Shown: positions 1 to 64,000 of the stretch, piece by piece | How the letters are laid out: the number at the start of each line of letters is the position of its first letter | How positions within the stretch are numbered: position 1 is the first letter of the stretch | Source of the DNA: Candidatus Bathyarchaeota archaeon | Lineage (GTDB): Archaea > Thermoproteota > Bathyarchaeia > 40CM-2-53-6 | Assembly: GCA_963733055.1 (NCBI GenBank) | Contig: CAVTBR010000002.1 | Span: forward strand, 1-64,000 | Length of the DNA stretch: 64,000 nucleotides | Reading direction: 5' to 3' | The notes under the pieces: model-generated | Database searches by the model: none | What the model was told of the DNA's origin: nothing | Seen by the model: only the letters and a program-made list of their open reading frames with translations | Translations under genes and position numbers: made by a program

Positions 1-317
1 TCGTGCGGTCCGGTAGACGATGACGCGTTTGGTGCGGTGCCACTGAAGGATGCGGGCAGAACAAAAGCGTCATATGTGGGCCCACCGAAATCGGGGACGA
101 CGTACAAGTAAACGACGTTCGATTGCGTCGTCGGACTGTTCTGCGTGGTCATGAGGGACGATACGATTCCTGCAAGGTCTCCAAATTGTGAAGCCAACTG
201 ATCGATGTGCCCACTTTGATCGGTCACCGCGGCAGTTAGGAGAAAAGTTTGTGTCAGGGACGTGCCTGCGATGACCAAGGTCAGTATTACGACGCCTAAG
301 AGAACCCTATCGTTCAT
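1..317 (-). CDS. Partial membrane-anchored exported protein, possibly cupredoxin-like (runs off window start)
   Basis: Manual translation from ATG at 317: MNDRVLLGVVILTLVIAGTSLTQTFLL...VYLYVVPDFGGPTYDAFVLP, open to the window edge, with an N-terminal hydrophobic anchor. The cupredoxin call is inference from the PDxGxxxxDAF segment and the redox context; no copper ligands are visible. Confidence 0.55.
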   Translation of the reverse strand, partial: MNDRVLLGVVILTLVIAGTSLTQTFLLTAAVTDQSGHIDQLASQFGDLAGIVSSLMTTQNSPTTQSNVVYLYVVPDFGGPTYDAFVLPASFSGTAPNASSSTGPH

Positions 318-798
318 GCATCGTCGGAGAGAGAAACGCACTATTAAGCAGGAATACGTTTTCCAACATTGGAAAGCTGGTACTTCAAACATTTGTCTTT
401 CCGCCGGATTGAACACCTACGCCTACTGCAAACTTCGAAAAAACACATGTAGGTCGTACCCGCGACATGGCGGGGACAGTGGGATAGGTAACCCAACATT
501 ACCATGCTCGAAGCGTCTAGGATCGAAGATGCTTTCAAACGTCCTTCAGCTATACGAGAAATCCTAACCGAAGAGGTATTGGTGTGGGTTGCCACACTCA
601 AACACAACGACTGAGCAACGCTATGTGTGAGTCTCGCCGTGCCTACTGCGATCAGAAAGATGGCGGTTCGAATCAGCCGATCAAGTAGAAGTTGACGAGT
701 GGCAATCGATAGGTATCGAATCCTACCTCGCAGAGAATCCCGACCTAACCCACTGCGTATGATTGCGGAGGCTTGGGACTGACTGTATTGTATTGTGA

Positions 799-2004
799 CT
801 ATGCTGCCCATATGTTGCCGTTGGAATCGACGGTCAAGGTGACTGAGGGTAATGGGAATTGAGCCGGGCCTTGGAGGACCGCCTCGGCGTGGGACGGGTC
901 GAACGCTGCACCGTGACAAGGGCATCTTATCGTGGAGGATGAGCTATCGTAACCTACAGTGCAAGGCCTGTGGGTGCAGGTTGAAGAATACGCAACTACG
1001 CTTCCGTTCTGAAGCCTGACCAATATGTCCGGATTTCCTTGTTGGTCCGTAAAATAGATGGAAGAATTCACCGGAATGTTGGCGATATTACCGATTTTGA
1101 CTCCCGCAGGAATGGGATCCTGTGAATTAGTGGCCGTCTGTGGTTGAACCACGGGCTGCTGGACTTGGGACTGTGTCTGTGAGGGAGCTTGAATTGAAGG
1201 GGCCATTTCTGCTGCCCACGTAGCCACTCCACCGAATGTTACTGCAACGGCGGTCCCTGCAGCCAACATGGCAATCTTTTGCAGCGCCCCTCGGCGTGGG
1301 AGATCGATTCTTCCGCTAATGCCGATGACTTCCGGTTTCAAGAAGCGTTTTAGGGATTTGAGGACGGCGTACTCCGAACCAGCTCCTATCAGCCCAAGGG
1401 TCCCGAACAACAGCCAGATGGAAACAGTCGGGCCCAGTGGAGCAATAGTCGAGCCTACAGTGAGTGTATGGACTTCAGCCAGAATAAGCGCCCCCACCAT
1501 CAACCAAAGGTGTAGCTTCTTGATGGACCCGAAGGCCTTCAGCTTGCGCTTCGACTCCAAGAAGATACCGGAAAGGCCAAGAGTTAAGAGAACCAGGAAA
1601 GCTGCAATTCCGAGTAAAGTGCCTGCGAATGAGTAAGTGATGCTTGAGAGGAGAAATAGGCCGTGAATCGCAGCAAAGACGGTTACGAGGATGGAGAGCG
1701 CGACATGCATTTCCCGCCAACCGTAAACGCGATTCTCCGTGTAGAGCTCCGAAATAACTCGACCCCCTTCGTGCCCTAACGTGTTCGCTCGCAATCGGGA
1801 CATGTACCGCTTATCCGCCCAAGCCTTCCAGAAGCCTTGAATTACGAGGCCTCCAGAGGCTGCCAGAGCGCCCCATCCCAGCAGTTGGGCGTAATTGTAA
1901 GTTCCGAGGATTGCCGTTTGTTGCGTGGCGAGACTCAATCCGAAACCTGCTACTGCGGCGAGAACCGCGATAACTAACCATATCGTTGAACGCACTGCCA
2001 ACAC
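799..2004 (-). CDS. Polytopic membrane protein (ferric-reductase-like His-bearing helices) fused to a C-terminal Rieske [2Fe-2S] domain
   Basis: Several TM helices containing His (MHVALS, AIHG, KLHLW, EVHT), RR-type motif RRGALQK plus TM, Gln/Pro linker, Rieske boxes CTHRPC and CPCHG. Confidence 0.85.
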   Translation of the reverse strand: MLAVRSTIWLVIAVLAAVAGFGLSLATQQTAILGTYNYAQLLGWGALAASGGLVIQGFWKAWADKRYMSRLRANTLGHEGGRVISELYTENRVYGWREMHVALSILVTVFAAIHGLFLLSSITYSFAGTLLGIAAFLVLLTLGLSGIFLESKRKLKAFGSIKKLHLWLMVGALILAEVHTLTVGSTIAPLGPTVSIWLLFGTLGLIGAGSEYAVLKSLKRFLKPEVIGISGRIDLPRRGALQKIAMLAAGTAVAVTFGGVATWAAEMAPSIQAPSQTQSQVQQPVVQPQTATNSQDPIPAGVKIGNIANIPVNSSIYFTDQQGNPDILVRLQNGSVVAYSSTCTHRPCTVGYDSSSSTIRCPCHGAAFDPSHAEAVLQGPAQFPLPSVTLTVDSNGNIWAA

Positions 2005-2022
2005 CGAACGATGTGTTGTGTG

Positions 2023-2268
2023 CTAATCGTCGCCGCTCGAACAGCCGTCGTCATTGTTGCAAGTCTGTTTCTGTTGGGGCGGTGGGGGAGCGTTGACCGT
2101 GCCCGAAGCTGGCGAATTAGTTGGTGAATTTCCCGAGATCGGTTGGTTTTGTTGATTAACTTGGCTAAGTGTGGGCGCATGCATTTTGATTATTGCAAGT
2201 CCGCCGACTGCCGTTATCGCTAGTATAGCAATCAAAAGTGCAACCACAACGGGCGTTGTCGTTCTCAT
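2023..2268 (-). CDS. Small membrane-anchored protein
   Basis: N-terminal hydrophobic helix, N/Q/P-rich linker, C-terminal CNNDDGC; lies 18 bp upstream of the Rieske fusion on the same strand. Confidence 0.6.
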   Translation of the reverse strand: MRTTTPVVVALLIAILAITAVGGLAIIKMHAPTLSQVNQQNQPISGNSPTNSPASGTVNAPPPPQQKQTCNNDDGCSSGDD

Positions 2269-2433
2269 TCGTCGAACAACTCAATCGAGGATATGTGTGA
2301 GACTCCAGTTCGCGGAGGAGACGTTATAGATTCGATGATCGGTCGGAAGAAAACTGATCCCTCGCTTCTATAATCTTGCGATGTTCGCCTCAACGAACTC
2401 ACCTTACGATTTGCGTAAATCCAGTAGAGTCCC

Positions 2434-2467
2434 TTATAATCCGGATTCATCTTCGGTGCACACCAAA
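2434..2467 (-). promoter_or_regulatory. Operator palindrome (TTCGGTGCACACCAAA, 2452-2467) plus TATA box (TTATAA, 2434-2439)
   Basis: Near-identical to the sites at 5811 and 6641, with the same 12-bp spacing to the TATA box. Confidence 0.7.
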
Positions 2468-2703
2468 GAGTATTCAATCGATCTTTAGAGAGGTCGCCGC
2501 ATTCGTGAAAAGTCGCTCCAAGTATTGGGTTTAGGATTCCGAACGCCGAAAGTGCTACGCCTAACCCGGTAACATTTTCCGTGTTGAGCGGAAATCTGTA
2601 ATTAATCTACTATGTTAATTTGCAACCTAGCTGTTTCAATTGTCTGTGACATCAATGCTCCCACCATCGACCCAGAGAATCTCCAAGGGACGTTGTATCT
2701 AGA

Positions 2704-3504
2704 ATGCCGAATGCCGGTGGTTATCAATGGCTCCCCTCAACCCTCCTCCTTCCTCTCAGGGTTTTCTTGGGTGCCACGTTCCTTTATGCAGGCGTTCAAC
2801 ACCTGACAGACCCTTCTTACTTCGACCCGTCCAGGCCGGGTTTCATTGGTCGTCTTGTAACTCAGTACGCAGTCGGTTCGCCTCTCCATGATTTTCTCCG
2901 GGGCGTCGTGCAACCGCACGCGGTCGGCTTCGGGTATCTTGTCGCAACTGGAGAGATTCTCATTGGCTTGGCAGTTCTTGTGGGGTTACTATTTCGCGTT
3001 GCTTGTATCGCGGGTCTAGCGCTTAACCTTACATTCTTTCTTTCGGCCACTTGGACTGTCTTCCCATTTTACTTCGGGTCGGACATAGTTTTCGCGGTGG
3101 GTTGGTTGACCTTACTCTTGACTGGGCCTCAGGCAAATATGAGTATAGATGGCGCGCTCTCGCGACGATTTAGCTCGTTGGGCTGGCTGTTATCTGGATC
3201 GTCTGCGATTCCGAGAGCGGAAACAACGCAACCTGAAAAAACCTCGGTGCCCATGGAGACTCTGCAGGCTCCGTCAAAGGCGGGCTTGTATCCTAAACAA
3301 GTTAGGGAAGTAAACAGCTCCTTTAACAGAATTAAGGAACAATTTCTGGGCAATGAGGAGACACAGTCGGTGCTTGAGATGCTCCGCGTTTTTGTGATCA
3401 GCCTAGGAGTTGATAGGAAAGATTCGGTCAAAGTGCTTGATGGGATCACGAATACTTTGAGAAGAGATGCATGGCAGCTGGATACAGAGGGAGGGTCTGA
3501 ATAA
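2704..3504 (+). CDS. doxD: DoxD/DoxX family (TQO small subunit-like) membrane protein, copy 1
   Basis: LLPLRVFLGATFLYAGVQHLTDP, GEILIGLAVLVGL and FFLSATW...YFGSD motifs typical of DoxX/DoxD; extra C-terminal soluble domain. Confidence 0.8.
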   Translation: MPNAGGYQWLPSTLLLPLRVFLGATFLYAGVQHLTDPSYFDPSRPGFIGRLVTQYAVGSPLHDFLRGVVQPHAVGFGYLVATGEILIGLAVLVGLLFRVACIAGLALNLTFFLSATWTVFPFYFGSDIVFAVGWLTLLLTGPQANMSIDGALSRRFSSLGWLLSGSSAIPRAETTQPEKTSVPMETLQAPSKAGLYPKQVREVNSSFNRIKEQFLGNEETQSVLEMLRVFVISLGVDRKDSVKVLDGITNTLRRDAWQLDTEGGSE

Positions 3505-4134
3505 TTGCCTGAGTCAGAGGAATTATACGAACGATTACGTAGTCAATGCGGTTTGACGCTTTCAAAGGATACCTTCGTTTCATTATATTCCGATAAGCCG
3601 AGCGTTCCTGTACCGATGACTCGCGCTGCTTTCCGACCGACTGGAGCTTTCATGAGTCATGAGCAGGCTAAACGGGTCAGCGTTCAGAGGGGTAGACGTA
3701 GTTTTCTGCGTAGCTTCATGGTGTTAGGGTTGGCGGGTGTGCTGGGTTTAATCTCGTGGAGCGCCTTATCGCAACCGCAGCCTCAAGCGCCTACCTATGT
3801 TTCAAATCCAGGCGCATCTGCCGGTCAGGTGCTTGCAACAGCGCAGAGTGTTCCCTCGGATTCATCGTTACTACTTAACGATCCGACATGGGGGCCTATG
3901 CTGTTGATTCATCTGGATAACGGGCATTTTATCGCCTACAGCGACGTTTGCACTCATGCGGGCTGCCAGGTGAATTTCAACCCATCCGACAAACTCATCG
4001 AATGCCCATGCCACGGAGCAGTCTATGACCCTTACCACGGTGCCCAGGTTCTGGCTGGACCAGCACCAAGCCCGCTAACGCAGATCCCGATCAGGTACGA
4101 TCAAGCTAGCGGAAACATATACCTACAATCGTAA
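3505..4134 (+). CDS. Rieske [2Fe-2S] protein with Tat-like anchor, copy 1
   Basis: RRSFLR plus TM helix; CTHAGC and CPCHG boxes; directly abuts doxD copy 1. Confidence 0.9.
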   Translation: MPESEELYERLRSQCGLTLSKDTFVSLYSDKPSVPVPMTRAAFRPTGAFMSHEQAKRVSVQRGRRSFLRSFMVLGLAGVLGLISWSALSQPQPQAPTYVSNPGASAGQVLATAQSVPSDSSLLLNDPTWGPMLLIHLDNGHFIAYSDVCTHAGCQVNFNPSDKLIECPCHGAVYDPYHGAQVLAGPAPSPLTQIPIRYDQASGNIYLQS

Positions 4135-4214
4135 AATCAAGTGTTCTCAGCAGCTATCGGGAGAAGAAACTACAAGTCAGGTCTTCTTTTGCGCTCTGCA
4201 ATGTTCCCCGACGA

Positions 4215-4925
4215 TCAACCGGTCAGGTAGATGTTGCCTGTTGACCCTTCATATTGTACTGGTACACTCTGAAGCGGGTATGGCGCTGGTCCACCTAAAA
4301 CTTGGGCGTTGTTGTTTGGATCGTATACCGCACCATGGCAAGGACAGACAATGTCCTTCATGGATGGGTCGTACTGAACTTGGCACCCTGCATGCGTGCA
4401 GATTGAGCTGTAAGCAACGAATTTTCCATTACCTAAGTGGATCAGAATTACGGGGCCATATGTTGAGTCGTTGAGAGTCAATGATTGGTCTACTGGAATG
4501 TTCGATGCGTTAGCTACCAACCTTGCCCCCTGTGACGCGGGATTCGTCGCGACGGTTTGGGGCAGGGTCTGGAGCTGAGTATTGGTTGGGAAATAGTTTA
4601 CCTGCTGGGCAGCAGTGTTAGGATTGTACGCTTGAGTGAGCGTTGGTTGGTTTAGAGCAGACATGATCTCATATAATGCTAATCCTGAGAACGAGAGCGC
4701 TGCAAGGCCTAGCATGGTTCGAAGGAAGTTTCTACGTTCTCGTTGGACACGAGATCGCTGTTGCGTTCGAACATCGACGTCGTGCCGAAATGATGCATGG
4801 GAAAGCAGTATGGGGAGTTTGGGTCGACCGTTCAGGCTTGAAACTATCACGTCATTTGGAACTCGCAACCCATAGACGGACACTAATCTCTTTGCAATTT
4901 GTTCGCTTTCCCCAACGTTTGTCAT
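4215..4925 (-). CDS. Rieske [2Fe-2S] protein with Tat-like anchor, copy 2
   Basis: RRNFLR plus TM helix; CTHAGC and CPCHG boxes; paralog of 3505-4134; 4-bp overlap with doxD copy 2. Confidence 0.9.
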   Translation of the reverse strand: MTNVGESEQIAKRLVSVYGLRVPNDVIVSSLNGRPKLPILLSHASFRHDVDVRTQQRSRVQRERRNFLRTMLGLAALSFSGLALYEIMSALNQPTLTQAYNPNTAAQQVNYFPTNTQLQTLPQTVATNPASQGARLVANASNIPVDQSLTLNDSTYGPVILIHLGNGKFVAYSSICTHAGCQVQYDPSMKDIVCPCHGAVYDPNNNAQVLGGPAPYPLQSVPVQYEGSTGNIYLTG

Positions 4926-5755
4926 TGTGTAAGAACATCTCCTAGTTTTGTCGTTGCTCCCTCGGTAGGATGCCGGGTGAGGATGCTCTGAAGAGCGGTT
5001 AGGATTCGTATGGCGTCGTTTCGATCGACGCCTAGGCTTATGACGAATGCTCGCACGAACTCAAGCATGGTCTGGGTCTCTCGGTGCAAAATGTATTGTC
5101 GCTTGATTCGGTCGAATGCATTGTTTATTTCACGCACCTGGTTCGGGTATAGGGTCGCCTTGCTCGGAATTGGAACGTGAACCTCAGGCGTTTCGGCCTT
5201 GATCGGTTTTACGGCATCATTCGTTTGAGGGCTTCCCCGATAGGTTTTGGGCAATAACCACCCCAAAGAACGATGACGCGTTGCCAAGGCGCTATCGATA
5301 CTGTACTTCAGTTGCGGCCCGGTTAACAGTAGGGTTAACCAGCACATGACGAAGACGATGTCCGAACCGAAGTAGAATGGAAACGCGTTCCATGTGGCAG
5401 ATAGATAGAACGTGAAGTTGAGTACTAGTCCAGCGAACGCTGCGATCCTGTATAGGAAACCGGTTAGGACCGCGATTCCTATCAGACACTCTCCGATTGC
5501 AACCGAGTATCCGAACGCAACAGCGTTTGGCTCAACTACACCGGTGAGGAATGCGTGAATCGGCGATCCGATTGAATACCCTACAACAAGTCTTCCGATG
5601 TACCCCGCCATGGAGGGGTTGAAGTAGGCAGGATCAGATAGGTGCTGTAATCCTGCGTAAAGGAACGTGAGACCCATGAATATTCGTAACGGCCAAAGCA
5701 GACTCGCAGGACGCATTGGGTTAGCTGAGATTTTGACAGGCCCCGTTGTGTCCAT
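4922..5755 (-). CDS. doxD: DoxD/DoxX family membrane protein, copy 2
   Basis: LWPLRIFMGLTFLYAGLQHLSDP; clear full-length paralog of 2704-3504. Confidence 0.8.
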   Translation of the reverse strand: MDTTGPVKISANPMRPASLLWPLRIFMGLTFLYAGLQHLSDPAYFNPSMAGYIGRLVVGYSIGSPIHAFLTGVVEPNAVAFGYSVAIGECLIGIAVLTGFLYRIAAFAGLVLNFTFYLSATWNAFPFYFGSDIVFVMCWLTLLLTGPQLKYSIDSALATRHRSLGWLLPKTYRGSPQTNDAVKPIKAETPEVHVPIPSKATLYPNQVREINNAFDRIKRQYILHRETQTMLEFVRAFVISLGVDRNDAIRILTALQSILTRHPTEGATTKLGDVLTQ

Positions 5756-5792
5756 CGAGATTTCACAGAACGAACCTCAACTGCAGGTTGAC

Positions 5793-5826
5793 ATTTAAGT
5801 GGACGCCACTTTCGGTGTACACCGAA
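5793..5826 (-). promoter_or_regulatory. Perfect 16-bp palindrome TTCGGTGTACACCGAA (5811-5826) plus TATA-like TTAAAT (5798-5793) upstream of doxD copy 2
   Basis: Read directly from the sequence; 12-bp spacing to the TATA-like box, as in the other two copies. Confidence 0.75.
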
Positions 5827-5846
5827 GATGAATCGGGTTCCGCACG

Positions 5847-6230
5847 CTACTCTTTGTCGTCAGGGAGTAATTGCCTCTCTAACGAATCGAGTTTCTCAAA
5901 TCTTTCTCCCCATCTCGAGACGAAATTTCGTTGCTTGATCCAGACACCCAGCGACCACAAGACCGCTACTAACGAGGCGAACAGAAGGAACCAATCTGCG
6001 TACTCGAAATCAAAACCCCTCTCATCATGAAAAGGGCGAAGGTTGAACGGAGCGGGGCCAATGTTCACGAAGAAGATAAGGAAGCGTGAAAGGAAGATTA
6101 ACAGTATAATCGAACCGATCAAGTTAACTTTGGCCTGAGTGCGAAAGCGATTGAACTCCGTCGAGGCCTCCTGCAAGAACCTATGAAGGGTCGCTATCGG
6201 GTATTCATCTTCCTTCTCGGACAAAGCCAT
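5847..6230 (-). CDS. Two-TM membrane protein of unknown function
   Basis: Two hydrophobic helices with charged termini; downstream of the wHTH gene on the same strand. Confidence 0.7.
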   Translation of the reverse strand: MALSEKEDEYPIATLHRFLQEASTEFNRFRTQAKVNLIGSIILLIFLSRFLIFFVNIGPAPFNLRPFHDERGFDFEYADWFLLFASLVAVLWSLGVWIKQRNFVSRWGERFEKLDSLERQLLPDDKE

Positions 6231-6290
6231 TTACCACCAAATTGGGTTTATGCACTTGAGTATAGGGCTAGTTCACCAGTGGTGTAGTCA

Positions 6291-6584
6291 CTAAAGAATT
6301 GAAGGTAGGATCTCCCTGAGTTTAAGGTAAACATTTCTTCCCTCGGTCGACAGCCGAATGCCTTCCTCCGACTCCTCAATGAAACTCTTACCTCTAAGGT
6401 AATCCAAGTACTTCTGAAAGTCGTCGTACGAGAGTTGAGTGGCATGGCGCCATAGTGAGGATTTAGAATGCGCACCGACGTTATAAAACAGGAATTCCAG
6501 AATCTCAAACCGTATCTGCACGGGCGATTTCCTGGCAGATCGCGTTGGCTTCACAGCAGCACTCATCGGCTTCGCCCCCTGCAC
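6291..6584 (-). CDS. Archaeal winged-helix transcriptional regulator (HTH_45-like)
   Basis: RKSPVQIRFEILE...LSYDDFQKYLDYL...LSTEGR pattern of small archaeal wHTH proteins. Confidence 0.8.
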   Translation of the reverse strand: MQGAKPMSAAVKPTRSARKSPVQIRFEILEFLFYNVGAHSKSSLWRHATQLSYDDFQKYLDYLRGKSFIEESEEGIRLSTEGRNVYLKLREILPSIL

Positions 6585-6640
6585 GCGACTCCTTCTAATA
6601 TTCTAATTTGACTATTTCTCGGTGAGCCACCTTTACCGTT

Positions 6641-6674
6641 TTCGGTGTGCACCGAAGGTGAATCTGAATTATAA
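6641..6674 (+). promoter_or_regulatory. Operator palindrome TTCGGTGTGCACCGAA (6641-6656) plus TATA box TTATAA (6669-6674)
   Basis: Lies between the divergent wHTH and zinc-finger genes; 12-bp spacing to the TATA box. Confidence 0.75.
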
Positions 6675-6704
6675 GGCACCGAACTACATGCTGTCGTTCA
6701 GTAG

Positions 6705-6923
6705 GTGTATGAATTGCAAACATTTCAAGAATCTCACGACAGGAACTCAGACGATTTTCGGCCAATCATCGGAGTCTACACGTGCGTCCTCTGCGACCAA
6801 ATCTTCAGCACCAAATCCAGGCTGAAACGGCACTACTGCAAGGGGCATCAAGATAGCATGCCGAACTACGAAGGAACACTGACAAAGCAGCTTTCCAAAT
6901 TGACTTACGCGGGGTCAAATTGA
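6705..6923 (+). CDS. Small C2H2-type zinc-finger protein
   Basis: YTCVLCDQIFSTKSRLKRHYCKGH fits Y-x-C-x2-C-x3-F-x5-L-x2-H-x4-H; starts about 30 bp after a TATA box. Confidence 0.7.
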   Translation: MYELQTFQESHDRNSDDFRPIIGVYTCVLCDQIFSTKSRLKRHYCKGHQDSMPNYEGTLTKQLSKLTYAGSN

Positions 6924-7083
6924 GATAGAGGTGGCCACAAGTTAACATAGAATCTGCTTGAACCAAATTAAGAAATCGTGACGCTTGAATACCGCTAGAA
7001 AATGGTTCCCTAAAGTGCAAATGGGAACTCAGCCTGATCCCGCACTGTTGGGCTTATAATCTCGTGTAGTTCTCAGAAGGACT

Positions 7084-8232
7084 ATGGCAACCTCAAGCGG
7101 TAACGTCCCGCCTCCGACGCCGGAACGTACCAGGCACCCATTCCTGACTTACGACATGATCCAAGAGATCCCAGAGTCGATTCAAAAAACGTTGGAGACA
7201 TCCATCCAACTCTGGCGCGCCTCTCGGATTCCGAAGGACAGAGTCGATTTTTACTATACTGGTTGCGGAACTGCGTTCTTCTCGGCAATGTTGGGCTCAA
7301 GCATATTGTCCTTAATGGAGGGCGACCGGTTCAGGTACGAGTGTGTTCAGGCGCTTGAGTTATCCCACTACCACCCTCCAGTGAGCAGGGTTAGCGTCAC
7401 CTTTGGTGTGTCGCATAGCGGAATCACAAAAACCACTCTCGACGCTTTGACTTCTGCGAAAGCGCAAGGCTCGTACTGCTTCGGAATCACGCATTTCCCA
7501 AACAGGCCAATAACTTCAGTGGTGGACGAAACGCTAGTCGTTGGAAATGGGCCGGATAGATCCCGTTGCCACACCAAATGCTACCTCGCCGGCGCAACCG
7601 CCCTAACCTACGTAGGCCTTGTACTTCTCGAAGAACGATTAGCCGCCCGATCTGCAGATCTGCAAGGAATCCGGGCGAGTCTCTCAGAGTTACCGCCATT
7701 GGCCTCGAAGGTTCTAGGCTCAACTGACAATTGGATGAGGGAGTTGGCAGAGAAGTATGAGAGTAGAACGACGATTTATTTCGCTGGAACCGGCGCGAAC
7801 TATCCGAACGCCCTTGAGGCCGCGTTGAAGGTTATGGAATCCAGTTATGTTCCCGCTCAAGGGTTTGAGACTGAGCAGCTTCTGCATGGCCCCTGGGTTT
7901 CCTTGGACGCAGATAGTCTGGTGTTCGTGATGGCCACCGAGGGACGAACGTATGAGAGAAGTATGGATTTGGCCCAAGCTGCGACGAGCTTGGGAGCAAC
8001 CGTGATTCCTATCGTGTATGAGGACGATCGGGACATGGCCTCTGTCTGTGAGCATGTTGTTCGGATTCCACCGGTTGACGAGCAAATTGCACCGTTCCTC
8101 AGCATTATCCCCCTCTACTTGTTCGCGTACTACCTCTCCTTGCAACGCGGATTCAATCCCGACTACATACACTACACCACCCCCGCCTACTGGAAAGCCC
8201 GACAAATCATATTCCCACCAGGAACGCACTGA
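7084..8232 (+). CDS. Double SIS-domain sugar-phosphate isomerase/deglycase (GlmS C-terminal/FrlB-like)
   Basis: MIQEIP, GCGTA, SHSG.T, EAALKVME and EQLLHGP motifs; no glutaminase domain. Confidence 0.85.
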   Translation: MATSSGNVPPPTPERTRHPFLTYDMIQEIPESIQKTLETSIQLWRASRIPKDRVDFYYTGCGTAFFSAMLGSSILSLMEGDRFRYECVQALELSHYHPPVSRVSVTFGVSHSGITKTTLDALTSAKAQGSYCFGITHFPNRPITSVVDETLVVGNGPDRSRCHTKCYLAGATALTYVGLVLLEERLAARSADLQGIRASLSELPPLASKVLGSTDNWMRELAEKYESRTTIYFAGTGANYPNALEAALKVMESSYVPAQGFETEQLLHGPWVSLDADSLVFVMATEGRTYERSMDLAQAATSLGATVIPIVYEDDRDMASVCEHVVRIPPVDEQIAPFLSIIPLYLFAYYLSLQRGFNPDYIHYTTPAYWKARQIIFPPGTH

Positions 8233-8477
8233 GCACCCCCGGCAGCTCGATTTACCTCGTATAACTATGGATCCTGAAAGCGGCACCGCAATCCCGGAAA
8301 AAGGTGCCGTTTTCGGTCGCGCCATGCAGGAAAATCATGGGTGAGGGCTTACCCGTCTTCGTTAGGTCATTGACTCGACGTTGATTTTATGGTACACCGT
8401 TGTGCTGAGAACAGAGCACTAGCTTTTCATAGGACTATTTAGACTTAGGTGGAAAATTCAACGGATGCATATACCGC

Positions 8478-9735
8478 TTGCGTGCTGCCCGGCTCTCACT
8501 TTGCGTCGCGATGATGGCCCTCTTCCTCTCTGTCAGCATGTTCACCCCTCACGGTCTCGTGAGTCACGCGAACGAATCTTCCCGGCCACCAACCTTTCCC
8601 CAGCCGTTGCTCTCCGTAAACGATTCACAAACCAGCGGGCATCACGTTCAGATTGGCGCATGGGGAAATGAAGATTCAGTGGGCAATGCGGGAGTTCAAG
8701 TTGAGATTCAGACCAATTCCTACAACGTGTCCGGTCAAGATGCTTTCTGGGTTGGAGATGTCCTGAACAATGGCGCGTTCGTTCAATTCGGTTACTCGAT
8801 TCTCCCGCCAGGATACTACTGTTTATCGGGCATCGTAGCCTATAACGGAACGGGTTGCACGGGGACCACCGATAACGTGGGGTTCTCGGATGCGCGTTGG
8901 TTTTGGGAGTATTTCCCTAACATGCAGACGGTAGGTGATTGGTACTACGGATTCGGGCCCGCCAACTCTGTCGGTACGAATGGTACTTGGCACCTCTACT
9001 CGATTCTACCTAGCTCTTCAGGTGATTGGAGTTTTCAGCTCGATGGCGTGACAGTGTATTCCTCTAGCTTCCCATCCGCGACCTCTTCAGCTGCCGCCCA
9101 TGTCGTGGCGGAGAAAGCTGCGGGCTCATACCTAACCCAATTGGGTCCCGTGGAATTTCGCAACCTTGCTTACCTTGGCAATGACACTCTCTGGCACGGC
9201 ACATCCTCGTTGAACCCCATCGACGGATGCGGGTATGGGGACAGCTTGCCTTGCAACATGATTACTCCTTACGGAGTTGCGGCGGTTGGAGCGAATGACA
9301 TCGTCGCCGGGTCTAACGTATCAGCTCCGGTGGTCGATCAACCTATTTGGACTCGTCAGTCTTCCTGTTCGATGTACACTACCTTGACCGGCGCTGCGGC
9401 GGTTGGCACGGCTCCGATGAACGTTACGTTCACTGAATCTGTCTCTGCGCCGGCGTGGAAACGTGAGTACGGATTGGTGGTTCGGGGACGGGTCGTATCA
9501 ACATGGGAACTCTAGTCAGACAGTCACTTACCGTACCCCAGGAAACTATACTCCCCTCGTCCGCGTCCTAGATTCTGCGGGTTGTTTGAGCGAGGCAACG
9601 GGCAGCGTGTCCGTCGCCCCAAGCACCGGAACGTCAGTCGGAACTATTGCATTCTCACCCTTCTGGATTCCTGTCAAGGTGAGCGCAATGGCTGCGGTCG
9701 CGGCGACGTTAGTGCTCCGGAAAGCGCCGGTATAG
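8478..9735 (+). CDS. Secreted/surface protein with C-terminal PKD-like domain and TM anchor (frameshift near 9450)
   Basis: Signal peptide; removing one base at about 9450 joins GTAPMNVTF with WWFGDG...TYRTPGNYT (PKD motif) and a TM tail. Confidence 0.7.
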
Positions 9736-9759
9736 GCGCTTCAAAAGCACTCGATCAGT

Positions 9760-11929
9760 TTAGTTGAACTCGCCGCGTGCGAGCACCGGCGCGATTTTGT
9801 TGGAAGTGACGGTTGCTGATAGCATCATTGTTGACAGCACGAGCGCTGCAGATGAGATCATTAGTACTGGCGATGAGCCTGCGAATTCACCGATGGCTAA
9901 CCCCAGACCGCTCGAGAGGACTGCGGCCAGAAGCAACCTCGCTAGGTGTCTTCCGACGGAAGCTCCTCTGAAACGTTTGACTTTCGCTCGTACGAGGCTT
10001 ATGGGTAGGCCTAGGTAGAAGGCTCCAATCAACCCGCTCGCGAGGAGGCCAGCGAAGGTGATCGCTAGTTCGGGTGAGGCGCTGGTGGCTTGGAAGGTTC
10101 TGTATGACAGGGTTAGGATTCCGACCAGTGGGTATAGCAGGGCTTGCATGAATGTGCGTTCGACCCAGTGGCTGGCGATGTAGTTCGCGACGGGTGGGCT
10201 GAAGGAGTAGTACCACGCGATTGAACGCGAGCATGAAGCTCGATCCTGCGCTAGTTCTCATGATTGAATTATCGCGGAAGTTGCGGAGCACTTGGACTTG
10301 TGATGCAACCGCCGAGCCGTAGGTGGCTGTGGCGATTATGCATGATGGGCCCTGGGTGTTTACTTGTAGTGTTATGTCGGTGCTATGGCTTGCGGATCCG
10401 CTTGTGCCCGTCACTTGGAGTACGAAGGTTCCAGTCGACCCTGTCGAGGAAGTTGCGAAGCTAACAGGCGAGCTGCCTTGACCGCTGGGTGGGGGTGTTA
10501 CTGTTTGCGGGATAGTGACTGCGATGCCTGTGGGGGCGTTTCCGACCCAGGACGTGGAGAAGGCTACGGGTGAACTGAACCCTCCAACCGAATTAACAAT
10601 AACGTTCGTTGAGGCACTGAGGCCCGGTATGACGGAAACCGTTGCCGAACTTGGTGCGATGTTGAAGTCCGGAGCGGCGGCTGCGACTGGGGCGAAGACG
10701 GAGGGTGTACCCGCGATTGCGACATTGATATCGGTTGTGTGCGAGACCGCACCATCCGTGGCGGTCACTGCGAGAGTGTAGCTGCCGGTTGAAGGGGCGT
10801 TGTCAGCGTTGATAGTTAGCGTTGAAGTTGCTGTGCCGCCCGTCGGGACAGTTACGGGGCTAGGCAGACTGAAACTAACTCCACCCGGGGCTGCTCCAAC
10901 CCACGCGGTGGCCAAGCTCACTTGGCCATTGAATCCATTTATCGATGAAATGGTTACCGTCGAGTATTTTGTACCGTCCGGCGTTAGGGTAATTGTATTA
11001 GGGGTTGGCTGGAATCCGAAGTCGGCTGCAACTCCGCTCGTTATCAGAGTGCCGCTCCCCGATACGATCACTTGGAGGGTGGCTGCGTGCGCTATTGCGC
11101 CGCTTGTAGCGGTCACTTTGAATGGATACGTTCCAGGTGCTACGGTTCCTGAGACGAAGATGGTGAGCGTGGGTGACGACGTGCCTCCGGCTGAGGTCTC
11201 AACCTTGCTCGGCCCGTTGAAGGAAGCCGTCACACCAGGTGGCGCAGAAAAGGTGAGCGCGACAGGGGAAGCGAAGTTGTCTAGCGAAGCCACGAATACG
11301 TTAAGACTGCCAGATGCTCCCTGTGCGATTCCAATGCCTGTTGTTGAGAAGGCTATTGAGAAATCACCGTTGTATTCGATGAATCCCCAAGAGTTAGCCT
11401 GGCATTGGCCCGCTGCGTAACCGCACCCATTCGTGTATGGTGATGAGCATGCGTCCCATTTGATTAGAGACGATCCAGAATTATCTTTCAGGTCAAGTGC
11501 GTAGACCGCGCCTGGAGTTACAGGTATGCCGCTCGGAAATTGTACTTGGAGCCAGTCACCAGTCGGTTGGCCGAATTGAGCTGGCACAGTAAAGTCAACG
11601 GAACCCACTAAAGTCCCCTCGATTCCATTCACGCCGGCTACTCCATTGGAGATTATGTTCGCGGTCATCGGTGTGGGGACAGCATTGTCTGATCGTAAGT
11701 GAAGCGCGAACCCTACAATCGATGATTGGGTTGGAATGAACGTTTGGCCAGCGGGTGAGTGTACGCCGACGCCGTCAAGGTAGGAACCCCCAATCGAAGA
11801 ACATTGCTGGTCGGCAGCGGGGGCCGCATTCACAGTGGACACAGTCAGGAACAATGAGGCTACAATTAGAAGTAAGGCTACTGTCGCTAACGTCGGTCTT
11901 GCATATCCAAGTTTCGACATCTGAATCAA
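9760..11929 (-). CDS. Large surface protein with internal repeats and a CFI-box-CTERM domain (frameshift near 10220)
   Basis: Signal peptide; three repeats DF...V.S..(G/N)F...V.L; CIIATATYGS...LRNFRD...FN-AWYYSFSP restored by deleting one base; continues into ORF 9760-10149. Confidence 0.8.
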
Positions 11930-12097
11930 CAGATACCATAATGTCGCCTCCTGAATTATTCCTGATTACACCATTTCCACTTCCAGGCTCAAATTTCCAC
12001 CAAGGTACATTAAGGAACCCACCCGGAAATCGCCCTCACCCCAGAACGAAAATCGGCGGGTTCTCGTGAAGATGGATGTGTTACAGCGTAGGTGTGG

Positions 12098-13483
12098 CTA
12101 GATGGCCTCTACCACTTCTGCGCGCTTATCGTATCCCTTAACGTATCCTATGATTTCCTTGAATGCCTCTAAGTGATCCTCGATCTCTTCCTTGGTATGG
12201 ACGACCGACACAGTCCACTGTTCATCTGGTGATGGGCCGGCCGGGATTATTCCACGGTTCATCATTGCGAAGCAGTAGGCGAACCATTTCCCGGTATCGC
12301 ACGCCTGGAAACTTCGCCAGTCCGTTACTGGTTTCGTGGAAAAGGCGATCGCCCCGCTCAGGCCTGCTTGGGACATTTGGGCGGTAAGGCCGTCGTCGTC
12401 GATGACGTCCTGGTATCCCTTAGCCAGGGTTTGACTAAGCCTAGCGGCCCTCTGCATCGCGTTCTTCGTTAGCACTTTCGATAAGGTCGCAATCCCCGCA
12501 GCAACACATAACGGGTTCGAATTGAAGGTCCCCGCATGACTGACTACCCCAGGGACTATGGTTTCCATTATCTTCCGCTTCCCAGCCACCCCTGCTATAG
12601 GAACCCCGCCGCCTATCGCCTTGCCCAACGTAATCAGGTCAGGCTGGACGTTGACGAAGTCTCGCATCCCTCCGTAGAACTTTCCACAAGTCTTGATCTC
12701 GTCAAAGATCAGCACGAATCCGTAATCGTCAGCGAGCTTTCTCAATCCCTCGAGAAAGCCCGGTTTCGGTAGAATGAAGCCCATATTCATTGGGATGGGT
12801 TCAAGAATCATTCCGGCAACGTTCGCTCTATTGTTTCGCACTATCTCTTCGACCGCCGCTAAATCGTTGAATGGTGCAACCAGCGTGTTCTTGTAGACAC
12901 CTTCTGGCAGTCCCGTTGAAGAGGGCACGATGTTGGGCGCTCTGGGGTCGCCTTCCTTAGCTTGTGATGGTTTTACGCTGACTATGAGCGTCTCGTTTCC
13001 GCCGTGGTAGCAACCCTCAAACTTGATGATCTTATCCCTCCCCGTGAAACTTCTCGCAAACCTCGTAGCGTACATAGTCGCCTCGGCCCCGGTGTTCGCC
13101 AACTTGAGCTGGTCAACACCGAACCGATCGCAAATCATTCGGGCAAACTTGGGGGTCTCTTCCCATTCGAATCCAAAGTCCGTTCCCCTCGCCGCTTGTT
13201 CCTTGATCGCCTTAACGACGAGCGGATGAGCGTGGCCAGCGACTAGCACGCCGAAACCCATGTTGTAGTCGGTGTACTCGTTCCCATCTACGTCCCATAG
13301 CCTGGTTCCTTTGGCACGGGCGAAATAGAGGGGGTAAGGGTCGGAAAACCTGTAATTGCTGTGAACTCCGAAGGGCACGTCGTTCTTCGCCTTCTGGTAG
13401 ATTACTTTCGACTTGGGCGTTCGCTTCTCAAACGTTCTGGTTTCTTGATCTTCCACCGCGGCCATGAATAACTCCGCCTCCAA
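12098..13483 (-). CDS. Class III PLP aminotransferase (glutamate-1-semialdehyde aminomutase-like)
   Basis: WDVDGNEYTDY, NTGAEA, FEGCYHG, FDEIKT, LGKAIGGG and HAGTFN motifs. Confidence 0.9.
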   Translation of the reverse strand: MEAELFMAAVEDQETRTFEKRTPKSKVIYQKAKNDVPFGVHSNYRFSDPYPLYFARAKGTRLWDVDGNEYTDYNMGFGVLVAGHAHPLVVKAIKEQAARGTDFGFEWEETPKFARMICDRFGVDQLKLANTGAEATMYATRFARSFTGRDKIIKFEGCYHGGNETLIVSVKPSQAKEGDPRAPNIVPSSTGLPEGVYKNTLVAPFNDLAAVEEIVRNNRANVAGMILEPIPMNMGFILPKPGFLEGLRKLADDYGFVLIFDEIKTCGKFYGGMRDFVNVQPDLITLGKAIGGGVPIAGVAGKRKIMETIVPGVVSHAGTFNSNPLCVAAGIATLSKVLTKNAMQRAARLSQTLAKGYQDVIDDDGLTAQMSQAGLSGAIAFSTKPVTDWRSFQACDTGKWFAYCFAMMNRGIIPAGPSPDEQWTVSVVHTKEEIEDHLEAFKEIIGYVKGYDKRAEVVEAI

Positions 13484-13618
13484 TCCTCACGCATCATCTA
13501 TAAGTTGTCTGCAAAGTTTGTAATTGCCAGTCTAGAAAGCAATTACAGCATACGCTTTCGAAGACCACCGCACCAGACCAACGATTGAGGCTGGTATCGA
13601 ACATTGGTTCGTGTCCGG

Positions 13619-15188
13619 TTACTCTGGCGGGATCTCTTTGAAGACCAAGTCCAAAGGTAGACCTTTGCTTCGCGCTCTGAGGTAGCCCACGACCAGAACT
13701 ATAGCGCCCAGCAGGTAAATTGTCCCATACATTGTCTCAGAGAACGAATCAATAGGTAGCGTTCCTGACTGGCTTGCAAGGTATGTTGAATAGATTAAGT
13801 AAATGGCCGAGCCGAGCCCCAGCCAGCTGATCAGCGGAATGATGAATTTTTTCTTCGCTACGAAACTGTTCTCGTATACCGCCTTCTTTCTGTAGGGGAA
13901 AACGATCGCCGCGATGGCGGGGATTATAAAACCGAACGAGAACATTGTGAAAGCCAACGTGGCGAATTCCCCGGAGTTCGGTAGATAAGCCATCAACCCC
14001 GCGGCTATCAGTCCTCCGATCGTGACGATGATCGTGGCGACGATGGGCGTGTGGAATCTTTCGTTCACCGATGCAATCTTCTCCGGAAGGATCCTATCGA
14101 ACGCCCACGCAAACAAATACCTGGTCTGCGCGATTATGAGAGGTGGGAACTCGAAGAAGATTGGCAACCACAAAGCCAGGAACATTGTCACGTAAAGCGC
14201 CGGGTTGTTGTAGACAATCAACGCGAAGAAGGGTATGAAGCCCCCAACCCCCGGGATTGGCGATGCGCCTGTTGCAGCAAGGCTGCTCCAATTATCGAGG
14301 AATGGTTGTCCGAAGGCGTGTGTTACTAGTATCGAGAATGCTATGTAGTAAACAGCGATGGCGGCGATCGCAACAAGGATTGCGATGGGCATTGATTTCT
14401 TGACGTTCTTCATTTCTCCGCTCCAGGTTGTGGGGAGGTTGTACCATGTGTATGCGAACCACACGAACGGAAGCGCAGCCAGCGGTTGCGAGCATGGTAT
14501 TAGGTGGGGGCGTGAGTCCGCCTTGTTGAATTACGCTCTGATAAGCTGTTGAGTTACTCATGAATGAATTGTACGAGGCGGCAAACGTATCCTGATTGAT
14601 CATCGCTAAGGCCCCGAACATTACAACCGTAGCGACTAGAGACACAACGCCCGCCCAGAAGACCATCGTCCAAGTGTAGCGTGGCCTAATCATCGACAAT
14701 ACGCTTGAAATCAGAATAACCGAAGCAGCCAAGGCGAATGACGGACCTGAAGAGGCCAGAAACGCCCCCACGTTGGCAGCGCCCACGGAATGATAGAAGG
14801 CCCCAACGCCTGCAAGCACATATCCAAAATAGGTTCCCGTGTAGTACGAAAAGATGCCGAGGTTAAGTACGAAGGCAATTGCAACCCCCCAATAATTGAG
14901 GAAGCCCACGTAAGGATTCAAACCCCTTGTCGTGAACACGTAGTCTCCACCGGACCTTGGCATCGAGATCCCAATTATCGTAAAAAGGCCAGCCATCAAG
15001 AAGCTTGGAAGGACTGCGATCAAGTAGGCTAAAGGCCAGTTGGCGCCGGGGGCAGTGTACATTATCGCAACCCACAGGACAGGCACCCCTCCAGTAACAA
15101 GCGCAAGAACGGCCATGAAGGATGACCACGCGCCTACTTCACGAACTAGACCTGTTGCTTCTCGCACAAAGACAGGTGGTTTTTCCAA
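13619..15188 (-). CDS. APC-family amino acid/amine permease (frameshift near 14480)
   Basis: FVREATGLVRE, MPRSGGDYV, SGEMK and FAWAFDRILP motifs; two overlapping ORFs join after removing one base. Confidence 0.85.
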
Positions 15189-15370
15189 ATTCGAAATCTC
15201 CTAAGATAAAACCTAACAAGTTGAGCTGGTTTTCGATATTTATCACTATGGAAAATTCAACGCCAAACGTGACTTACGGTAAGTACTTACAGGGACTCCT
15301 TGCGGACGGAATTTCTGAGACAGGAAATATATTCCCGAAATCTGCGCAAAATAGCGTAAGGCGAATTAAG

Positions 15371-16327
15371 TCATCCTTGAGTGAGGAGATGACTCTTCAC
15401 TCCCTTCTCGTCGAAGTTCAGAAGGGCACCCCGCAAGATTCCCTCTCCATACTCGCTTCCCGGGTTTATGCACAGTGTACGCCCGATCCGGGTAAACCCC
15501 CGTGCTTCGTGAATGTGCCCATGCAATCCTAATAGGGGCTGATGCTTGGCGATCACCTCCCTCACTGCTTTGCTGCCGACATGAATCATACTAACTGCTC
15601 CTCCGCTCTTGACAACTGGTTTCAGCGTCTTGTCTAATTCGGGGGCCTCATCAAGCGGGGTATCATATGGCGGACAATGCAGGTTGAAGATGCAGGAATC
15701 CATGCGAGTAACTTTCGAGATCATCTTGCCGAAGATGTCGCCCAGCTTTTCCTCGGTCGTCTCTCGGGGACTGTTCCAAGGTGTAACGTTTGTCCATCCA
15801 CTCGTGATCATCTCATGGTGCGGGTCAACCCAGACAACCTCGTCCTCGGGGTTGAGCACTATTGACGACGACTTCAAAACCTCATCAATGTTGAATCGAT
15901 CATCGTTACCAGGGCTGATGTAACACTTGACCCCCGTTCCCTTGAGCCGTTCTTCCGCGATGGAAATCCATCGCTTTATCCCATCCGCCATCAGGCTAGA
16001 GAACAGTTCGTCCAGCTTCTTCTTGTCTGCTTGAAGTTCCACCACCTCGGACGAAGTTGTCCGATAAGGGTAGTACCCGGTGTAGCGAATCGTCTTCTCC
16101 AACTCCTGTCTCTCGGAATCTGTCTTCATAATACGAGACGTTCCAAGAAACGTTGCCGCAAAAGTTCCATCGGGTTGGTCGACAATGGGAACTATCATCT
16201 TCCCAGTTATGTCACCCCCCAAGATGAGCACATTCGCACGATAGGCTTTCGCGGAATTAACGAACTTCATGAAACAAGTGTCGGAACCGTGAACGTCAGA
16301 AGTAAAGTAGACCCTAGTCAGTGCCAT
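15371..16327 (-). CDS. Icc-related metallophosphoesterase, copy 1
   Basis: SDVHG, GGDITGK, PGNDD, HCPP, GLHGHIHE and NPGSEY motifs. Confidence 0.9.
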   Translation of the reverse strand: MALTRVYFTSDVHGSDTCFMKFVNSAKAYRANVLILGGDITGKMIVPIVDQPDGTFAATFLGTSRIMKTDSERQELEKTIRYTGYYPYRTTSSEVVELQADKKKLDELFSSLMADGIKRWISIAEERLKGTGVKCYISPGNDDRFNIDEVLKSSSIVLNPEDEVVWVDPHHEMITSGWTNVTPWNSPRETTEEKLGDIFGKMISKVTRMDSCIFNLHCPPYDTPLDEAPELDKTLKPVVKSGGAVSMIHVGSKAVREVIAKHQPLLGLHGHIHEARGFTRIGRTLCINPGSEYGEGILRGALLNFDEKGVKSHLLTQG

Positions 16328-16454
16328 ATTTTTGCAGCCTGCGCCTTCACGCTTTTAACTGATTGGCCCAAGCTCGGACAAGGTTTTTACTTGCTCAAGA
16401 TTTGAACGGCGAATTTATCACCAATCAAACACGTCAGTAGGCAAGGCGCTTTCA

Positions 16455-17936
16455 ATGACAATTTTGTCCGAGGTTTCCTACCGGCCAAGCCAGCTACCAT
16501 TACTGATCGATGGCCAGTGGATCGAATCTAATTCAACCGAACATATGCCAGTCATGAATCCGGCAACCGGGCAGGTTCTCACTCAGGTTCCTTTGACTCC
16601 AAAAGAGGAAGTTGATAGGGCTGTAGTTTCAGCCCAGACGGCTTTTGAGAAGTGGAGAAATATCTCCGTTCCTGAGAGAGCTCAGTATCTATTTCGAATA
16701 AAGCAGGTCTTCGAAGAACACCTAGAAGATTTTGCCAGGGTTAACACGCAAAACCACGGGAAGACAATCGTTGAAAGTCGTGGCGACGTCAGGCGCACGA
16801 TTGAGAATATTGAGGCTGCGATAGGCGCGGCTTACACGCTCGCGAAAGGCGAGAAACTTGACCAGGTTGCCAATGGGGTGGATGAGGAGACCGTTAAGGA
16901 ACCTCTCGGAGTTTTCGGAATAATCTGCCCGTTCAACTTCCCCGTGATGGTACCCTTCTGGTTCATGCCGTATGCGATCGTGCTGGGTTGCACAGTCGTC
17001 GTGAAACCCAGCGAAATCACGCCCCTGCCCATGGCCTACATTGCAGAAACGCTCCAACGCGAAGCGAAACTACCCCCCGGAGTGCTCAATTTGGTGCATG
17101 GGAGCAAGGAAACAACTGAGGCACTCATCTCTCATCAATTGGTAAAGGGAGTGACTTTCGTAGGTTCGACACCCGTTGGCCGATACGTGTACAAGCTTGC
17201 CGGCGAATACGGAAAGAGAGCCATCGTTCAAGCAGGCGCAAAGAATCCCATCGTCGTGATGCCTGACGCGGACCTCCCCCACGCCGTCGAAGCCTGTAAT
17301 TCCTCATTCTTCGGAAACACGGGCCAAAGATGCTTAGCCGGAGCCAACCTGATCGCTATTGGTCCGATTCACGACACCTTTCTCAAGAAATTCGTGGGTA
17401 CAGCAGAAAAGATACGGTTGGGCTACGGGTTAGATGAGTCTACGCAAATGGGACCGATGGTGTCCGCGAAGTCGAAGGAACGAGTTCTCAAGTATATTGA
17501 CATCGGAACATCAGAAGGAGCTACTGTCGCGCTGGACGGAAGAAAGGCTCGCGTCCCGGGTTATGAGAGAGGATTCTTCATCGGACCTTCGATATTCGAT
17601 GACGTGAGTAACGAGATGAAAATCGCCAGGGAGGAGATCTTTGGTCCCGTCGCCAGCGTTGTGGAAGTTGAAAACTTGGACGAAGCGATAAAGTGGATCA
17701 ACACTAACGCTGAATTCGGAAACGCAGCCAGCATCTTCACGCGTGATGGCGCAAACGCTAGGGAATTTCGGCGAAGGGTTCAAGCGGGGAACATTGGCAT
17801 AAATGTAGGAGTGGCTGCCCCGGTCGGATACTTCCCGTTCGGAGGGATGAGAGATTCATTCTTCGGAGTCTTGCACGGCCAGATGGAGTCCGTCGATTTC
17901 TTCACCGACCGGAAAGTCGTCATTAGCAGATGGTGA
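16455..17936 (+). CDS. mmsA: CoA-acylating methylmalonate-semialdehyde dehydrogenase
   Basis: PFNFP, KPSE, FVGSTPVG, GAKNP, GQRCLA, EIFGPV and FGGMRDSFFG motifs. Confidence 0.85.
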   Translation: MTILSEVSYRPSQLPLLIDGQWIESNSTEHMPVMNPATGQVLTQVPLTPKEEVDRAVVSAQTAFEKWRNISVPERAQYLFRIKQVFEEHLEDFARVNTQNHGKTIVESRGDVRRTIENIEAAIGAAYTLAKGEKLDQVANGVDEETVKEPLGVFGIICPFNFPVMVPFWFMPYAIVLGCTVVVKPSEITPLPMAYIAETLQREAKLPPGVLNLVHGSKETTEALISHQLVKGVTFVGSTPVGRYVYKLAGEYGKRAIVQAGAKNPIVVMPDADLPHAVEACNSSFFGNTGQRCLAGANLIAIGPIHDTFLKKFVGTAEKIRLGYGLDESTQMGPMVSAKSKERVLKYIDIGTSEGATVALDGRKARVPGYERGFFIGPSIFDDVSNEMKIAREEIFGPVASVVEVENLDEAIKWINTNAEFGNAASIFTRDGANAREFRRRVQAGNIGINVGVAAPVGYFPFGGMRDSFFGVLHGQMESVDFFTDRKVVISRW

Positions 17937-18528
17937 TAATCATTGGAGAAAATCCGACCTGCAGCATCTAGCCGTCAGCGTACCGGTCGTCAGGCCTACG
18001 CCTTAGAAAGTAGGTGTTGCAGGTAGGTCACTGCGACGTGAACGAAATTCGAAAGCGTATTCCAAATCATGTTCAGTGCACTAAGGATCGTGGTAGTCCA
18101 ATCCATTCACTTCACCTCCACTTGACCTATGGAGGGGTTTTTCATAGGGCAAAAATAAGACTAATTCTACTAAGTAGAATGGAGCAAGCCCTCGTTGCTC
18201 TGCCCGTTTAAGTGGGTTTCGAAGCGCACTCTATTGTTCTATTCGAAGTGGACGTAGTGACAGTTGCAGAAACACAGCGCCCATGTGCACGCATCATGGT
18301 CGTTCTCACCACATTGGTTACTCATGTGTTTTCAAATGTATAGTGTTGTCTTTAGCTAAAAGTAACTTTTGGCCGTCGCAAATGCAAGATGAGAGCCGAC
18401 TGTTCCAATCCAATTTAACCGCCCCATCCAAAGACCGATTTTCCAAGCAGATATCCATTCACATGAAAATCACGGGCAGGAAAGGCGTGTTTAAATCCGC
18501 GAAAACCACTGATTTTGGTTGATGAAAA

Positions 18529-18948
18529 ATGGTACACGTATCAGATGAAGGCATGTTCGACGCACCCGTAGAAAAGATTTGGCGCTTTCTCAACGACGAC
18601 AACAGCCACCAACACAGTTCCCTCAAATTCTCAAAAGTACTAGAACAGAATGACAAGGGCATGACCACTGAGGTTGATATCATGAGACCCGGCGAGCCAT
18701 CGCACAAGGAAACCTGGAAAATGAGCTTCAATCCCCCGAAGGGATTTAGCCTAGAAATTACTAGCGGCCCAATGAAGGGCACAAAACACAGCCACACATA
18801 CACCCCGATGGGAAACAAGACAAAGGTTGTTGTCGAGGGCGAATTCGTCGCTCAAGGTATGGATGATGCATCACTCAAGAAAGCCGTCCTTGGGATGTTT
18901 GAACAAGTCTTCAACGAAGACTCTGCGAGCCTGAAAAACTTCAAGTAA
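18529..18948 (+). CDS. SRPBCC/START-like protein
   Basis: FDAPVEKIW N-terminal motif and C-terminal helix; TTTAAA upstream. Confidence 0.7.
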   Translation: MVHVSDEGMFDAPVEKIWRFLNDDNSHQHSSLKFSKVLEQNDKGMTTEVDIMRPGEPSHKETWKMSFNPPKGFSLEITSGPMKGTKHSHTYTPMGNKTKVVVEGEFVAQGMDDASLKKAVLGMFEQVFNEDSASLKNFK

Positions 18949-18995
18949 ATCACGAACGCACGAACCAGGCATACCTCTAACTTCCCCAATCTTTC

Positions 18996-20027
18996 TTACA
19001 AACTTCTACTCGCTAGAAATTCTGACACTTCGACGAGTCTCGGCAATCGTCTGGTTCTACTTTTGAGGTATAGGTACGCACAGGCATTCGCAAAGATCAA
19101 CCTATCTTGAGCTTGGAAATCGAGAAGGTGTCCGACGATGTCTCCCGCATCCCAGATGTCTCCTGCCCCCGTAACGAAACCCGGTACCTTGCCAAACACC
19201 CCAACCCAAGTTTGGCCCCGATCGGTTGAGGACACAGAGCCAATCGGAGTGTGTACGTCCAAAGTGACCCCAAGCATATTCTGGAGGTCGTCTGCGACTT
19301 TCAGTAAATCCTGCCTCTTGTAGTTCCACGCTAACCGACCAGCGGAAAGGACACGAGCCATAACCCGGGTTTCGTTCTCATTTAGGCTTACCACGTCAAC
19401 CCGACCTCGTTCAATAATTTCCTTCGCAAGTATCTTGACGCGCCTTTCAGCTCCGTCGAGATCTGCGGGGTCAAGGAAATTGAGTCTCCCCTTCCGGCCA
19501 TCCAACTCGAACATCTTCCTGGCGAGCGTGTTCCCCTTCCTGTTGGCCGACCAGTTCACGAGGGCTATGCAATTCGACCTCTTCAAACCTACCAAGTCGC
19601 CGTGACTGAGCCTTCGCCCGTCAAATTCTCTTATGCCACCAACGTCACTTATCATCACGTTCACCGGTTTGCGCTTCAAACTGAATTCGAGAGCCGTTGT
19701 GTGGCCTGGCTTGCCTGGAATAACTCTCACACGACAGTTGCAGGGATGGTTTGAGAGCACGGTTTGGGTGTGTTCATCTCCGACACAGTAGAGGGTCGTT
19801 TTGACGGACAATGATGCTAGAGCAAAGGCGAGATTCGCGGCGTTCCCGCCTCTGACATCAGTCTGCGCGAAACCCCGCAAATTTCCACCGCCCGACTGGG
19901 CTTTCAGTTTCGCTTGGCGGAATAGCTTGTCGAGAGAGGGCACCGAGATGATCCTGTCAAAGAAGAAGTCTGGTAAGACCGACACTTTGAATTTCGAAAT
20001 CTCGCTCCCGACGTTCATCTTGTCCAC
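18996..20027 (-). CDS. PfkB-family carbohydrate kinase
   Basis: GGNAAN, SLNENE and TGAGDIWDAG motifs. Confidence 0.85.
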   Translation of the reverse strand: MDKMNVGSEISKFKVSVLPDFFFDRIISVPSLDKLFRQAKLKAQSGGGNLRGFAQTDVRGGNAANLAFALASLSVKTTLYCVGDEHTQTVLSNHPCNCRVRVIPGKPGHTTALEFSLKRKPVNVMISDVGGIREFDGRRLSHGDLVGLKRSNCIALVNWSANRKGNTLARKMFELDGRKGRLNFLDPADLDGAERRVKILAKEIIERGRVDVVSLNENETRVMARVLSAGRLAWNYKRQDLLKVADDLQNMLGVTLDVHTPIGSVSSTDRGQTWVGVFGKVPGFVTGAGDIWDAGDIVGHLLDFQAQDRLIFANACAYLYLKSRTRRLPRLVEVSEFLASRSL

Positions 20028-20189
20028 TTCAGGGTTGAAAGCGGTTTAGTAGCATCTCCGTCAGCCGTTACTTGACTGAAATGGTCGTCTTCCGTTTTCT
20101 CTTAGGCTTTCTTGTCCGCTCCAAAAGGTAGCCGAATAGACGACTCACCATCCCACATCGCTCGCCAGAGTTCGAATGCTCTCTTCGAG

Positions 20190-20966
20190 TTACCTTCGGA
20201 CTTCTTCTACATCTCTATACCATTTCTTACTAGGTCCGACCCTCGCGCGCAATTTCCAGCTCATTGATTTCGGTTGATTGTCGACGATCGTCTGAAGTTT
20301 ATCGACCTTACCCATCACATCGTCCCGGTCTTCTTTAGTGAGTTCTTGGTAGGTCACCAGTTTATCGCGGACTTTCTTCAGGTTGGTTGTGAACGTGTAG
20401 TAGAATCCCCAGTCATCAGATAGCCGTTTGGCGATGTAGCGGGCATCGATGGTTTCCGGACCGCTATCACCGATCTCATGTTCACGCAGAAGCATAGTTG
20501 TGTCCACCGTGTCTTTCTCTTCAAGGTGAACGATCTGCATTTTTTCTAGCAACATATCGGGGAGGGAGATCGTAAGCGGGTCGATCTCTAGTCGGTTCCG
20601 GAACTCTATGTCATGATTCATTTCCAATTTATCGAGGAAAATGTCCACATGCAACCCGTTTGACTTGTTGTCCCAAATAGTTCTTCTATGCCCCCAAAGC
20701 GCCGTGACCATGGGTTGGTCCTCATACCCAAGTTCCCTCATCATCGCATTGACGCGAGAGGATTCCGAAAAGTATGCCGCGAAATCCACATCGGATAGGA
20801 CTCGATTAAGGCGCTCTGTAAGGAAGTTGAATTTCGGGCAATGGGCTTGGAACGCAATTGCGCCGAGCAGTCTTAGGTGAAGGTTTCGTTTTGTTCCTTC
20901 GGCTACGATTCGTGCGCCCTCAGCTCGCATTATTTTCTCGCGTTCAGCAACCTCTTGGTTGTTCAA
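20190..20966 (-). CDS. Uncharacterised nucleotidyltransferase-fold protein
   Basis: RLLGAIAF...SDVDF...HVDIF (hG[GA]-x-DxD-D signature), followed by LLEKMQIV...EKD and DDWG. Confidence 0.7.
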   Translation of the reverse strand: MNNQEVAEREKIMRAEGARIVAEGTKRNLHLRLLGAIAFQAHCPKFNFLTERLNRVLSDVDFAAYFSESSRVNAMMRELGYEDQPMVTALWGHRRTIWDNKSNGLHVDIFLDKLEMNHDIEFRNRLEIDPLTISLPDMLLEKMQIVHLEEKDTVDTTMLLREHEIGDSGPETIDARYIAKRLSDDWGFYYTFTTNLKKVRDKLVTYQELTKEDRDDVMGKVDKLQTIVDNQPKSMSWKLRARVGPSKKWYRDVEEVRR

Positions 20967-21126
20967 ACTTGGAACCGCGCTGATTTGAGTTTAGACGAGG
21001 ACATTTTGTCGGGCTATTAAGCGTTTCAACTCCGTTATCCAAGCAGTCCTTCCAAGTGAAACCTGAAGATGACTGAAAGAAGAACCTTTAACCTGCAATT
21101 ATCCAGAAAAATCCAAACTCTGAGAT

Positions 21127-22443
21127 GTGGCTTGCTTGCGCAAGGAACCTACCCTTTCACATGATGACCATGAGGTTGCTGGGAAGGGTTTCAAGCATTT
21201 GACGCCCACAAACGAGGCGCTTGAGACAGTCATCGGACGTGTTCCAAAGCGCGACATGGAGGTTGAGAACGTTTCAGTGTTGTCTGCTCTCGGCAGGATT
21301 CTCAGCCATGACCTGATATCCCCATCGGATATTCCCCCTTTTGATCGTGCAGCCATGGATGGTTTCGCGGTCAGAGCGGAGGACACGTACGGCGTGTCGG
21401 CCAGCTCACCAATATTACTGAATTCCCTCGGCGGCGTAGCGATTGGCACCCAACCTACTGTGAGCGTTAGAAAAGGCGAGGCCGCGTTCGTCGTTACGGG
21501 TGGTCAGATGCCGCAAGGCGCAAACGCCGTGGTCATGGTCGAGTACACAAGACACGCTGGGGATAGTGGCGTGGAGGTTTCTGGGGAAGTGCATCCGGCG
21601 GAGAACGTTTCGAGAATCGGAGAGGACGTTAGAAAAGGAAGTGTGGTTTTGAGAGCGGGGACACGACTGCTACCGCAAGATATTGGCATGCTAGCATACC
21701 TTAGATTCCTAAAAGTCGCTGTAAGGCGGAAGCTCAAAATCGCTGTGCTCTCGACGGGGAATGAAATCCAAGAAGAACCTGAGGCGAAATCAGGCAAAAT
21801 TCCCGATGTCAACCGTCCCACCTTGTTAAGTGCTGTTCGCGAACTAGGCTGCGAACCCATCGACATGGGCATTGTACCGGACGAGTTTAGTGAGATACAG
21901 GAAAAGCTGCAAGAGGCGTTTGATGCGAGCGACCTTATTCTCGTTACGGCAGGTACGTCGGTCGGACCCGGCGACATGGTGCCCAGAGTGATTGACTCTC
22001 TGGGCAAACCGGGAATGTTGGTGCATGGGGTTGCGATGCGGCCTTCGATGCCCACTGGTTTGGGAGTCGTGAACGGAAAACCAATCGTGTCACTACCAGG
22101 CTATCCCGTTTCAGCTTATCTCGCCTTCCTCGAATTCGTCCCGACATTAGTCAATCACCTTCTCGGAACGAACTCGCTACCCAGGCCCACGGTTAGGGTT
22201 AAGCTCCGTAGGCGTGTTGCGGGAGTGTTGGGTTCCAGAACCTACGTGCGTATTCAGGTTGCGGAAAGCGGAGGCAGCCTGTTTGCCGATCCAGTCAGAA
22301 CCTCGGGCGCCGGAATCCTCAGTAGCTTGGTTCAAGCTAACGGTTTTCTCATCGTGCCCGAACACGTCGAGGGTTATGAAGAGGGTGAAATGGTCGAAGT
22401 TGAACTCTTCAGAGCAGTGGAGCGAGAGCAAGCTGACAAGTGA
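21127..22443 (+). CDS. moeA: Molybdopterin molybdo/tungstotransferase MoeA
   Basis: PPFDRAAMDGFAV, STGNE, GTSVG and LPGYP motifs. Confidence 0.95.
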   Translation: MACLRKEPTLSHDDHEVAGKGFKHLTPTNEALETVIGRVPKRDMEVENVSVLSALGRILSHDLISPSDIPPFDRAAMDGFAVRAEDTYGVSASSPILLNSLGGVAIGTQPTVSVRKGEAAFVVTGGQMPQGANAVVMVEYTRHAGDSGVEVSGEVHPAENVSRIGEDVRKGSVVLRAGTRLLPQDIGMLAYLRFLKVAVRRKLKIAVLSTGNEIQEEPEAKSGKIPDVNRPTLLSAVRELGCEPIDMGIVPDEFSEIQEKLQEAFDASDLILVTAGTSVGPGDMVPRVIDSLGKPGMLVHGVAMRPSMPTGLGVVNGKPIVSLPGYPVSAYLAFLEFVPTLVNHLLGTNSLPRPTVRVKLRRRVAGVLGSRTYVRIQVAESGGSLFADPVRTSGAGILSSLVQANGFLIVPEHVEGYEEGEMVEVELFRAVEREQADK

Positions 22444-24427
22444 TAGAAAGGTCTTCCGCGACCTCCAAAGCCTAGAGGATGCAAATTCCAAATTCTGGGC
22501 GACATATCACGAAAGTACCCGGAGCGTTGAGAAGGTTCCGCTTGAGCATGCCCTTGGGAGGGTACTCGCGGAAGACGTTTTTTCCGGAATAGATGTACCT
22601 GGTTTTGATCGTGCTGCGATGGACGGCTTCGCAGTTACGGCTGCAAACACTTTTGCAGCGGACGAGCAAAACCCCGTAAAGTTGAAGGTACTGGCCGACG
22701 TCGAAGCCGGGGACTCGGGGGGATATTCGACCTCGTCTAAGGAATCGTTGGAGATAGCTACTGGTGCGCCGATGCCGAAAGGTACCGACGCCGTGGTAAT
22801 GGTAGAATATACGAAGAAAACTGGATCTGAGGTTCTCGTTTACAGACCAGTTTCCCCTGGCGAGAACGTGACCGGGGCGGGTAGCGATATTATGACGGGG
22901 GAGCTTTTGCTTCGCAAATTCGAGCGAATAACTCCGCGCGAGATAGGACTACTTGCAGCTATTGGCTTGTCCTCAGTTTCAGTATATCGAAAACCACGCG
23001 TCGCGATATTCTCAAGCGGAAACGAACTCATTAAGCCCGGCGACTCGCTTCGGTTCGCGAAGATCTACGACATCAACGGCCCAGCGGTCTCTGCCGCCGT
23101 TGCCGAGTGCGGAGGCGAGCCTCAATTCTTGGGCATCCTACCGGACAATTACTCCGCCGTCAAAGACAGCCTCGAATCAGCCCTGAAGGAGGCGGACATA
23201 GTCATCTCTTCAGGAAGCACATCCTCGGGCCCGGGTGACCTATTCTACCGAGCCGTAGACGACCTTGGAGAACCGGGCGTGATCGTGCACGGCTTGACTC
23301 TGAAACCCGGGAAACCAGCACTGCTCGGGATGGTCAGAGGTAAACCGATTTTCGGATTGCCAGGCTACCCCACATCCGCACTAATGATCTTCCATATGCT
23401 CGTCGCCCCGATAATTCGCAAGCTCGCGAATGCACCAGAAGTTGCCCCCGTCAAGGTTACCGCTGTTTCGCCGATGAAATTCTTCAAAGCCCGCGGACGC
23501 CGAGAGCTACTCCCAGTCCAGCTGATAACCACGCCCAACGGCGCACTGATCGCATACCCGATGCAAAGCGGATCCGGGGCTGTAAGCTCATTCTCCATGG
23601 CGGATGGCTTTGCGGACCTTCCCGAGACGCAAGAGTACGTGGACGAAGGTGAGAGGATGGAAATCCAACTGTTTGGAAGAGAGCTATCGCCTGCGTCGCT
23701 GGTCGTGATAGGTAGTAACTGCGTCGGATCGGATATCGCGTTCAGTATGCTGAAGGAGCATGATCCGAATTTTCTTGGAAGAACCATAAACGTTGGCTCC
23801 GTCGGCGGCTTCCACGCCATCAAGCGCGGTGAGGCTGATATGGCCGGAGTTCACCTTCAGGATGAAGCAAGCGGAGAATACAATCTGCCCTTCCTCTCGT
23901 CCTACGGCCTCAAACAATCAGCCATCTTGGTACGAGGTTACGACCGTGAACAAGGCTTGATCGTTAAAGATGGAAACCCGAAGAAAATCTTGGAAATCCG
24001 GGACCTCCTCCGACCTGACGTTCGCTTCATCAACCGTAACAAAGGGTCCGGGACGAGGCTTCTCATCGACCGCCACCTAACCACTCTCGCCTCATCCATA
24101 GGGACCGACCTCGACGGTCTCTCGATCAAGATTCAGGGATACGGCTATGAGGTAAAGTCACATTCAGCCGTAGCGGCAGCGGTGAAGAACGACCGCGCAG
24201 ACGTAGGGTTCGGCATCAGAACCGTCGCCGAAGTGCCCGGTCTAGACTTCATCAAGCTAGACGACGAAAAATATGACTTCCTGATTGGAAAGGACCGTAT
24301 GACCAAGAAACAGGTACAAGCATTCGTCGATCTGTTAGCATCTAAGGAATTCTCTACGGCCCTTCGAACTCGCGCCCCTGGACTCAGTAGCAATCAACAA
24401 TCTGGGACAATATTGTTTCAGCCGTAA
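22433..24427 (+). CDS. moeA: MoeA fused to a C-terminal substrate-binding (PBP) domain
   Basis: DRAAMDG, SSGNE, KPGKP and LPGYP, then GSVGG and FINRNKGSGTR. True start is probably near 22433, not 22214. Confidence 0.9.
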   Translation: MTSDRKVFRDLQSLEDANSKFWATYHESTRSVEKVPLEHALGRVLAEDVFSGIDVPGFDRAAMDGFAVTAANTFAADEQNPVKLKVLADVEAGDSGGYSTSSKESLEIATGAPMPKGTDAVVMVEYTKKTGSEVLVYRPVSPGENVTGAGSDIMTGELLLRKFERITPREIGLLAAIGLSSVSVYRKPRVAIFSSGNELIKPGDSLRFAKIYDINGPAVSAAVAECGGEPQFLGILPDNYSAVKDSLESALKEADIVISSGSTSSGPGDLFYRAVDDLGEPGVIVHGLTLKPGKPALLGMVRGKPIFGLPGYPTSALMIFHMLVAPIIRKLANAPEVAPVKVTAVSPMKFFKARGRRELLPVQLITTPNGALIAYPMQSGSGAVSSFSMADGFADLPETQEYVDEGERMEIQLFGRELSPASLVVIGSNCVGSDIAFSMLKEHDPNFLGRTINVGSVGGFHAIKRGEADMAGVHLQDEASGEYNLPFLSSYGLKQSAILVRGYDREQGLIVKDGNPKKILEIRDLLRPDVRFINRNKGSGTRLLIDRHLTTLASSIGTDLDGLSIKIQGYGYEVKSHSAVAAAVKNDRADVGFGIRTVAEVPGLDFIKLDDEKYDFLIGKDRMTKKQVQAFVDLLASKEFSTALRTRAPGLSSNQQSGTILFQP

Positions 24428-24436
24428 TTTGCGTGT

Positions 24437-25495
24437 TCAAAGAACCTCTACCGACGTCGCCTTGAAGAAAGCGTGCACGTCAGACCCAATGTTGAGCTGC
24501 ATCTCAAAGAATGATCGCCGCGTAACGATTGCCGTTATTCGTGCGTCCCCTGAGATTCTGAGCCTGATTGTTGGGCCGAGATCGGTCACTTCGGTCACTT
24601 TTCCATGGAATCTATTTCGCGCGCTAGAGTCCACACTGTGTTTGGATACGATAATGTTCTCGGGTTTAACGTGAACCATAACCTCACCCGTCCGATCGGT
24701 TATTGCTTCAATTATCCTACCAGCGCCCGTATCGATCAGAGCTAGGTCTTCCTCTCTTCGGACTATGTTTCCTCGAATCAAATTATCTGACCTGAAGATA
24801 GATTCTGCTTCCGGCGATGCTTTCTCAGCAAAGTCCGCGGGCGTTCCGACCTCAAGCATTCTACCGCTTCTCATCACACCAATTCTCTCCGCCACCGATG
24901 CAGCTTCTAATTGATCGTGGGTCACGTGGATGACTGTCACTCCAGTCTCTTTGTGAACGCGCCGTAGGTAATCTAGAATCGAACTCTTAGTTTCAGCATC
25001 AACCGCCGATAGCGGTTCATCGAGCAACACCGCGCGGGGTTCTACGGCGAGCGCACGAGCGAGAGAGACTCTTTGTCTTTCGCCGCCGCTTAGGTTTCGC
25101 GGAAATCGATTGACGAGTTGTGAGATTCCGAGTAGCTCCATCAGATGATTCGATTTGGATTTGCGTTCTTGTTCAGGGATTCCTTTGGCTTGTAAACCAA
25201 ATTCAATATTCTTCCGTACCGTCATGTTGTTGAAGAGCAGCTGGTTTTGCGGGGCGTAGCTGATCCTGCGCTTCTCGGGAGGAAGTTTGGAAACGTCTTC
25301 TCCACCCACAATTATGCGTCCTTCGCTGGGAGAGTAGGCGCCGGCGATTGCTTCCAGAAGCAGCGTCTTTCCTGAGCCTGTCGGGCCGAGTAAAACAAAG
25401 TAGCTTCCCTGAGGGATCGATAGGTTGATGTTTTTTAGCGCAAATTGCTCCCATTTGTGGGATAGGCTCTGGACTACGACTCCGTCGCTCATCAT
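24437..25495 (-). CDS. wtpC: Tungstate/molybdate ABC transporter ATPase with TOBE domain
   Basis: GPTGSGKT, LSGGERQR, LLDEP; SSARN TOBE motif. Confidence 0.85.
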   Translation of the reverse strand: MMSDGVVVQSLSHKWEQFALKNINLSIPQGSYFVLLGPTGSGKTLLLEAIAGAYSPSEGRIIVGGEDVSKLPPEKRRISYAPQNQLLFNNMTVRKNIEFGLQAKGIPEQERKSKSNHLMELLGISQLVNRFPRNLSGGERQRVSLARALAVEPRAVLLDEPLSAVDAETKSSILDYLRRVHKETGVTVIHVTHDQLEAASVAERIGVMRSGRMLEVGTPADFAEKASPEAESIFRSDNLIRGNIVRREEDLALIDTGAGRIIEAITDRTGEVMVHVKPENIIVSKHSVDSSARNRFHGKVTEVTDLGPTIRLRISGDARITAIVTRRSFFEMQLNIGSDVHAFFKATSVEVL

Positions 25496-26316
25496 TTGTC
25501 CCTCTTTCTCTGAACCAGCTTAAACATGATGAAGATCGCCAGGTTGATGAAGATCATGAGGGCCGCGACGTTGACGGACCCAGGGCTGAGGACTACGCCG
25601 TTTGAGATGGATTCGTGTAACCCATAACCCGCGTACAGGTTCCAAATCAGGATTGAAGCGACGGCCGGGTAGTAGGCCATTATGAAAAGGGCGCCGACCT
25701 CGCTCGACGCTCTCGCCCAAGTCAATATTGCGCCCGTAACTACTGAGCGCCAAATGTTTGGAAGAGTTACCTTAAGGAAAGTGAAGGTTGAGGATGCGCC
25801 TAGGCTTCGGGAAACGAGTTCCAGTTTGGGGTCTAGGGATTTGATGGCCTCTTCCACTTGCTTGACCGTATATGTGGCGCTGACGAAGATGAGGGTTAGG
25901 ACGATTGCTGCGACGTTATTTGTTAGCTTGATTCCGTATCCGTTAAAGGCTGCGCCCACAAGCTCGGCTGAACCGAAGATGGTGATAAGTGCGATTCCCG
26001 CAACTGTGTGAGGGATCATCAGAGGAATCTCGATCACAGAATCAATCAGAGACCTCCCAGGGAACCGGTACTTGCCGAGCAGATAACCCAAAGGCACACC
26101 CAAGACCACCGCCACTAATGCTGTCAACCCGGAAGTGTAGATAGTCAGTGCGATCGCAGATACCGCTTCTGAGTTATTGAGGGCCAGCAGCAATCCAGGG
26201 AGACTGCTAGTTCCGATGAGGCTGAGAACGGGCGAGAACAGGAGGAAGAACAGGATTCCGCTTAGAAGAGAGAGAACAAAGACGAATCTAATTGGAAAAC
26301 CGGGCGACATACGCAA
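25492..26316 (-). CDS. wtpB: Tungstate/molybdate ABC permease
   Basis: IPLMIPHTVAGIAL, SLGAS and WARASSEVGA motifs. Confidence 0.85.
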   Translation of the reverse strand: MRMSPGFPIRFVFVLSLLSGILFFLLFSPVLSLIGTSSLPGLLLALNNSEAVSAIALTIYTSGLTALVAVVLGVPLGYLLGKYRFPGRSLIDSVIEIPLMIPHTVAGIALITIFGSAELVGAAFNGYGIKLTNNVAAIVLTLIFVSATYTVKQVEEAIKSLDPKLELVSRSLGASSTFTFLKVTLPNIWRSVVTGAILTWARASSEVGALFIMAYYPAVASILIWNLYAGYGLHESISNGVVLSPGSVNVAALMIFINLAIFIMFKLVQRKRDK

Positions 26317-26418
26317 AGCAATACCCTCAAGGAATCAATAGCCATGGATGACCATTTCAATGTAGCCCGTCATGGCGACCTACGCCTTGGGCGAGGAGAC
26401 TCAAGGGGAACGGTGGGT

Positions 26419-27435
26419 TCAGGAGGCTTCTTTGATGGTAATGCCGGCTTGGGTTATCGCCTGGATAATGTCAGTTGGAACGGCGCTCTGATTGTAGATG
26501 TAGACCGGATTCAAGGGCTTGAGACCGCTTGCGCTGAGAATTTGTTGTCCCTGAGAACTGAATAGAGCTTTGACGAAGGCTATCGCCATGGACGTATCAG
26601 GACTGTTATTCGGAATCGTGAGGGCATAGAGGATCGGCGCCCCTGTAACCTGCTTCCCACTAACAGTCACATTCGCCGTCGCATACCAGTCCGCCTGCGA
26701 CAGATCCGATAGGTCTACCTTAGGGTCGAGGGTAAGGTACTGAAACTTGTGCGAGATCGCTTCAGAGGAATAGGTAAGGACGTAGTCCACCGCGCCTGTC
26801 TCTAGCTGTGCGTCCAGGGTTGTTTCTGTTGGGACGATTACGAGTTGATGTTGCGCCGCCTTGGTGACGTATAGCTGGTCGTACAAGTAGCTTGAGTTTT
26901 GGTAGTACAACAGGCCTGCGAGTTGAAGCATTATGATTGCCTGTGAGCCACTAGGGTCCGTATCTTTGTTAGAGACACCTACGACAACCCCCGGCTGCGT
27001 TATCACTTGGTACCAGTTTTGTGGAGTTATCTCGCCTGCAGATTTGCTATGATTAGTGTAAACGACACTCATCGCGTTAGATGCGAAGATAATGTACCAT
27101 GAGGCATGTGAAGGGATCAGTTGCTCTGGGATGATGCGGTAGTCGGCTGATGCGAAGATGTCAAATGACTTGTTGGCTTGGGTGATTTCGTTCGCTGCTA
27201 ATCGACTGCCCTCGAAAATGTAATTGTAGCTGAGAGTTGAGTATTGGGAACGCACGACATTGTTAACGATCCCATTGAAAGGCACCTGGAGCGTTCCAGC
27301 AGCATCTATCAGCAGAGTTGTGGACGGGTGAGTAGAACTCAGCCCCGAGTAATATCCGACCACATAACCGACTCCTAATCCTAACGCCAGGGACAGTATA
27401 AGGGCGACTTTGCCATATTTCACAATCAAACTCAT
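26419..27435 (-). CDS. wtpA: Tungstate/molybdate-binding protein
   Basis: AAGTL, EGSR, ASADY, DPSG, ET and Y.SEA pattern of WtpA; N-terminal TM anchor. Confidence 0.85.
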   Translation of the reverse strand: MSLIVKYGKVALILSLALGLGVGYVVGYYSGLSSTHPSTTLLIDAAGTLQVPFNGIVNNVVRSQYSTLSYNYIFEGSRLAANEITQANKSFDIFASADYRIIPEQLIPSHASWYIIFASNAMSVVYTNHSKSAGEITPQNWYQVITQPGVVVGVSNKDTDPSGSQAIIMLQLAGLLYYQNSSYLYDQLYVTKAAQHQLVIVPTETTLDAQLETGAVDYVLTYSSEAISHKFQYLTLDPKVDLSDLSQADWYATANVTVSGKQVTGAPILYALTIPNNSPDTSMAIAFVKALFSSQGQQILSASGLKPLNPVYIYNQSAVPTDIIQAITQAGITIKEAS

Positions 27436-27571
27436 CGATATCCAAGCCCCACGTTTTCCGATAGTAGTGGGCGTACTTTACGGTGTCATTGATATGTATT
27501 ACCATACACTTCAATTGTCGATTCCAGCCTGTCGTGTCGAGGCGAGGAGAATTCCGGGACGTTGGTTTGGC

Positions 27572-27961
27572 TTAACTGGTCTTGGTGATTCGGTTTTCGA
27601 TCGTTCTCAGACTCTTGTGTGATAGTGTTCGATGGATGTGGGCTTCGGTGGACTTGAAGTCTTGCAGCAGCATTTTTGCTACGGGAGTGAGGACGGTCCC
27701 TCCTCCACCCTTTTTCCTCGTGTGGGGCGTTCCCCCTCGGTGTGTCGTAATCAATGGTCGCCCGAGTCTCTGTTTCATTCTGCCGAGGTAGTCCCAGACG
27801 AACTTATAGGACATGTCAAGCTCTTCAGCGGCCATTGCTATCGATCCGTGCTCGTCGATAGATTCCAAGATTTGCGCCCCTCCTTTTCCCAAGATCCTTT
27901 CTCCGTCTGCATTGAGATATAGCCTAAAGTCGTAGTGTAGGAGCGTTTTGCGTCTCTTCAC
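27572..27961 (-). CDS. modE: ModE-family winged-helix regulator (N-terminal domain only)
   Basis: GKGGAQILESIDEHGSI..AA..L.MSY..VW...RGG...GGGT.LT; adjacent to wtpA. Confidence 0.85.
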   Translation of the reverse strand: MKRRKTLLHYDFRLYLNADGERILGKGGAQILESIDEHGSIAMAAEELDMSYKFVWDYLGRMKQRLGRPLITTHRGGTPHTRKKGGGGTVLTPVAKMLLQDFKSTEAHIHRTLSHKSLRTIENRITKTS

Positions 27962-28081
27962 GGTCTACCACAGAGCTGAGTCTGTTGTAGGCGCTTCTTT
28001 ACTGTTCCTTCTCATGGTAACGTAATGTTTTCGTCTGATACAGCCCCAAACGCAAGCCGATTGAAATCAAAATAAAAGCGA

Positions 28082-28102
28082 CTGAGGGTAACCGTAACTC
28101 CT
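28082..28102 (+). repeat. Degenerate copy of the mobile-element end motif (CTGAGGGTAACCGTAACTCCT)
   Basis: 18/21 identical to 46351-46371. Confidence 0.55.
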
Positions 28103-28137
28103 TTTGGTAAGCTTACACGTTCCGCACTCGTGCCAAT

Positions 28138-28914
28138 TTGTCCTCTGAGAACACAATCAACATCCCCATCCTAACCGAACTCATCCCAGATGGACTCAAA
28201 CCCGGAACACTATTCCTTGTTGAATTTGACCCGGAATCCCAATGGCTAGCTATCGCAGCGACGATGACGGCAGGTTACCTTATGGCAGGCGGAAGAGTAG
28301 CATACATCGTTGAACTCAGGTCGCCGGAAACCCTAAGGGAGAATCTGCGTGCGTTGGGCGTTGACGTGTCGGCGGTATCTAAGGAAGGCCGTTTTTGGAT
28401 GGTCGACCGGTATTCAGCAACCCTTACTGGAGGCAGACTTGAGGGAGGAAATCCCTCCGTATTCGAACCGATGGAGGGAGGAGTACGTTTCCGTTCTCTG
28501 AAACTTGCTGACCTAAGCGTTCAATGGCTAAAGGAGAAGAACCAAGGCCACGAACCTTGGGTCGTTGTTGATACTTGGCCTCCAGGCGCTCTTGCCATAG
28601 GGGAGTCGATTTCGCAACTGCTTCGATTCAATGAAGAGAAACCCTACCTAGAATTCATAATCAACAGCGGTCACCCAAACGAGCGGAAAGCCAAAAGAAT
28701 AAAGCTCATGGGGATTCTCAGCGATGTTCATACGGAATCATTTTGCAGGAAGCTGGAAAACGACTACGATGGAGTAATCGACTTGCGGGTTATGGAGCGA
28801 GATAAAGAGAAGAAGAGCCTCCTCCGCGTCAGAAGCCTGAAGGGGCAGCGATATGACGATAAATGGCACGAGGTCCAGATTAGGCGAAATGGGGAAGCGA
28901 CACTGGTCGCATAG
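28138..28914 (+). CDS. RAD55/KaiC-like RecA-fold protein with degenerate Walker A
   Basis: IPILTELIPDGL.PG...LVEFDPES (GKT absent), DGVIDLR, LRVRSLKG; typical Bathyarchaeia-type expanded family. Confidence 0.75.
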   Translation: MSSENTINIPILTELIPDGLKPGTLFLVEFDPESQWLAIAATMTAGYLMAGGRVAYIVELRSPETLRENLRALGVDVSAVSKEGRFWMVDRYSATLTGGRLEGGNPSVFEPMEGGVRFRSLKLADLSVQWLKEKNQGHEPWVVVDTWPPGALAIGESISQLLRFNEEKPYLEFIINSGHPNERKAKRIKLMGILSDVHTESFCRKLENDYDGVIDLRVMERDKEKKSLLRVRSLKGQRYDDKWHEVQIRRNGEATLVA

Positions 28915-29082
28915 ACTACTATGTCATGCTAGAATGTGACAGGAACCTCCCGTTACCAAATCCAGCAGACGGTTTGTTACAACGAAACAAAACACGGGTA
29001 ACACGAAGACGATAGGTTACCCTTTTCGTCATCTTCGTTTAGAGACGGCTTGTCGATAGCACATTATCTGGACGATGAGTGT

Positions 29083-30116
29083 TCATATGTGTTTTTCGAA
29101 GTTGAGCGCATTATGGCAGGCCGCGAAGTGGGATGGCGATTTCGCAAGTAGCGGGGGTTCGACTTCTTTGCATATTGTCGTAACGTATTTGCATCTAGGT
29201 GCGAAGACGCATCCAACACGTTCTCCTTGGCTTTCTTCAATTCCTGAGGTGTAGCCTGCGGCGGAGAGAGCTTCTCTTGCCGCTTGCGTTGTTTCAGTCA
29301 GGCGAGGTGTGGCGTTCAAGATGAGTTCGGTGTAGGGGTGATGTGGTTTTGAGAGCAGGGCGTGGGTGGGGCCTATTTCTACGAGTTTTCCTGAGTACAT
29401 GACCGCTGTTCTGTCGCTCGTTATCTTCGCGCTGGCGAGGTCGTGCGTAATCAGTAACATGGTGAAATCTCTTTTAGTTTTGAGTTCGGTTAGGAGGGAG
29501 AGGATGTTCAATCTCTGTGAGGCGTCGAGCATGGTGATTGGTTCATCAGCCACGAGGAGTTTCGGGTTCGGGGCCAGTGCCCTTGCGATGTTAATCCTCT
29601 GCCTCTCTCCCCCGCTTAACTGGTGGGGCAGTTTGTGTATCGTCTCTTTGGGGTCGAGTCCTACTTCGGAAAGTAACCGGTTTACCCTCTCCAGAATTCT
29701 AGCTTCATCCGTCTCGTCTGTCAGGCGCCGTATGGGAATGGAAAGAGTGGTGTAAACGTCTAGGCGGGGGCTCAGGGATTCGAAAGGATCTTGGTAGATT
29801 ACTTGGACGGAGCGCCGATAGTCTTTGAGCGCTCCTCCTTTGAGGGTCGTTACTTCGGTGCCGTTATATTTTATCGAGCCCGACGTCGGGGGAACCAAGC
29901 CCAGTATGCATTTTGCGATCGTTGTCTTTCCGGATCCGCTCTCTCCTACGACGGATAGTACTTCAGATTCGTAGAGCTGGAAGGAAACGCCGTCGACTGC
30001 ATGAACTATCGATTTCGTCCTTCTCAGAGCGCTAAGTAGCTTTGTAAACTTGACTCGGAGATTCGAAACCTCCAAGAGAACCCTTGACGAATCGGTGCGG
30101 GTAATTTCGTTTGCAT
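29083..30116 (-). CDS. oppF: Oligopeptide/dipeptide ABC ATPase (start uncertain)
   Basis: AVDGVSF, GESGSGKT, LSGGERQR, HPYT, C-terminal GC.F..RC...C...ACH. The ATG at 30116 is out of frame with the ORF, so the start is approximate. Confidence 0.85.
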
Positions 30117-30119
30117 CTT

Positions 30120-31085
30120 CTAATCGTTGTATTTGTGGCAAGCAACGACCCTCCCCTGGTCCGTTTCCTTTAGAACGGGCCTTTCCACCCTGCACCTGTC
30201 GAATGCGTACTTGCACCGGTAGGCGAACTTGCACCCTACTTCTGGAATAGTTAACGTATCCTTCGTCTTTCCAGCCATTAAAGTGAGAGAACTTCGCTGC
30301 GAGTCCATCGAGAGCAGGGAATCTAGCAACATTTGGGTGTAGGGGTGCAGGGGTTCGAAGAGAACTTTTCGAATAGGCCCTCGTTCTACTATCTCCCCTG
30401 CGAACATTACGGCGATGTGATCAACAAGCCCGCCCAGGATAGCGATCTCGTGTGTGATGTAAAGAAGGGAGAGTCCGGATTCGGACACTTCCCTTGTCAG
30501 TAACCCGAGAATCTGTCGTTGAACGACAACGTCCAGAGCGGATGTTGGTTCATCGGCGATTAGTAATTTGGGCGATAGGGAAAGCGCAAGAGCAATGATT
30601 GCTCTCTGACGCATTCCTCCGCTCAGCTCATGACCAAAAGCATCAGCTCGCTCCTCTTTGATTCCAACATCACTCAGCAGCGCAAGCGCCTTATCCCTCG
30701 CGTCGGACTTCGAAATGTCGCTGTGGGTTCGAAGCACCTCGGTTATGTGGTTAGAGATTGTCTTGACGGGGTTTAGGGCGTTCATCGCGGACTGGTATAC
30801 CATCGACACTTCCTGCCACCTATACGCCCTGAGCTGACTCTTGCTCATCCCAAGAACGTCTTTACCCTCGAACTTGATTTCCCCGGATAACCTTCCCGGC
30901 CGCTCGATGAGGTTCATTATGCTCAAACCCAAGGTCGTCTTCCCGCTCCCCGACTCGCCTACAATACCGAGCGTGTACCCTGTCGAAGGAATCACGAGAG
31001 ACACATTGTCGGCCGCCCTTCGCGCTCCGACTCCCGACGTATACTGAACCGACACGTTGGACATCGAGAGCAGCTCGTTGGACAT
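30120..31085 (-). CDS. oppD: Oligopeptide/dipeptide ABC ATPase
   Basis: GESGSGKT, LSGGMRQR, DEPTSALD, HPYT and a C-terminal Cys cluster. Confidence 0.9.
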   Translation of the reverse strand: MSNELLSMSNVSVQYTSGVGARRAADNVSLVIPSTGYTLGIVGESGSGKTTLGLSIMNLIERPGRLSGEIKFEGKDVLGMSKSQLRAYRWQEVSMVYQSAMNALNPVKTISNHITEVLRTHSDISKSDARDKALALLSDVGIKEERADAFGHELSGGMRQRAIIALALSLSPKLLIADEPTSALDVVVQRQILGLLTREVSESGLSLLYITHEIAILGGLVDHIAVMFAGEIVERGPIRKVLFEPLHPYTQMLLDSLLSMDSQRSSLTLMAGKTKDTLTIPEVGCKFAYRCKYAFDRCRVERPVLKETDQGRVVACHKYND

Positions 31086-31087
31086 TT

Positions 31088-31897
31088 CTAGACCTCAGTT
31101 CTCAACCTTGGGTTCATTGTCTCCTCAACGGAGAACCCCAGGAGCGCGAATGCAGTCGCCACAACCGTAATGGACAAACCTGGGGCAAGAATCCACCACC
31201 AGTCGCCAGCATAGAAGGCAAACTGCTGTGCCCAGTACAGCATGCTTCCCCAGCTCACGATGTTTGGGTTTCCGACGCCGAGAAATTGCAACGCGGTCAC
31301 GAGCACGATCGCCGCCGCGACGGTGAGAACGAAGTAGGCTATGGCTAGGGAGGCTATTTCTGGAATTATGATTCGGCGGATAATCTCAAGGTCGCTCATT
31401 CCGCTAGTTCTCGCCGCGTCCACGTAGGGCCTTTCCCTCAACGACAAAACCTGAGACCGAATAGCTCGGGCGCTCACCGGCCACAACACAACGATGAGGA
31501 TCAAAGTGATGAGAGACGTTGTAGCGGGGTACAGAGAGCCGAGCAGCACCATCAAAGGTAACGGGGGAAAAGTAAGGACGACATCCGCTGTGCCCGTGAG
31601 TAGGCCCTCTAATCGAACGAAATAACCCGCCGTCACACCCGCGAGGAGACCGATCGTGACTGCGCCTGAGGCGGCGAGAATTCCAACCAGCATGGAAGGG
31701 TACGCTCCGTATATGACTTGGGTAAGCACGTCGTGCCCAAGGTAATCGGTACCGAGTGGATGAGAGTAATTTGGGCTGGTGTTTATGCTCGCGCTCGTTT
31801 GAGTTGGACCGTATGGCGTAAGGTACGGTCCGATTATCATGACTGCGAAAGCTGCGACGATTATGATCGCTCCTAGTTTTGCCGCTCTTGTCCTCAA
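31088..31897 (-). CDS. oppC: Oligopeptide ABC permease
   Basis: HPLGTD..G.D, YVDAAR..G, SWGSML and WWW.LAPG motifs. Confidence 0.9.
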   Translation of the reverse strand: MRTRAAKLGAIIIVAAFAVMIIGPYLTPYGPTQTSASINTSPNYSHPLGTDYLGHDVLTQVIYGAYPSMLVGILAASGAVTIGLLAGVTAGYFVRLEGLLTGTADVVLTFPPLPLMVLLGSLYPATTSLITLILIVVLWPVSARAIRSQVLSLRERPYVDAARTSGMSDLEIIRRIIIPEIASLAIAYFVLTVAAAIVLVTALQFLGVGNPNIVSWGSMLYWAQQFAFYAGDWWWILAPGLSITVVATAFALLGFSVEETMNPRLRTEV

Positions 31898-31959
31898 CAG
31901 GGAGGATGAAAGAGAATGTAGGTAGCGGTGCTTTCCGGCGAGTGATGTCTTCGTGTTGA

Positions 31960-32925
31960 CTACCTCCTTAGCCTCGGATCAAGTTTCAACATGATGAAGT
32001 CACCAATGAGCCCCCCTATGATGACTATGAGAGTCATGTAGAAGAAAGCGCCCTCCAGAACTGGATAGTCCCTGTTGAGGATCGCGTCCACAATCAGGTC
32101 GCCAACCCCGGTGTACCCGAAGACTACTTCAACCAACACGACGGCACTCATGAGGCTGGCGAGCGAATACCCTAGGAGCGATACAACTGGCAATAGGGAA
32201 TTTCGAAGAACATACCCGAACGCGATCGTCCTCTCCTTGAGCCCACGAGATTTTGCGGCTAAGACATAATCGCTCTTCAGCGCCTCTTGAGCCGCTCCTC
32301 TTAGAACAAAATAGTTCTGTCCAAACACGACGGCAGTAAGCGTAACAATGGGAAGAATGGCGTGGGTAATCACGGACCTAGCGTAGTTTAGGCCCGTTCC
32401 CGGATTGAAATCGATGTTCCCAAAAACGGGCAGCCATCTTGCAGTGACCGCGAAAATCCAAATGAGGATCATCGCGATCCAAAAGGCGGGTGTCGACCAA
32501 AACAAAATTGAAGTGTAAAGGGAAGCGATCTCGAACTTTCCCCCGCGGCGGAGGGAGCTTATCCCGGCGAGAAGGTAGCTGATTTGAAAGGAGAGAAAAA
32601 AGCTCGTGATAACGAGCAGTATCGTCCAGGGTAGACGGGCTAGAATGAGGTCGGTTACGGTAATAGGATAGTAGTTGAAGGACACGCCGAAGTACGGAGG
32701 CCACGAGAAGACTCCCTTCAGGAACAAGTAATACTGGACGTATTCCGGCTGATTAAGGCCGAATCTCGCCTCCAGAAGCAAAATCTCATTTTGAGGCAGT
32801 TTGGTTCCCGATGCAAAAATCTCCGCAGCATTTCCAGGAACAAGCCTTGGTAGTATGAAGTCTAAGTTCAGGGCGATGATGAATACTGCGATGGAGATCA
32901 GCACCCTACGTTTTAGAAAGTCCAT
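31960..32925 (-). CDS. oppB: Oligopeptide ABC permease
   Basis: LPRLVPG, DYVLAAKSRGL, RDYPV and LDPR motifs. Confidence 0.9.
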   Translation of the reverse strand: MDFLKRRVLISIAVFIIALNLDFILPRLVPGNAAEIFASGTKLPQNEILLLEARFGLNQPEYVQYYLFLKGVFSWPPYFGVSFNYYPITVTDLILARLPWTILLVITSFFLSFQISYLLAGISSLRRGGKFEIASLYTSILFWSTPAFWIAMILIWIFAVTARWLPVFGNIDFNPGTGLNYARSVITHAILPIVTLTAVVFGQNYFVLRGAAQEALKSDYVLAAKSRGLKERTIAFGYVLRNSLLPVVSLLGYSLASLMSAVVLVEVVFGYTGVGDLIVDAILNRDYPVLEGAFFYMTLIVIIGGLIGDFIMLKLDPRLRR

Positions 32926-32993
32926 TCAAACTACCTTTGCCTCTCCGCTAGCGAGAGGCCTTCAATTGGTTCGCTAGTCGCTAATCGCAGTTT

Positions 32994-34793
32994 CTATGGA
33001 CTCTTGGCTTTTGATTTGCGACGCATGAAATAAGCGGCGCCGCCTACAATTACCACAATAACGACTCCTACCGCGCTGAGCGTAACATAATCGGGTCCAG
33101 CAGCTGCGGATGTTGTGGTCGTTGAACTTGTGCTCGTGGCCGCCCCTACGGGTTGGAGGTTTACGAAGGCGGTGCCATTCATGATTTGGGCGCCGTACTC
33201 TATGTAGCCGGTTGGCCAGTTGGTCCAGTATTGGGTGTTGTAGGCCCAGACGGCGTCTGGGTATGCCATGATAATCGTTGGAAGGTATTGGGCGTTTAGG
33301 GCCTGGATGTTGTGTAGGTATTGCTGCTCCATGGCTGGGTCAGCGGTTTGTTGGAAGGCGGTGAAGTTGCTTTGGTATTGCGCGTCGATGTTTGGAGGGT
33401 ATTCCCAGTGGTGATTCGCGGTTGAAGGGAGCCAGTATACGTTCCAACCCTGGAGGCTGTCAAGGTACGGGTTGCCCCAGACGGGCGCGTTTGCGGTGAA
33501 CAGAATCATTGCGCTTCTTATTCCGTTTGTGTTGCTTGCGTAGTTGCCTACAATGCTTGAAGCGGAGGTTGTCTGGAGGTTGACCTTGAATCCCAAGGTC
33601 TGTAAGTTACCTTGAATTACGCTTGCGCCGACGGTGTCGATTGTATTGTCAGTGTCCGTCCACAGACTCAATGTGATGGCTGTTCCGTTCGGGTAATGCA
33701 GAAAGCCGTCTGACGCTTTTGTAATTCCGATCTGATTTAGCAGCGCCAACGATTTCGTTTGATCAAATGAATACTGGGCAATACTTGGGTTATACCAAAA
33801 CGTTGCAGACGGGGACACTACTCCCTCCGCCGAGTATCCAGTTAAGCCGTAGCCGTTCAACGCTTGGTTGACGAAGGCGTTCTGATCGATACCGAAAGCT
33901 AGCGCTTGCCTGAAGTTTGTCATATTGTAGGGGTACATGGAGTCATTGTACTCCAACGAACTGCCGTAGAGACCTTTCTCGTCCAGAATGTGCATGTTCG
34001 CATTCTGCAGCACGGCCTGTACGTTCGACGGCTCAACCAGAGCCAAATCCGTCGAACCCGACTGCAGGATACCGGTCGTGAGTGAGAGCGACTCGACGAA
34101 GTTAACGTCGATCTCGCTGATCTGAGGTTGAGTCGTGAAGTATGGGTTCCTGAGCATCACCATTTGGGTCTGCCCTGATTGATAGTTACTAACGTAGAAC
34201 GGCCCGGATACCACGTCTGTTCCGAAGTTGTTTGAGGCGGCTCCCTGACTCTGAATGAATGAGGATGGATATACGGGGGTATACAGGTCCCAGTTGAACT
34301 TGTCCGGCCAATGTGCGTCGGGCGTATTCAACTCATAAACTGCTGCACTACTGTTTAGCGCAGATTGTGACTTCACTTCCGGCCCCATCGCGAGGTAGTC
34401 GTAAGTCGCGTTGAATCCGAATTTCGGTCCGAAGGTATCGAGAATGTCCTTAGAGGTTATGGCTGTGCCGTCAGACCACTTCAGGCCTGGTTTGATGTTG
34501 AACGTCCACTGAGTATAGTTGTCGTTATGGGCGATCCAATCTGTTACAGCGAGTGAATTGTCCAGAGTCCCATCGGGAGCGGCGACGGGGGAGCCGTAGT
34601 ATTGCATTCCTATGAGGAGGCCACCAGACGTGCCGGAGACCAGAGTGTTGGGGTTGATGCTGCTCGGTGCTCGAATGAGTGTCAGCCTGAACGTAGTACC
34701 ATTCTGAGCATTAGCTCTCGAGGCCATGAGAGGAATCATGCTGACAATAATCAGCATTGCACAAACGAACGTAATACTCCTTCTTGAGAACAA
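32994..34793 (-). CDS. oppA: ABC substrate-binding protein family 5 with S/T linker and C-terminal TM anchor
   Basis: WTFNIKPGLKWSDG, GPFYV, RNPY and FRQAL motifs; archaeal S/T linker, TM helix and basic tail. Confidence 0.85.
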   Translation of the reverse strand: MFSRRSITFVCAMLIIVSMIPLMASRANAQNGTTFRLTLIRAPSSINPNTLVSGTSGGLLIGMQYYGSPVAAPDGTLDNSLAVTDWIAHNDNYTQWTFNIKPGLKWSDGTAITSKDILDTFGPKFGFNATYDYLAMGPEVKSQSALNSSAAVYELNTPDAHWPDKFNWDLYTPVYPSSFIQSQGAASNNFGTDVVSGPFYVSNYQSGQTQMVMLRNPYFTTQPQISEIDVNFVESLSLTTGILQSGSTDLALVEPSNVQAVLQNANMHILDEKGLYGSSLEYNDSMYPYNMTNFRQALAFGIDQNAFVNQALNGYGLTGYSAEGVVSPSATFWYNPSIAQYSFDQTKSLALLNQIGITKASDGFLHYPNGTAITLSLWTDTDNTIDTVGASVIQGNLQTLGFKVNLQTTSASSIVGNYASNTNGIRSAMILFTANAPVWGNPYLDSLQGWNVYWLPSTANHHWEYPPNIDAQYQSNFTAFQQTADPAMEQQYLHNIQALNAQYLPTIIMAYPDAVWAYNTQYWTNWPTGYIEYGAQIMNGTAFVNLQPVGAATSTSSTTTTSAAAGPDYVTLSAVGVVIVVIVGGAAYFMRRKSKAKSP

Positions 34794-34836
34794 AGTCTCT
34801 CACGACACGTGTATTGCCGATCAACAAATGCGAAGT

Positions 34837-36415
34837 TTATTCTGGTGGAATTTGCGCCCACACTTTGGTTAGGTCTATTCCGTGAGCTTTGTTGTAGAAG
34901 TAGGAGGCCGCGAAAATTGCTATGGGTATCAGTACGACGACTACGATGATCACTTGCGCTTGAGAGCTGAATGAGGCTACTGCTGGGTTCGTCACTGCGT
35001 TAAATCCCAAGTAACCAAAGAGGATCGCGCCTATTACCCCAAGAAGGGATATGACCGGAAATCCGCCTATTCGCGCTTTCCATGATGCGGCCTCGAAAAT
35101 GGCTTTCCTGCGGAACGGAAGAATGATCGCGCCCAAGGCCGTTAGGAACCAAACGACCGCGAACAGAAAGATCCCGTTTACTTGAGTCGTGATGAATGAG
35201 ACGAAGAAGTACAGGTACATTGGAACGAGAGTGCAAGCTGAGGCAACGATGATCGCGACATAAGGCGTGTGGAATCTGTCGCTGACGTTGGCTAGTGCAG
35301 TGGGGACAGTTCTGTCGAATGCCCAAGACATGAAAAGTCGACTTATGAATACGATCCCGAGCCAGCCCCAACCAATGTTACCTACGAACAACCCGCCTAC
35401 AATTATCCAGAGCAGCACGCTGCTTGGGTTGAATAATGTGACAAAGACCGTCGGAACAATTGAAAACCCTCCCCCTACCGTTAGCGTCCAGGCTTCAAGG
35501 AATGAGATTCCTACCAAGTTGTCAAAAATGTATGTAAGACCGAACCAGACCAGGATCGATACGATCTCTGCGAGAACCAATCCGATTAGAAGAGATCGGC
35601 GCAGGATTCTTGATCTCGCTACCCACCATCTGCATGACCGGGTAGGGTCCAATGCTAACGAATAGCAGCGGAACAACGGCGCCGAGGGCAACGAGCGACG
35701 TACCCGGCATGTAACCCTTTGCCGCCGCATCCGAGAACACCTTAGCAACGCCTCCAGGGAAGTATTGGGCGTAGGCTGCGCTAAAGTCAGCGGGTGAATG
35801 AATCATGAATGTCACGACAGTTAGAAGCAGTACGACTGCTCCGTATGCAAAAAACGCAAGTACAATTGCCCTGAACACTCTCCCTCCCGCTATGATCGCC
35901 GCTGTTCCAATAATCAGAATGACCACACTGATTGCGAAAAGGGTGATTGGGGAAGAAGTAGTCCAGGGGGTAATGAAGTTGCCCAGGTTTGTAATGTTTG
36001 GGTCATTTAATACCGAACCTGCAAACGACAATTGGGTTCCTGACTCTGCGAACGCCCAATATGAGTTGGAACCAGCTGATGTCAGAGATGCAATGAAGAA
36101 CAGGAAGCTGGCGACAAAACCAAGAGGCCCAGCAATTGATCGAGAGATGAAAACGTAATCCCCTCCCGATCGAGGCATTACCACGGTCACCTGCCAATAG
36201 AGCAAGACGATAACGATGGCGATAACAGCCCACACGCCCAATGCCGCGTAATAGTTAACGTTCTGATAGTAGTCGGGCGTGAGCCAGAAGATCCCGGCCC
36301 AGCTTGTCAACCAAGGAAAGTAAATGATGCTCCAAACGAAGACGTCAAGTGAGGAAAGCTGCCGTACTAGTCCAGTAGCTTCACGAACAAACAGAGTCGG
36401 ATGGGCTTTAGCCAA
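34837..36415 (-). CDS. APC-family permease (frameshift near 35600)
   Basis: FVREATGLVR, MPRSGGDYV; SEIKNP-RRSL restored by deleting one base; SWAFDR and QIPPE end. Confidence 0.85.
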
Positions 36416-36480
36416 ACCATTAACCTAGGCGTTTAGCTGAGGTTATAACAGATATAAGACCTACCATAACCCTCGATCGG

Positions 36481-37236
36481 ATGGGTGAGTCAAGCGTGAT
36501 CTTTGAAGGGATTTCCATTGTGGACGCCCATTGCCACATTGGCTATTTTGGGGGATGGGCGAATGTAGGAATTACAGCTGAGGAATTGATTGCGGTAAAT
36601 AAGAAATTCAATGTAACTCACTCGATCGTTTTCACGTTACCGAACAGCCTTTCGATTGAGGCTTCGGAGAAGTACCCGAATGATATTTCCAGTTACGTTT
36701 GGCTTAACCCGTTTGAGGGAGAGAAGGCCGTAAACGAGCTGCGCACCTCTGTGAAGGAGCATGGTTGCAAGGGGGTAAAATTACATCCCTTGTTTCAGGC
36801 ATTCATCGCGGACGACCCGATTGTTTACCCGATTATGGACGAGGCTAGACGGCTGAAGGTGCCTGTAGCAATTCATTCCGGTCACCCGCCCTTCTCCCTC
36901 CCCTGGAGTATTGGAGAATTAGCGGAAGTCTACCCGGACGTTACTATTGTGATGCTCCACATGGGCCACGGTCACGGACTCTACATACGAGCCGCAATCA
37001 ATACAGCAAAAAGATACCCGAACATCGTACTGGAAACATCAGGCATGCCAATGCACACCAAAATCAAAGAAGCCATGGACACCGTTGGAGATGATCGCGT
37101 GATGTATGGATCAGATATGCCATTTCATCATCCTTCAGTCGAACTGCAACGCGTCAAGATGGCCGGGCTAACCGAGAGTCAGCTCAGAAGGCTACTGCAC
37201 GACAATGCAGCTGAGAAATTGGGACTGACCGTATAA
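36481..37236 (+). CDS. TIM-barrel amidohydrolase (Amidohydro_2-like)
   Basis: DAHCH, GVKLHP, IHSG, LHMG and YGSD motifs. Confidence 0.85.
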   Translation: MGESSVIFEGISIVDAHCHIGYFGGWANVGITAEELIAVNKKFNVTHSIVFTLPNSLSIEASEKYPNDISSYVWLNPFEGEKAVNELRTSVKEHGCKGVKLHPLFQAFIADDPIVYPIMDEARRLKVPVAIHSGHPPFSLPWSIGELAEVYPDVTIVMLHMGHGHGLYIRAAINTAKRYPNIVLETSGMPMHTKIKEAMDTVGDDRVMYGSDMPFHHPSVELQRVKMAGLTESQLRRLLHDNAAEKLGLTV

Positions 37237-37238
37237 AT

Positions 37239-38594
37239 TTACTCGAAAACTATCTTCCCCGGGTTCATTATGTTGTCTGGGTCTAGCGATTTCTTGATTC
37301 GTCGCATTAGTACGAGAAGGTTCTTGTCATCGAATTCATACGGGTAGAATTCTCTTTTCAGGAACCCTATTCCGTGAACCGCTGAAACGGTAGCGCCCTC
37401 TTCCGCGGCGAATTTGAGCATCTCCGCTGTCGCCGCGTTCTTCACCTTCAATCCTGTTTCACTGTTGTCGAATGCGTACATCACCCACAGTTGAGTGGGA
37501 ATCAGATTGAACCCGCCCCCATGCCATTTCATTCCGTGCTTGAGCGCAATCGAGCGCCACTCATAGTACACTGAAATGATTTGGTCGAGCGGTAACGTGA
37601 CGCTTTCCATTCCGTAGACTTGATTATCGGGTAGGTTTGCCGGAAAGGCTTCGTGATGGCTCTTCCAAAAATCCGTTACAGCTTGCTTGCCTGCGTCAAC
37701 TCCCCCATTCGATTCACAAACTGAAAGAGCCCTGTCCCTTTGGGCTGCTACCACCTCTTTGACTCCAGCGAAACCGAGAACTAGCATCCCGAAGGAGGTA
37801 ACCTCTGACCCAGAGGTCTTTGGCGCCACTTTGACTACATCTACACAGTGATGAATCCCCAAACGGAGCCCCAATCGTCCGAGTTCCATCGATGCCTTCG
37901 AAGCCTGCTTGAAATCGTCGAACACGAGAATTCGTGTTTCTGTGGCTTCCGGCATCGGGAACGTTTTCAATGTTGCCTGAGTAACCACTCCAAGAACTCC
38001 CTCAGCCGCGACAAATAAGTGGGTCAAGTTGAGCGCGGAGGTTGGTCGGTCCAACGGTCGCCCCGTACTAACAATTGTTCCATCGGCCAACACGACACGG
38101 AGGCGGAGAACTCTCTGCCTCATCGACCCCAGATTACTGTACCATCCGTCGCCGCCTATCTGGTCTGTTGAGATTGAGCCTCCAATCGAAACGACCGGCC
38201 CACTTCCCGGATCAAAACCCAGCGTAAGACCTCGCTTGTTGAGTTCATCTTCAATTGCCAGAATATTCGCGCCGGTTTCGGCCGTAACATGGTAGTTCCG
38301 CTCATCGATCTCCAGGATTTTATTCATCGCCGTGAGATCGATCATCATGCCGCCCTGGAGCGCTACTGCTCCGCCGACGAATCCTGTCCCTGCCCCTCTG
38401 GGGGTGATGGGTATCTTCTCACGGGCAGCGAGCTTCACCAGTTCCGATACTTGCTCTTCTGAAGTAGGGATCACTACGACATCCGGTGGGAAACCGTGAT
38501 CGAGGTCAATGAAATCCGTCGAGTGATCTTGGAAATAGTATGCTCTTTCGGAGTAAGTAGTCCTCACGTTCTTTGGCCCGACGATGGCTTTCAC
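37239..38594 (-). CDS. FAD-binding oxidoreductase (GlcD/D-lactate dehydrogenase-like)
   Basis: PRGAGTG..GG, SIGG, AAEGVLGVVT, HGIG and LDPDNIMNPGK motifs. Confidence 0.85.
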   Translation of the reverse strand: MKAIVGPKNVRTTYSERAYYFQDHSTDFIDLDHGFPPDVVVIPTSEEQVSELVKLAAREKIPITPRGAGTGFVGGAVALQGGMMIDLTAMNKILEIDERNYHVTAETGANILAIEDELNKRGLTLGFDPGSGPVVSIGGSISTDQIGGDGWYSNLGSMRQRVLRLRVVLADGTIVSTGRPLDRPTSALNLTHLFVAAEGVLGVVTQATLKTFPMPEATETRILVFDDFKQASKASMELGRLGLRLGIHHCVDVVKVAPKTSGSEVTSFGMLVLGFAGVKEVVAAQRDRALSVCESNGGVDAGKQAVTDFWKSHHEAFPANLPDNQVYGMESVTLPLDQIISVYYEWRSIALKHGMKWHGGGFNLIPTQLWVMYAFDNSETGLKVKNAATAEMLKFAAEEGATVSAVHGIGFLKREFYPYEFDDKNLLVLMRRIKKSLDPDNIMNPGKIVFE

Positions 38595-38889
38595 TTCATC
38601 CAGCCAACCTAGCCGGGGGCAACTTCGGCTGCCTTGCTTGACGGCACCTGACTTTGATAGTATTTCACGTCACAATCGTGGTGCACTAAGCCCTTCACCG
38701 CGGAGTAATCTGGGCGTTCATCTTTCCTGATTTCTTTACCACAATGAGCACAACGTGACAACTCTCGAGCCTCTCTGTTCACGTAGAGCTAGATTTTCGG
38801 CCTTAATTCCTTTCGTCAGACTATCAGTAATCGGTCGCTGGCTAGAAGAAAGGCCATAAGAAGCACCAAGCCATTGCGAGCGGCTTGCT

Positions 38890-39291
38890 ATGGTACGTTG
38901 CTCGACGATCATCAGATTTCTGACTTGGCTGGTAAACAGGACGCCAGAAGCAAAGGATAAAGCGGCTAACTGGAGCAAAACAATTCAGTTTACGCTAACG
39001 GGGGAAGACCCATTCTACGTGACATTCATTGACAAAAGGATGAGTTACCACCCAGGCACAGCGGGGGCTCCTGACCTAGAGTTCGTTTCCAAGTCCAAAG
39101 ATTTTTTCGACATAATAACTGGAAAGGCAAGGTTTGATCAAGGCTTCTCGAATGGAACATACACGATACATGGATCAATCACGGATGCTGTTCGATTAAT
39201 GAGGGTCGCCGAGCTGGCATTTGAAGCGCATCCGTTGCTCGACAGAATAGTGCGGGCCGCGATGGGAATTACCCCCCAACGGCATTCTTGA
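38890..39291 (+). CDS. SCP2 sterol-carrier-domain protein, copy 1
   Basis: W...IQF...F.V......G....PD...F..I.TG pattern; paralog of 60882-61280. Confidence 0.7.
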   Translation: MVRCSTIIRFLTWLVNRTPEAKDKAANWSKTIQFTLTGEDPFYVTFIDKRMSYHPGTAGAPDLEFVSKSKDFFDIITGKARFDQGFSNGTYTIHGSITDAVRLMRVAELAFEAHPLLDRIVRAAMGITPQRHS

Positions 39292-39358
39292 AGGGGCGGA
39301 TAAGTCATAAATACGCACCTCACGAGCCTACCCCGTTTTCAATAATCTTCCAAATTAG

Positions 39359-40472
39359 GTGAATTCACTGCTCCTCTTTGCTCCTTTCGTGATTGAACTT
39401 CCTCCCGAGGTGCGCAAAGCAATGGCGAAGCAAGTCATCCATCCTGATCTCGATGAAGCGTTCTTTGACCTCTACGACAGCGTAGTGCGTAAGACCAGTA
39501 AGATCTACGGGACTGCGAAATGACCTATTCATTATCCCAGGAGAAGGAATGGTCGCACTTGACGCAGCAGTCGCCAACCTAGTCGAGAAGGGAGACCGAG
39601 TTCTTTCCATCTCTTCGGGATTCTATGGTGATGGACTAAGAGAGTTTGCGGTGAACTATGGTGGCGACGCGACCCTATTGCGTAGCGAGGATGGCGATAT
39701 TGTCGAACCAGCCGATATCGAGAGGCAACTCGAAAAGGATCCACAGATCAAGGTTGCAACCTTTGTTCATGTCGAGACACCTTGCGGAACACTTGGCCCA
39801 TTGGCTGAGGTTGGGAAGATTTGTGATGACCATGGAGTCATCTTGATAGCCGACACCATAACATCCGTGGGCGGCGTCCCAGTGAACGCAGATCGGAACC
39901 ATGTCGATGTTGTCCTTGGGGCCAGCCAAAAGTGCTTCAGTGCACCACCCGGCCTAGCAATGATTTCCGTGAGCCCGAGGGCATGGGAAAAGATTGAGAG
40001 GCGAAAGGAGAAGGTCCCCTCATTCTATCTCGATCTTTTGCCCTGGAAGAATATGTGGCTTAAGAAACGCGAGTTCCCCTACACACAGTCTGTATCCGAT
40101 ATCTTCGCCCTCAACGCAGGTTTGGACCTCATTCTTAAGGAAGGATTGAATCGGGTTTATGCGAGGCATCGGAAGGTAGCCGATTTCGTGCGCGATTCTT
40201 GTCGAGACATTGGGCTTGAAATCTTCGCAAAACGGAGAGAAATCTCTTCCAAAACTGTGACGGCCGTTAAGGTGCCCGCGGGTATAGATGAGAAACAATT
40301 GAGAATGGTGATGGCAAAGCGTCACGGAGTCATCATATCCCACTCCTGGGGGAAGACCGCGGGCAAAGTTGTTCTTCTCGGTCACACCGGGTACAATGCC
40401 CAAGAGAAGAAGGCTCGGATCGCCATGAGCGCACTTTCAAAGTCTTTGAAAAGTCTAGGTTTCAAAAAGTAA
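39359..40472 (+). CDS. Class V PLP aminotransferase (alanine-glyoxylate/PucG-like), frameshift near 39515
   Basis: Upstream frame from GTG 39359 (MNSLLLFAP...HPDLD) joins ORF 39549 after removing one base; HVETPCG, ASQKC and GHTG motifs. Confidence 0.85.
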
Positions 40473-40562
40473 ATTCGCATTGTATGAGACTTGTTACGAC
40501 TGCCATTCAATTTCCGGTTTGCCGTTGGACGGCACGGGAGGATCGCGCGAAATGCGCCGAAT

Positions 40563-42254
40563 TTAGACAGGCGGCATTTCGGCGAAGCTTAGGGATAGGT
40601 CAATGCCCTGTTTCTTTCGTATGCCCCATGCGACTAAGTAGACTAGGATGCAGGCGAGGAAGATGCCGAAGACGAATTCTATCGAACTTCCAGTTGGAAC
40701 AGAGACGTATCCCAATGCAGGGCCTGCGACGAATATCCATCCTATGAATAGGTTCACGATTAGGGAAAGTACGCCCATGATCGCGAGAACCGAGACGCCT
40801 CCAACCTTGTACTTTGCGGCTGGCGAAGCTTCGAAGATTTGCTTGTTTCGGTAGGGGAACACGATGGCTGTTACGCTGATGAGTACGTATGCGATTTGAG
40901 TGGCTAGGCCTGCGGTGGAGAAGTAGCTTGTTAGCGCGGTGTAGTAGATTATGAGGTAGAGGAATATCTCGCAACCTATTGCGGAAATTACTAATGCTAC
41001 GAGCGGTGAACGCGTTTTCTGGGTTACGTAGGCGATCTTTTCCGGCAATACTCTATCCATCGCAGCCGCAAACATGATTCTTGTCGATGCAAAGTAAACA
41101 ATCAGGATTACTTGGAAAAGTCCGAACGTGAGGCCTACCAAGATTAGCGTCCACACTACCGGGCTACTACTCAGTGATGCCACGAAGGCCGGGTAGTAGG
41201 GATTGTAGAAGAATGCGAGGGGGTTGGTTGAAGGGTCGAAGTTGTAGTATAGCGTATAAAATGAGTCCAGAAATTGCAAGCCCACAACAGCTTCAAGCAG
41301 ATACCACAAGGCGAGAAGGAAGAGTGCGAACAGAAGGCTTGACCCAACCTGTATCCACACCTGCACCTTGAGGCTCTCGGCGCTCTTTATTTCCGATAGA
41401 TTGTAGATGCTCCAGAACGCGTATCCAAATGACACCCAGATTACGCCTAAGAGAGCCAACGTTCCCGGCCAACTGAATGCGGGAGTGGTAAGGTTGGCTG
41501 TTTGGATAATGTATTGGTAGTAACCGCCGGCACTTTGGACCGCGTTCGTTACAGTTTGGTTGCCCTGCGCGTGTACTAATGGCATCGTGAATGAGTTGAA
41601 GTTCTGAACAAACGCAGCGTGGGTCGTAGTCGCTAAAACCAAAAGAATCGTCGCGGCAGAGACAACCGATCCAGCGAACAGGATGTATTGCAGACGGACG
41701 TAGAACCGCATGCCCAGTGCAGCGATTACAAGGCCAAGCAGAATGACGACGGTCGTTATGGCAAAGTTCGCAGTATTGTACCCAAAGTTTGCGGCAAGGG
41801 TGGCCGCTAGATTCGCGAAGTAGGAGTTCGACATTCCGAGGAGAGCAAAGTATGGTTGAAAGCCGACCGAGGCTATGAGCATGCCCAAGAAACTTGCGAA
41901 ATACCACTGCCAGATTGTCCACGCTGAAAATGTTGATCCGAACCCTATGATTGGATGAAGTACCCGACTCTGCCAGACATAATCTCCTCCTGAACGAGGC
42001 ATCGCTGATGAGAGCATGGAGGTCGCCAAATAGAACGGAATGGCGATGATCGCCATGAGTAGGATGGCCAAGCCAACGTTTGCGCCCAAGAAACTGGATG
42101 AATAGGCTATGGAGTAAAGGGTCACCCAAGTGAAGGTGCAAAGGCCGATGGCCATGAAGTTGTAGATGAACGCCTGATGAGGCGCCATCTCACGGACTAA
42201 CCCGGAGGTCTTTCTAACGAAAATCTGTTTTGACGATGCCATTTGGAAGAGCAC
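40563..42254 (-). CDS. APC-family permease
   Basis: FVRKTSGLVRE, MPRSGGDYV, SEIK, DRVLP and EMPP motifs. Confidence 0.9.
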   Translation of the reverse strand: MLFQMASSKQIFVRKTSGLVREMAPHQAFIYNFMAIGLCTFTWVTLYSIAYSSSFLGANVGLAILLMAIIAIPFYLATSMLSSAMPRSGGDYVWQSRVLHPIIGFGSTFSAWTIWQWYFASFLGMLIASVGFQPYFALLGMSNSYFANLAATLAANFGYNTANFAITTVVILLGLVIAALGMRFYVRLQYILFAGSVVSAATILLVLATTTHAAFVQNFNSFTMPLVHAQGNQTVTNAVQSAGGYYQYIIQTANLTTPAFSWPGTLALLGVIWVSFGYAFWSIYNLSEIKSAESLKVQVWIQVGSSLLFALFLLALWYLLEAVVGLQFLDSFYTLYYNFDPSTNPLAFFYNPYYPAFVASLSSSPVVWTLILVGLTFGLFQVILIVYFASTRIMFAAAMDRVLPEKIAYVTQKTRSPLVALVISAIGCEIFLYLIIYYTALTSYFSTAGLATQIAYVLISVTAIVFPYRNKQIFEASPAAKYKVGGVSVLAIMGVLSLIVNLFIGWIFVAGPALGYVSVPTGSSIEFVFGIFLACILVYLVAWGIRKKQGIDLSLSFAEMPPV

Positions 42255-42317
42255 GCAACGAAAGGATGGTAGTGACCCGGTTTGTATTTAAAACTGACCG
42301 TATTCTGGAAACGAAAC

Positions 42318-43271
42318 TCATGCGGAGATGAACTGATAGGATTTACAACCCTTCTCATCCAGGTTGACGAGGACGCCGCGAAGTATTCCTTCTCCGTACT
42401 CACTTCCCGGGTTTACGCAGACCGTGCGACCGATTTTCGCTACATTCTTGGATTCATGAATATGCCCATGCAAACCGAGCACAGGTTGTGACTTTTCGAT
42501 GGCAGCGCGAATCGCAGTTGACCCTGCCCCGAAGAAAACCAATCCGCCCCCGTCCATCATTGGTTTCGGAGGAAAGACGGAAGCGTCCAATTTCACACAT
42601 GTGTCCAAACCAGAGTCGACTGGTGGGCAGTGGAAGTTGAAGACTGAGTCCGCTGGATTGGTGAGCATTGAAATCTTCTTCTCAACTCTAGTCGCAATCT
42701 CTTCCTCAGTCAAGTCTCGTGGGCAGTTCCATGGTGTGATGTTCGCAAACCCCGCAGAAATCATCTCATGTTTCGAATCGAGCATGACAACTTTGTCTTC
42801 GGGTTGAACGATCTTCTTACTCTTCGCCAATTCTTCATCGACGAAAAGCTCGTCATCGTTACCGGTATTGACGTAAACGGGGCAGGTCGCGTTCGAATCG
42901 GCGTATTCAACCCATTCCCTCAATCTCGTTCGAGTGATATCCTCAAGTATCCTTTCAGATTCTTGCTTGTTCTGAGCGAGATTCTCCATCTCGCCTTTCG
43001 ACGCTACGTAAATATACGAACCGGTTCTTCGAACAATTTCCTCAAACCGGGCCAAATCCTCCTTGCTCTTCATGTCGTGCATTTGCTTCTGGAATTCAGC
43101 ATGATAGGACCCGTCAGCGTCTGCGATGACCGTGACGACGGCCTTGCCCGTAAGATCTCCGCCCATAACGATCACGTTCGCCTTGTAGAACTGACCGCCG
43201 CGGATGAACTTCTTCCATACACTATCGCTGCCATGCACATCGGAAGCGAAGAGAATTCGCGTGAAAGCCAA
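42318..43271 (-). CDS. Icc-related metallophosphoesterase, copy 2
   Basis: SDVHG, GGDLTGK, GNDD, GLHGHIHE, NPGSEY; start placed at TTG 43271 by alignment with copy 1. Confidence 0.9.
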   Translation of the reverse strand: MAFTRILFASDVHGSDSVWKKFIRGGQFYKANVIVMGGDLTGKAVVTVIADADGSYHAEFQKQMHDMKSKEDLARFEEIVRRTGSYIYVASKGEMENLAQNKQESERILEDITRTRLREWVEYADSNATCPVYVNTGNDDELFVDEELAKSKKIVQPEDKVVMLDSKHEMISAGFANITPWNCPRDLTEEEIATRVEKKISMLTNPADSVFNFHCPPVDSGLDTCVKLDASVFPPKPMMDGGGLVFFGAGSTAIRAAIEKSQPVLGLHGHIHESKNVAKIGRTVCVNPGSEYGEGILRGVLVNLDEKGCKSYQFISA

Positions 43272-43372
43272 ACCGAACACTACCGCACATCGAAACATTC
43301 GGCCGAATATAATTCTTGAACCATGAATTAATAAGCAAAATAACCGCATGCTGCTTGTCAGGCGTAGTTCTG

Positions 43373-44521
43373 TTGTGGAACAAAGCTAGAGACCCGATCC
43401 GACTTCTAATGACACCCGGCCCCGTCGAGGTATCCCCACGCGTACTATCAGCGTTAGCCAGACCACAGGTCTACCACTATTACAAGGGATTCGTCGATTT
43501 CTTCGCTGAAACGACCGAGAAGATCAGACAAATCTACCAAACCAAGAATGACGTCCTCATAATGCAAGGAGAAGGCGTGCTCGGACTCGAAGCGGCGGTG
43601 GTCAACACCGTGAACCCTGGAGACAAGGTGTTGGTGCTGGATAACGGTCCGTTTGGAAAATGGTTTGGACTCTACGTGGAAAACGCGGGCGGCAAGCCCG
43701 TCTACCTCACTTCCCCGAACAACGAGGCGTTCCATCCCGAGAAGCTCAAGGAGAAACTTGACGTCGAGAAAGACATTAAAGCCATGACGGTGGTTCATTG
43801 CGAAACGCCCGCCGGGATTCTAAACCCCGTGCAGGATCTTTGTCCGATCGCGAAGAGAAAGGGCGTTTTGACGATCGTTGACGCTGTTGCGTCTCTCGGT
43901 GGCGTTGACGTTCAACCCGATAAATGGGGAATTGACCTCTGCTGCAGCGCCTCCCAGAAGGCAATATCATCCTCGGCCGGATTGACAATGCTATCCGTCA
44001 GCAAAGATGGTTGGGAGGCCATTGACGGAAAGAAGAACCCGGTCAAGAATTCGTACCTTAGCATTTCAGATTACCGAGATACTTGGTTGAAAGAGAGGCG
44101 GTTTCCGTTCACACCGCTGGTTGCGGAGATATATGGCCTCAACGAGGCGGCCAACGAGGTTCTGGAGGAAGGTCTGCAGAATTGTTTCCAACGGCACCAC
44201 ACTGTTGCGAACGCTTGCAGGGATGGGGCGGAGAAAGCTGGGTTCAAGCTATGGGTTAAGGGACGAGAGGACGCATCTGACACCGTAACGGCCCTACAGA
44301 TACCCCCGGGCGTCACCGATGCTGAAATCGTCCAACACATGGTCGAGAAGTATGGGATTTTGATCGGTGGAGGTTACAAGGAAACAAAAGGCGAGCTTCT
44401 GCGAATCGGCCACATGGGATACCAAGCAACGCTGACCAACATTATAACAACGCTCGCGGCTCTTGAAGGAACTTTGGCTGATCTGAGGAAGAAGAAACTG
44501 ATAGCGGTCCCAGCGAAGTAG
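43373..44521 (+). CDS. Class V PLP aminotransferase (alanine-glyoxylate/PucG-like)
   Basis: LMTPGP, HCETPAG, VDAVAS, ASQKA and RIGHMG motifs; start approximate. Confidence 0.9.
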   Translation: MWNKARDPIRLLMTPGPVEVSPRVLSALARPQVYHYYKGFVDFFAETTEKIRQIYQTKNDVLIMQGEGVLGLEAAVVNTVNPGDKVLVLDNGPFGKWFGLYVENAGGKPVYLTSPNNEAFHPEKLKEKLDVEKDIKAMTVVHCETPAGILNPVQDLCPIAKRKGVLTIVDAVASLGGVDVQPDKWGIDLCCSASQKAISSSAGLTMLSVSKDGWEAIDGKKNPVKNSYLSISDYRDTWLKERRFPFTPLVAEIYGLNEAANEVLEEGLQNCFQRHHTVANACRDGAEKAGFKLWVKGREDASDTVTALQIPPGVTDAEIVQHMVEKYGILIGGGYKETKGELLRIGHMGYQATLTNIITTLAALEGTLADLRKKKLIAVPAK

Positions 44522-44644
44522 ATCGCTCAGACATCCTCTTTTCACCTACCTAGCTCCGAAGTAAGAGGCGTACCGAATGTTTCTCATAGTTGACTGACCA
44601 CTGACGCTCAGTTACTCTGAGATATTCAGCAGGAGGAAGCAGCT

Positions 44645-45648
44645 TTGAAGGTGGGCGTTAGGTTGCCAAATTCTGGTCCACTAGCCTCCGCAGAGGCAAT
44701 TCTGCGCGGTGCTGAACTCGCAGAGCAACTTGGCTACGACTCCGTGTGGGTTCACGACCACATCATCTGGGGCACTGAGCAGCATAGAGATCACCTGTCA
44801 TCAGGCTCCGCTGAGGCACTGAACTCATCGCAATTGCCAAACTTCTACGAATCACTTGCAACTTTAGCCACGATTGCGGGGCGGACTGATCGAGTGAAAC
44901 TAGGGGTCGCGGTAGTCATACTTCCGCTACGCAACCCTGTAGTCTTCGCGAAACAGACGTCGGTTATAGACGTACTCTCGGGTGGCAGACTGATGGTAGG
45001 AGTTGCACCCGGTGCGCCCAAGATTACTGAGAAAGAGTTCGAATCGATTGGGGTTGAGTACCATAAGCGAGGAAAAATCACGGACGACTACATTAGAGCA
45101 GTCAAGAATCTCTGGACCGAGCAGTTAGCAACGTACGAGGGTAGTTTCGTCTCGTTCAATAAAGTGCAGATGTTTCCTAAACCTCTCCAGAAACCACACC
45201 CCCCGATTCTAATCGCGGGCGGAGAACGAGGGCTGAGCGAGATCGCGATACAGCGAGTCGCTGAGCTAGGTAATGGATGGATCCCTGCGTATCTCACCGA
45301 GACTGAGCTTGAGCAAGGAACTAAACAGCTTGAGCGGAGGATGAAGGAGGTCGGGAGGGGGGATGAAAAGTTAATGGTTGGGCTTGAAATGTTTACGGGC
45401 ATCAGCCAATCAGAAGGCGAAGCCGAGAGGACCTACTCGGCTACGCTCATGAAAAACTTCAATTCTGCTGAGGAAGGGATGAAACGAAGCCTCGTAGGAT
45501 CGACTGGATCGATTGCGAAGAGACTCGACACGCGTACGAGAGAGTGGGACTGGATTTTGTTGAATTGAAGTTCATGTACTCCACCATTCAACAGTTCCAC
45601 GAGCTGATGACAAAATTTGCCAAAGATATACTTCCATCTTTCAAATAA
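44645..45648 (+). CDS. LLM-class (probably F420-dependent) oxidoreductase, 2-nt frameshift near 45530
   Basis: AE.LGYDSVWVHDH, LRNP, LSGGRL, PKPLQKPHPPI; removing AC at about 45530 gives a normal tail AYERVG...FAKDILPSFK*. Confidence 0.85.
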
Positions 45649-45680
45649 CGCAACTTAGCAAGATGCAAGAATGACAGTCC

Positions 45681-46250
45681 ATGGCGCGATTTCTAACCAG
45701 GGAACTTGGACGACGGACATGGCCTGACTTCGTGAGGGTTATGGAGAAGCACAATGGTGTGTGGGGTGGATGCTGGTGCGTCACCTTCCACTTCAAGCCC
45801 GGAGGGTCGATCCGAGGGGCTACGCCGCGCAGAGCATACAAGGAGAGGCTCGTTCGAGCGAACAAGTCCCACGCTGCCCTCGTCTATGACGGGGCGGATG
45901 TCGTTGGGTGGTGTCAGTTCGGGTCCCCTGGCGAGCTCCCGGGCCGAATGGGAGGGTTCCGCAAGTTGGGTGTGGCTCAGCCCGACTGGAGGATTACATG
46001 CTTTTTCGTCGACCGCAGCCGGAGAGGAGAGGGAGTAGCGGAGGCAGCGTTGGGGGGCGCTCTTCGAATGATCGCCGCCAGAGGAGGCGGGACGGTCGAC
46101 GGATATCCAATCGCAACCCGAGGGAAACCTTACTCGAGTTCATTCTTGTGGGGTGGAATTGAATCAATGTTCGCCGACGTCGGATTCCGCCAGCTTGGTC
46201 ATCTCGGCACAAGTAAGTTAGTAATGCGAAAGAAGGTTCGTGGCCGATGA
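45681..46250 (+). CDS. GNAT-family N-acetyltransferase
   Basis: GGCWC, VGWCQFG, ITCFFVD..RRG.GVA, GYP and GF motifs. Confidence 0.85.
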   Translation: MARFLTRELGRRTWPDFVRVMEKHNGVWGGCWCVTFHFKPGGSIRGATPRRAYKERLVRANKSHAALVYDGADVVGWCQFGSPGELPGRMGGFRKLGVAQPDWRITCFFVDRSRRGEGVAEAALGGALRMIAARGGGTVDGYPIATRGKPYSSSFLWGGIESMFADVGFRQLGHLGTSKLVMRKKVRGR

Positions 46251-46354
46251 TGTCATCCTCGCCCAACAAGTCTCCGTGTTAGGATAAGGGCTCAGATCTC
46301 TCTTGATCTTATGCGTTACTCGCGGTAACAGAGAGTAATAAGGTACCCATCTGA

Positions 46355-46406
46355 GGGTAACGGTACCTTCTCGTCAGCCCGAAAGGGCTGTTACTTTTCG
46401 TCTGCT
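46355..46406 (+). repeat. Left inverted repeat with internal hairpin CAGCCC-GAAA-GGGCTG
   Basis: GGGTAACGGTACCTTCTCGTCAGCCCGAAAGGGCTGTTACTTTTCGTCTGCT. Confidence 0.85.
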
Positions 46407-46534
46407 GACTCAGCCAATGTTAACGCATAGTCTACGGTTGACCGCTGATGTGGACTCCGCCATTACGTTTGGTTGTTGGTCTTTATGGAAGTTGCTTTAC
46501 GAATTAGGGCAACGATCCGTGGTTTACAACATTA

Positions 46535-46903
46535 TCATTGACGGTAACAAATGCAAGCACTTACATCATAATTCGGATGACTCATCACAACGCAAAAGCA
46601 ACTTCCGTTCCACGTTCCTCCGCAACCTACGCCTTCGAAACCTCCCATCTCTACGGGGCCTATCTCCATGAGAGGTTTCAGAGTTGCCGCTAATTCTTTA
46701 CTCATTGGTACCTCGGTCTGATCTCTCCCCTTCCTCCCCGTTCGGAAGACCCAACCGGAGGGGTTCTTACCCACCATGTCCAGAAAATCATTCACCGCCT
46801 TTGTGTAATGCGTGTTTGCCTCCGTCGTTTTATCGCGTAACCTGTCAAGTTCTGAGATGGAGTTCTTGAGTGCATCTATTTTCTCACGCTTCTCATCAGT
46901 CAT
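46535..46903 (-). CDS. Hypothetical cargo protein with Cys-rich C-terminus
   Basis: ATG start, helical N-terminus, tail GCGGTWNGSCFC...ACIC. Confidence 0.6.
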   Translation of the reverse strand: MTDEKREKIDALKNSISELDRLRDKTTEANTHYTKAVNDFLDMVGKNPSGWVFRTGRKGRDQTEVPMSKELAATLKPLMEIGPVEMGGFEGVGCGGTWNGSCFCVVMSHPNYDVSACICYRQ

Positions 46904-47046
46904 TTCAACATCGCCTGCGAGAAAACTGATCCAAGTAGGTTTAACCTTAGAAAAGGTATTTAACTTTTTACAGGTTCGGTAGCGCTTTTTCGTCCGCCAT
47001 TTTTGCTGTAGAGCGGTTTACTCTTGGATTTCAAGAGAAAAATAGC

Positions 47047-47286
47047 ATGCCCACCGTTTGCGTCCTCATTGTAGTTTTTCGTCTCGCATGGGTAGTGTTA
47101 AAGGTGCAAGGGGGTGATACCAAGAAAAACAGACCTCGATTGAAACCTAGACAAGTCTTGTACGCTTTAGTCGGTGTGGGCGCTTTTTATTTTGCCTACA
47201 CGAACTATACTTCTGGCAATGCTCAGGTTGCGGGTTTCCTTGCTCTGATAGGACTTGTTTCGTTCTATCTGGGGTTCAAGCGATGA
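47047..47286 (+). CDS. Small membrane cargo protein
   Basis: Hydrophobic helices; ATGA overlap with the next gene. Confidence 0.55.
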   Translation: MPTVCVLIVVFRLAWVVLKVQGGDTKKNRPRLKPRQVLYALVGVGAFYFAYTNYTSGNAQVAGFLALIGLVSFYLGFKR

Positions 47287-47720
47287 GCCACGTCAAACGT
47301 TATGCGCCAATTGGCATCATTCTGATTCTGGTATGTTACAACATCTATCTCGCAATTGTAAGCGATCCTGCCACGAGAGCAACCTACTTTACAACAATTG
47401 TTGTTCTAGCTATCTACCTCGCTGACCAGATCACGAAACTGCCTTCTTCAGTCGAATCGGGGAAAATGGACGAAGTGCCAACAGCGGTAGTCGATCTGGT
47501 TAGTGAAGCTCAAGAATGGGCCAAAGGGCGGTTGACTGGCATAGACATAAAACGATGGGGCCAACCTACAGTGAAAGATAATGGAAAGGGAGACATTGAG
47601 GTCTCAGGAACAATAGATCGCACTTATCCACAGGAAAGGTATACCTATCTTTACCACAAGAAAGACGGCCACATACAAACGGACTCGTATGTTGATTGGT
47701 TCAGCACATACTCGTTCTGA
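47283..47720 (+). CDS. Membrane cargo protein (2 TM plus soluble domain)
   Basis: Two N-terminal TM helices; convergent with the transposase gene. Confidence 0.65.
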   Translation: MSHVKRYAPIGIILILVCYNIYLAIVSDPATRATYFTTIVVLAIYLADQITKLPSSVESGKMDEVPTAVVDLVSEAQEWAKGRLTGIDIKRWGQPTVKDNGKGDIEVSGTIDRTYPQERYTYLYHKKDGHIQTDSYVDWFSTYSF

Positions 47721-47734
47721 TTTTCGTTGAGTCA

Positions 47735-48901
47735 TTAAATGGGATTGCTTCTTCGCGTATTCTGTTTCCGTGAAGCATTTTGAATTAACGTCAACCACTT
47801 ATTCTCTCCCTGAACCTCAATGCCCGCTAAGTCGGCTGGCGTTTTCCCGTTCAAACCCTCATGTGGTCGTATGAAGTTGTGGTAGATTTGCATCCCCGCT
47901 AAGATTGGAGTATCGGTTCTTTCAAGCGTCCTCATTACCCGTTCTCGGTCACGTAGTTCTCCGTTCATGCGCTCCATTTTGTTATTGTGAACTGTTCCAT
48001 CCATGCGAATGTCTCGAATATGCTCAGTTCGAGTTTCTAGTCGTTGTGTGTAGAACTCTTTCTCGTATGCCTCGTGAAAGTTTGGTGCGCCGTCAGTGAT
48101 GAGCGTCTTAGGATTCTTCTCTGCGATTTCCTTACCTTTCTGGAATAGCGGGCGTAGATCAGCCGTGAACTTTGTGTCGGCAACCTCTTGGGCTATCCAG
48201 AATCTGGTCTGATCGTCCATAAGAGCGTAGAGGTACTTCATGTTCCCTTTGACCTTGAGGAATAGTTCGTCAGCTCTCCACGTGTCACTGACTTGCGGTG
48301 TGATCTTGTCTAGGTACGTCTCCACCAGTTCGGTGTAGCGTTTAATCCAATAGAACACGGTCTTATGGCTAACTTGAACGCCAAGCAACCGCAGCGATCT
48401 AGCCGTATTCCGCAGGCTCTCCCCTGAGAAGTAGAGTTGCATGGCAGTTGTGATTCCTTGTGGGCTGTGCTTCATTCGCTCAAATCCAAAGTTCACCGTG
48501 AACCATTTTCGGCAAGCCTTGCAGAAGAATTTCTGAATGTCACCGTATTTGTTGTGACGTAACCCCTCTTTCTTGATATTCTCAGATTTACAATAGATAC
48601 AACCGTGAATCTCGGTTACCGGTTCAATAACTCTCGCTTGAACATGCTCCCTGATTTTTTGGGATAGTTCGACCGCCCACACATGCTTGCAGCGAAGAAT
48701 TTCGTGGAGTTCGCTCACGCGGTAGTGGTAGTCCAAGCAATTACAAATCCAAGAACCATTCTCGCGGCGAACCACATCATACATACCGTGTCCGTTCTGA
48801 GAAGCAACCTTGTAGGTTCGCTCGTCCATGCGCTGAATCTGGTTCGGCTTCTCAGCAATCATTCGCCCCTTTTCCTCACGGGAGAGAACGGTTCTTTGCA
48901 T
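47735..48901 (-). CDS. IS6-like DDE transposase/integrase with N-terminal SWIM finger and zinc ribbon
   Basis: SWIM CNC...CKH; CIYC...CKAC ribbon; HTH SLRNTAR...VSHKTV..WI; catalytic WRADE, LITDG, NNKMER; C-terminal YHNFIRPH..LNGKTP...KWLTLIQNAS. Confidence 0.9.
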   Translation of the reverse strand: MQRTVLSREEKGRMIAEKPNQIQRMDERTYKVASQNGHGMYDVVRRENGSWICNCLDYHYRVSELHEILRCKHVWAVELSQKIREHVQARVIEPVTEIHGCIYCKSENIKKEGLRHNKYGDIQKFFCKACRKWFTVNFGFERMKHSPQGITTAMQLYFSGESLRNTARSLRLLGVQVSHKTVFYWIKRYTELVETYLDKITPQVSDTWRADELFLKVKGNMKYLYALMDDQTRFWIAQEVADTKFTADLRPLFQKGKEIAEKNPKTLITDGAPNFHEAYEKEFYTQRLETRTEHIRDIRMDGTVHNNKMERMNGELRDRERVMRTLERTDTPILAGMQIYHNFIRPHEGLNGKTPADLAGIEVQGENKWLTLIQNASRKQNTRRSNPI

Positions 48902-48911
48902 CGCAAATCAC

Positions 48912-48967
48912 TACGACAATATTGTAATGCGCAAGACAAATATAGGCCTTACGACAATATTGTCGTA
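48912..48967. promoter_or_regulatory. Paired operator: perfect 18-bp palindrome TACGACAATATTGTCGTA (48950-48967) and partial copy TACGACAATATTGT (48912-48925)
   Basis: Located in the 74-bp gap between the divergent transposase and 64-aa genes. Confidence 0.7.
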
Positions 48968-48975
48968 GGTATCTG

Positions 48976-49170
48976 TTGGTTAGAAAAGAGGTACTTGGAA
49001 CATCCGAACGAGAAATACTCGAAGCCTACCTGAAAGGTGAACGACTCAAGAACTACACCGTACTATTACATCGCATACGTAAGATCGGATTGAAGGCAAT
49101 CATCCAAGGATGCCGACGCGACTTAGTTCTTTTGGAGAAACTTTTGCAAATTGAATCGGGAAGAGAATGA
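48976..49170 (+). CDS. Small basic helical protein divergent from the transposase (possible regulator)
   Basis: 64 aa, EREILEAYL.GE motif; shares the palindromic intergenic region. Function is inference. Confidence 0.6.
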   Translation: MVRKEVLGTSEREILEAYLKGERLKNYTVLLHRIRKIGLKAIIQGCRRDLVLLEKLLQIESGRE

Positions 49171-49198
49171 TTTCTCGGTCAGGTACGGGATAAGCGGC

Positions 49199-49939
49199 TC
49201 ACTTAGGTTGAAAGGCTTTCAGTGCTTGATGCGACGAAATGTCAAGCCTAAGTCTCATATGTGGTTGCTCAGGTAATTTCTCTCCAAAGAATTGATAATC
49301 GAGATCAATGCAATTTCTCTTGAGAGTATCTCGTAGCGTACTGAGCAACTCTGGGTTTTTAATGTCCGTATTTAGAAGGAGAGTTGCCTCGTCTTTTCCC
49401 TTGTAGGCAACCCAGATATTCATAACCTCACTCACGCCCTTAACCAGCGTTATGAGTTGAGGTGGACTTCTAAAGGAAACATTTCCCGTAGTTCCATCAA
49501 CTGTACTCTCTAGCTTCGACCAAGCGGGATGAAATTCAATTTCTCCCGTATCAATCCATAGTTTTGCACCCGCATTGGCTATTGTGCTATTGATCGCTGT
49601 AACTCTGAACTGTTGATAGAGAAAGTGCATCTTCCCTTTCGCAGGAAGTACTTGTGTCAGCGTGAATACATCAATTCCCATACTATGGGTGGTATTATCA
49701 TTCCAAACGGTTGACATGGGCTGCGAAAGTTCAACAAGAAGTGTCGGTGCTTTACCGATGAACGCCATGATTTCGGGTTTGAAGGTCCATAGAACTAAAC
49801 CACCAAGCCCCACAGTAGCTTCCGCGATCACTACTGTCCAGTATTCATTCCACAAAATATGTTCCTCGTAAGACACTACGCCCACGAAAACTACAACCGC
49901 TGCTATCGCGGATAGCCCTAGCCAAACTCTTCTGCGCAT
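49199..49939 (-). CDS. Membrane-anchored cargo protein of unknown function
   Basis: Two N-terminal TM helices followed by a beta-rich domain; lies inside the element. Confidence 0.7.
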   Translation of the reverse strand: MRRRVWLGLSAIAAVVVFVGVVSYEEHILWNEYWTVVIAEATVGLGGLVLWTFKPEIMAFIGKAPTLLVELSQPMSTVWNDNTTHSMGIDVFTLTQVLPAKGKMHFLYQQFRVTAINSTIANAGAKLWIDTGEIEFHPAWSKLESTVDGTTGNVSFRSPPQLITLVKGVSEVMNIWVAYKGKDEATLLLNTDIKNPELLSTLRDTLKRNCIDLDYQFFGEKLPEQPHMRLRLDISSHQALKAFQPK

Positions 49940-49994
49940 GAATTACTGTAAACCTCCAAGTAGCGTATTTAACAAGAGACCCTGACAGAACGCT

Positions 49995-50046
49995 AGCTGA
50001 CGAACGGTAACAGCCTGCTGCGGCTGACGAGAAGGTAACGTTACCC
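49995..50046 (-). repeat. Right inverted repeat with internal hairpin CAGCC-N6-GGCTG
   Basis: Reverse complement GGGTAACGTTACCTTCTCGTCAGCCGCAGCAGGCTGTTACCGTTCGTCAGCT. Confidence 0.85.
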
Positions 50047-50079
50047 ATCTGAGGGTAACGCGTCGTTGTCGTTTGGTCG

Positions 50080-50322
50080 CTAGGGCTGTTTACTTTCGTT
50101 TGGTGGTTTTCTTCGCAAAACCATTACTGACAAGATGGCCGCTATCAACAGTAGCAAAAAGCTGCTGCCTCCGGCAATTCCAGTAATTGTTTCGTAAGGT
50201 TGAGGGTACACCGCGGAGGGTATACCGAGCGAGTTTCTAACCGACACTCCCACGGAGACGAGTACTACGACGAGAAAGCACATACCGAGGCATATTGCCG
50301 CTGTGACCCGTTCTGTGTCCAA
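50080..50322 (-). CDS. Small two-TM protein (cargo of an adjacent element remnant)
   Basis: Two hydrophobic helices; starts 2 bp after the stop codon of a transposase stub. Confidence 0.6.
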   Translation of the reverse strand: MDTERVTAAICLGMCFLVVVLVSVGVSVRNSLGIPSAVYPQPYETITGIAGGSSFLLLLIAAILSVMVLRRKPPNESKQP

Positions 50323-50323
50323 T

Positions 50324-50525
50324 TTAGTTCGTTGGAGGCTTTCTGCTGGCGTTCTGTATTAAGGTCATCCACTTGTCCGTACCCTTAACCTCTATTCCCG
50401 CGACCTCTGATGGAGTCTTACCCTCTAAGGCTTCGTGTGGTCGAATATAGTTGTGGAAGATTTGCATATCTGACTGAATCGACGTATCCGATTTCTCTCA
50501 GGGTGCACATTGCGCGTTCCCGATC
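50324..50525 (-). pseudogene. 3'-end remnant of the IS6-like transposase
   Basis: Manual translation DRERAMCTL/EKSDTSIQSDMQIFHNYIRPHEALEGKTPSEVAGIEVKGTDKWMTLIQNASRK matches the C-terminus of 47735-48901. Confidence 0.9.
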
Positions 50526-50550
50526 GGTTATATGCAGTAGAGGGGTTCGC

Positions 50551-52389
50551 TTAGGGGAGGTTGAGGTAGCTGAGTTTTTCTTTGGTTGGGACTCCTTGTT
50601 CGTCCCATCCTCTCATTTCGTAGTAGGGGCCTAGCATTTTGCTCACGTCACACGTTTGTCCCTTGGCCGTTCCTTCTGGCATTGGTTCTAGGAACCGGTC
50701 AGGAATTACGTCATCTTTTCTCGTGTAACCTTCCCTCAGATTAAACAGTCTCTCAATGTTCACGATTCTCTCACCCACCTTAACCATCTCGGCATAACTC
50801 TGCTTCATGCCCGTAGCATCACGGATGCACCGCTCAATAACTGGGGGGCTGAAGCCGAAGTCTAAGCAGAAATCGCAGAATACAGCGGAATCAATGGGTG
50901 CCGCGGTTGAATCCTGGAAATCTATTACCCATTTTACTTTGCTGCGGTCCTCCGAGAATCGATCAACTTTCTCCGGCATCCCGAAGAGTTCCACCGCTAT
51001 CGTCCAGCCGTCATTGTGATCGGCGCCGCGAGATGCGGTTGCATAGTTCAACCCGATGCCCTTCGCGCCCCTAGGGTCGTAGCCCGGCATCTCAAGCCCC
51101 TTGACATGCATCGCGAACTTCCAAGCGTCGCTACCCAATTTCTCTGCGGCAACCTTGACTCCATCCGCAAGCGTATTTCCTATCCCTTCCCTTCGTGCGA
51201 TTTTCTCCACTAGCCATAGTAGGGCGTCATCGTTTCCGAAGTTCAACTTCACACCCTCAGTTTGTTGGTCGGTTATGATGCCCCGTTCGTAGCATTCCAT
51301 GGCGAATCCCGTGACCACGCCGGTGGAAATCGTGTCCATGCCGTATTGATCGCATAGAAGGTTGGCGTGGGCTATGGTTTCGAATGAGGGGATCCCGCAG
51401 TTCGCTCCCAACGCGAAAATGTTCTCATGCTCTGGCCTGTCGGTTCTGACGCCCGCGTGAGGGCCATCTTTTATGTCGATCCACTTTGAGCAAAGAACCC
51501 TGCAACCCCAGCAATGGACGAAGCCTCGGTTCGGGTAATGGGATTTTATGTAGGTGGCGTCGATCTTGTCAACCATATCGAAGTAGCCGCTCTGGAAGTT
51601 TCGGGTCGGCATAAGCCCCATCTCGTTGACGAATGAAACCGACCCCGTGGTCCCATCCTCCTTGAACGCCTTCACAACATCGTTGTTGTCCACGATCTTT
51701 CCTATCCAAAGTAATGTCTCGCGCCAATGATCCCTGTCCAAAAATGTCTCGGCCTTTCCCGATCCTTCGACTGCAAAGGCTTTCAGATTCTTTGAACCCA
51801 TTACGGCTCCCGGCCCACATCTGGCGGCGGCCGCGTGTTTGTCGCTCATTATCGCCGCGATCTTGACCAAGTGCTCGCCTGCGGGCCCGATCGAAGCAAC
51901 TCTAATCGTCGGCTTCGAACCTAGCTCGGTGCTGACAGCAGCTTCGGTGTCGTGGGTGGTTTTGCCCCACAGGTGAGACGCGTCCCTGAGCTCAAACTGA
52001 CCATTGTGAAGGTACCCGTAGACTTTCTTCTCGGATTTTCCTTGGATTATTACGCCATCATAGCCCGCGAATTTGATGTTCGGCCCAAGGTGCCCTCCAC
52101 AGAAACCGACCGAGATCGTGCCGGTTGAGGGAGATTTCATTCCAACCGTATATTTCCCGGTTAACGGAACGTTGGTGCCCGCGAGCGGGCCCGTCATGAA
52201 AATTAATCTATTATCAGGACCAAGTGGGTCTGCGTGTGGCGGAAGTTCGTCGTACAGGATTTTTGCGATGAACCCCCTGCCGCCCATCCAAGTCTCAGCG
52301 AAATCATTGTCAATTACTTTCTCTGACGTCTTGCCGGTTGTGAGGTCGACCCGAAGAAGCTTGCCCACGTAACCTTTGTAATCAGTCAA
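50551..52389 (-). CDS. aor: Tungsten-containing aldehyde:ferredoxin oxidoreductase family protein
   Basis: LRVDLT, KSP.TG, SIGPAGE, GAVMGSKNLKA, CWGC..C, D.YGMDTIS, KGLEMPGYDPR and SRGADH motifs. Confidence 0.95.
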   Translation of the reverse strand: MTDYKGYVGKLLRVDLTTGKTSEKVIDNDFAETWMGGRGFIAKILYDELPPHADPLGPDNRLIFMTGPLAGTNVPLTGKYTVGMKSPSTGTISVGFCGGHLGPNIKFAGYDGVIIQGKSEKKVYGYLHNGQFELRDASHLWGKTTHDTEAAVSTELGSKPTIRVASIGPAGEHLVKIAAIMSDKHAAAARCGPGAVMGSKNLKAFAVEGSGKAETFLDRDHWRETLLWIGKIVDNNDVVKAFKEDGTTGSVSFVNEMGLMPTRNFQSGYFDMVDKIDATYIKSHYPNRGFVHCWGCRVLCSKWIDIKDGPHAGVRTDRPEHENIFALGANCGIPSFETIAHANLLCDQYGMDTISTGVVTGFAMECYERGIITDQQTEGVKLNFGNDDALLWLVEKIARREGIGNTLADGVKVAAEKLGSDAWKFAMHVKGLEMPGYDPRGAKGIGLNYATASRGADHNDGWTIAVELFGMPEKVDRFSEDRSKVKWVIDFQDSTAAPIDSAVFCDFCLDFGFSPPVIERCIRDATGMKQSYAEMVKVGERIVNIERLFNLREGYTRKDDVIPDRFLEPMPEGTAKGQTCDVSKMLGPYYEMRGWDEQGVPTKEKLSYLNLP

Positions 52390-52539
52390 AGGTACCGCGT
52401 AGCAGCGAAATCAAAACCACCCTATATGACTTATGCCATGCTTCTCCTACAAAACTGGAGTGCAGCGCACCTATCCATTCTACAAGACGCAGGCCGATTT
52501 CTGGAAATTCCCGAAGAAGATGCTGGTTGAGTTATCGCT

Positions 52540-52899
52540 CTACCCGTTTTTTGTGGGAGGGTATGCTGGGTGCGAGAAAGTGTACACCATCACCACGTCT
52601 TCGGGCCCGTCATTCTTCACACCGTGCGCGGTGCCCGGCGGAATGTACACTGCCGAGTTGGGTCCGAACTCAACCTCACCGTCCGTCAACGTGATTTTTC
52701 CCTTGCCGGAAATTATGAAGGCACACTCCTCTTCCGTGTGAATCTTCTTCTCTGTGTTTGCTCCCGGTTTGAACGTTGAGAAGCCCAGCATCATTTTCTT
52801 TGTGCCGATGGTGTTCTTGGAGAGTAATTCGACGAGCCAGCTTCCGTCAGGGAGGGTGGACCGTACTCCCTGGTCTTGCCGCACGACTTTAACTTCCAT
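52540..52899 (-). CDS. Cupin-domain protein
   Basis: HTEEEC.FIISGKG...VYIPPGTAHGVKN; start placed at ATG 52899. Confidence 0.85.
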   Translation of the reverse strand: MEVKVVRQDQGVRSTLPDGSWLVELLSKNTIGTKKMMLGFSTFKPGANTEKKIHTEEECAFIISGKGKITLTDGEVEFGPNSAVYIPPGTAHGVKNDGPEDVVMVYTFSHPAYPPTKNG

Positions 52900-52919
52900 A
52901 AAACTTTCCGCCTCGTGAG

Positions 52920-53381
52920 TTAACCGAACTTGTTTATGCTCTCCGAACCCTTGACCTCGGCGGTCCAATGGAATTCCTCGCCTCGATTGACCTTCTCCTG
53001 CTCGTCCTCAGCCGCTTTCACGGCTTCGCTTCCTCCATCTACCCAGGTCGACCAACCCGCAAGCCAGATACACAATGAAACTGCCTCTTGGACTTCCCTG
53101 GGCGTTGCTCCTAGGCGCACGGCTTTTCGAGCGTGGCTTCGGCCCTTTTCACCACGACCAGTTGCCACCTCAATCGCGGTGATGATTAGCTCCTTGTATT
53201 TCTCGGGCACAGCACCCTCGACGCCCTTTGGGGGTAACGTTGCTTTTCGAATCTTGATGAAACCTTCAACGATTTCCGGACTATACTTGTCCATGTGTTC
53301 GAAGACGGGGTGCATTCGTCCGAACTTTTCGAGAATGTACTTCTTCGTCTCTTCGTTCAACGCAGATCGATACCGTATCAA
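52920..53381 (-). CDS. Carboxymuconolactone decarboxylase/AhpD-like protein
   Basis: KYKELI...H..KA..LGAT..EV.EA motif. Confidence 0.8.
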   Translation of the reverse strand: MIRYRSALNEETKKYILEKFGRMHPVFEHMDKYSPEIVEGFIKIRKATLPPKGVEGAVPEKYKELIITAIEVATGRGEKGRSHARKAVRLGATPREVQEAVSLCIWLAGWSTWVDGGSEAVKAAEDEQEKVNRGEEFHWTAEVKGSESINKFG

Positions 53382-53479
53382 CGTTCAATAACTTAGGCTT
53401 TCGCAGTAATCGTTTCTATGAACGCATCATATGCGGTGGGCTTAAATAATCTCAGTCAACGCGGACACTGTGAGTCCTT

Positions 53480-54478
53480 ATGGTTTCATTCGAAGCTGCG
53501 ATCAAGGAAGCGAAACTAGCAATCGAACACTGTTATTCAGTCAAGAAAGGGGAGAACGTAGCGATTCTGACCGACCAAGATCATATGGTTGAAGCAAAAG
53601 CCTTGGCCTCCGTAGCTGGGCAAGTGGGGGCAAACGTAGTACTTCTCGACGCCTCTGCCTACGTTCAAGCCGGGATGCTCATCGCGGGCATACCAGAACC
53701 CCCAACCCACATCTCCTCCCTGATGGAGAAGACTCAGGTCTTCATTATCAAAACCGAAATGGATTTCGCACACAGGTTCGCACACACCGAAGCCGCGAGA
53801 ATTGTCGAACGCAACAAGGGAAGAATCGCTTCGGTTGAGGAAGACATGGGCACCTGGGGTATCGAGTACGATTACCTAGTTGAGACAAAGGAACGTACAG
53901 CCAAACTTGGGGCAATCACGGGTAAGGCCGACAGGATTCGGGTAACCTCGGGCAAGGGCACAGATGTGACGTTCTCAATAAAGAACCGCCCAGCCCTTGT
54001 AATCGTGCCGCAACGTGTGCCCGGCGACATAATGTCACCCCTCCCACTATGGGGCGAGGTTGCACATTCGATAATCGAAGATACGGGAAATGGGACCGTG
54101 GTCGCGGACGGCATTGCAAACGCAGTCGCGAACAACGGACTCAAAGAACCAATCACGTACAAGGTCAAGAATGGACGCGCATACGACTATCAAGGAGGCG
54201 ACGAGGCAAAACGATGGGAAGCGATCATAAAGTCCGCGGACGAGAACGCGAATATTCTATGTGAGTTTGCTGTCGGAACAGGCAGGAGGGAACGATGGAA
54301 CACCGTCTCGGAGAAAGGTGCCCTCGGAACCATGCACTTAGCTCTAGGTGAAAATGCTGGACCGTATCCGGGCGGAAAGAGCCACAGCAAAGTGCACTTG
54401 GACGTGACGATTCGATTTCCAACCATCGAAGCCGACGGCAAGGCCATAGTGGAGAAAGGCGTTTTCAAACTAGACTAG
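53480..54478 (+). CDS. Peptidase M29 (aminopeptidase T)/NicX-like protein
   Basis: VKKGENV.ILTD, GTDVTF, GEV, EFAVG, EK..LGTMHLALG and HLD motifs. Confidence 0.75.
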   Translation: MVSFEAAIKEAKLAIEHCYSVKKGENVAILTDQDHMVEAKALASVAGQVGANVVLLDASAYVQAGMLIAGIPEPPTHISSLMEKTQVFIIKTEMDFAHRFAHTEAARIVERNKGRIASVEEDMGTWGIEYDYLVETKERTAKLGAITGKADRIRVTSGKGTDVTFSIKNRPALVIVPQRVPGDIMSPLPLWGEVAHSIIEDTGNGTVVADGIANAVANNGLKEPITYKVKNGRAYDYQGGDEAKRWEAIIKSADENANILCEFAVGTGRRERWNTVSEKGALGTMHLALGENAGPYPGGKSHSKVHLDVTIRFPTIEADGKAIVEKGVFKLD

Positions 54479-54589
54479 CCACTCACATTTCTTGAGGGCA
54501 ATAGCTTCTTTCGTTAACCACGCGTGGTCGATTCCGCGTTAACGCCACACTTTACTATGCCAAACCGCGTGTCCCATTTGGTGACTTAG

Positions 54590-55537
54590 GTGAAGGTTGA
54601 GGATGTCAGGACGGTTTCCGTGATCGGTGCGGGACTCATGGGACACGGTATCGCCCAAGTGTTTGCCCTAGCCGGATACGATGTCATGCTTAGAGACATT
54701 AAACAAGAAATTCTGGAAACCGCGCTTGACAGAGTCAAAAATAACCTTCAGAAAATGTCAACAGCCGGTCTCGTTCGCGAACAAGACATTACTGGGGTCC
54801 TCTCAAGGTTGAAGACCACGGTGGAAATGGAGAAGGCAGTAGGGAACGCCGATTTCGTTATAGAGGCGGCGACTGAGAATATTGAACTCAAGAAACAGAT
54901 TTTCAAGGAACTTGACAAACTCAGCATTGAGCGAACAATTCTCGCCACGAATACTTCCGGGTTGCCAATAGCTGAGGTTGCAGCGGCGACCAGCCGGCCT
55001 GGGAAGGTTGTTGGGACACACTTCTGGAATCCACCGTACCTACTGCGTGCGGTGGAAGTTGTCAAAGGAGCTGGAACGACTGACGAAACCGTTAACGTGA
55101 CTCGTGACCTGCTCTCGAAGGTGGGGAAGAAACCCGTCGTCGTAAACAAGGACGTCCCCGGCCAGATAGGGATTCGAATCCTTTACGCAATGATCCGAGA
55201 GGCTTCATCTCTGGTAGAGAAAGGGGTAGCTTCGCCTGAGGATATAGACATGGTTGTGAAAGAAGCGCTCGGAACGCGCCTCCCCGTTGTCGGCGTTTTG
55301 GAATTGGCCGACCTGTCCGGTGTCGACCTCGTCCTCATGGTATCAAAACGTTTGTTCAAGGATTTGGACAACGATCCTCAACCATCCGCCTTCCTTGAAA
55401 CCATGGTAGCCCAAGGTAAGACCGGGATCAAGAGTGGAAAAGGATTCTACAACTGGACCCCCGACAGCATCGCCTCCACAATCAAGAAACGGGACGAGCA
55501 CCTTCTGAAGATTCTGCAAGAGAAAAAGGGGTCGTGA
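54590..55537 (+). CDS. 3-hydroxyacyl-CoA dehydrogenase family protein
   Basis: GAGLMGHGIA, EAATE..ELK, TNTS, HFWNPP and G.KSGKGFY motifs. Confidence 0.9.
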   Translation: MKVEDVRTVSVIGAGLMGHGIAQVFALAGYDVMLRDIKQEILETALDRVKNNLQKMSTAGLVREQDITGVLSRLKTTVEMEKAVGNADFVIEAATENIELKKQIFKELDKLSIERTILATNTSGLPIAEVAAATSRPGKVVGTHFWNPPYLLRAVEVVKGAGTTDETVNVTRDLLSKVGKKPVVVNKDVPGQIGIRILYAMIREASSLVEKGVASPEDIDMVVKEALGTRLPVVGVLELADLSGVDLVLMVSKRLFKDLDNDPQPSAFLETMVAQGKTGIKSGKGFYNWTPDSIASTIKKRDEHLLKILQEKKGS

Positions 55538-55618
55538 ACGAACCCTCGTTTCCATCGCCGAGAAACCCGGACTAACGCTTAATTACGGTCCGAACGTCTT
55601 GAACGCTTCGAACCCCGA

Positions 55619-57052
55619 TTGTATAAGTTATTCATTAACGGAGAAAACGTGGACGCCGGCAACGCAGACTCCTACGAAATCCGCAACCCAGCAAATTCCG
55701 AGCTCGTCGATACGGTTGCGAAGGGGAACGCCAGCGACGCTAAGAAAGCCATCGACGCCGCGCAAGACGCATACGAAAAGTGGTCAGAAGCAGCACCCAC
55801 GCAAGCAACCGGGGTCCTCAGCAAGGCAGCACAGTTAGTTAGAGCGAAGGAACAGGAACTCGCGACTCTCCTAACAAAGGAACAAGGCAAGACCTTACCT
55901 GAATCCCTTGGAGAGATTAGGTTCTTCGCGAAAACCCTTGAATACTATTCTGGAGCGAAGATAACTGGCTCGTACATTACACTGACCGACAAAGTATCAG
56001 CCGAAATCGTGAAAGAACCAGTAGGGGTTGTCGGCGGCATCGTCCCATGGAATAACCCTGTCATGTTGATGGGAGCCAAGGTGGTATCGTCAATCAAATC
56101 GGGTGATGCAATAGTAATCAAACCCGCCAGCACTACTCCCCTCACGACCATCAGGTGTGCGCAGATTCTACTCGAGGCAGGAGTACCCAAAGGTGTGTTC
56201 AACGTCGTCCCAGGACCCGGAGGAATCGTTGGAGAGGAAATTCTTCGAAACCCGAAGGTAAGGAAAGTATCCTTCACAGGCGAGAGCGAGACGGGGAAAC
56301 ATGTGATGGAGGTAGCGGCTCGTGACTTGAAGAGGGTCACGTTAGAACTGGGTGGAAGCAACCCCGTAATTGTGGCGGATGATGCTGACATTGAGGCGGC
56401 TGTCGACAACACCCTGTTCGGCCGCTTCCGCAACTGCGGGCAAGGATGCATGTGCATCAAGCGCGCGTACGTGTTCGAGAAGATCGCGGACCAGTTCACC
56501 AAACAACTGGTCGAGAAGGTTAACGGGATTAAGGTTGGTAACGGGCTTGTTCAGGGCGTGAGCATGGGCCCCATACACTCCGCGTCCCAGCGGGAAGCGT
56601 TCGAAGCACAAGTGAAAGACGGAATCAGTAAAGGGGCTAAGATTCTCACAGGAGGCAAACGGCCAGCGGGTTCCGAGTTTGACAAAGGCTTCTTCTACCT
56701 ACCAACTCTGCTCTAGAACGCCGATCCAACCTCGAAGGTTCTTACGGAGGAAGTGTTCGGACCTGCCCTCCCGATTGCTCGCGTCAAGGATATGGATGAG
56801 GCGGTGAGGCTTGGTAATGATTCGATCTATGGTTTAGGCGCGCACATTTGGACGAGGGACATCCAGAAGGCTCTCAAGGCGTCTAAGAAATTGAAAGCGG
56901 GCACGATACTCGTGAACACCGCATACGGTGCGGGTGGCTGGGAGATCGAGGTCCCTATGGGAGGCTTCAAACAGAGCGGCATCGGCCGCGAATACGGAAT
57001 CGAAGGCATGGGTCAATACCAAGAAACAAAAACAATCGTTTATGGAACCTAA
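55619..57052 (+). CDS. Aldehyde dehydrogenase interrupted by an in-frame TAG at 56714-56716
   Basis: PWN, FTGE, LELGG, NCGQGC; reading continues in frame PTLL*NADPTSKVLTEEVFGP...PMGGFKQSGIGRE. Confidence 0.85.
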
Positions 57053-57070
57053 AGAAGAGAGGATTAAGGA

Positions 57071-57955
57071 ATGGTCTTCAAACCCACCGCCTTCTTAGAG
57101 CCCACAACTGTTGATGAAGCGTGTGATCTTCTCTTACAATACGGTAAGCATGCGAGAATCCTGGCGGGCGGGACGGCGATCTACGAGCTAGCGAAAAGAG
57201 GTTTGGCGGATGAAGTCAGACAACTCATCAGCCTCAGAAGTGTTCCCGTCAAGTATGTGCGGCGAGATGAACTGGGCCTACACGTCGGGGCTACCACTAC
57301 TCTGGCAGAGTTGATGGCAGCTCCAGAAGTACTCTCCGACGCTTCGTTGCGGGCGGTGTCCGAGGCTCTTCACGAAATCAGGCCAATGCAGGTTCAGTCG
57401 GTTGCAACCGTAGGAGGTGAAATCTGCACATCACTCCCATTATTGGATTTGCCCCCGGCTCTACTGGCCGTTGATGCGGCTGTTGTGATTCAAGGGACGA
57501 AGGGCCGAAGAACCATTCCCCTCAGCGAATTCTTAGTGGATTTCTTCCTCAACGCGCTGGGGAAAGGGGAGCTTATGGTTGAAGCGCTCATTCCAAAGCA
57601 ACCCGAACGTTCCAACTCAGCATTTCTGAAGTTCGGGCGAACTGCCTACGACTTCAACCTAGTCAACGTTGCATGCCGTCTGGCGTTCGCTCGGAACGGA
57701 TCCTGTTCGGATGCAAGAATCTTCCTTGGAGGTGTTGGCAGAGTGCCCTTACGCGCGGTGAAATCTGAAGAAAAGTTGAAGGGAGAGCGAGTTGACGAGC
57801 AGTCCATTTCCAGAGCCGTTGACTCGCTGGAAAAGTTCAGGGCGATTCCGCAAATTCATGGAGATTCCGAATACAAACGAGACGTAGCCCTCGTACTCAT
57901 GCGCGAATGCCTCAAGCTGGTGGCGGAACCCGCGAAGGTGGCGGTTCATCCATGA
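57071..57955 (+). CDS. Xanthine dehydrogenase/CoxM-family FAD subunit
   Basis: LAGGT, GATTTL, ATVGG and EYKR motifs. Confidence 0.9.
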   Translation: MVFKPTAFLEPTTVDEACDLLLQYGKHARILAGGTAIYELAKRGLADEVRQLISLRSVPVKYVRRDELGLHVGATTTLAELMAAPEVLSDASLRAVSEALHEIRPMQVQSVATVGGEICTSLPLLDLPPALLAVDAAVVIQGTKGRRTIPLSEFLVDFFLNALGKGELMVEALIPKQPERSNSAFLKFGRTAYDFNLVNVACRLAFARNGSCSDARIFLGGVGRVPLRAVKSEEKLKGERVDEQSISRAVDSLEKFRAIPQIHGDSEYKRDVALVLMRECLKLVAEPAKVAVHP

Positions 57956-58419
57956 AAGAGACAGTTTCATTGCGAGTGAACGGTAGAGTGCACGAGTTGA
58001 AACTGGGAGCCTACGCGTTGCTGTCTGACGTGATCCGCGAAGACCTCGGAATGAAAGGGACGAAGCGGGGATGCGATTTCGGTGGCTGCGGAGCATGTAC
58101 CGTTCTCTTGGACGGCCAACCAATTTATTCGTGCATGATGCCCGCTCGTCACGCGGAAGGGCATGAGATAACGACGGTTGAGGGACTGGCTGAGGGTGGA
58201 AAACTTTCTCGAGTCCAGGAGTCTTTCGTCAAGAACATGGGTTTCCAGTGTGGGTACTGCACGCCCGGAATAATCATGTCGGCCACGGCCCTGCTCAAAC
58301 GAAATCCACATCCATCAGAGGACGATATCCGCGAGGCATTAGCCGGAAACTTGTGCAGGTGCACTGGGTACACGAGCATTTTCAAATCCATTATGGAAGC
58401 CGCTAAAATGCAGGCCTGA
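57952..58419 (+). CDS. Xanthine dehydrogenase/CoxS-family 2x[2Fe-2S] subunit
   Basis: GCDFGGCGACTV, QCGYCTPG and NLCRCTGY motifs; ATGA overlap with the FAD subunit. Confidence 0.95.
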   Translation: MKETVSLRVNGRVHELKLGAYALLSDVIREDLGMKGTKRGCDFGGCGACTVLLDGQPIYSCMMPARHAEGHEITTVEGLAEGGKLSRVQESFVKNMGFQCGYCTPGIIMSATALLKRNPHPSEDDIREALAGNLCRCTGYTSIFKSIMEAAKMQA

Positions 58420-58428
58420 AGGAATTAC

Positions 58429-60816
58429 TTAGTCTACTAGAATTTCTTTCTCCGCAGTCTTCTTTTTGATCGCTTTCAGAATCCGTTCGCCAGTCACAGG
58501 GAGCGACCGAAATCTAATGCCCGTCGAGTTGTAGATTGCGCTGGTTACTGCAGGTGCCGTTGGTGTGATTGGAGCTTCTCCGCATCCCTTGGCGCCAAAG
58601 GGGCCTTCTTCGAAGTGGTTTTCGAGAATTATCGATTGGATTGGCACGTAGTCCATGGAGGTCCAGATTTTGTAGTCTTTGAGGTCGCCGTTGATCACGA
58701 GCCCGTCTTGGATGATGAGTTCCTCTGGAATTGTGGTGCTGACGCCCATGATGATGCCGCCCTCGTTTTGGCCGGAGACGTTCATGGGGTTAATGACCTG
58801 GCCCACATCCAATACACCGATAATATTGAGTAGCTTGATTTGCCCGGTTTCTTTGTTGACGGCAAGGTCGACGACCTGTACGGCTGGTGTGTAGTAGGCG
58901 ACGGCTCGATCGGTGGAACACTGCCCAGTCTCGGGATCGATCTCGCCAGTTTCAGGATACCAAACCGCCCTTGATGCGAACTCTCCGATTCCTTCCACAA
59001 AACCGCCGCCCATGGGGCCAGGCCTGAACAAGTCCTGTACCCTGACCTCTTTGTCAGGTGATGCTTTGCTGTACACCTTACCGTCTGCTAGCTCCAAATT
59101 GTCGACGGGAGAGTTCAGTTTGCGGGACGCGACGTTGAAAATCTGCGCCTTGACTTCCCGACACGCGAGACTAACCGCCTTTCCGAGTTGTGATGTCTGT
59201 CTGCTGCCACTAGCCCCTGGCCCTACGGGGGCGTTTGAGGAATCGGATTCTCGGATGACGATGTTTTCCATGGGGAGCTTGAATTCTTCCGCGGCGATCT
59301 GTGCCAATCCCGTTATGATCCCCTCTCCGGGGTCGGCTACGACTGTGGATATTTCTACTGTGTTGTCTTCGTGGTATTTTGCGTAGGCCATGCTGGGGAA
59401 GCTTATGTCACACATTTCCTGAGCCACAGCGATGCCGCGCCCGAACGCCCAGTTGTTTTCGAGTTTTGGAATTGGAATCTTCTTCGCTTCCTGTTGTGCG
59501 TTTTCTATGCATTCCTGCAGGGTGAATTTCCGCATTCTTTCGCCCATCGCGTTTTTTGCGTCGGTTTTCAACATATTCCCGAGTCGAAGCTCGATTGGGT
59601 CGATCTTGAGTTTGGAGGCGATTATGTCCATTTGAGATTCTATGGCGAAGTGTGTTTGCGGTGTGCCGAAACCTCTGAAAGCACCCCCCTGAACTTGGTT
59701 GGTATAGACTCGGAAAACGTCTAGCTTGAAGTTTGGAATATCGTAGACGCAGACAGATGCGTAGACGCAGTCTCGGACGGCTACGTTGCCGGCGAGTGAG
59801 TATGCGCCTCCATTGTAAATGGCCTCAATCTCCCTCGCTACGATACGCCCATCTGATTTCACACCGTCCTTGATCCTGATGACCGACGGATGCCTAATCG
59901 ATGTGGCTTCGAACACTTCTTCCCGAGTGAAGATGACTTTGACTGGCCTACGAGTTTTCAGGGTTAAACAGGCGCATATGAGCTCCGAGTGAGTCTGGCC
60001 TTTGTTTCCGAACCCTCCGCCCACATACGCTGGGACGATTACTCGGATTCTAGATTGGGGTATCCCTAGGCCGTCGCTAAGCTCCTTCCGGGCGCGGTAA
60101 ACGTTCTGCCCCGCTGTCCATACAACCAGCGTCCCATCTGGTTCGGCTGAGGCGATGGTAGCGATTGGTTCAATGTGCATGTGCTGTACAGCGTGAGTTC
60201 GAAACGTATTCTCCACAATGAGATCGGCTTCTTTGAAACCCTGATCAACGTCCCCCTGCCTCACCTTGAATCGATTGCTCACGTTTGGTCTAGTAGGATC
60301 GAGTGCAGCGCGGTAAATTTGGGATTGAAAACGTTTGTAGTTAGGAAGGTCGGGATGAATTATTACGGACGGGTTTTCCTTCACCGCCTCAACTGGGTCA
60401 AAGATTGGGTCCAATTCTTTGTATCTTACTTCGATTAACTCGGCGGCTTCTCTAGCCAGTTCCCGTGTCTCCGCGGCAACGGCTGCGATTGGTTCCCCAA
60501 CGTATCGGACTCTGCCCTGGGCAAGTGTGGGCGTATCATAGAGGCCCCGCCCTCTTCGCCCGGTGGGGACATCTTCGCTAGTGATTACTGCGAGAACACC
60601 CGGTAGAGCCTTAGCTCGGGATTTGTCGATGGATATGATTTCTGCGTGAGGAAGATTGCTGCGTTTAATCGCGCCGTGCAACATTCGCGGTAATTCCATG
60701 TCGTAAACGTAAATGGCGCTCCCTGTGACTACCTCCTCAGCCCCTAAGCGGGGTAGCGGTTTTCCGATCGCCCTGTACTTGTCTGAAGGCTCTTCGTTCG
60801 CCATTGTAAACTGCAA
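58429..60816 (-). CDS. Xanthine dehydrogenase-family molybdopterin-binding large subunit
   Basis: VGGGFGNK, AFRGFG, GSR, GQNEGG and GAKGCGE motifs; lacks the AYXCSFR loop of form I CO dehydrogenase. Confidence 0.95.
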   Translation of the reverse strand: MQFTMANEEPSDKYRAIGKPLPRLGAEEVVTGSAIYVYDMELPRMLHGAIKRSNLPHAEIISIDKSRAKALPGVLAVITSEDVPTGRRGRGLYDTPTLAQGRVRYVGEPIAAVAAETRELAREAAELIEVRYKELDPIFDPVEAVKENPSVIIHPDLPNYKRFQSQIYRAALDPTRPNVSNRFKVRQGDVDQGFKEADLIVENTFRTHAVQHMHIEPIATIASAEPDGTLVVWTAGQNVYRARKELSDGLGIPQSRIRVIVPAYVGGGFGNKGQTHSELICACLTLKTRRPVKVIFTREEVFEATSIRHPSVIRIKDGVKSDGRIVAREIEAIYNGGAYSLAGNVAVRDCVYASVCVYDIPNFKLDVFRVYTNQVQGGAFRGFGTPQTHFAIESQMDIIASKLKIDPIELRLGNMLKTDAKNAMGERMRKFTLQECIENAQQEAKKIPIPKLENNWAFGRGIAVAQEMCDISFPSMAYAKYHEDNTVEISTVVADPGEGIITGLAQIAAEEFKLPMENIVIRESDSSNAPVGPGASGSRQTSQLGKAVSLACREVKAQIFNVASRKLNSPVDNLELADGKVYSKASPDKEVRVQDLFRPGPMGGGFVEGIGEFASRAVWYPETGEIDPETGQCSTDRAVAYYTPAVQVVDLAVNKETGQIKLLNIIGVLDVGQVINPMNVSGQNEGGIIMGVSTTIPEELIIQDGLVINGDLKDYKIWTSMDYVPIQSIILENHFEEGPFGAKGCGEAPITPTAPAVTSAIYNSTGIRFRSLPVTGERILKAIKKKTAEKEILVD

Positions 60817-60881
60817 GGGTTGGCGAGATTCGTCTTTAATCTTTATCTACGCGCTAGCGAGCCAAAGACCCTTGGTACTAA

Positions 60882-61280
60882 ATGACCGGAAAGTGCGGTC
60901 GATCAATTCAAGCCTTATCAAAATTCATCGGACCATCGAACGAGACCAAGGCAATTCTCGACGATTGGAATTCAGTCATCCAATTCGACTTGATCGAAGA
61001 AGACCCATTCTATCTCCAAATATCAAACGCTGCCGCAACCTTCCACAACGGCAAGAACGAGAACCCGGATGTTGTATTATCGGGCCGATCAGACGCGTTC
61101 TTCGACGTCATAACCGGAAGACTCGACCCAGATGAAGCATACGTTATGAAGAAGTACGACGTGAAAGGATCGGTCGTTGATGCGATGAAGTTCCGACGAA
61201 TCAGCGAACTAACCGAGGCTAAACACAAGACCGCATTCTCACTGTTGAAGACGGTCGGAAAAATCGCGGTCAGAAAGTAA
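60882..61280 (+). CDS. SCP2 sterol-carrier-domain protein, copy 2
   Basis: WNSVIQFDL..EDPFY...PDV...TGRLDP.EAY...VKGSV.DA; paralog of 38890-39291. Confidence 0.75.
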   Translation: MTGKCGRSIQALSKFIGPSNETKAILDDWNSVIQFDLIEEDPFYLQISNAAATFHNGKNENPDVVLSGRSDAFFDVITGRLDPDEAYVMKKYDVKGSVVDAMKFRRISELTEAKHKTAFSLLKTVGKIAVRK

Positions 61281-61305
61281 AATCGAACTTCCTCAAACAT
61301 GACCC

Positions 61306-61470
61306 CTCGAGAAAGCCGCCACTCCGATTCTTTCACGTATGCACATTCTCTATAATTACATCGGCCGCATCTGGCCTCAGAAGAAGGACACCCGCAGAAG
61401 CGGCAGGAATCAAGTTTCAGGGCCACAACAAGTGGTTGCCTCTGAATCAGAACGCCAACGCAAAGAAAGG
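61306..61470 (+). pseudogene. 3'-end remnant of the IS6-like transposase
   Basis: Manual translation with two indels: LEKAATPILSRMHILYNYI/RPHLASE/RTPAEAAGIKFQGHNKWLPLNQNA. Confidence 0.85.
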
Positions 61471-61567
61471 GTTTGAGGAACAGCGTTGTTCCGACCTAAC
61501 CGCTGTTACGGATTTCTAGTGAACTCTTATTAGGATTAGAAACCGTTGGTTGCACGTGGGCTAATTC

Positions 61568-62371
61568 ATGGGTCGCGGCCCAGTTGGGGTCATCTTAGTT
61601 GTATTCGTGTTCGTGTCTCTTCTTCTCTATCAAGCTCATCCCGTTCACGCCTCAGGTTTCGTTCAGGAGAAGGAGGGTACCTCATTTACGTTCGGTGTTT
61701 CTGTGCCTGTAATGATTTCTTTCTCATCGTCTGTTACTAAGGGAGATGTGGTGGTTGTGGCTCTTGAATGGGATAACAGTCGTCCTCTGCTTTCAGTTAG
61801 TGATTCGTTAGGTTCCGCCTTTGCTTCCACCTCGGAAGCTCACAATACTGCGCTTCGCCATTCTACTCAAGTCTATTATGCGACACTTACTTCTGGCGGG
61901 TCGGATACGGTGACGGTGACTGAGGGAACAGGTCTGCTTCAGTATAATGACATATTCATCTTTGAGGTTTCAGGGGTGATGACGGCGGGAGCCGCATCAG
62001 GTCAAGGTCAGGATTCTTCTGGCACTAGTTTTGCGTTTGCCACGAGTCCAGTCGCGTTCCAGAGCGGAGCGTTTCTGGTTGGAGTGGTCACGAGCGGGTG
62101 TACTTGCAGTATTGTGAATGGACCGAGTTTCACTTTGATTACTGCTGGTCAGGGTGGAGCAGTGGAGTATGCGGACCCCGTTTCTTCACCCACTACATTC
62201 CCAATGACAACTACCATTGATAATGGAGATTGGGTGGAAAGCGGGTTAGCTCTTCAACCAGCACCAGCACCACCGATTCCAGAATATCCGTTCGGCCTCG
62301 CGATGCTAGCAATCCTAATGATAATCATGTACGGGCTAATCAAACGCACAACCGCAAAGAAGCCCAACTAG
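61568..62371 (+). CDS. Surface protein with PEF-CTERM-like sorting signal
   Basis: Signal peptide, S/T/G-rich beta domain, C-terminal IPEYPFG, TM helix and basic tail. Confidence 0.8.
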   Translation: MGRGPVGVILVVFVFVSLLLYQAHPVHASGFVQEKEGTSFTFGVSVPVMISFSSSVTKGDVVVVALEWDNSRPLLSVSDSLGSAFASTSEAHNTALRHSTQVYYATLTSGGSDTVTVTEGTGLLQYNDIFIFEVSGVMTAGAASGQGQDSSGTSFAFATSPVAFQSGAFLVGVVTSGCTCSIVNGPSFTLITAGQGGAVEYADPVSSPTTFPMTTTIDNGDWVESGLALQPAPAPPIPEYPFGLAMLAILMIIMYGLIKRTTAKKPN

Positions 62372-62413
62372 ATCGCATCGACCGAGAGTAACGCCCGATT
62401 TCCTTTTTCAAAT

Positions 62414-62560
62414 ATGCAAATCTTCCACAACTACGTACGACTACACCAAGCATTAAACGGTAAAAGCCCGGCTGAGGTCGTGGGAAACGGGATTCGAGGT
62501 GAGAATGAATGGTTGACTCTGATTCAGAACGCCAGCAAAAGGCGTGAAGAGAAAGCATAA
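62414..62560 (+). pseudogene. 3'-end remnant of the IS6-like transposase
   Basis: MQIFHNYVRLHQALNGKSPAEVVGNGIRGENEWLTLIQNASKRREEKA*. Confidence 0.9.
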
Positions 62561-62594
62561 GAATCAACCCAAGGGTTGTCCACCTTTGGGCCTG

Positions 62595-63248
62595 GTGGGT
62601 TTGGCTTCAAGGCGACTGACCGCGTTATTGTTAGCTCTTGTCGCATTCGCCCTTTTCATTAATGTGCCTCTTCCTACTTTCGCAATTGCGTTGAGCCCAA
62701 ATCAGTCCTGCACCGTCACTCTGTCAACATCTGGGGATATAACGGTCGTAGCAGGTTCATCTGGTTCCAATACCATAACCATAACTCTCTCCCAAGGTTC
62801 CTGTGGTGGCCCTCTTGACTTAGCAGGGTGCACCCCGCCGCCGCCGAGCGGAGCGTCATGTGGTTTCGTTCCATCCTCTGGGAACCCTACCTTTTCGACC
62901 ATCCTCACCATAAGCACTTCACCCTCAACTCCACCGGGAACTTACTCTCTTGACATTTCACTCAGTGTCGCTCAGTGCAATTGTGAGCTTACCCAGTTAG
63001 ATGGTACTAATGCTCCATTCAATCTAATCGTCCAACCAGCTACTACTGCGACAACTACTATCCCCGAATATCCACTCGGCCTGCCAATTCTCGCAATCTT
63101 CATGATACTCGGATATGCCGTAATCAAACGCAGAACACATCTTGGTAATGTGAAGGCGTTGAAAGGAAAACACAGGGGACTCCTGAAGGAACCGTGGTCA
63201 AAACTTGAGGAGAAAGCAGACCGCTACGTCCGAGAAGGAAAGCGCTGA
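62595..63248 (+). CDS. Surface protein with PEF-CTERM-like signal and an extended, antitoxin-like cytoplasmic tail
   Basis: Signal peptide; STILTISTSPSTPPGTY repeat-type domain; IPEYPLG, TM helix and KRR, then about 35 extra aa overlapping the PIN gene. Start approximate. Confidence 0.75.
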   Translation: MGLASRRLTALLLALVAFALFINVPLPTFAIALSPNQSCTVTLSTSGDITVVAGSSGSNTITITLSQGSCGGPLDLAGCTPPPPSGASCGFVPSSGNPTFSTILTISTSPSTPPGTYSLDISLSVAQCNCELTQLDGTNAPFNLIVQPATTATTTIPEYPLGLPILAIFMILGYAVIKRRTHLGNVKALKGKHRGLLKEPWSKLEEKADRYVREGKR

Positions 63249-63688
63249 AACAATACCCAACAGAGCGCTGATAGACGCTGATGTATTCATTTCATACCTC
63301 ACCTCCGATAAACTGTCCGACCATGCGGAACGGCTTGTGGACAAAGCGGACGCGTCACAGGTGAAACTCTACGCCGCTTCGGAGATGTATGACGGATATC
63401 ATCACCGCTTTGCGTACGCAAGACGTGAAATTAGAGAAGGCGATTCAAGTTCTAGCGGATATCCGTAGGATACCACATGAAACCCTGCCCACCACTCCAG
63501 AAATTGTGGAGCAAGCGATGTCGCTATACTCAAAATTCGGGGGCCCGAAGAGACTGCATTACTTTGATGCATTTCATGTAACAACCGCGAAGAACTTTGA
63601 ACTTCCCCTAATCACGAGCGATAGGTTCATCCTACAAAACTCCCGCAGCCTCGAGATTTCAGCTATCGACCTTCGCAAGCTTAATTGA
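63205..63688 (+). CDS. vapC: PIN-domain (VapC-like) toxin, frameshift near 63393
   Basis: ALIDADVFISYL...EMYD-DIITALR...LHYFDAFH...LITSD; one extra G separates ORFs 63205 and 63389. Confidence 0.85.
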
Positions 63689-63730
63689 ACTCTAAGAAAG
63701 ATAACGTTACTTCCTACTTCTACTTCTAAT

Positions 63731-63826
63731 TCACCGAGTGAAGCTGCGGGTATCAAAGTTGAGGGAGACAACAACTGGCTTACCTTGATTCAGAATGCAA
63801 GTCGAAAAGACGGAAATAGCAACTAG
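63731..63826 (+). pseudogene. 3'-end remnant of the IS6-like transposase
   Basis: SPSEAAGIKVEGDNNWLTLIQNASRKDGNSN*. Confidence 0.9.
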
Positions 63827-63897
63827 CTAGTTTCGATTCGTGAAAACAAGGGGAACCCGTAAGACCGGAATGCAGCATATTGGATGGTAGGTGGAAT

Positions 63898-64000
63898 ATG
63901 ATGACAGAAGTGGGCGGTGTGGACAAGTGGCGTTCGACATACGCCAAGCTCGTAGTGCTTGAGTTTGTCCTGAGCGTGATTTTTATTCCACTCGGACACA
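63898..64000 (+). CDS. Partial membrane protein (runs off window end)
   Basis: MMTEVGGVDKWRSTYAKLVVLEFVLSVIFIPLGH..., hydrophobic helix; too short to classify. Confidence 0.4.
   Translation, partial: MMTEVGGVDKWRSTYAKLVVLEFVLSVIFIPLGH

Follow-up and report, generated by a model that had tools for sequence, protein, structure and literature searches.

Split DoxD-Rieske operons and a probable haem-b Rieske fusion as candidate cytochrome-b-free links between quinones and the cell surface in a Bathyarchaeota archaeon

Several described systems resemble parts of the locus reported here. The thiosulfate:quinone oxidoreductase (TQO) DoxDA of Acidianus ambivalens is said to consist of the membrane subunit DoxD together with DoxA. 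The archaeal SoxM-type Rieske/cytochrome b complex uses a blue-copper acceptor, and PetC3, the Rieske protein of the Synechocystis plasma membrane, works outside the b6f complex in a function that is still unsettled. In addition, polytopic redox proteins inserted by both Sec and Tat have been described, namely the Streptomyces Rieske protein Sco2149, the Rieske homologue KSE_30950 with five transmembrane domains, and the haem-b/MoCo protein Sco3746 (Tooke et al. 2017, PMC5449189). Sco3746 is built of five transmembrane domains, the last one preceded by an RR motif, and a C-terminal cofactor domain, and it has His to bind two haems b; the words DoxX and DoxD are absent from the main text of that paper (PMC5449189).

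In the present study, several features of the locus have been revealed. The window (the whole stretch of 64,000 nucleotides that was analysed) begins at a contig end, and therefore the sequence to its left is unreadable. This region appears to encode two kinds of Rieske [2Fe-2S] module, three in all, each tethered to the membrane and facing outward; we consider this overall explanation, with its mechanism and regulation, evenly balanced between right and wrong. The modules would likely carry electrons from quinol through the Rieske cluster to the outer face. First, two convergent and paralogous doxD-like and Rieske operons were observed at 2704-4134 (+) and 5755-4215 (-), as the preliminary description had claimed. 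DoxD1 (2704-3504, +; 266 aa) and DoxD2 (4922-5755, -; 277 aa), which have the same two-domain build, match Pfam DoxD (PF04173; cut-off 22.7 bits) at 73.1 and 65.9 bits and are 57% identical over 257 aa, the C-terminal domain included. Rieske1 (3505-4134, +; 209 aa) and Rieske2 (4215-4925, -; 236 aa) match Pfam Rieske (PF00355; cut-off 20.3 bits) at 43.5 and 45.0 bits and are 42% identical over 232 aa. The doxD1 stop abuts the Rieske1 start, and the doxD2 stop overlaps the Rieske2 start by 4 nt. Rieske1 consists of a conserved cytoplasmic N-terminal stretch of ~60 aa, an RR motif with an anchor helix, a linker of ~25 aa (~55 aa in Rieske2) and the Rieske domain, and both the N-terminal stretch and the RR motif are kept in 22 sequences. 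Second, a third Rieske domain (799-2004, -; 401 aa; PF00355 at 41.4 bits) is joined, again as described earlier, to a polytopic His-bearing membrane domain. Third, each of the three Rieske domains has exactly four Cys, those of CTH(A/R)(G/P)C and CPCH, and an RR motif (RGRRSFLRS, RERRNFLRT or LPRRGALQK, one per protein) precedes a hydrophobic helix, in agreement with the CTHxxC/CPCH cysteines and RR-type anchors noted before; TatC is encoded in the genome. The reported lack of PetB-type cytochrome b, DoxA and AioA within the window was also reproduced, and in the whole genome (96% complete) DoxA (PF07680) gave 0 matches and AioA none above cut-off (39.2 vs 359 bits). Cytochrome b matches in the genome are confined to contigs C3 and C1, and two canonical Rieske/cytochrome b pairs are found outside this region, each cytochrome b with its own adjacent Rieske gene. 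Because these pairs are accompanied by two haem-copper oxidases, quinones and high-potential acceptors are expected in the host.

By sequence comparison, the window pairs appear to be the split form of a large, uncurated and widespread DoxD-Rieske family, which comprises 1169 representative clusters at E<=1e-3 and 514 confirmed loci. Of 60 Chloroflexota loci, 58 encode a single fused chain, and each of the 20 archaeal-type loci has two genes, with doxD immediately ahead of the Rieske gene in the same orientation. DoxD/DoxX and Rieske Pfam domains also occur in one chain in 66 of the 107 matches to the 401-aa protein, and a C-terminal Rieske motif is present in 71 of the best 150 DoxD1 representatives. 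The RR motif ahead of the anchor helix is kept in split and fused forms, and the variable linkers are longer in the fused forms than the ~25-55 aa of Rieske1 and Rieske2. Since the genes are fused in relatives, the two proteins belong together, and the pair can be described as a conserved, uncharacterised membrane module with an outward Tat-type Rieske, as was first suggested; none of the known complexes named at that time accounts for it in membership scores or genome searches. The DoxD C-terminal addition was observed in 20/20 archaeal-type and 0/60 bacterial loci, and the Rieske N-terminal addition in 17-20/20 and 0/60, respectively. The split in this archaeal lineage would have come with these two cytoplasmic additions, which probably hold the split halves together. 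The earlier interpretation was supported only in part, however. A second DoxD-Rieske pair within 6 kb was found in 0/20 related archaeal-type loci and a haem-type Rieske fusion near the pair in only 3/20, so that the "redox island" is neither a conserved nor a functional unit; the proposed sulfur link rested on the DoxD name, with no sulfur-gene association of the pair found and membership tests failed; and the tungsten AOR, although real (50551-52389, -), lies 45 kb from the Rieske region, and its position does not relate it to the pair. We infer both that quinone is bound and which way electrons flow.

Herein, we propose that each doxD-like and Rieske operon gives rise to one complex, equivalent to the single-chain DoxD-Rieske protein but divided in two. 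Besides a four-helix DoxX-fold domain free of cofactor ligands, this complex would have a Rieske domain at the outer face, tethered by a single Tat-type anchor helix through a flexible linker. Quinol would be held by the DoxD domain near the outer leaflet, and the Rieske cluster would pull its electrons singly toward an outer-face acceptor, e.g. a cupredoxin or an oxidase. In other words, electrons may leave the quinone pool through DoxD-Rieske without haem and without bifurcation. In DoxD1, the DoxX-fold membrane domain (~residues 9-160) is followed by a three-helix cytoplasmic C-terminal domain (~197-253), with a mean pLDDT of 82.8 in the AF2 model and >92 in the core. R19, E84 and G88 are invariant in 150 sequences, across which no conserved His or Cys, and hence no cofactor or haem ligand, was found in DoxD. 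Several results count against this proposal. The second electron of quinol would have no second cofactor in DoxD to accept it, and the gene-neighbourhood survey revealed no redox partner, either acceptor or donor, conserved beside the pair in the 20 archaeal-type or the 60 bacterial loci. The best fold match of DoxD1 is NACHO/TMEM35A (PDB 9h9e; Z 11.2, rmsd 3.4, 127 aligned), and the fact that this sole solved fold relative is a chaperone argues against a quinone role. The match to GGCX is weak (Z 7.2, residues 48-188), and the vitamin K pocket of GGCX, as described in PMC12647623, spans TM5-TM8, outside the part matched by DoxD1.

The 401-aa protein represents the second kind of module. It has about six membrane helices with four invariant His, an RR motif with an anchor helix, a Gln-rich linker and the Rieske [2Fe-2S] domain. 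H100, H114, H165 and H179, invariant in 20/20 aligned homologues, make up two H-x13-H pairs within predicted helices, and the same homologues show almost no change at R237/R238. The membrane domain therefore probably binds two haems b, and the window may hold a haem-b protein despite the lack of a PetB homologue. The weak matches of this domain, all below cut-off, go only to haem-b membrane families: DUF4405 in 17/20 fusion members, Ferric_reduct in 2/20 and Ni_hydr_CYTB in 1/20. The hhalign comparison with the cytochromes b of the same genome showed no similarity (probability 0.7% and 0.3%), and the AF2 membrane part was poor (pLDDT 50-64); the modelled Rieske domain gives Z scores of 12.6-13.3 against solved Rieske folds. 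The fusion gene is intact in the window, whereas a second copy on another contig, 98% identical and next to NrfC/NrfD genes, carries a frameshift. In the fusion, an internal RR-helix links the membrane domain, which probably carries two haems b, to the Rieske domain, and insertion would then involve both Sec and Tat. Electrons would likely travel across the membrane or along it to the neighbour of the fusion, the CuA-like cupredoxin. For this neighbour (3-416, -), previously called a possible cupredoxin, the ORF runs off the contig start, and the first 138 aa of what appears to be a membrane-anchored cupredoxin-like protein gave no Pfam match; the identification gains from a paralogue on contig C3, with which 3-416 lies in a stretch of 98.3% DNA identity. 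The C3 paralogue is complete (212 aa; L001:7411-8049), and its residues 149-199 match CuA domains of ba3 oxidase subunit II weakly (E 4e-4 to 1.4e-3). Its motif is C-x3-C-x3-M, with Met at a position where we take the CuA motif to have His. Directly upstream of the fusion gene lies a single-helix membrane protein with two C-terminal Cys (2023-2268, -; 81 aa; no Pfam match). Of three related loci that carry the fusion, two have a homologue of this protein at the same place, L007 with 38% identity and L012 with 78%, and none was found in L013.

A candidate local regulator, a winged-helix DNA-binding protein (6291-6584, -; 97 aa), matches HTH_45 (PF14947) at 37.0 bits (cut-off 25.5 bits). Between its gene and doxD2 lies a two-helix membrane protein (5847-6230, -; 127 aa) with only a weak DUF2208 match below cut-off; orthologues of the latter occupy the same position at L015, L020 and L021, where winged-helix orthologues are also found upstream of doxD2-type operons. 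A 26-nt motif occurs in only three copies in the 2.88 Mb genome, all within 4.2 kb here. Copy 1 (2444-2469, +), with an imperfect 16-bp palindrome, lies between the divergent 81-aa gene and doxD1; copy 2 (5809-5834, -), with the perfect palindrome TTCGGTGTACACCGAA, lies 54 nt upstream of the doxD2 ATG; and copy 3 (6639-6664, -) lies 55 nt upstream of the winged-helix gene. At L015, the motif is kept 56 nt upstream of the doxD2 orthologue, and the winged-helix orthologue is preceded, at 80 nt, by a perfect palindrome. Thus, the winged-helix protein probably controls doxD2-Rieske2 and itself through this locus-unique palindrome. Copy 1, at 235 nt from the doxD1 ATG and 176 nt from the 81-aa gene start, points to neither gene in particular, and this distance from doxD1 counts against the regulatory reading, as does the absence of the motif at the doxD1 orthologue locus L004. 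The dedicated regulator gene and locus-specific palindrome might also suit a redox sensor, in which the outward Rieske senses how oxidised or reduced the surroundings or the quinone pool are and DoxD, or elsewhere a kinase domain, relays a signal and not a respiratory current. This Rieske subtype is joined to Ser/Thr kinase domains in 7/107 matches, 15/60 bacterial loci have a response regulator in the vicinity of the fused gene and 15/60 a histidine kinase, and the missing conserved electron partner would be understandable. Nevertheless, no output domain is known for DoxD, shared synteny among related Ktedonobacteria may be enough to explain the kinase and response-regulator neighbours, and the archaeal loci lack a kinase, and we consider a sensor unlikely.

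To the same low degree, electrons might flow in reverse, with the tethered Rieske gathering them from an outside donor (e.g. Fe(II), humics in reduced form or some soluble enzyme) before DoxD passes them to quinone, as TQO or arsenite oxidase feeds the chain. DoxD represents the quinone-reducing side in TQO, the long variable linkers could reach past the membrane surface, and the relatives are MAGs of Bathyarchaeia, Ktedonobacteraceae and Chloroflexia, with soil metagenome as the label of the one run containing part of the stretch. However, the potential of a disulfide-bearing Rieske cluster usually lies above that of menaquinone, so that quinone reduction would run uphill, and no donor enzyme is encoded nearby, with AioA and DoxA absent. 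Less probable still, DoxD could serve only to anchor its partner or help in assembly, much as NACHO, which alone among solved structures shares its fold, acts as a chaperone, and the Rieske proteins could be spare or alternative subunits of the two canonical complexes whose cytochrome b genes lie elsewhere in the genome. Both of these genes have Rieske partners of their own, DoxD is fused to Rieske in hundreds of bacteria, which suggests a permanent unit, and the conservation of the DoxD core, with the buried charged R19 and E84, appears to exceed the need of a passive anchor. TQO or another sulfur enzyme is highly improbable and its identity largely refuted, despite the Pfam DoxD match and the source annotation "thiosulfate dehydrogenase [quinone] large subunit", as the two DoxD proteins reach 30.1 and 29.4 bits with the NCBIfam equivalog TQO_large_DoxD (NF041179), whose cut-off is 300, DoxA is missing genome-wide and the partner is a Rieske protein.

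Under the preferred reading of quinol-to-Rieske transfer, the modules together look like additional connections, free of cytochrome b, that join membrane quinones to the cell surface in an aerobic soil archaeon, and each known system resembles them in part. Like DoxDA, the window pair has a membrane subunit of Pfam DoxD that is presumed to work on the quinone pool, but it has a Tat-type Rieske partner, no DoxA, an extra cytoplasmic domain and an equivalog score of 30 vs 300 bits. The Rieske domains share the disulfide Cys and RR anchor with the bc1, b6f and SoxM-type complexes, and the fusion resembles cytochrome b in its two H-x13-H pairs, with a cupredoxin gene alongside; unlike in those complexes, a PetB homologue is not found alongside, haem ligands are missing from DoxD and the Rieske scores fall far below the QcrA and PetC cut-offs. 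AioB, the arsenite oxidase small subunit, gives the best PDB sequence matches of the Rieske domain (E 1.4e-11) and likewise has a Tat-type anchor, whereas the window Rieske scores only 52-54 bits against a cut-off of 95.65 and the genome has no AioA. PetC3 (PDB 5cxm), likewise a small Rieske, is among the best matches both in sequence (E 7e-10) and in fold (Z 12.6, 32% identity) but has neither a DoxD partner nor a haem-type membrane domain. NACHO shares the four-helix DoxX-type fold (Foldseek probability 1.00, TMt 0.68), although as a eukaryotic ER chaperone of 18% identity and no redox role it informs fold and not function. Finally, the 401-aa fusion and the fused DoxD-Rieske relatives resemble the dual Sec/Tat-inserted class, as characterised in PMC5449189, in their Sec-type helices, an RR motif right before the last helix and an outside cofactor domain; the window DoxD-Rieske unit differs in being split into two genes. 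The fusion fits this class by analogy, and like Sco3746 (PMC5449189) it has transmembrane histidines for two putative haems b, with a Rieske domain in place of the MoCo domain.

Gene fusion is the decisive result of the present study on the nature of the two DoxD-Rieske pairs. The doxD1 gene (2704-3504, +) directly abuts the Rieske1 gene (3505-4134, +; junction 3504/3505), and doxD2 (4922-5755, -) overlaps the Rieske2 gene (4215-4925, -) by 4 nt (4922-4925). The genes named in the preliminary description were all found where it had placed them and match the families assigned there, and the paralogy of the two pairs holds (DoxD1 and DoxD2 are 57% identical, Rieske1 and Rieske2 42%). A search with the 401-aa protein encoded nearby (799-2004, -), a third Rieske domain fused to a His-bearing membrane domain, returned 107 matches, and 66 of them carry DoxD/DoxX and Rieske domains in one chain. 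Another 27 belong to the protein's own family, and the remaining matches are seven Ser/Thr kinases with Rieske, five FAD oxidoreductases with Rieske and two Rieske-only proteins. When all representatives were searched with DoxD1, 1169 clusters were obtained at E<=1e-3, a C-terminal Rieske motif was present in 71 of the best 150 representatives, and 514 DoxD-Rieske loci were confirmed in species-representative genomes. The best 80 of these 514 loci were compared, comprising 20 archaeal-type loci and 60 Chloroflexota-type loci, mostly of Ktedonobacteria. In every archaeal-type locus (20/20), the Rieske gene comes immediately after DoxD and on the same strand, and a single fused gene is found in 58/60 Chloroflexota-type loci, the two non-fused cases being one without the motif and one cut by a contig end. 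The Ktedonobacter racemifer gene at L077:5881-7041 is an example of the fused form. The aligned forms share one layout, namely DoxD helices, a cytoplasmic linker, RR, an anchor helix, a Pro/Thr/Gln-rich linker and the Rieske domain. Six fused relatives scanned against NCBIfam reached the cut-off of no model, and no description of a DoxD-Rieske fusion was found among the papers retrieved on DoxD/DoxX with Rieske, on DoxX with quinone or on doxD in Bathyarchaeia. Two DoxD-Rieske copies were observed in five MAGs, 1.2 Mb apart on one contig in one of them and on different contigs in the other four. The kinases fused to the same Rieske subtype (P0169, P0171, P0178, P0185, P0198, P0201 and P0209) have Rieske domains of 37-49% identity over the domain, and these fusions suggest that the domain may also act as an outward redox sensor.

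The cluster ligands and anchors were as first described: each of the three Rieske domains of the window has exactly four Cys, all in the two cluster boxes, and each protein carries an RR motif ahead of a hydrophobic helix. The boxes CxHxGC and CxCH, with the two disulfide Cys, are present in all three and invariant in the alignments of the 401-aa family and of the Rieske1/2-type proteins. The box II motif is CPCHG-A-x-(Y/F), with the Tyr retained by Rieske1 and Rieske2 and Phe at this place in the 401-aa protein. High-potential bc1 Rieske proteins have Ser at the position held by Ala here. On the strength of mutagenesis work, the clusters of the window would thereby fall low in the Rieske range, as in menaquinol oxidisers, which provides a lead.

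Several known complexes were considered for the pairs. In textbooks, Rieske proteins appear as partners of cytochrome b. The pairs do not fit a bc1/b6f-type complex: no PetB/QcrB gene is adjacent and the Rieske scores are far under the model cut-offs (QcrA, 52.8-55.3 vs 275 bits; PetC, 41.7-48.2 vs 250 bits; proteobacterial Rieske, 24.5-40.9 vs 97.4 bits). Cytochrome b profiles (PF00033, PF13631) matched the host genome only near 170 kb and 450 kb of contig C3 and at weak sites on C1 and C3, with none in the window. Arsenite oxidase AioAB was rejected, since the Rieske proteins score 52-54.1 bits against the AioB model (cut-off 95.65) and the best AioA match in the host genome scores 39.2 bits against a cut-off of 359. 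Thiosulfate:quinone oxidoreductase DoxDA failed on both features examined: DoxD1 and DoxD2 score 30.1 and 29.4 bits against the NCBIfam equivalog NF041179 (cut-off 300), and DoxA (PF07680) gave no match at E<=0.1 in the whole host genome, which is 96% complete. These genome-wide profile searches agree with the earlier observation that PetB, DoxA and the arsenite-oxidase large subunit are missing from the window, and the sulfur connection suggested by the name DoxD is not supported. The reading of the pairs as an uncharacterised quinone-to-outside module is reasonable as a putative function.

Membership of DoxD1 and DoxD2 in the DoxD/DoxX superfamily is borne out by two features, scores against Pfam DoxD of 73.1 and 65.9 bits (gathering score 22.7) and a four-helix DoxX-type fold. 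The DoxD1 model has a mean pLDDT of 82.8, with residues 11-160 above 92. No PDB chain matched DoxD1 in a sequence search, and the only clear fold match is the chaperone NACHO/TMEM35A (Foldseek probability 1.00, TMt 0.68, E 0.087; Z 11.2, rmsd 3.4, 127 aligned). A fold match to GGCX (Z 7.2) was discarded as support for quinol binding, as the alignment covers residues 48-188, which fall outside the TM5-TM8 vitamin K pocket, and VKOR matches in Foldseek were weak (TM ~0.2). Only R19, E84 and G88 are invariant in 150 DoxD sequences, which contain no conserved His or Cys; therefore, DoxD offers no site for haem or metal. A candidate site for docking or for quinol is a loop conserved on the outer face (W117, P121, G125, D127).

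The archaeal proteins differ from the bacterial forms in two added pieces, a conserved three-helix C-terminal domain in DoxD and a conserved N-terminal stretch of ~60 aa in Rieske. In local BLAST searches, the former was found in 20/20 archaeal-type loci and the latter in 17-20 of 20, vs 0/60 bacterial loci for each. The two pieces are not repeats of one motif (hhalign probability of A4 vs the Rieske1/2-type alignment A3, 0.08%), and the ESM Atlas search gave no usable match to the DoxD1 C-terminal domain and no detectable similarity for either piece. We infer that they dock the DoxD and Rieske halves. A FastTree phylogeny of the DoxD core was calculated from 194 sequences, leaving out those of <240 aa, and was rooted provisionally at the midpoint. 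The archaeal-type proteins (the 20 plus the representative P0228) form one clade with support of 1.0, which in the midpoint-rooted tree is nested within clades mostly of fused bacterial forms. This position suggests that the archaeal pairs may have been acquired from bacteria and then split. Of 201 genomes sampled evenly across the host's class, 3 contain the family, all three from one genus. The archaeal-type split operon was also observed in two Acidobacteria-type MAG contigs (L005 and L018; Candidatus Acidoferrum, Acidiferrales), which are probably mis-binned archaeal contigs; the gene order of Kdp genes, DoxD and Rieske is the same in L005 and in the Bathyarchaeota locus L007. In two other archaeal-type loci (L022, 5992-6772; L023, 5884-6748), DoxD is broken into two ORFs and the Rieske gene is intact.

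Clustering of 892 ORFs from the 80 loci revealed no shared redox partner. Neighbours that recur in bacteria are penicillin amidase, CysRS, a response regulator and histidine kinase, HTH, a His-rich membrane protein, flotillin and PspA, most simply explained by synteny among relatives. In the Ktedonobacteria loci (L027-L079), the fused gene is often followed by HTH (22/60), a small membrane protein (14/60), a His-rich membrane protein (21/60), flotillin (16/60) and PspA (17/60), a pattern that could represent either a membrane-stress neighbourhood or plain synteny. Archaeal-type loci have variable neighbours, e.g. Kdp, ribosomal proteins and EF-1alpha. A second DoxD-Rieske pair within 6 kb is absent from all compared loci, and the convergent arrangement in the window is therefore local. 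The redox "island" of the preliminary description is not upheld, and the connection that it drew between the DoxD-Rieske genes and a tungsten AOR is not supported.

The window, the first 64 kb of contig C2, starts at a contig end, and therefore the assembly has no sequence to the left of position 1, where a cupredoxin-like gene (3-416, -) is cut; none of the other contig ends overlaps the window start or extends this gene. Window positions 5-2126 are repeated on contig C3 (7685-5557) with 98.3% identity (28 mismatches, 9 gaps). Frameshifts break the fusion gene into fragments in the C3 copy, and the cupredoxin-like gene is complete there; the similarity stops at window position 2126, inside the 81-aa gene (2023-2268, -), which is truncated on C3. 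Following the cupredoxin-like gene on C3 are an NrfC-like 4Fe-4S protein, a 645-aa NrfD-like protein and an Ig-like membrane protein, and upstream lie a thioredoxin-like protein, a P-type ATPase and a DedA protein. This paralogous site, which is not the window's own flank, is the best available hint of what may lie left of the window, and the repeat itself may have caused the contig break at position 1. Close homologues were found in MAGs titled Candidatus Bathyarchaeia. The host genome (2.88 Mb, three contigs, 5.3% contamination) encodes two haem-copper oxidase genes and TatC, together with two canonical cytochrome b genes on C3, each adjoining a Rieske match, and the host is equipped for aerobic respiration.

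A 26-nt motif containing a 16-bp palindrome (TTCGGTG-NN-CACCGAA) occurs three times in the window (2444-2469, 5809-5834 and 6639-6664), vs 0 expected in shuffles, and no further copy with <=4 substitutions was found elsewhere in the 2.88-Mb genome. The doxD2 gene and the gene for a 97-aa winged-helix protein (6291-6584, -) each have one copy 54-55 nt upstream, and both positions are conserved in the closest relative, L015, next to a winged-helix gene. The third copy is found in the space separating doxD1 from the divergent 81-aa gene. Matches to the palindrome with 2 mismatches, seen in L011, L012 and L013, were dismissed as background. In a search for sequencing runs that cover 2600-5800, no RNA data set came up.

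Several other features of the window were recorded. At 21127-27435, two MoeA genes, one fused to a PBP-like domain, adjoin a TOBE-domain ABC transporter and a binding protein; the arrangement resembles a cluster for molybdate/tungstate uptake and cofactor insertion, plausibly serving the AOR (50551-52389) and the xanthine-dehydrogenase-type genes (57071-60816). An amino-acid permease is split across two overlapping ORFs (13619-15188), and the C-terminus of a 680-aa surface-type protein (9760-11929) reads out of frame over a 129-aa membrane ORF, both possibly frameshifts or assembly indel errors. An IS240-type DDE transposase gene (47735-48901) lies in a stretch of lower G+C (0.46-0.475).

Herein, we put forward tentatively, as a proposal that we regard as rather doubtful, that the DoxX fold joined to Rieske represents a new class of haem-free quinol:acceptor oxidoreductase, a minimal "complex III without cytochrome b". 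This class would be frequent among soil Chloroflexota and Actinomycetota, and an aerobic Bathyarchaeia lineage would have received it, split it and equipped it with cytoplasmic docking pieces; independently, the same lineage would have built a single-chain two-haem/Rieske unit with no relation to cytochrome b. If quinol were turned over, a Rieske domain wired to a cofactor-free DoxX-fold domain would constitute an unrecognised branch of the respiratory chain. The scale is that of 1169 representative clusters and 514 genome loci, with no curated model matched. The source annotation of these genes, "thiosulfate dehydrogenase (quinone) large subunit", can yield false sulfur-oxidation calls in metagenome surveys. 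Moreover, the archaeal pairs, being split, are a natural test case for docking between the two halves.

The 401-aa fusion lies in the gene order of an 81-aa two-Cys membrane protein, the fusion and the cut cupredoxin-like gene. Its family is small, with 27 full-length homologues and stand-alone membrane domains in L011 and L012; short stand-alone His-bearing domains were found in only 2 proteins by word-index search. Two H-x13-H pairs, H100/H114 and H165/H179, are invariant in 20/20 sequences and fall in predicted helices 80-121 and 158-182. Pfam matches of the membrane domain are weak and sub-threshold, to haem-b membrane families; DUF4405 reaches at best 21.1 bits (cut-off 26.7), and 17/20 members match it weakly (best E 2.4e-4). 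Comparison of the family alignment with the host's two cytochromes b using hhalign gave probabilities of 0.7% and 0.3%, with single-sequence targets for which distant homology could be missed. An ESM Atlas search with the membrane domain gave no usable match, the AF2 model of this part is weak (pLDDT 50-64), and its fold matches over residues 34-188 are to generic helical bundles. R237/R238 are nearly invariant and are followed by helix 235-267 and the Rieske domain; the same layout of RR, last helix and cofactor domain occurs in the fused DoxD-Rieske relatives, and TatC is encoded in the genome. From these sequence features, the 401-aa protein fits the dual Sec/Tat-inserted polytopic class, its insertion route being predicted, and would join the few proteins that are expected to depend on Sec as well as Tat. 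Tooke et al. (PMC5449189) describe this class as having an RR motif ahead of the last helix and the cofactor domain outside. Sco3746, from the same paper, follows the same logic as the 401-aa protein, but carries a MoCo domain rather than a Rieske domain.

Follow-up and report, generated by a model that had tools for sequence, protein, structure and literature searches.

Introduction

Insertion sequences of the IS6 family are classically about 0.8 kb long, have short terminal repeats and carry no passenger genes, as a preliminary description of the locus analyzed here had stated in agreement with the available part of a review, which names ISDsp3 as single passenger-carrying member (PMC7986276). 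Harmer and Hall argue in the accessible text that between the archaeal “IS6” elements and IS26 there is only a distant relationship (PMC6807381). In published models of IS26 a donor end first attacks the end of a resident IS or its flank within one transpososome (PMC7986276). In the accessible sections of two sources this reaction is described as requiring identical reacting ends and as producing no duplication, with passenger DNA left between the two ISs (PMC7986276, PMC7885326). End targeting as such is already known from IS30, IS911 and IS26.

Here, we describe E1, a 3.7-kb IS6-like transposon at positions 46356-50045 of a 64,000-nucleotide stretch of DNA from a Bathyarchaeia archaeon (the window). 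We consider it likely that E1 is a cargo-carrying member of a family that builds arrays by choosing as target the 8 bp next to ends already in place.

Extent, ends and target duplication

E1 is bounded by inverted repeats of 52 nt (46355-46406 and 49995-50046) with 83% identity (43/52), and the 18-nt string TACCCATCTGAGGGTAAC is found at both junctions (46344 and 50042). This string occurs exactly twice in the 2.88-Mb genome and its next-best matches show 3 mismatches. Repeats and shared string were thus correctly recognized in the preliminary description of an IS6-like element, but bounds, tip and spacer were misparsed. A tip GGGTAAC and a 6-bp spacer ATCTGA had been read, whereas the base preceding GGTAACG varies among 51 E1-type ends (A 20, G 13, C 11, T 7). 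It follows that the tip is GGTAACG and that 8 bp of flank, CATCTGAG, are duplicated, which is the size known from the IS6 family; the 6-bp reading is wrong. In general, the ends of the family are about 52–65 nt long, start with GGTAACG and carry two subfamily-specific subterminal repeats.

The bases outside the junctions had been regarded as copies of the element tip arranged as arms around the core. On the right side they indeed represent a tip, but it belongs to a neighbouring relic, E2, that had been overlooked. On the left side they are flank DNA: GGTACC is replaced at the orthologous flank by ggtaat (G019, contig C115), ggtaac (G014, C11) or aataag (G013, C30), and an end-profile search of 46230-46346 gave no match. 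This hexamer is self-complementary and agrees with a tip in five of six positions; we attribute its likeness in this genome to chance together with self-complementarity. The palindromic appearance of the core probably arises because E1 inserted directly adjacent to an older relative, precisely at its end.

The relic E2 spans 50054-c.50500. Its end is 75% identical with the left end of E1 over 64 nt, and a near-identical copy is located just past the window (C2:64626, minus strand). The E2 transposase relic adjoins an aldehyde:ferredoxin-oxidoreductase-like gene (named by eye from the translation) and has orthologous relics in G013 and G019. Just inside E1 there is a weak end-like sequence, GTTAACGCATAGTCTACGGTTGAC (nhmmer, E=0.66 genome-wide and E=0.04 in a 22-kb subset), possibly left over from an older element that E1 captured.

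Table 1. Features of E1 and its surroundings (positions in the window)
Feature	Position	Strand	Remark
Left outer “arm” GGTACC	46342..46347		Flank DNA; orthologous flanks differ, no end-profile match
Left target duplication copy CATCTGAG	46348..46355		Identical to 50046-50053
E1 end, transposase 3' side	46356..46413	+	Tip GGTAACG; TCGTCAGC/TCGTCTGC repeats at positions 16 and 43
Second end-like sequence GTTAACGCATAGTCTACGGTTGAC	46419..46445	+	nhmmer, weak
Passenger ORF, 122 aa	46535..46903	-	Without known family
Passenger ORF, 79 aa	47047..47286	+	Without known family
Passenger ORF, 145 aa	47283..47720	+	Without known family
Transposase, 388 aa	47735..48901	-	Pfam DDE_Tnp_IS240, NCBIfam transpos_IS6
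Divergent promoter region	48904..48975		Two TACGACAATATTGT copies around A+T-rich (TATA-like) stretch
Conserved 64-aa ORF (core gene), divergent from transposase gene	48976..49170	+	tblastn and alignment
Passenger ORF, 246 aa	49199..49939	-	Hydrophobic N-terminus by eye
E1 end, transposase 5' side	49995..50045	-	Tip GGTAACG; TCGTCAGC at positions 16 and 43
Right target duplication copy CATCTGAG, also 8-bp spacer between E1 and E2	50046..50053		Equals left copy
End of relic E2, GGTAACGCGTCGTTGTCGTTTGG subfamily	50054..50116	+	E=1.2e-7; right outer “arm” of the preliminary description
80-aa ORF inside relic E2	50080..50322	-	ORF list
E2 transposase C-terminal relic	50324..50500	-	aa 326-383, 64% identical, one TGA

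Genes of the element

The transposase matches the Pfam profile DDE_Tnp_IS240 with 55.2 bits (cut-off 27, 1.1e-14). Its best NCBIfam match is transpos_IS6, covered over the full profile (1-202/202) at 3.5e-30 with 105 bits, which is below the cut-off of 125. A CxC..CxH zinc motif (aa 53-73) is followed by a CxxC..CxxC zinc ribbon (aa 101-130) and the IS6-type HTH and DDE core (aa 140-345); the IS1/IS1595 zinc domain of NCBIfam matches aa 101-135. Among 25 aligned copies D211, D270, E310 and R317 are invariant and so are C53, C55, C71 and H73 of the CxC...CxH pattern, which we take to be the SWIM signature. The SWIM finger proposed earlier was not detected in the E1 transposase by the Pfam profile even at E<=10, but besides the invariant pattern some homologues at about 70% identity have a precomputed PF04434 match.

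Two further elements of the same genome, A and B, possess their own versions of the repeats in the divergent promoter region. Homologues of the 64-aa ORF are located beside transposase copies at many loci (tblastn), and 18 columns are invariant when 12 copies are aligned. The protein is predicted to form three helices (model pLDDT 88), and comparison of the model with PDB folds gave nothing significant (best E=4.4). The small divergent gene and the four unrelated cargo ORFs of the preliminary description are all present, but the former belongs to the conserved core of the transposon family and is not cargo. For the four passenger ORFs searches in Pfam and NCBIfam gave no match, and neither the genome nor the relatives retrieved for comparison contained a paralogue; the 246-aa protein had one homologue besides itself in a search of 5.8 billion proteins. 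The core of the family consists of a transposase of 380–390 aa and the divergently transcribed conserved 64-aa ORF, and variable passenger ORFs fill the space from this core to both ends. Within this family of IS6-like DDE transposons, which extends across the Bathyarchaeia, E1 is probably an intact member that carries cargo.

Probable preference for insertion beside resident ends

The family inserts beside ends of its own kind, and the spacing counts support a strong preference, not the strictly site-specific insertion at copies of its own ends that had been suggested before. In the 23 genomes of the genus facing tips, CGTTACC-N(0-24)-GGTAACG, stand exactly 8 bp apart at 31 of 34 places; the reversed-pattern control gave 9 places. 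The genome of E1 contains GTTACC-N8-GGTAAC three times versus 0.13 expected per spacing, and 8 of its 21 end-profile matches (E<=0.01) form 4 junctions in which the spacer measures 8 bp. In a set of 51 E1-type ends drawn from metagenomes and one genome, an opposing tip abuts at 8 bp in 18 ends (15 of 38 distinct flanks) and at spacings 0–7 or 9–12 in none. Since the other 23 distinct flanks are not abutted, targeting is a preference at most. In six of these, element sequence follows within the up to 2.5 kb of outside flank that was available; one of them, L101, is abutted at 8 bp by a GGTTCTG-type tip. No element sequence is present in the available outside flank of 17 of the 38 distinct ends, which means that non-targeted insertion does occur. 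Survivorship may inflate the share of insertions beside old elements, as insertions elsewhere have possibly been purged.

Random insertion followed by selection would require no end preference at all: insertions in or beside dead elements would survive as in a safe haven and others would be purged. Selection alone could yield clustering, and in many genomes the elements do cluster in islands; the ends without outside element sequence also agree with it. We nevertheless regard this explanation as unlikely, because neither the prevalence of exactly 8 bp between facing tips nor the lack of spacings 0–7 and 9–12 among the 51 E1-type ends can be expected from selection, which does not act with base-pair precision. 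Moreover, the 2.8–3.7-kb bodies of full-length neighbours should be equally harmless targets but received few insertions: among the non-abutted flanks only one lies inside a transposase gene and 4 others are near element sequence without abutting it.

The facing ends could also be circle or dimer junctions that react in a copy-out/paste-in pathway, as known from IS30, IS3 and IS256, in which case the family would not transpose like IS26. The spacer length equals the duplication length as in the IS30/IS911 junctions described in the accessible parts of two sources (PMC9333248, PMC7986276), and reverse-complement 8-mers around some elements (G019:C18; L101) show that junction regions rearrange. 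But each junction observed here connects different elements, and such junctions are retained in many genomes, whereas those of IS30 type are unstable according to the available text (PMC9333248), and we judge this possibility quite improbable. It concerns only the chemistry and is compatible with end targeting.

Two orthologous loci contain different elements in the same 8-mer depending on the genome, and this 8-mer is identical within but differs between genomes. At the E1 locus, recognizable by the same flanking genes, the genome of E1 (G000) has CATCTGAG on both sides of the 3.7-kb element, G013 has CAATTGAG around a 1.2-kb element without transposase and G019 has CAACTGAG on either side of an element with 71% identical transposase, the two sides being on separate contigs (C115 and C168); G014 has a differing 8-mer at this flank. 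The relic elements to the right of the 8-mer differ among G000, G013 and G019 (different end subfamilies), so the history of the site includes replacements or deletions. The second locus lies upstream of an Hsp20-like gene, and its 8-mer reads, depending on the genome, TTACGTAA, TTACGACA, TTACGCCA or TTACGTCA. It recurs at the array junctions of each genome with the exception of G021, where the third junction reads TTACACCA, and where the site is almost empty (G012, G005), a relic end remains. According to these comparisons, independent insertions struck orthologous sites in different genomes. Neither a transposition event nor an empty site or a circle junction came to light; a single public run covers part of the window, and it yielded four short contigs but no joints.

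One 8-mer common to all junctions of an array could also result from tandem duplication of an element with its 8-bp flank (by unequal crossing-over or IS26-like amplification) and later divergence in place. Local copying happens, since two adjacent copies in G019:C18 are sisters and two copies of the G017 array are identical, though mutually inverted. However, as the origin of the arrays it is very unlikely: neither the neighbours E1 and E2 nor A and B agree in cargo or end subfamily, and E1, A and B have only core and ends in common. In the phylogenetic tree A and B are not sisters, B grouping with copies from another G019 locus (100/99), and E1 and the same-site element of G019 belong to different groups. 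DNA of the AOR-like gene adjoining the site is 85–88% identical between genomes versus about 74–77% for the same-site transposase genes, and the 8-mers differ from genome to genome. Judging from these sequences, the arrays are assembled from separate insertions and were not duplicated in place.

Elsewhere the family shows ordinary insertions at unrelated targets, without arms and with perfect 8-bp duplications: CCAGTATG flanks a 587-bp transposase-less copy in the genome of E1, ATCCCGAG, TAAGAAAG and CAGGCGCT flank copies in relatives and TTTTCTCG was found at a metagenome locus. A further copy in a relative is flanked by the 8-bp duplication CTTTCGGC, elements A and B by TTACGTAA, and among 12 end pairs listed for metagenome loci there are 5 perfect 8-bp pairs. 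Copies with such duplications at unrelated targets and without arms are what the preliminary description itself had named as evidence against its reading. The earlier proposal of a dif/Xer-like site, used by a host tyrosine recombinase for integration and excision of the segment, drew on the near-palindromic look of both window junctions and is hardly credible, since the spacer of 8 bp is target DNA that was duplicated, the arms consist of element tips or flank, copies at unrelated sites carry 8-bp duplications, no tyrosine recombinase gene is present within E1 and TACCCATCTGAGGGTAAC is absent elsewhere in the genome.

Proposed mechanism

According to the favoured reading of end-targeted transposition, E1 would have moved by ordinary DDE transposition with duplication of its 8-bp target, namely the 8 bp directly flanking the resident E2 end. 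Because of insertion at this position the ends of E1 and E2 would face each other across the 8-mer and look palindromic. New copies, including heterologous ones, would preferentially enter the 8 bp next to an end that is resident or a relic, and since each insertion would regenerate the 8-mer, the site would be reusable and end-to-end arrays could grow. For the strand transfer we infer a geometry in which the resident end, bound by transposase, would be drawn into the transpososome of the incoming element; one incoming 3'-OH would attack the scissile phosphate of the resident end itself and the other the opposite strand 8 bp away. Between non-identical elements the reaction would end as duplicative insertion. 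The same first step is proposed, in the available parts of the literature, for IS26 targeted integration and for end targeting by IS30/IS911 (PMC7986276, PMC9333248).

Comparison with known systems

Xer/dif-dependent integrating elements resemble E1 only superficially by two inverted arms around a short spacer; E1 has no tyrosine recombinase, its spacer is an 8-bp duplication, its arms are transposon tips and related copies occupy unrelated sites. Similarity with IS6/IS26 is more extensive. It comprises the DDE_Tnp_IS240 catalytic core with HTH (as in IS26, IS257 and archaeal ISs placed in IS6), the 8-bp target duplication, G1, G2 and G7 of the IS6/IS26 tip consensus and, in some copies of relatives, the start GGTTCTG as in the IS26 consensus (both as given in the available part of PMC6807381), as well as transposase-less miniature copies, comparable to the MITEs mentioned in the accessible text of PMC7986276. 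In contrast with IS6 the family measures 2.8–3.7 kb instead of 0.7–0.9 kb, has ends that contain subterminal repeats and are 50–65 nt long where those of IS6 have about 14 nt, a transposase with about 140 extra N-terminal residues and two zinc motifs, a second conserved gene (64 aa) and passenger ORFs on both sides, and the NCBIfam IS6 score of the E1 transposase falls under the curated cut-off.

With IS26 targeted conservative cointegration the family has in common that a resident copy attracts an incoming one, but in the family of E1 the reaction joins heterologous partners, duplicates the 8-mer and leaves 8 bp between the ends. IR targeting by IS30 and targeted insertion by IS911, as far as covered by the available text (PMC9333248), likewise place the element beside an end of its own kind, giving an end-to-end junction with a spacer of duplication length, and likewise leave it a dual choice between ordinary sites and ends. 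Those transposases belong to other families and leave a spacer of 2–3 bp, and IS30 makes only IRL-IRR junctions that are highly unstable (PMC9333248), whereas the family of E1 also has a tail-to-tail junction (G017:C4) and its junctions persist across species.

Structure of E1 and its ends

The element under study (E1), which the preliminary description had taken for a possible undescribed recombination system, resolves into an IS6-like transposon with a DDE transposase and an ordinary 8-bp duplication. It belongs to a genome of 2.88 Mb in three contigs (G000; the window is C2:1-64000), which the database names of close homologues assign to Bathyarchaeia. E1 is a real, intact transposon, and the "recombination core" noticed at its borders results from its having docked next to the relic of a related element (E2); E1 lies in the 8-bp flank of E2's end. 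The 52-nt inverted repeats described at first were borne out by the repeat finder, and the tip GGTAACG sets the exact borders of the element, with the 8-bp CATCTGAG at both flanks. A genome search with E1's own 34-nt ends and up to 9 substitutions matched E1 alone; a nhmmer profile built from ends was needed for the remaining ones and reveals 21 ends in G000 at E<=0.01, 17 of them with the tip GGTAACG and four differing from it by one base. The same tip is found at nearly all related ends, and the preceding base varies (A 20, G 13, C 11 and T 7 in a set of 51 E1-type ends taken from metagenomes plus one genome). Duplications of 8 bp also flank A and B, two other full elements of the family in an array on contig C3 (TTACGTAA), a 587-bp transposase-less copy in G000 (CCAGTATG) and elements of relatives (ATCCCGAG, TAAGAAAG, CAGGCGCT, CTTTCGGC), and five of the 12 end pairs listed from metagenome loci are perfect 8-bp pairs. 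Subterminal repeats are present as two TCGTCAGC per end in E1, as CGGTTGA in A and B and as CGTTTGG in E2.

Coordinates of E1, related elements and neighbouring features
Feature	Location	Strand	Remarks
E1	window 46356-50045		3690 bp, six ORFs
Inverted repeats of 52 nt	window 46355-46406 and 49995-50046		83%, 43/52 identical
Transposase ORF	window 47735-48901	-	388 aa; Pfam DDE_Tnp_IS240 above threshold
Repeat pairs between transposase gene and 64-aa gene	window 48904-48975; C3:752256-752345; C3:754911-755000		around an A+T-rich (TATA-like) stretch
E2	window 50054-c.50500		relic
Direct repeat, element end	64 nt from window 46344 and from 50042		75% identical
Transposase gene 3' end and its recurrence	window 47775-47893 and 50349-50467		119 nt
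Facing CGTTTGG-subfamily ends	window 50054-50116; C2:64626(-)		near-identical
Further transposase C-terminal relics	window 61367-61471, 62405-62551, 63725-63817	+	
ORF of ~266 aa, G000	window 61568-62371	+	
ORF of ~266 aa, L047 (G013:C30)	8789-9589	-	
GNAT-type acetyltransferase ORF	window 45681-46250	+	Pfam Acetyltransf_1 21.5 bits, just above cut-off
Flavin-oxidoreductase-like ORF	window 44645-45663 region		stops at 45568, 307 aa
Two consecutive ORFs	window 55619-57052	+	365 aa and 99 aa
Junctions with 8-bp spacer, G000	C2:50045/50054, C3:19559/19566, C3:753323/753330, C3:756117/756124		
Tail-to-tail junction	G017:C4:841442-841463		
Hsp20-like gene	C3:749799-750407		
Palindromes upstream of Hsp20-like gene	C3:750420-750478		
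Loci with reverse-complement 8-mers	L051 (G019:C18 2524-6303); L101 (4564-7552)		

Core genes and cargo

The transposase reaches 55.2 bits with Pfam PF13610 (cut-off 27), and its best NCBIfam match is the IS6 model NF033587, covered over the whole profile by aa 140-345 (3.5e-30) with 105 bits, which is below the equivalog cut-off of 125. An IS1/IS1595-type zinc domain (NCBIfam) is located at aa 101-135. Among 25 aligned copies C53/C55/C71/H73, C101/C104/C127/C130 and D211/D270/E310/R317 are invariant. The SWIM finger initially assigned to this protein was undetected by Pfam in the E1 copy and is precomputed for some homologues. The divergent 64-aa ORF is a core gene, because it recurs beside diverged transposases (only 57-77% protein identity) and shows 18 invariant columns in 12 copies. 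Its product is confidently predicted as a three-helix bundle; a fold search in the PDB gave no significant match (best E=4.4).

The four other ORFs inside the repeats of E1 have neither a Pfam or NCBIfam match nor a paralogue in the genome or in the extracted loci of relatives, and for the largest a single homologue was found in a large protein search. These putative passenger ORFs differ between E1, A and B, which have only the core and the ends in common. If they are expressed genes unrelated to transposition, they would make E1 a transporter IS (tIS), the term for an IS with passenger genes inside its terminal repeats. Two ORFs of ~266 aa, located in different relic elements of two genomes, are alike by eye, both with a signal-like N-terminus and a C-terminal hydrophobic "PIPEYPFGL..." tail, and some cargo may represent a shared surface-protein family. 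The gap between the transposase gene and the 64-aa gene contains element-specific repeats (TACGACAATATTGT in E1, CTACGATA.. in A, TGCAATA.TGCTGCA in B) that look like candidate element-specific operators.

The relic E2 and the neighbourhood of E1

A second, truncated relative begins directly right of E1, since a related 64-nt end (repeat finder) and a stretch of the transposase 3' end recur there in the window; this relic E2 had been overlooked at first. Its end faces a further end of the same subfamily, with 14.5 kb of ordinary metabolic genes in between. A pairing of the two as one unit was considered, but the flanking 8-mers differ (CATCTGAG vs CTAAGTAG), so the pair is no simple insertion, and the genes between are syntenic in the relatives G013 and G019. 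More transposase relics follow in the last kilobases of the window.

On the other side of E1 the conserved flank and the upstream gene are separated by the GNAT-type ORF. With 62% G+C in a genome of ~50% and its absence from the orthologous G013 interval it is possibly foreign DNA. The homology of the flavin-oxidoreductase-like ORF to a 335-aa G013 gene continues on the DNA level beyond the stop codon up to 45663, which suggests a frameshift near the 3' end of this gene in G000. Two consecutive ORFs right of E2 resemble by eye two parts of one aldehyde dehydrogenase and may reflect a frameshift or a split gene.

End-to-end junctions

End-to-end junctions are the rule in the family of E1. Eight of the 21 ends of G000 are found in four junctions with an 8-bp spacer, and GTTACC-N8-GGTAAC was observed three times in this genome versus 0.13 expected per spacing. 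Among the 23 genomes of the genus CGTTACC-N(0-24)-GGTAACG occurs at 34 places in 13 genomes, and the spacing is exactly 8 bp in 31 of them, 7 bp in two and 1 bp in one; the reversed pattern, used as control in the same genomes, was found at nine places. Junctions are mostly head-to-tail (E1/E2, A/B/C), and one in the relative G017 is tail-to-tail.

A search with the end sequence of E1, a check proposed in the preliminary description, was made in public metagenome contigs and species-representative genomes and yielded 51 ends with 38 distinct flanks. Insertion at copies of the element's own ends, as suggested in the preliminary description, is supported as a strong preference. At 18 of these ends (15 distinct flanks, 13 of them confirmed by the end profile) an opposing tip follows at a distance of exactly 8 bp, and 23 distinct flanks are not abutted in this way. 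No opposing tip was seen at spacings 0-7 or 9-12 among the 51 ends; matches at spacing 13 (twice) and 19 (once) probably reflect the internal palindrome of the tip. As far as sequence outside the end was available (up to 2.5 kb), six of the 23 non-abutted flanks contain element sequence, one of them abutting a GGTTCTG-type tip at 8 bp and another being an insertion inside a transposase gene. The remaining 17, several of them short, show no element sequence outside. Selection for harmless sites can explain that elements cluster but gives no account of this 8-bp precision. The excess of 8-bp junctions is family-wide and precise to the base pair, and it comprises several independent events.

Orthologous sites and assembly of arrays

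The E1 locus lies between flavin-oxidoreductase-like and aldehyde:ferredoxin-oxidoreductase-like genes (names by eye), and the same site was hit in sister genomes. G000 has the order CATCTGAG, E1, CATCTGAG, E2 relic, and in G013:C30 the order is CAATTGAG, a transposase-less element of 1222 bp that contains two ORFs, CAATTGAG, relic. In G019 CAACTGAG is located left of an element end (C115) and again between an element and a relic (C168), the transposase of the latter element being 71% identical to that of E1. The 8-mers are identical within each genome and differ in 1-2 positions between genomes, a pattern that fits duplications after the lineage split and not one old insertion. The flanking AOR-like gene has 85-88% DNA identity between genomes versus about 74-77% for the transposase genes at this site. 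A plain unoccupied site (flank, 8-mer, E2) was found in none of the 23 genomes searched; G013 and G019 are occupied by other elements and G014 differs. In public reads one run contained 0.11 of the sampled words, and three runs gave four contigs of 151-187 nt that include no joints and have no bearing on an empty site or a circle.

At a second locus, upstream of the Hsp20-like gene, 13 of the 23 genomes have the flank ATATAAATATTG, next to it an 8-mer and then an element. This 8-mer is TTACGTAA in G000, G013, G014 and G017, TTACGACA in G004, TTACGCCA in G021 and TTACGTCA in G019, and each recurs at the array junctions of its own genome with the exception of the third junction of G021 (TTACACCA). 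The end subfamily of the first array element varies from genome to genome. G012 and G005 contain an almost empty site (about 525 bp vs 9.9 kb in G000), where an end-like relic beside the 8-mer is clear in G012 and weak in G005. Upstream of the Hsp20-like gene and its orthologues (L057-L072) conserved GTTACC-N4-GTAAC palindromes stand beside a TATA-like box, and the array 8-mer with the first tip likewise reads GTTAC-N5-GTAAC. The first insertion may have been drawn there by a native operator-like site that may resemble a tip of the element.

In the maximum-likelihood tree, built from 23 full-length transposases after two duplicates had been left out, the neighbours A and B are not sisters, B grouping with two copies from another G019 locus (100/99), and E1 and the G019 element of the same site fall in different groups. 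Local copying is found in G019:C18, where adjacent copies are sisters, and in the array of G017 (L050, G017:C4) a third element is enclosed by two identical transposase copies in opposite orientations. Tandem duplication of one element in place as the origin of the arrays is nevertheless contradicted by cargo, ends and tree, and the arrays are built by insertion. For some elements the 8-mers on the two sides are reverse complements of one another (TGTAAGAA/TTCTTACA; GGCGCATT/AATGCGCC). Together with the inverted G017 copies they read as signatures of inversion within arrays. These 8-mers are also an indirect hint of cointegrate formation (copy-in or targeted conservative), the sole mode of movement in the IS6/IS26 family; the family of E1 may use either cointegrates or circles.

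Arms of the E1 junctions

The string described as common to both junctions was confirmed as 18 nt that occur exactly twice in the genome. Its right arm is the tip of E2. For the left flank the end profile gave no match, and in the orthologous flank (GGTAACAGA..GTAATAA, then 6 nt and the 8-mer) these 6 nt are ggtaat in G019:C115, ggtaac in G014:C11 and aataag in G013:C30. A decayed end at this place was considered and dropped, as there is no profile match and the 6-mer is ordinary flank in sister genomes. GGTACC is self-complementary and therefore resembles a tip in either orientation, so the "empty site palindrome" of the preliminary description has one real arm only.

Sites of the Xer/dif type consist of two recombinase-binding arms around a 6-8-bp spacer, and a tyrosine recombinase performs conservative exchange without duplication. 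Such a site is contradicted here: target duplication accounts for the spacer, each arm is either an element tip or unrelated flank, further copies occur at unrelated targets, and no tyrosine recombinase is encoded in the element.

Possible mechanism of docking

If exactly 8 bp next to a resident end are to be duplicated, one of the two staggered cuts must fall at the phosphodiester between its terminal nucleotide and the flank, which is the bond that the transposase cleaves at its own ends. We infer that the preference for such flanks is mechanistic. In the simplest model a transposase bound to the resident tip would draw this end into the incoming transpososome, and one incoming 3'-OH would attack at its terminal phosphate, the other 8 bp away. 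The first step drawn for targeted integration of IS26 is the same and was likened to end targeting by IS3 and IS30 (PMC7986276, section 23). If the partners are not identical, branch migration across the element is presumably blocked, and a duplicative insertion would remain. We give an even chance to the wider reading that the ends of this family, even of dead or distant copies, act as heritable landing pads, whose scissile phosphate and 8-bp flank are used by the transposase, so that one 8-mer can be reused over evolutionary time, arrays of unrelated cargo grow at fixed sites and modules can be exchanged between neighbours. This would amount to a synapse of the IS26 type, end to end, whose outcome is a duplicative insertion when the two elements are not identical.

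Distribution and significance

Homologues of the transposase are abundant (5138 matches at E<=0.001 of 7768 scored candidates). At E<=1e-40 they are present in 15 of 41 close relatives including G000, the other 14 all being of the same genus, and in a class-wide sample in 29 of 251 genomes and 20 of 96 genera, often in full length at 55-64% identity. This represents a large, apparently uncharacterised archaeal IS6-like group with enlarged transposase, a second conserved gene, variable cargo and precise docking 8 bp from resident ends. If the docking habit is mechanistic, the group would be a natural system for studying IS6/IS26-type synapsis at resident ends, a step that also underlies the IS26-driven clustering of bacterial resistance genes. 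The habit would then further account for the growth of transposon islands at fixed positions of archaeal genomes. For the annotation of Bathyarchaeia assemblies, three markers can be used: the tip GGTAACG, the spacer of 8 bp and the conserved ORF of 64 aa. The literature searched, which did not include ISfinder/TnPedia and most subscription journals, provisionally holds no account of IS6-like elements of Bathyarchaeia, nor of IS6-family arrays with ends joined across 8 bp, and duplicative insertion from an IS26-type synapse of non-identical elements was not found described for this family; the available part of PMC13343696 does not mention Bathyarchaeia, SWIM, passenger or tandem.

Comparison with known systems

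The hallmarks of IS6/IS26, as far as given in the accessible parts of PMC7986276 and PMC6807381, are an 8-bp duplication, G1-G2-G7 tips and an IS240-type DDE core, the consensus rule for the tips (GG start and G at position 7) being found in PMC6807381. E1 shares all three: its transposase is of the IS240/IS6 type (HTH, DDE and K/R), the family ends start with GG and have G at position 7, and the duplication of 8 bp is seen in E1, A, B, the 587-bp copy and the relatives. IS30 targeting of inverted repeats also gives a new end-to-end junction according to the part of PMC9333248 available. Comparative evidence points to insertion beside an end of its own kind with a spacer of duplication length, as in IS30/IS911; the strict IRL-IRR orientation of IS30 is not kept. 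At the family level the docking habit can provisionally be considered as a variant, not previously described, of a known behaviour. IS6 elements are compact, with about 0.7-0.9 kb, a single transposase gene and ~14-bp repeats (PMC7986276, in the part accessible), whereas E1 is longer (3.7 kb), has six ORFs, 52-nt repeats and two subterminal repeat copies per end, and includes an enlarged transposase, an additional core gene and cargo.
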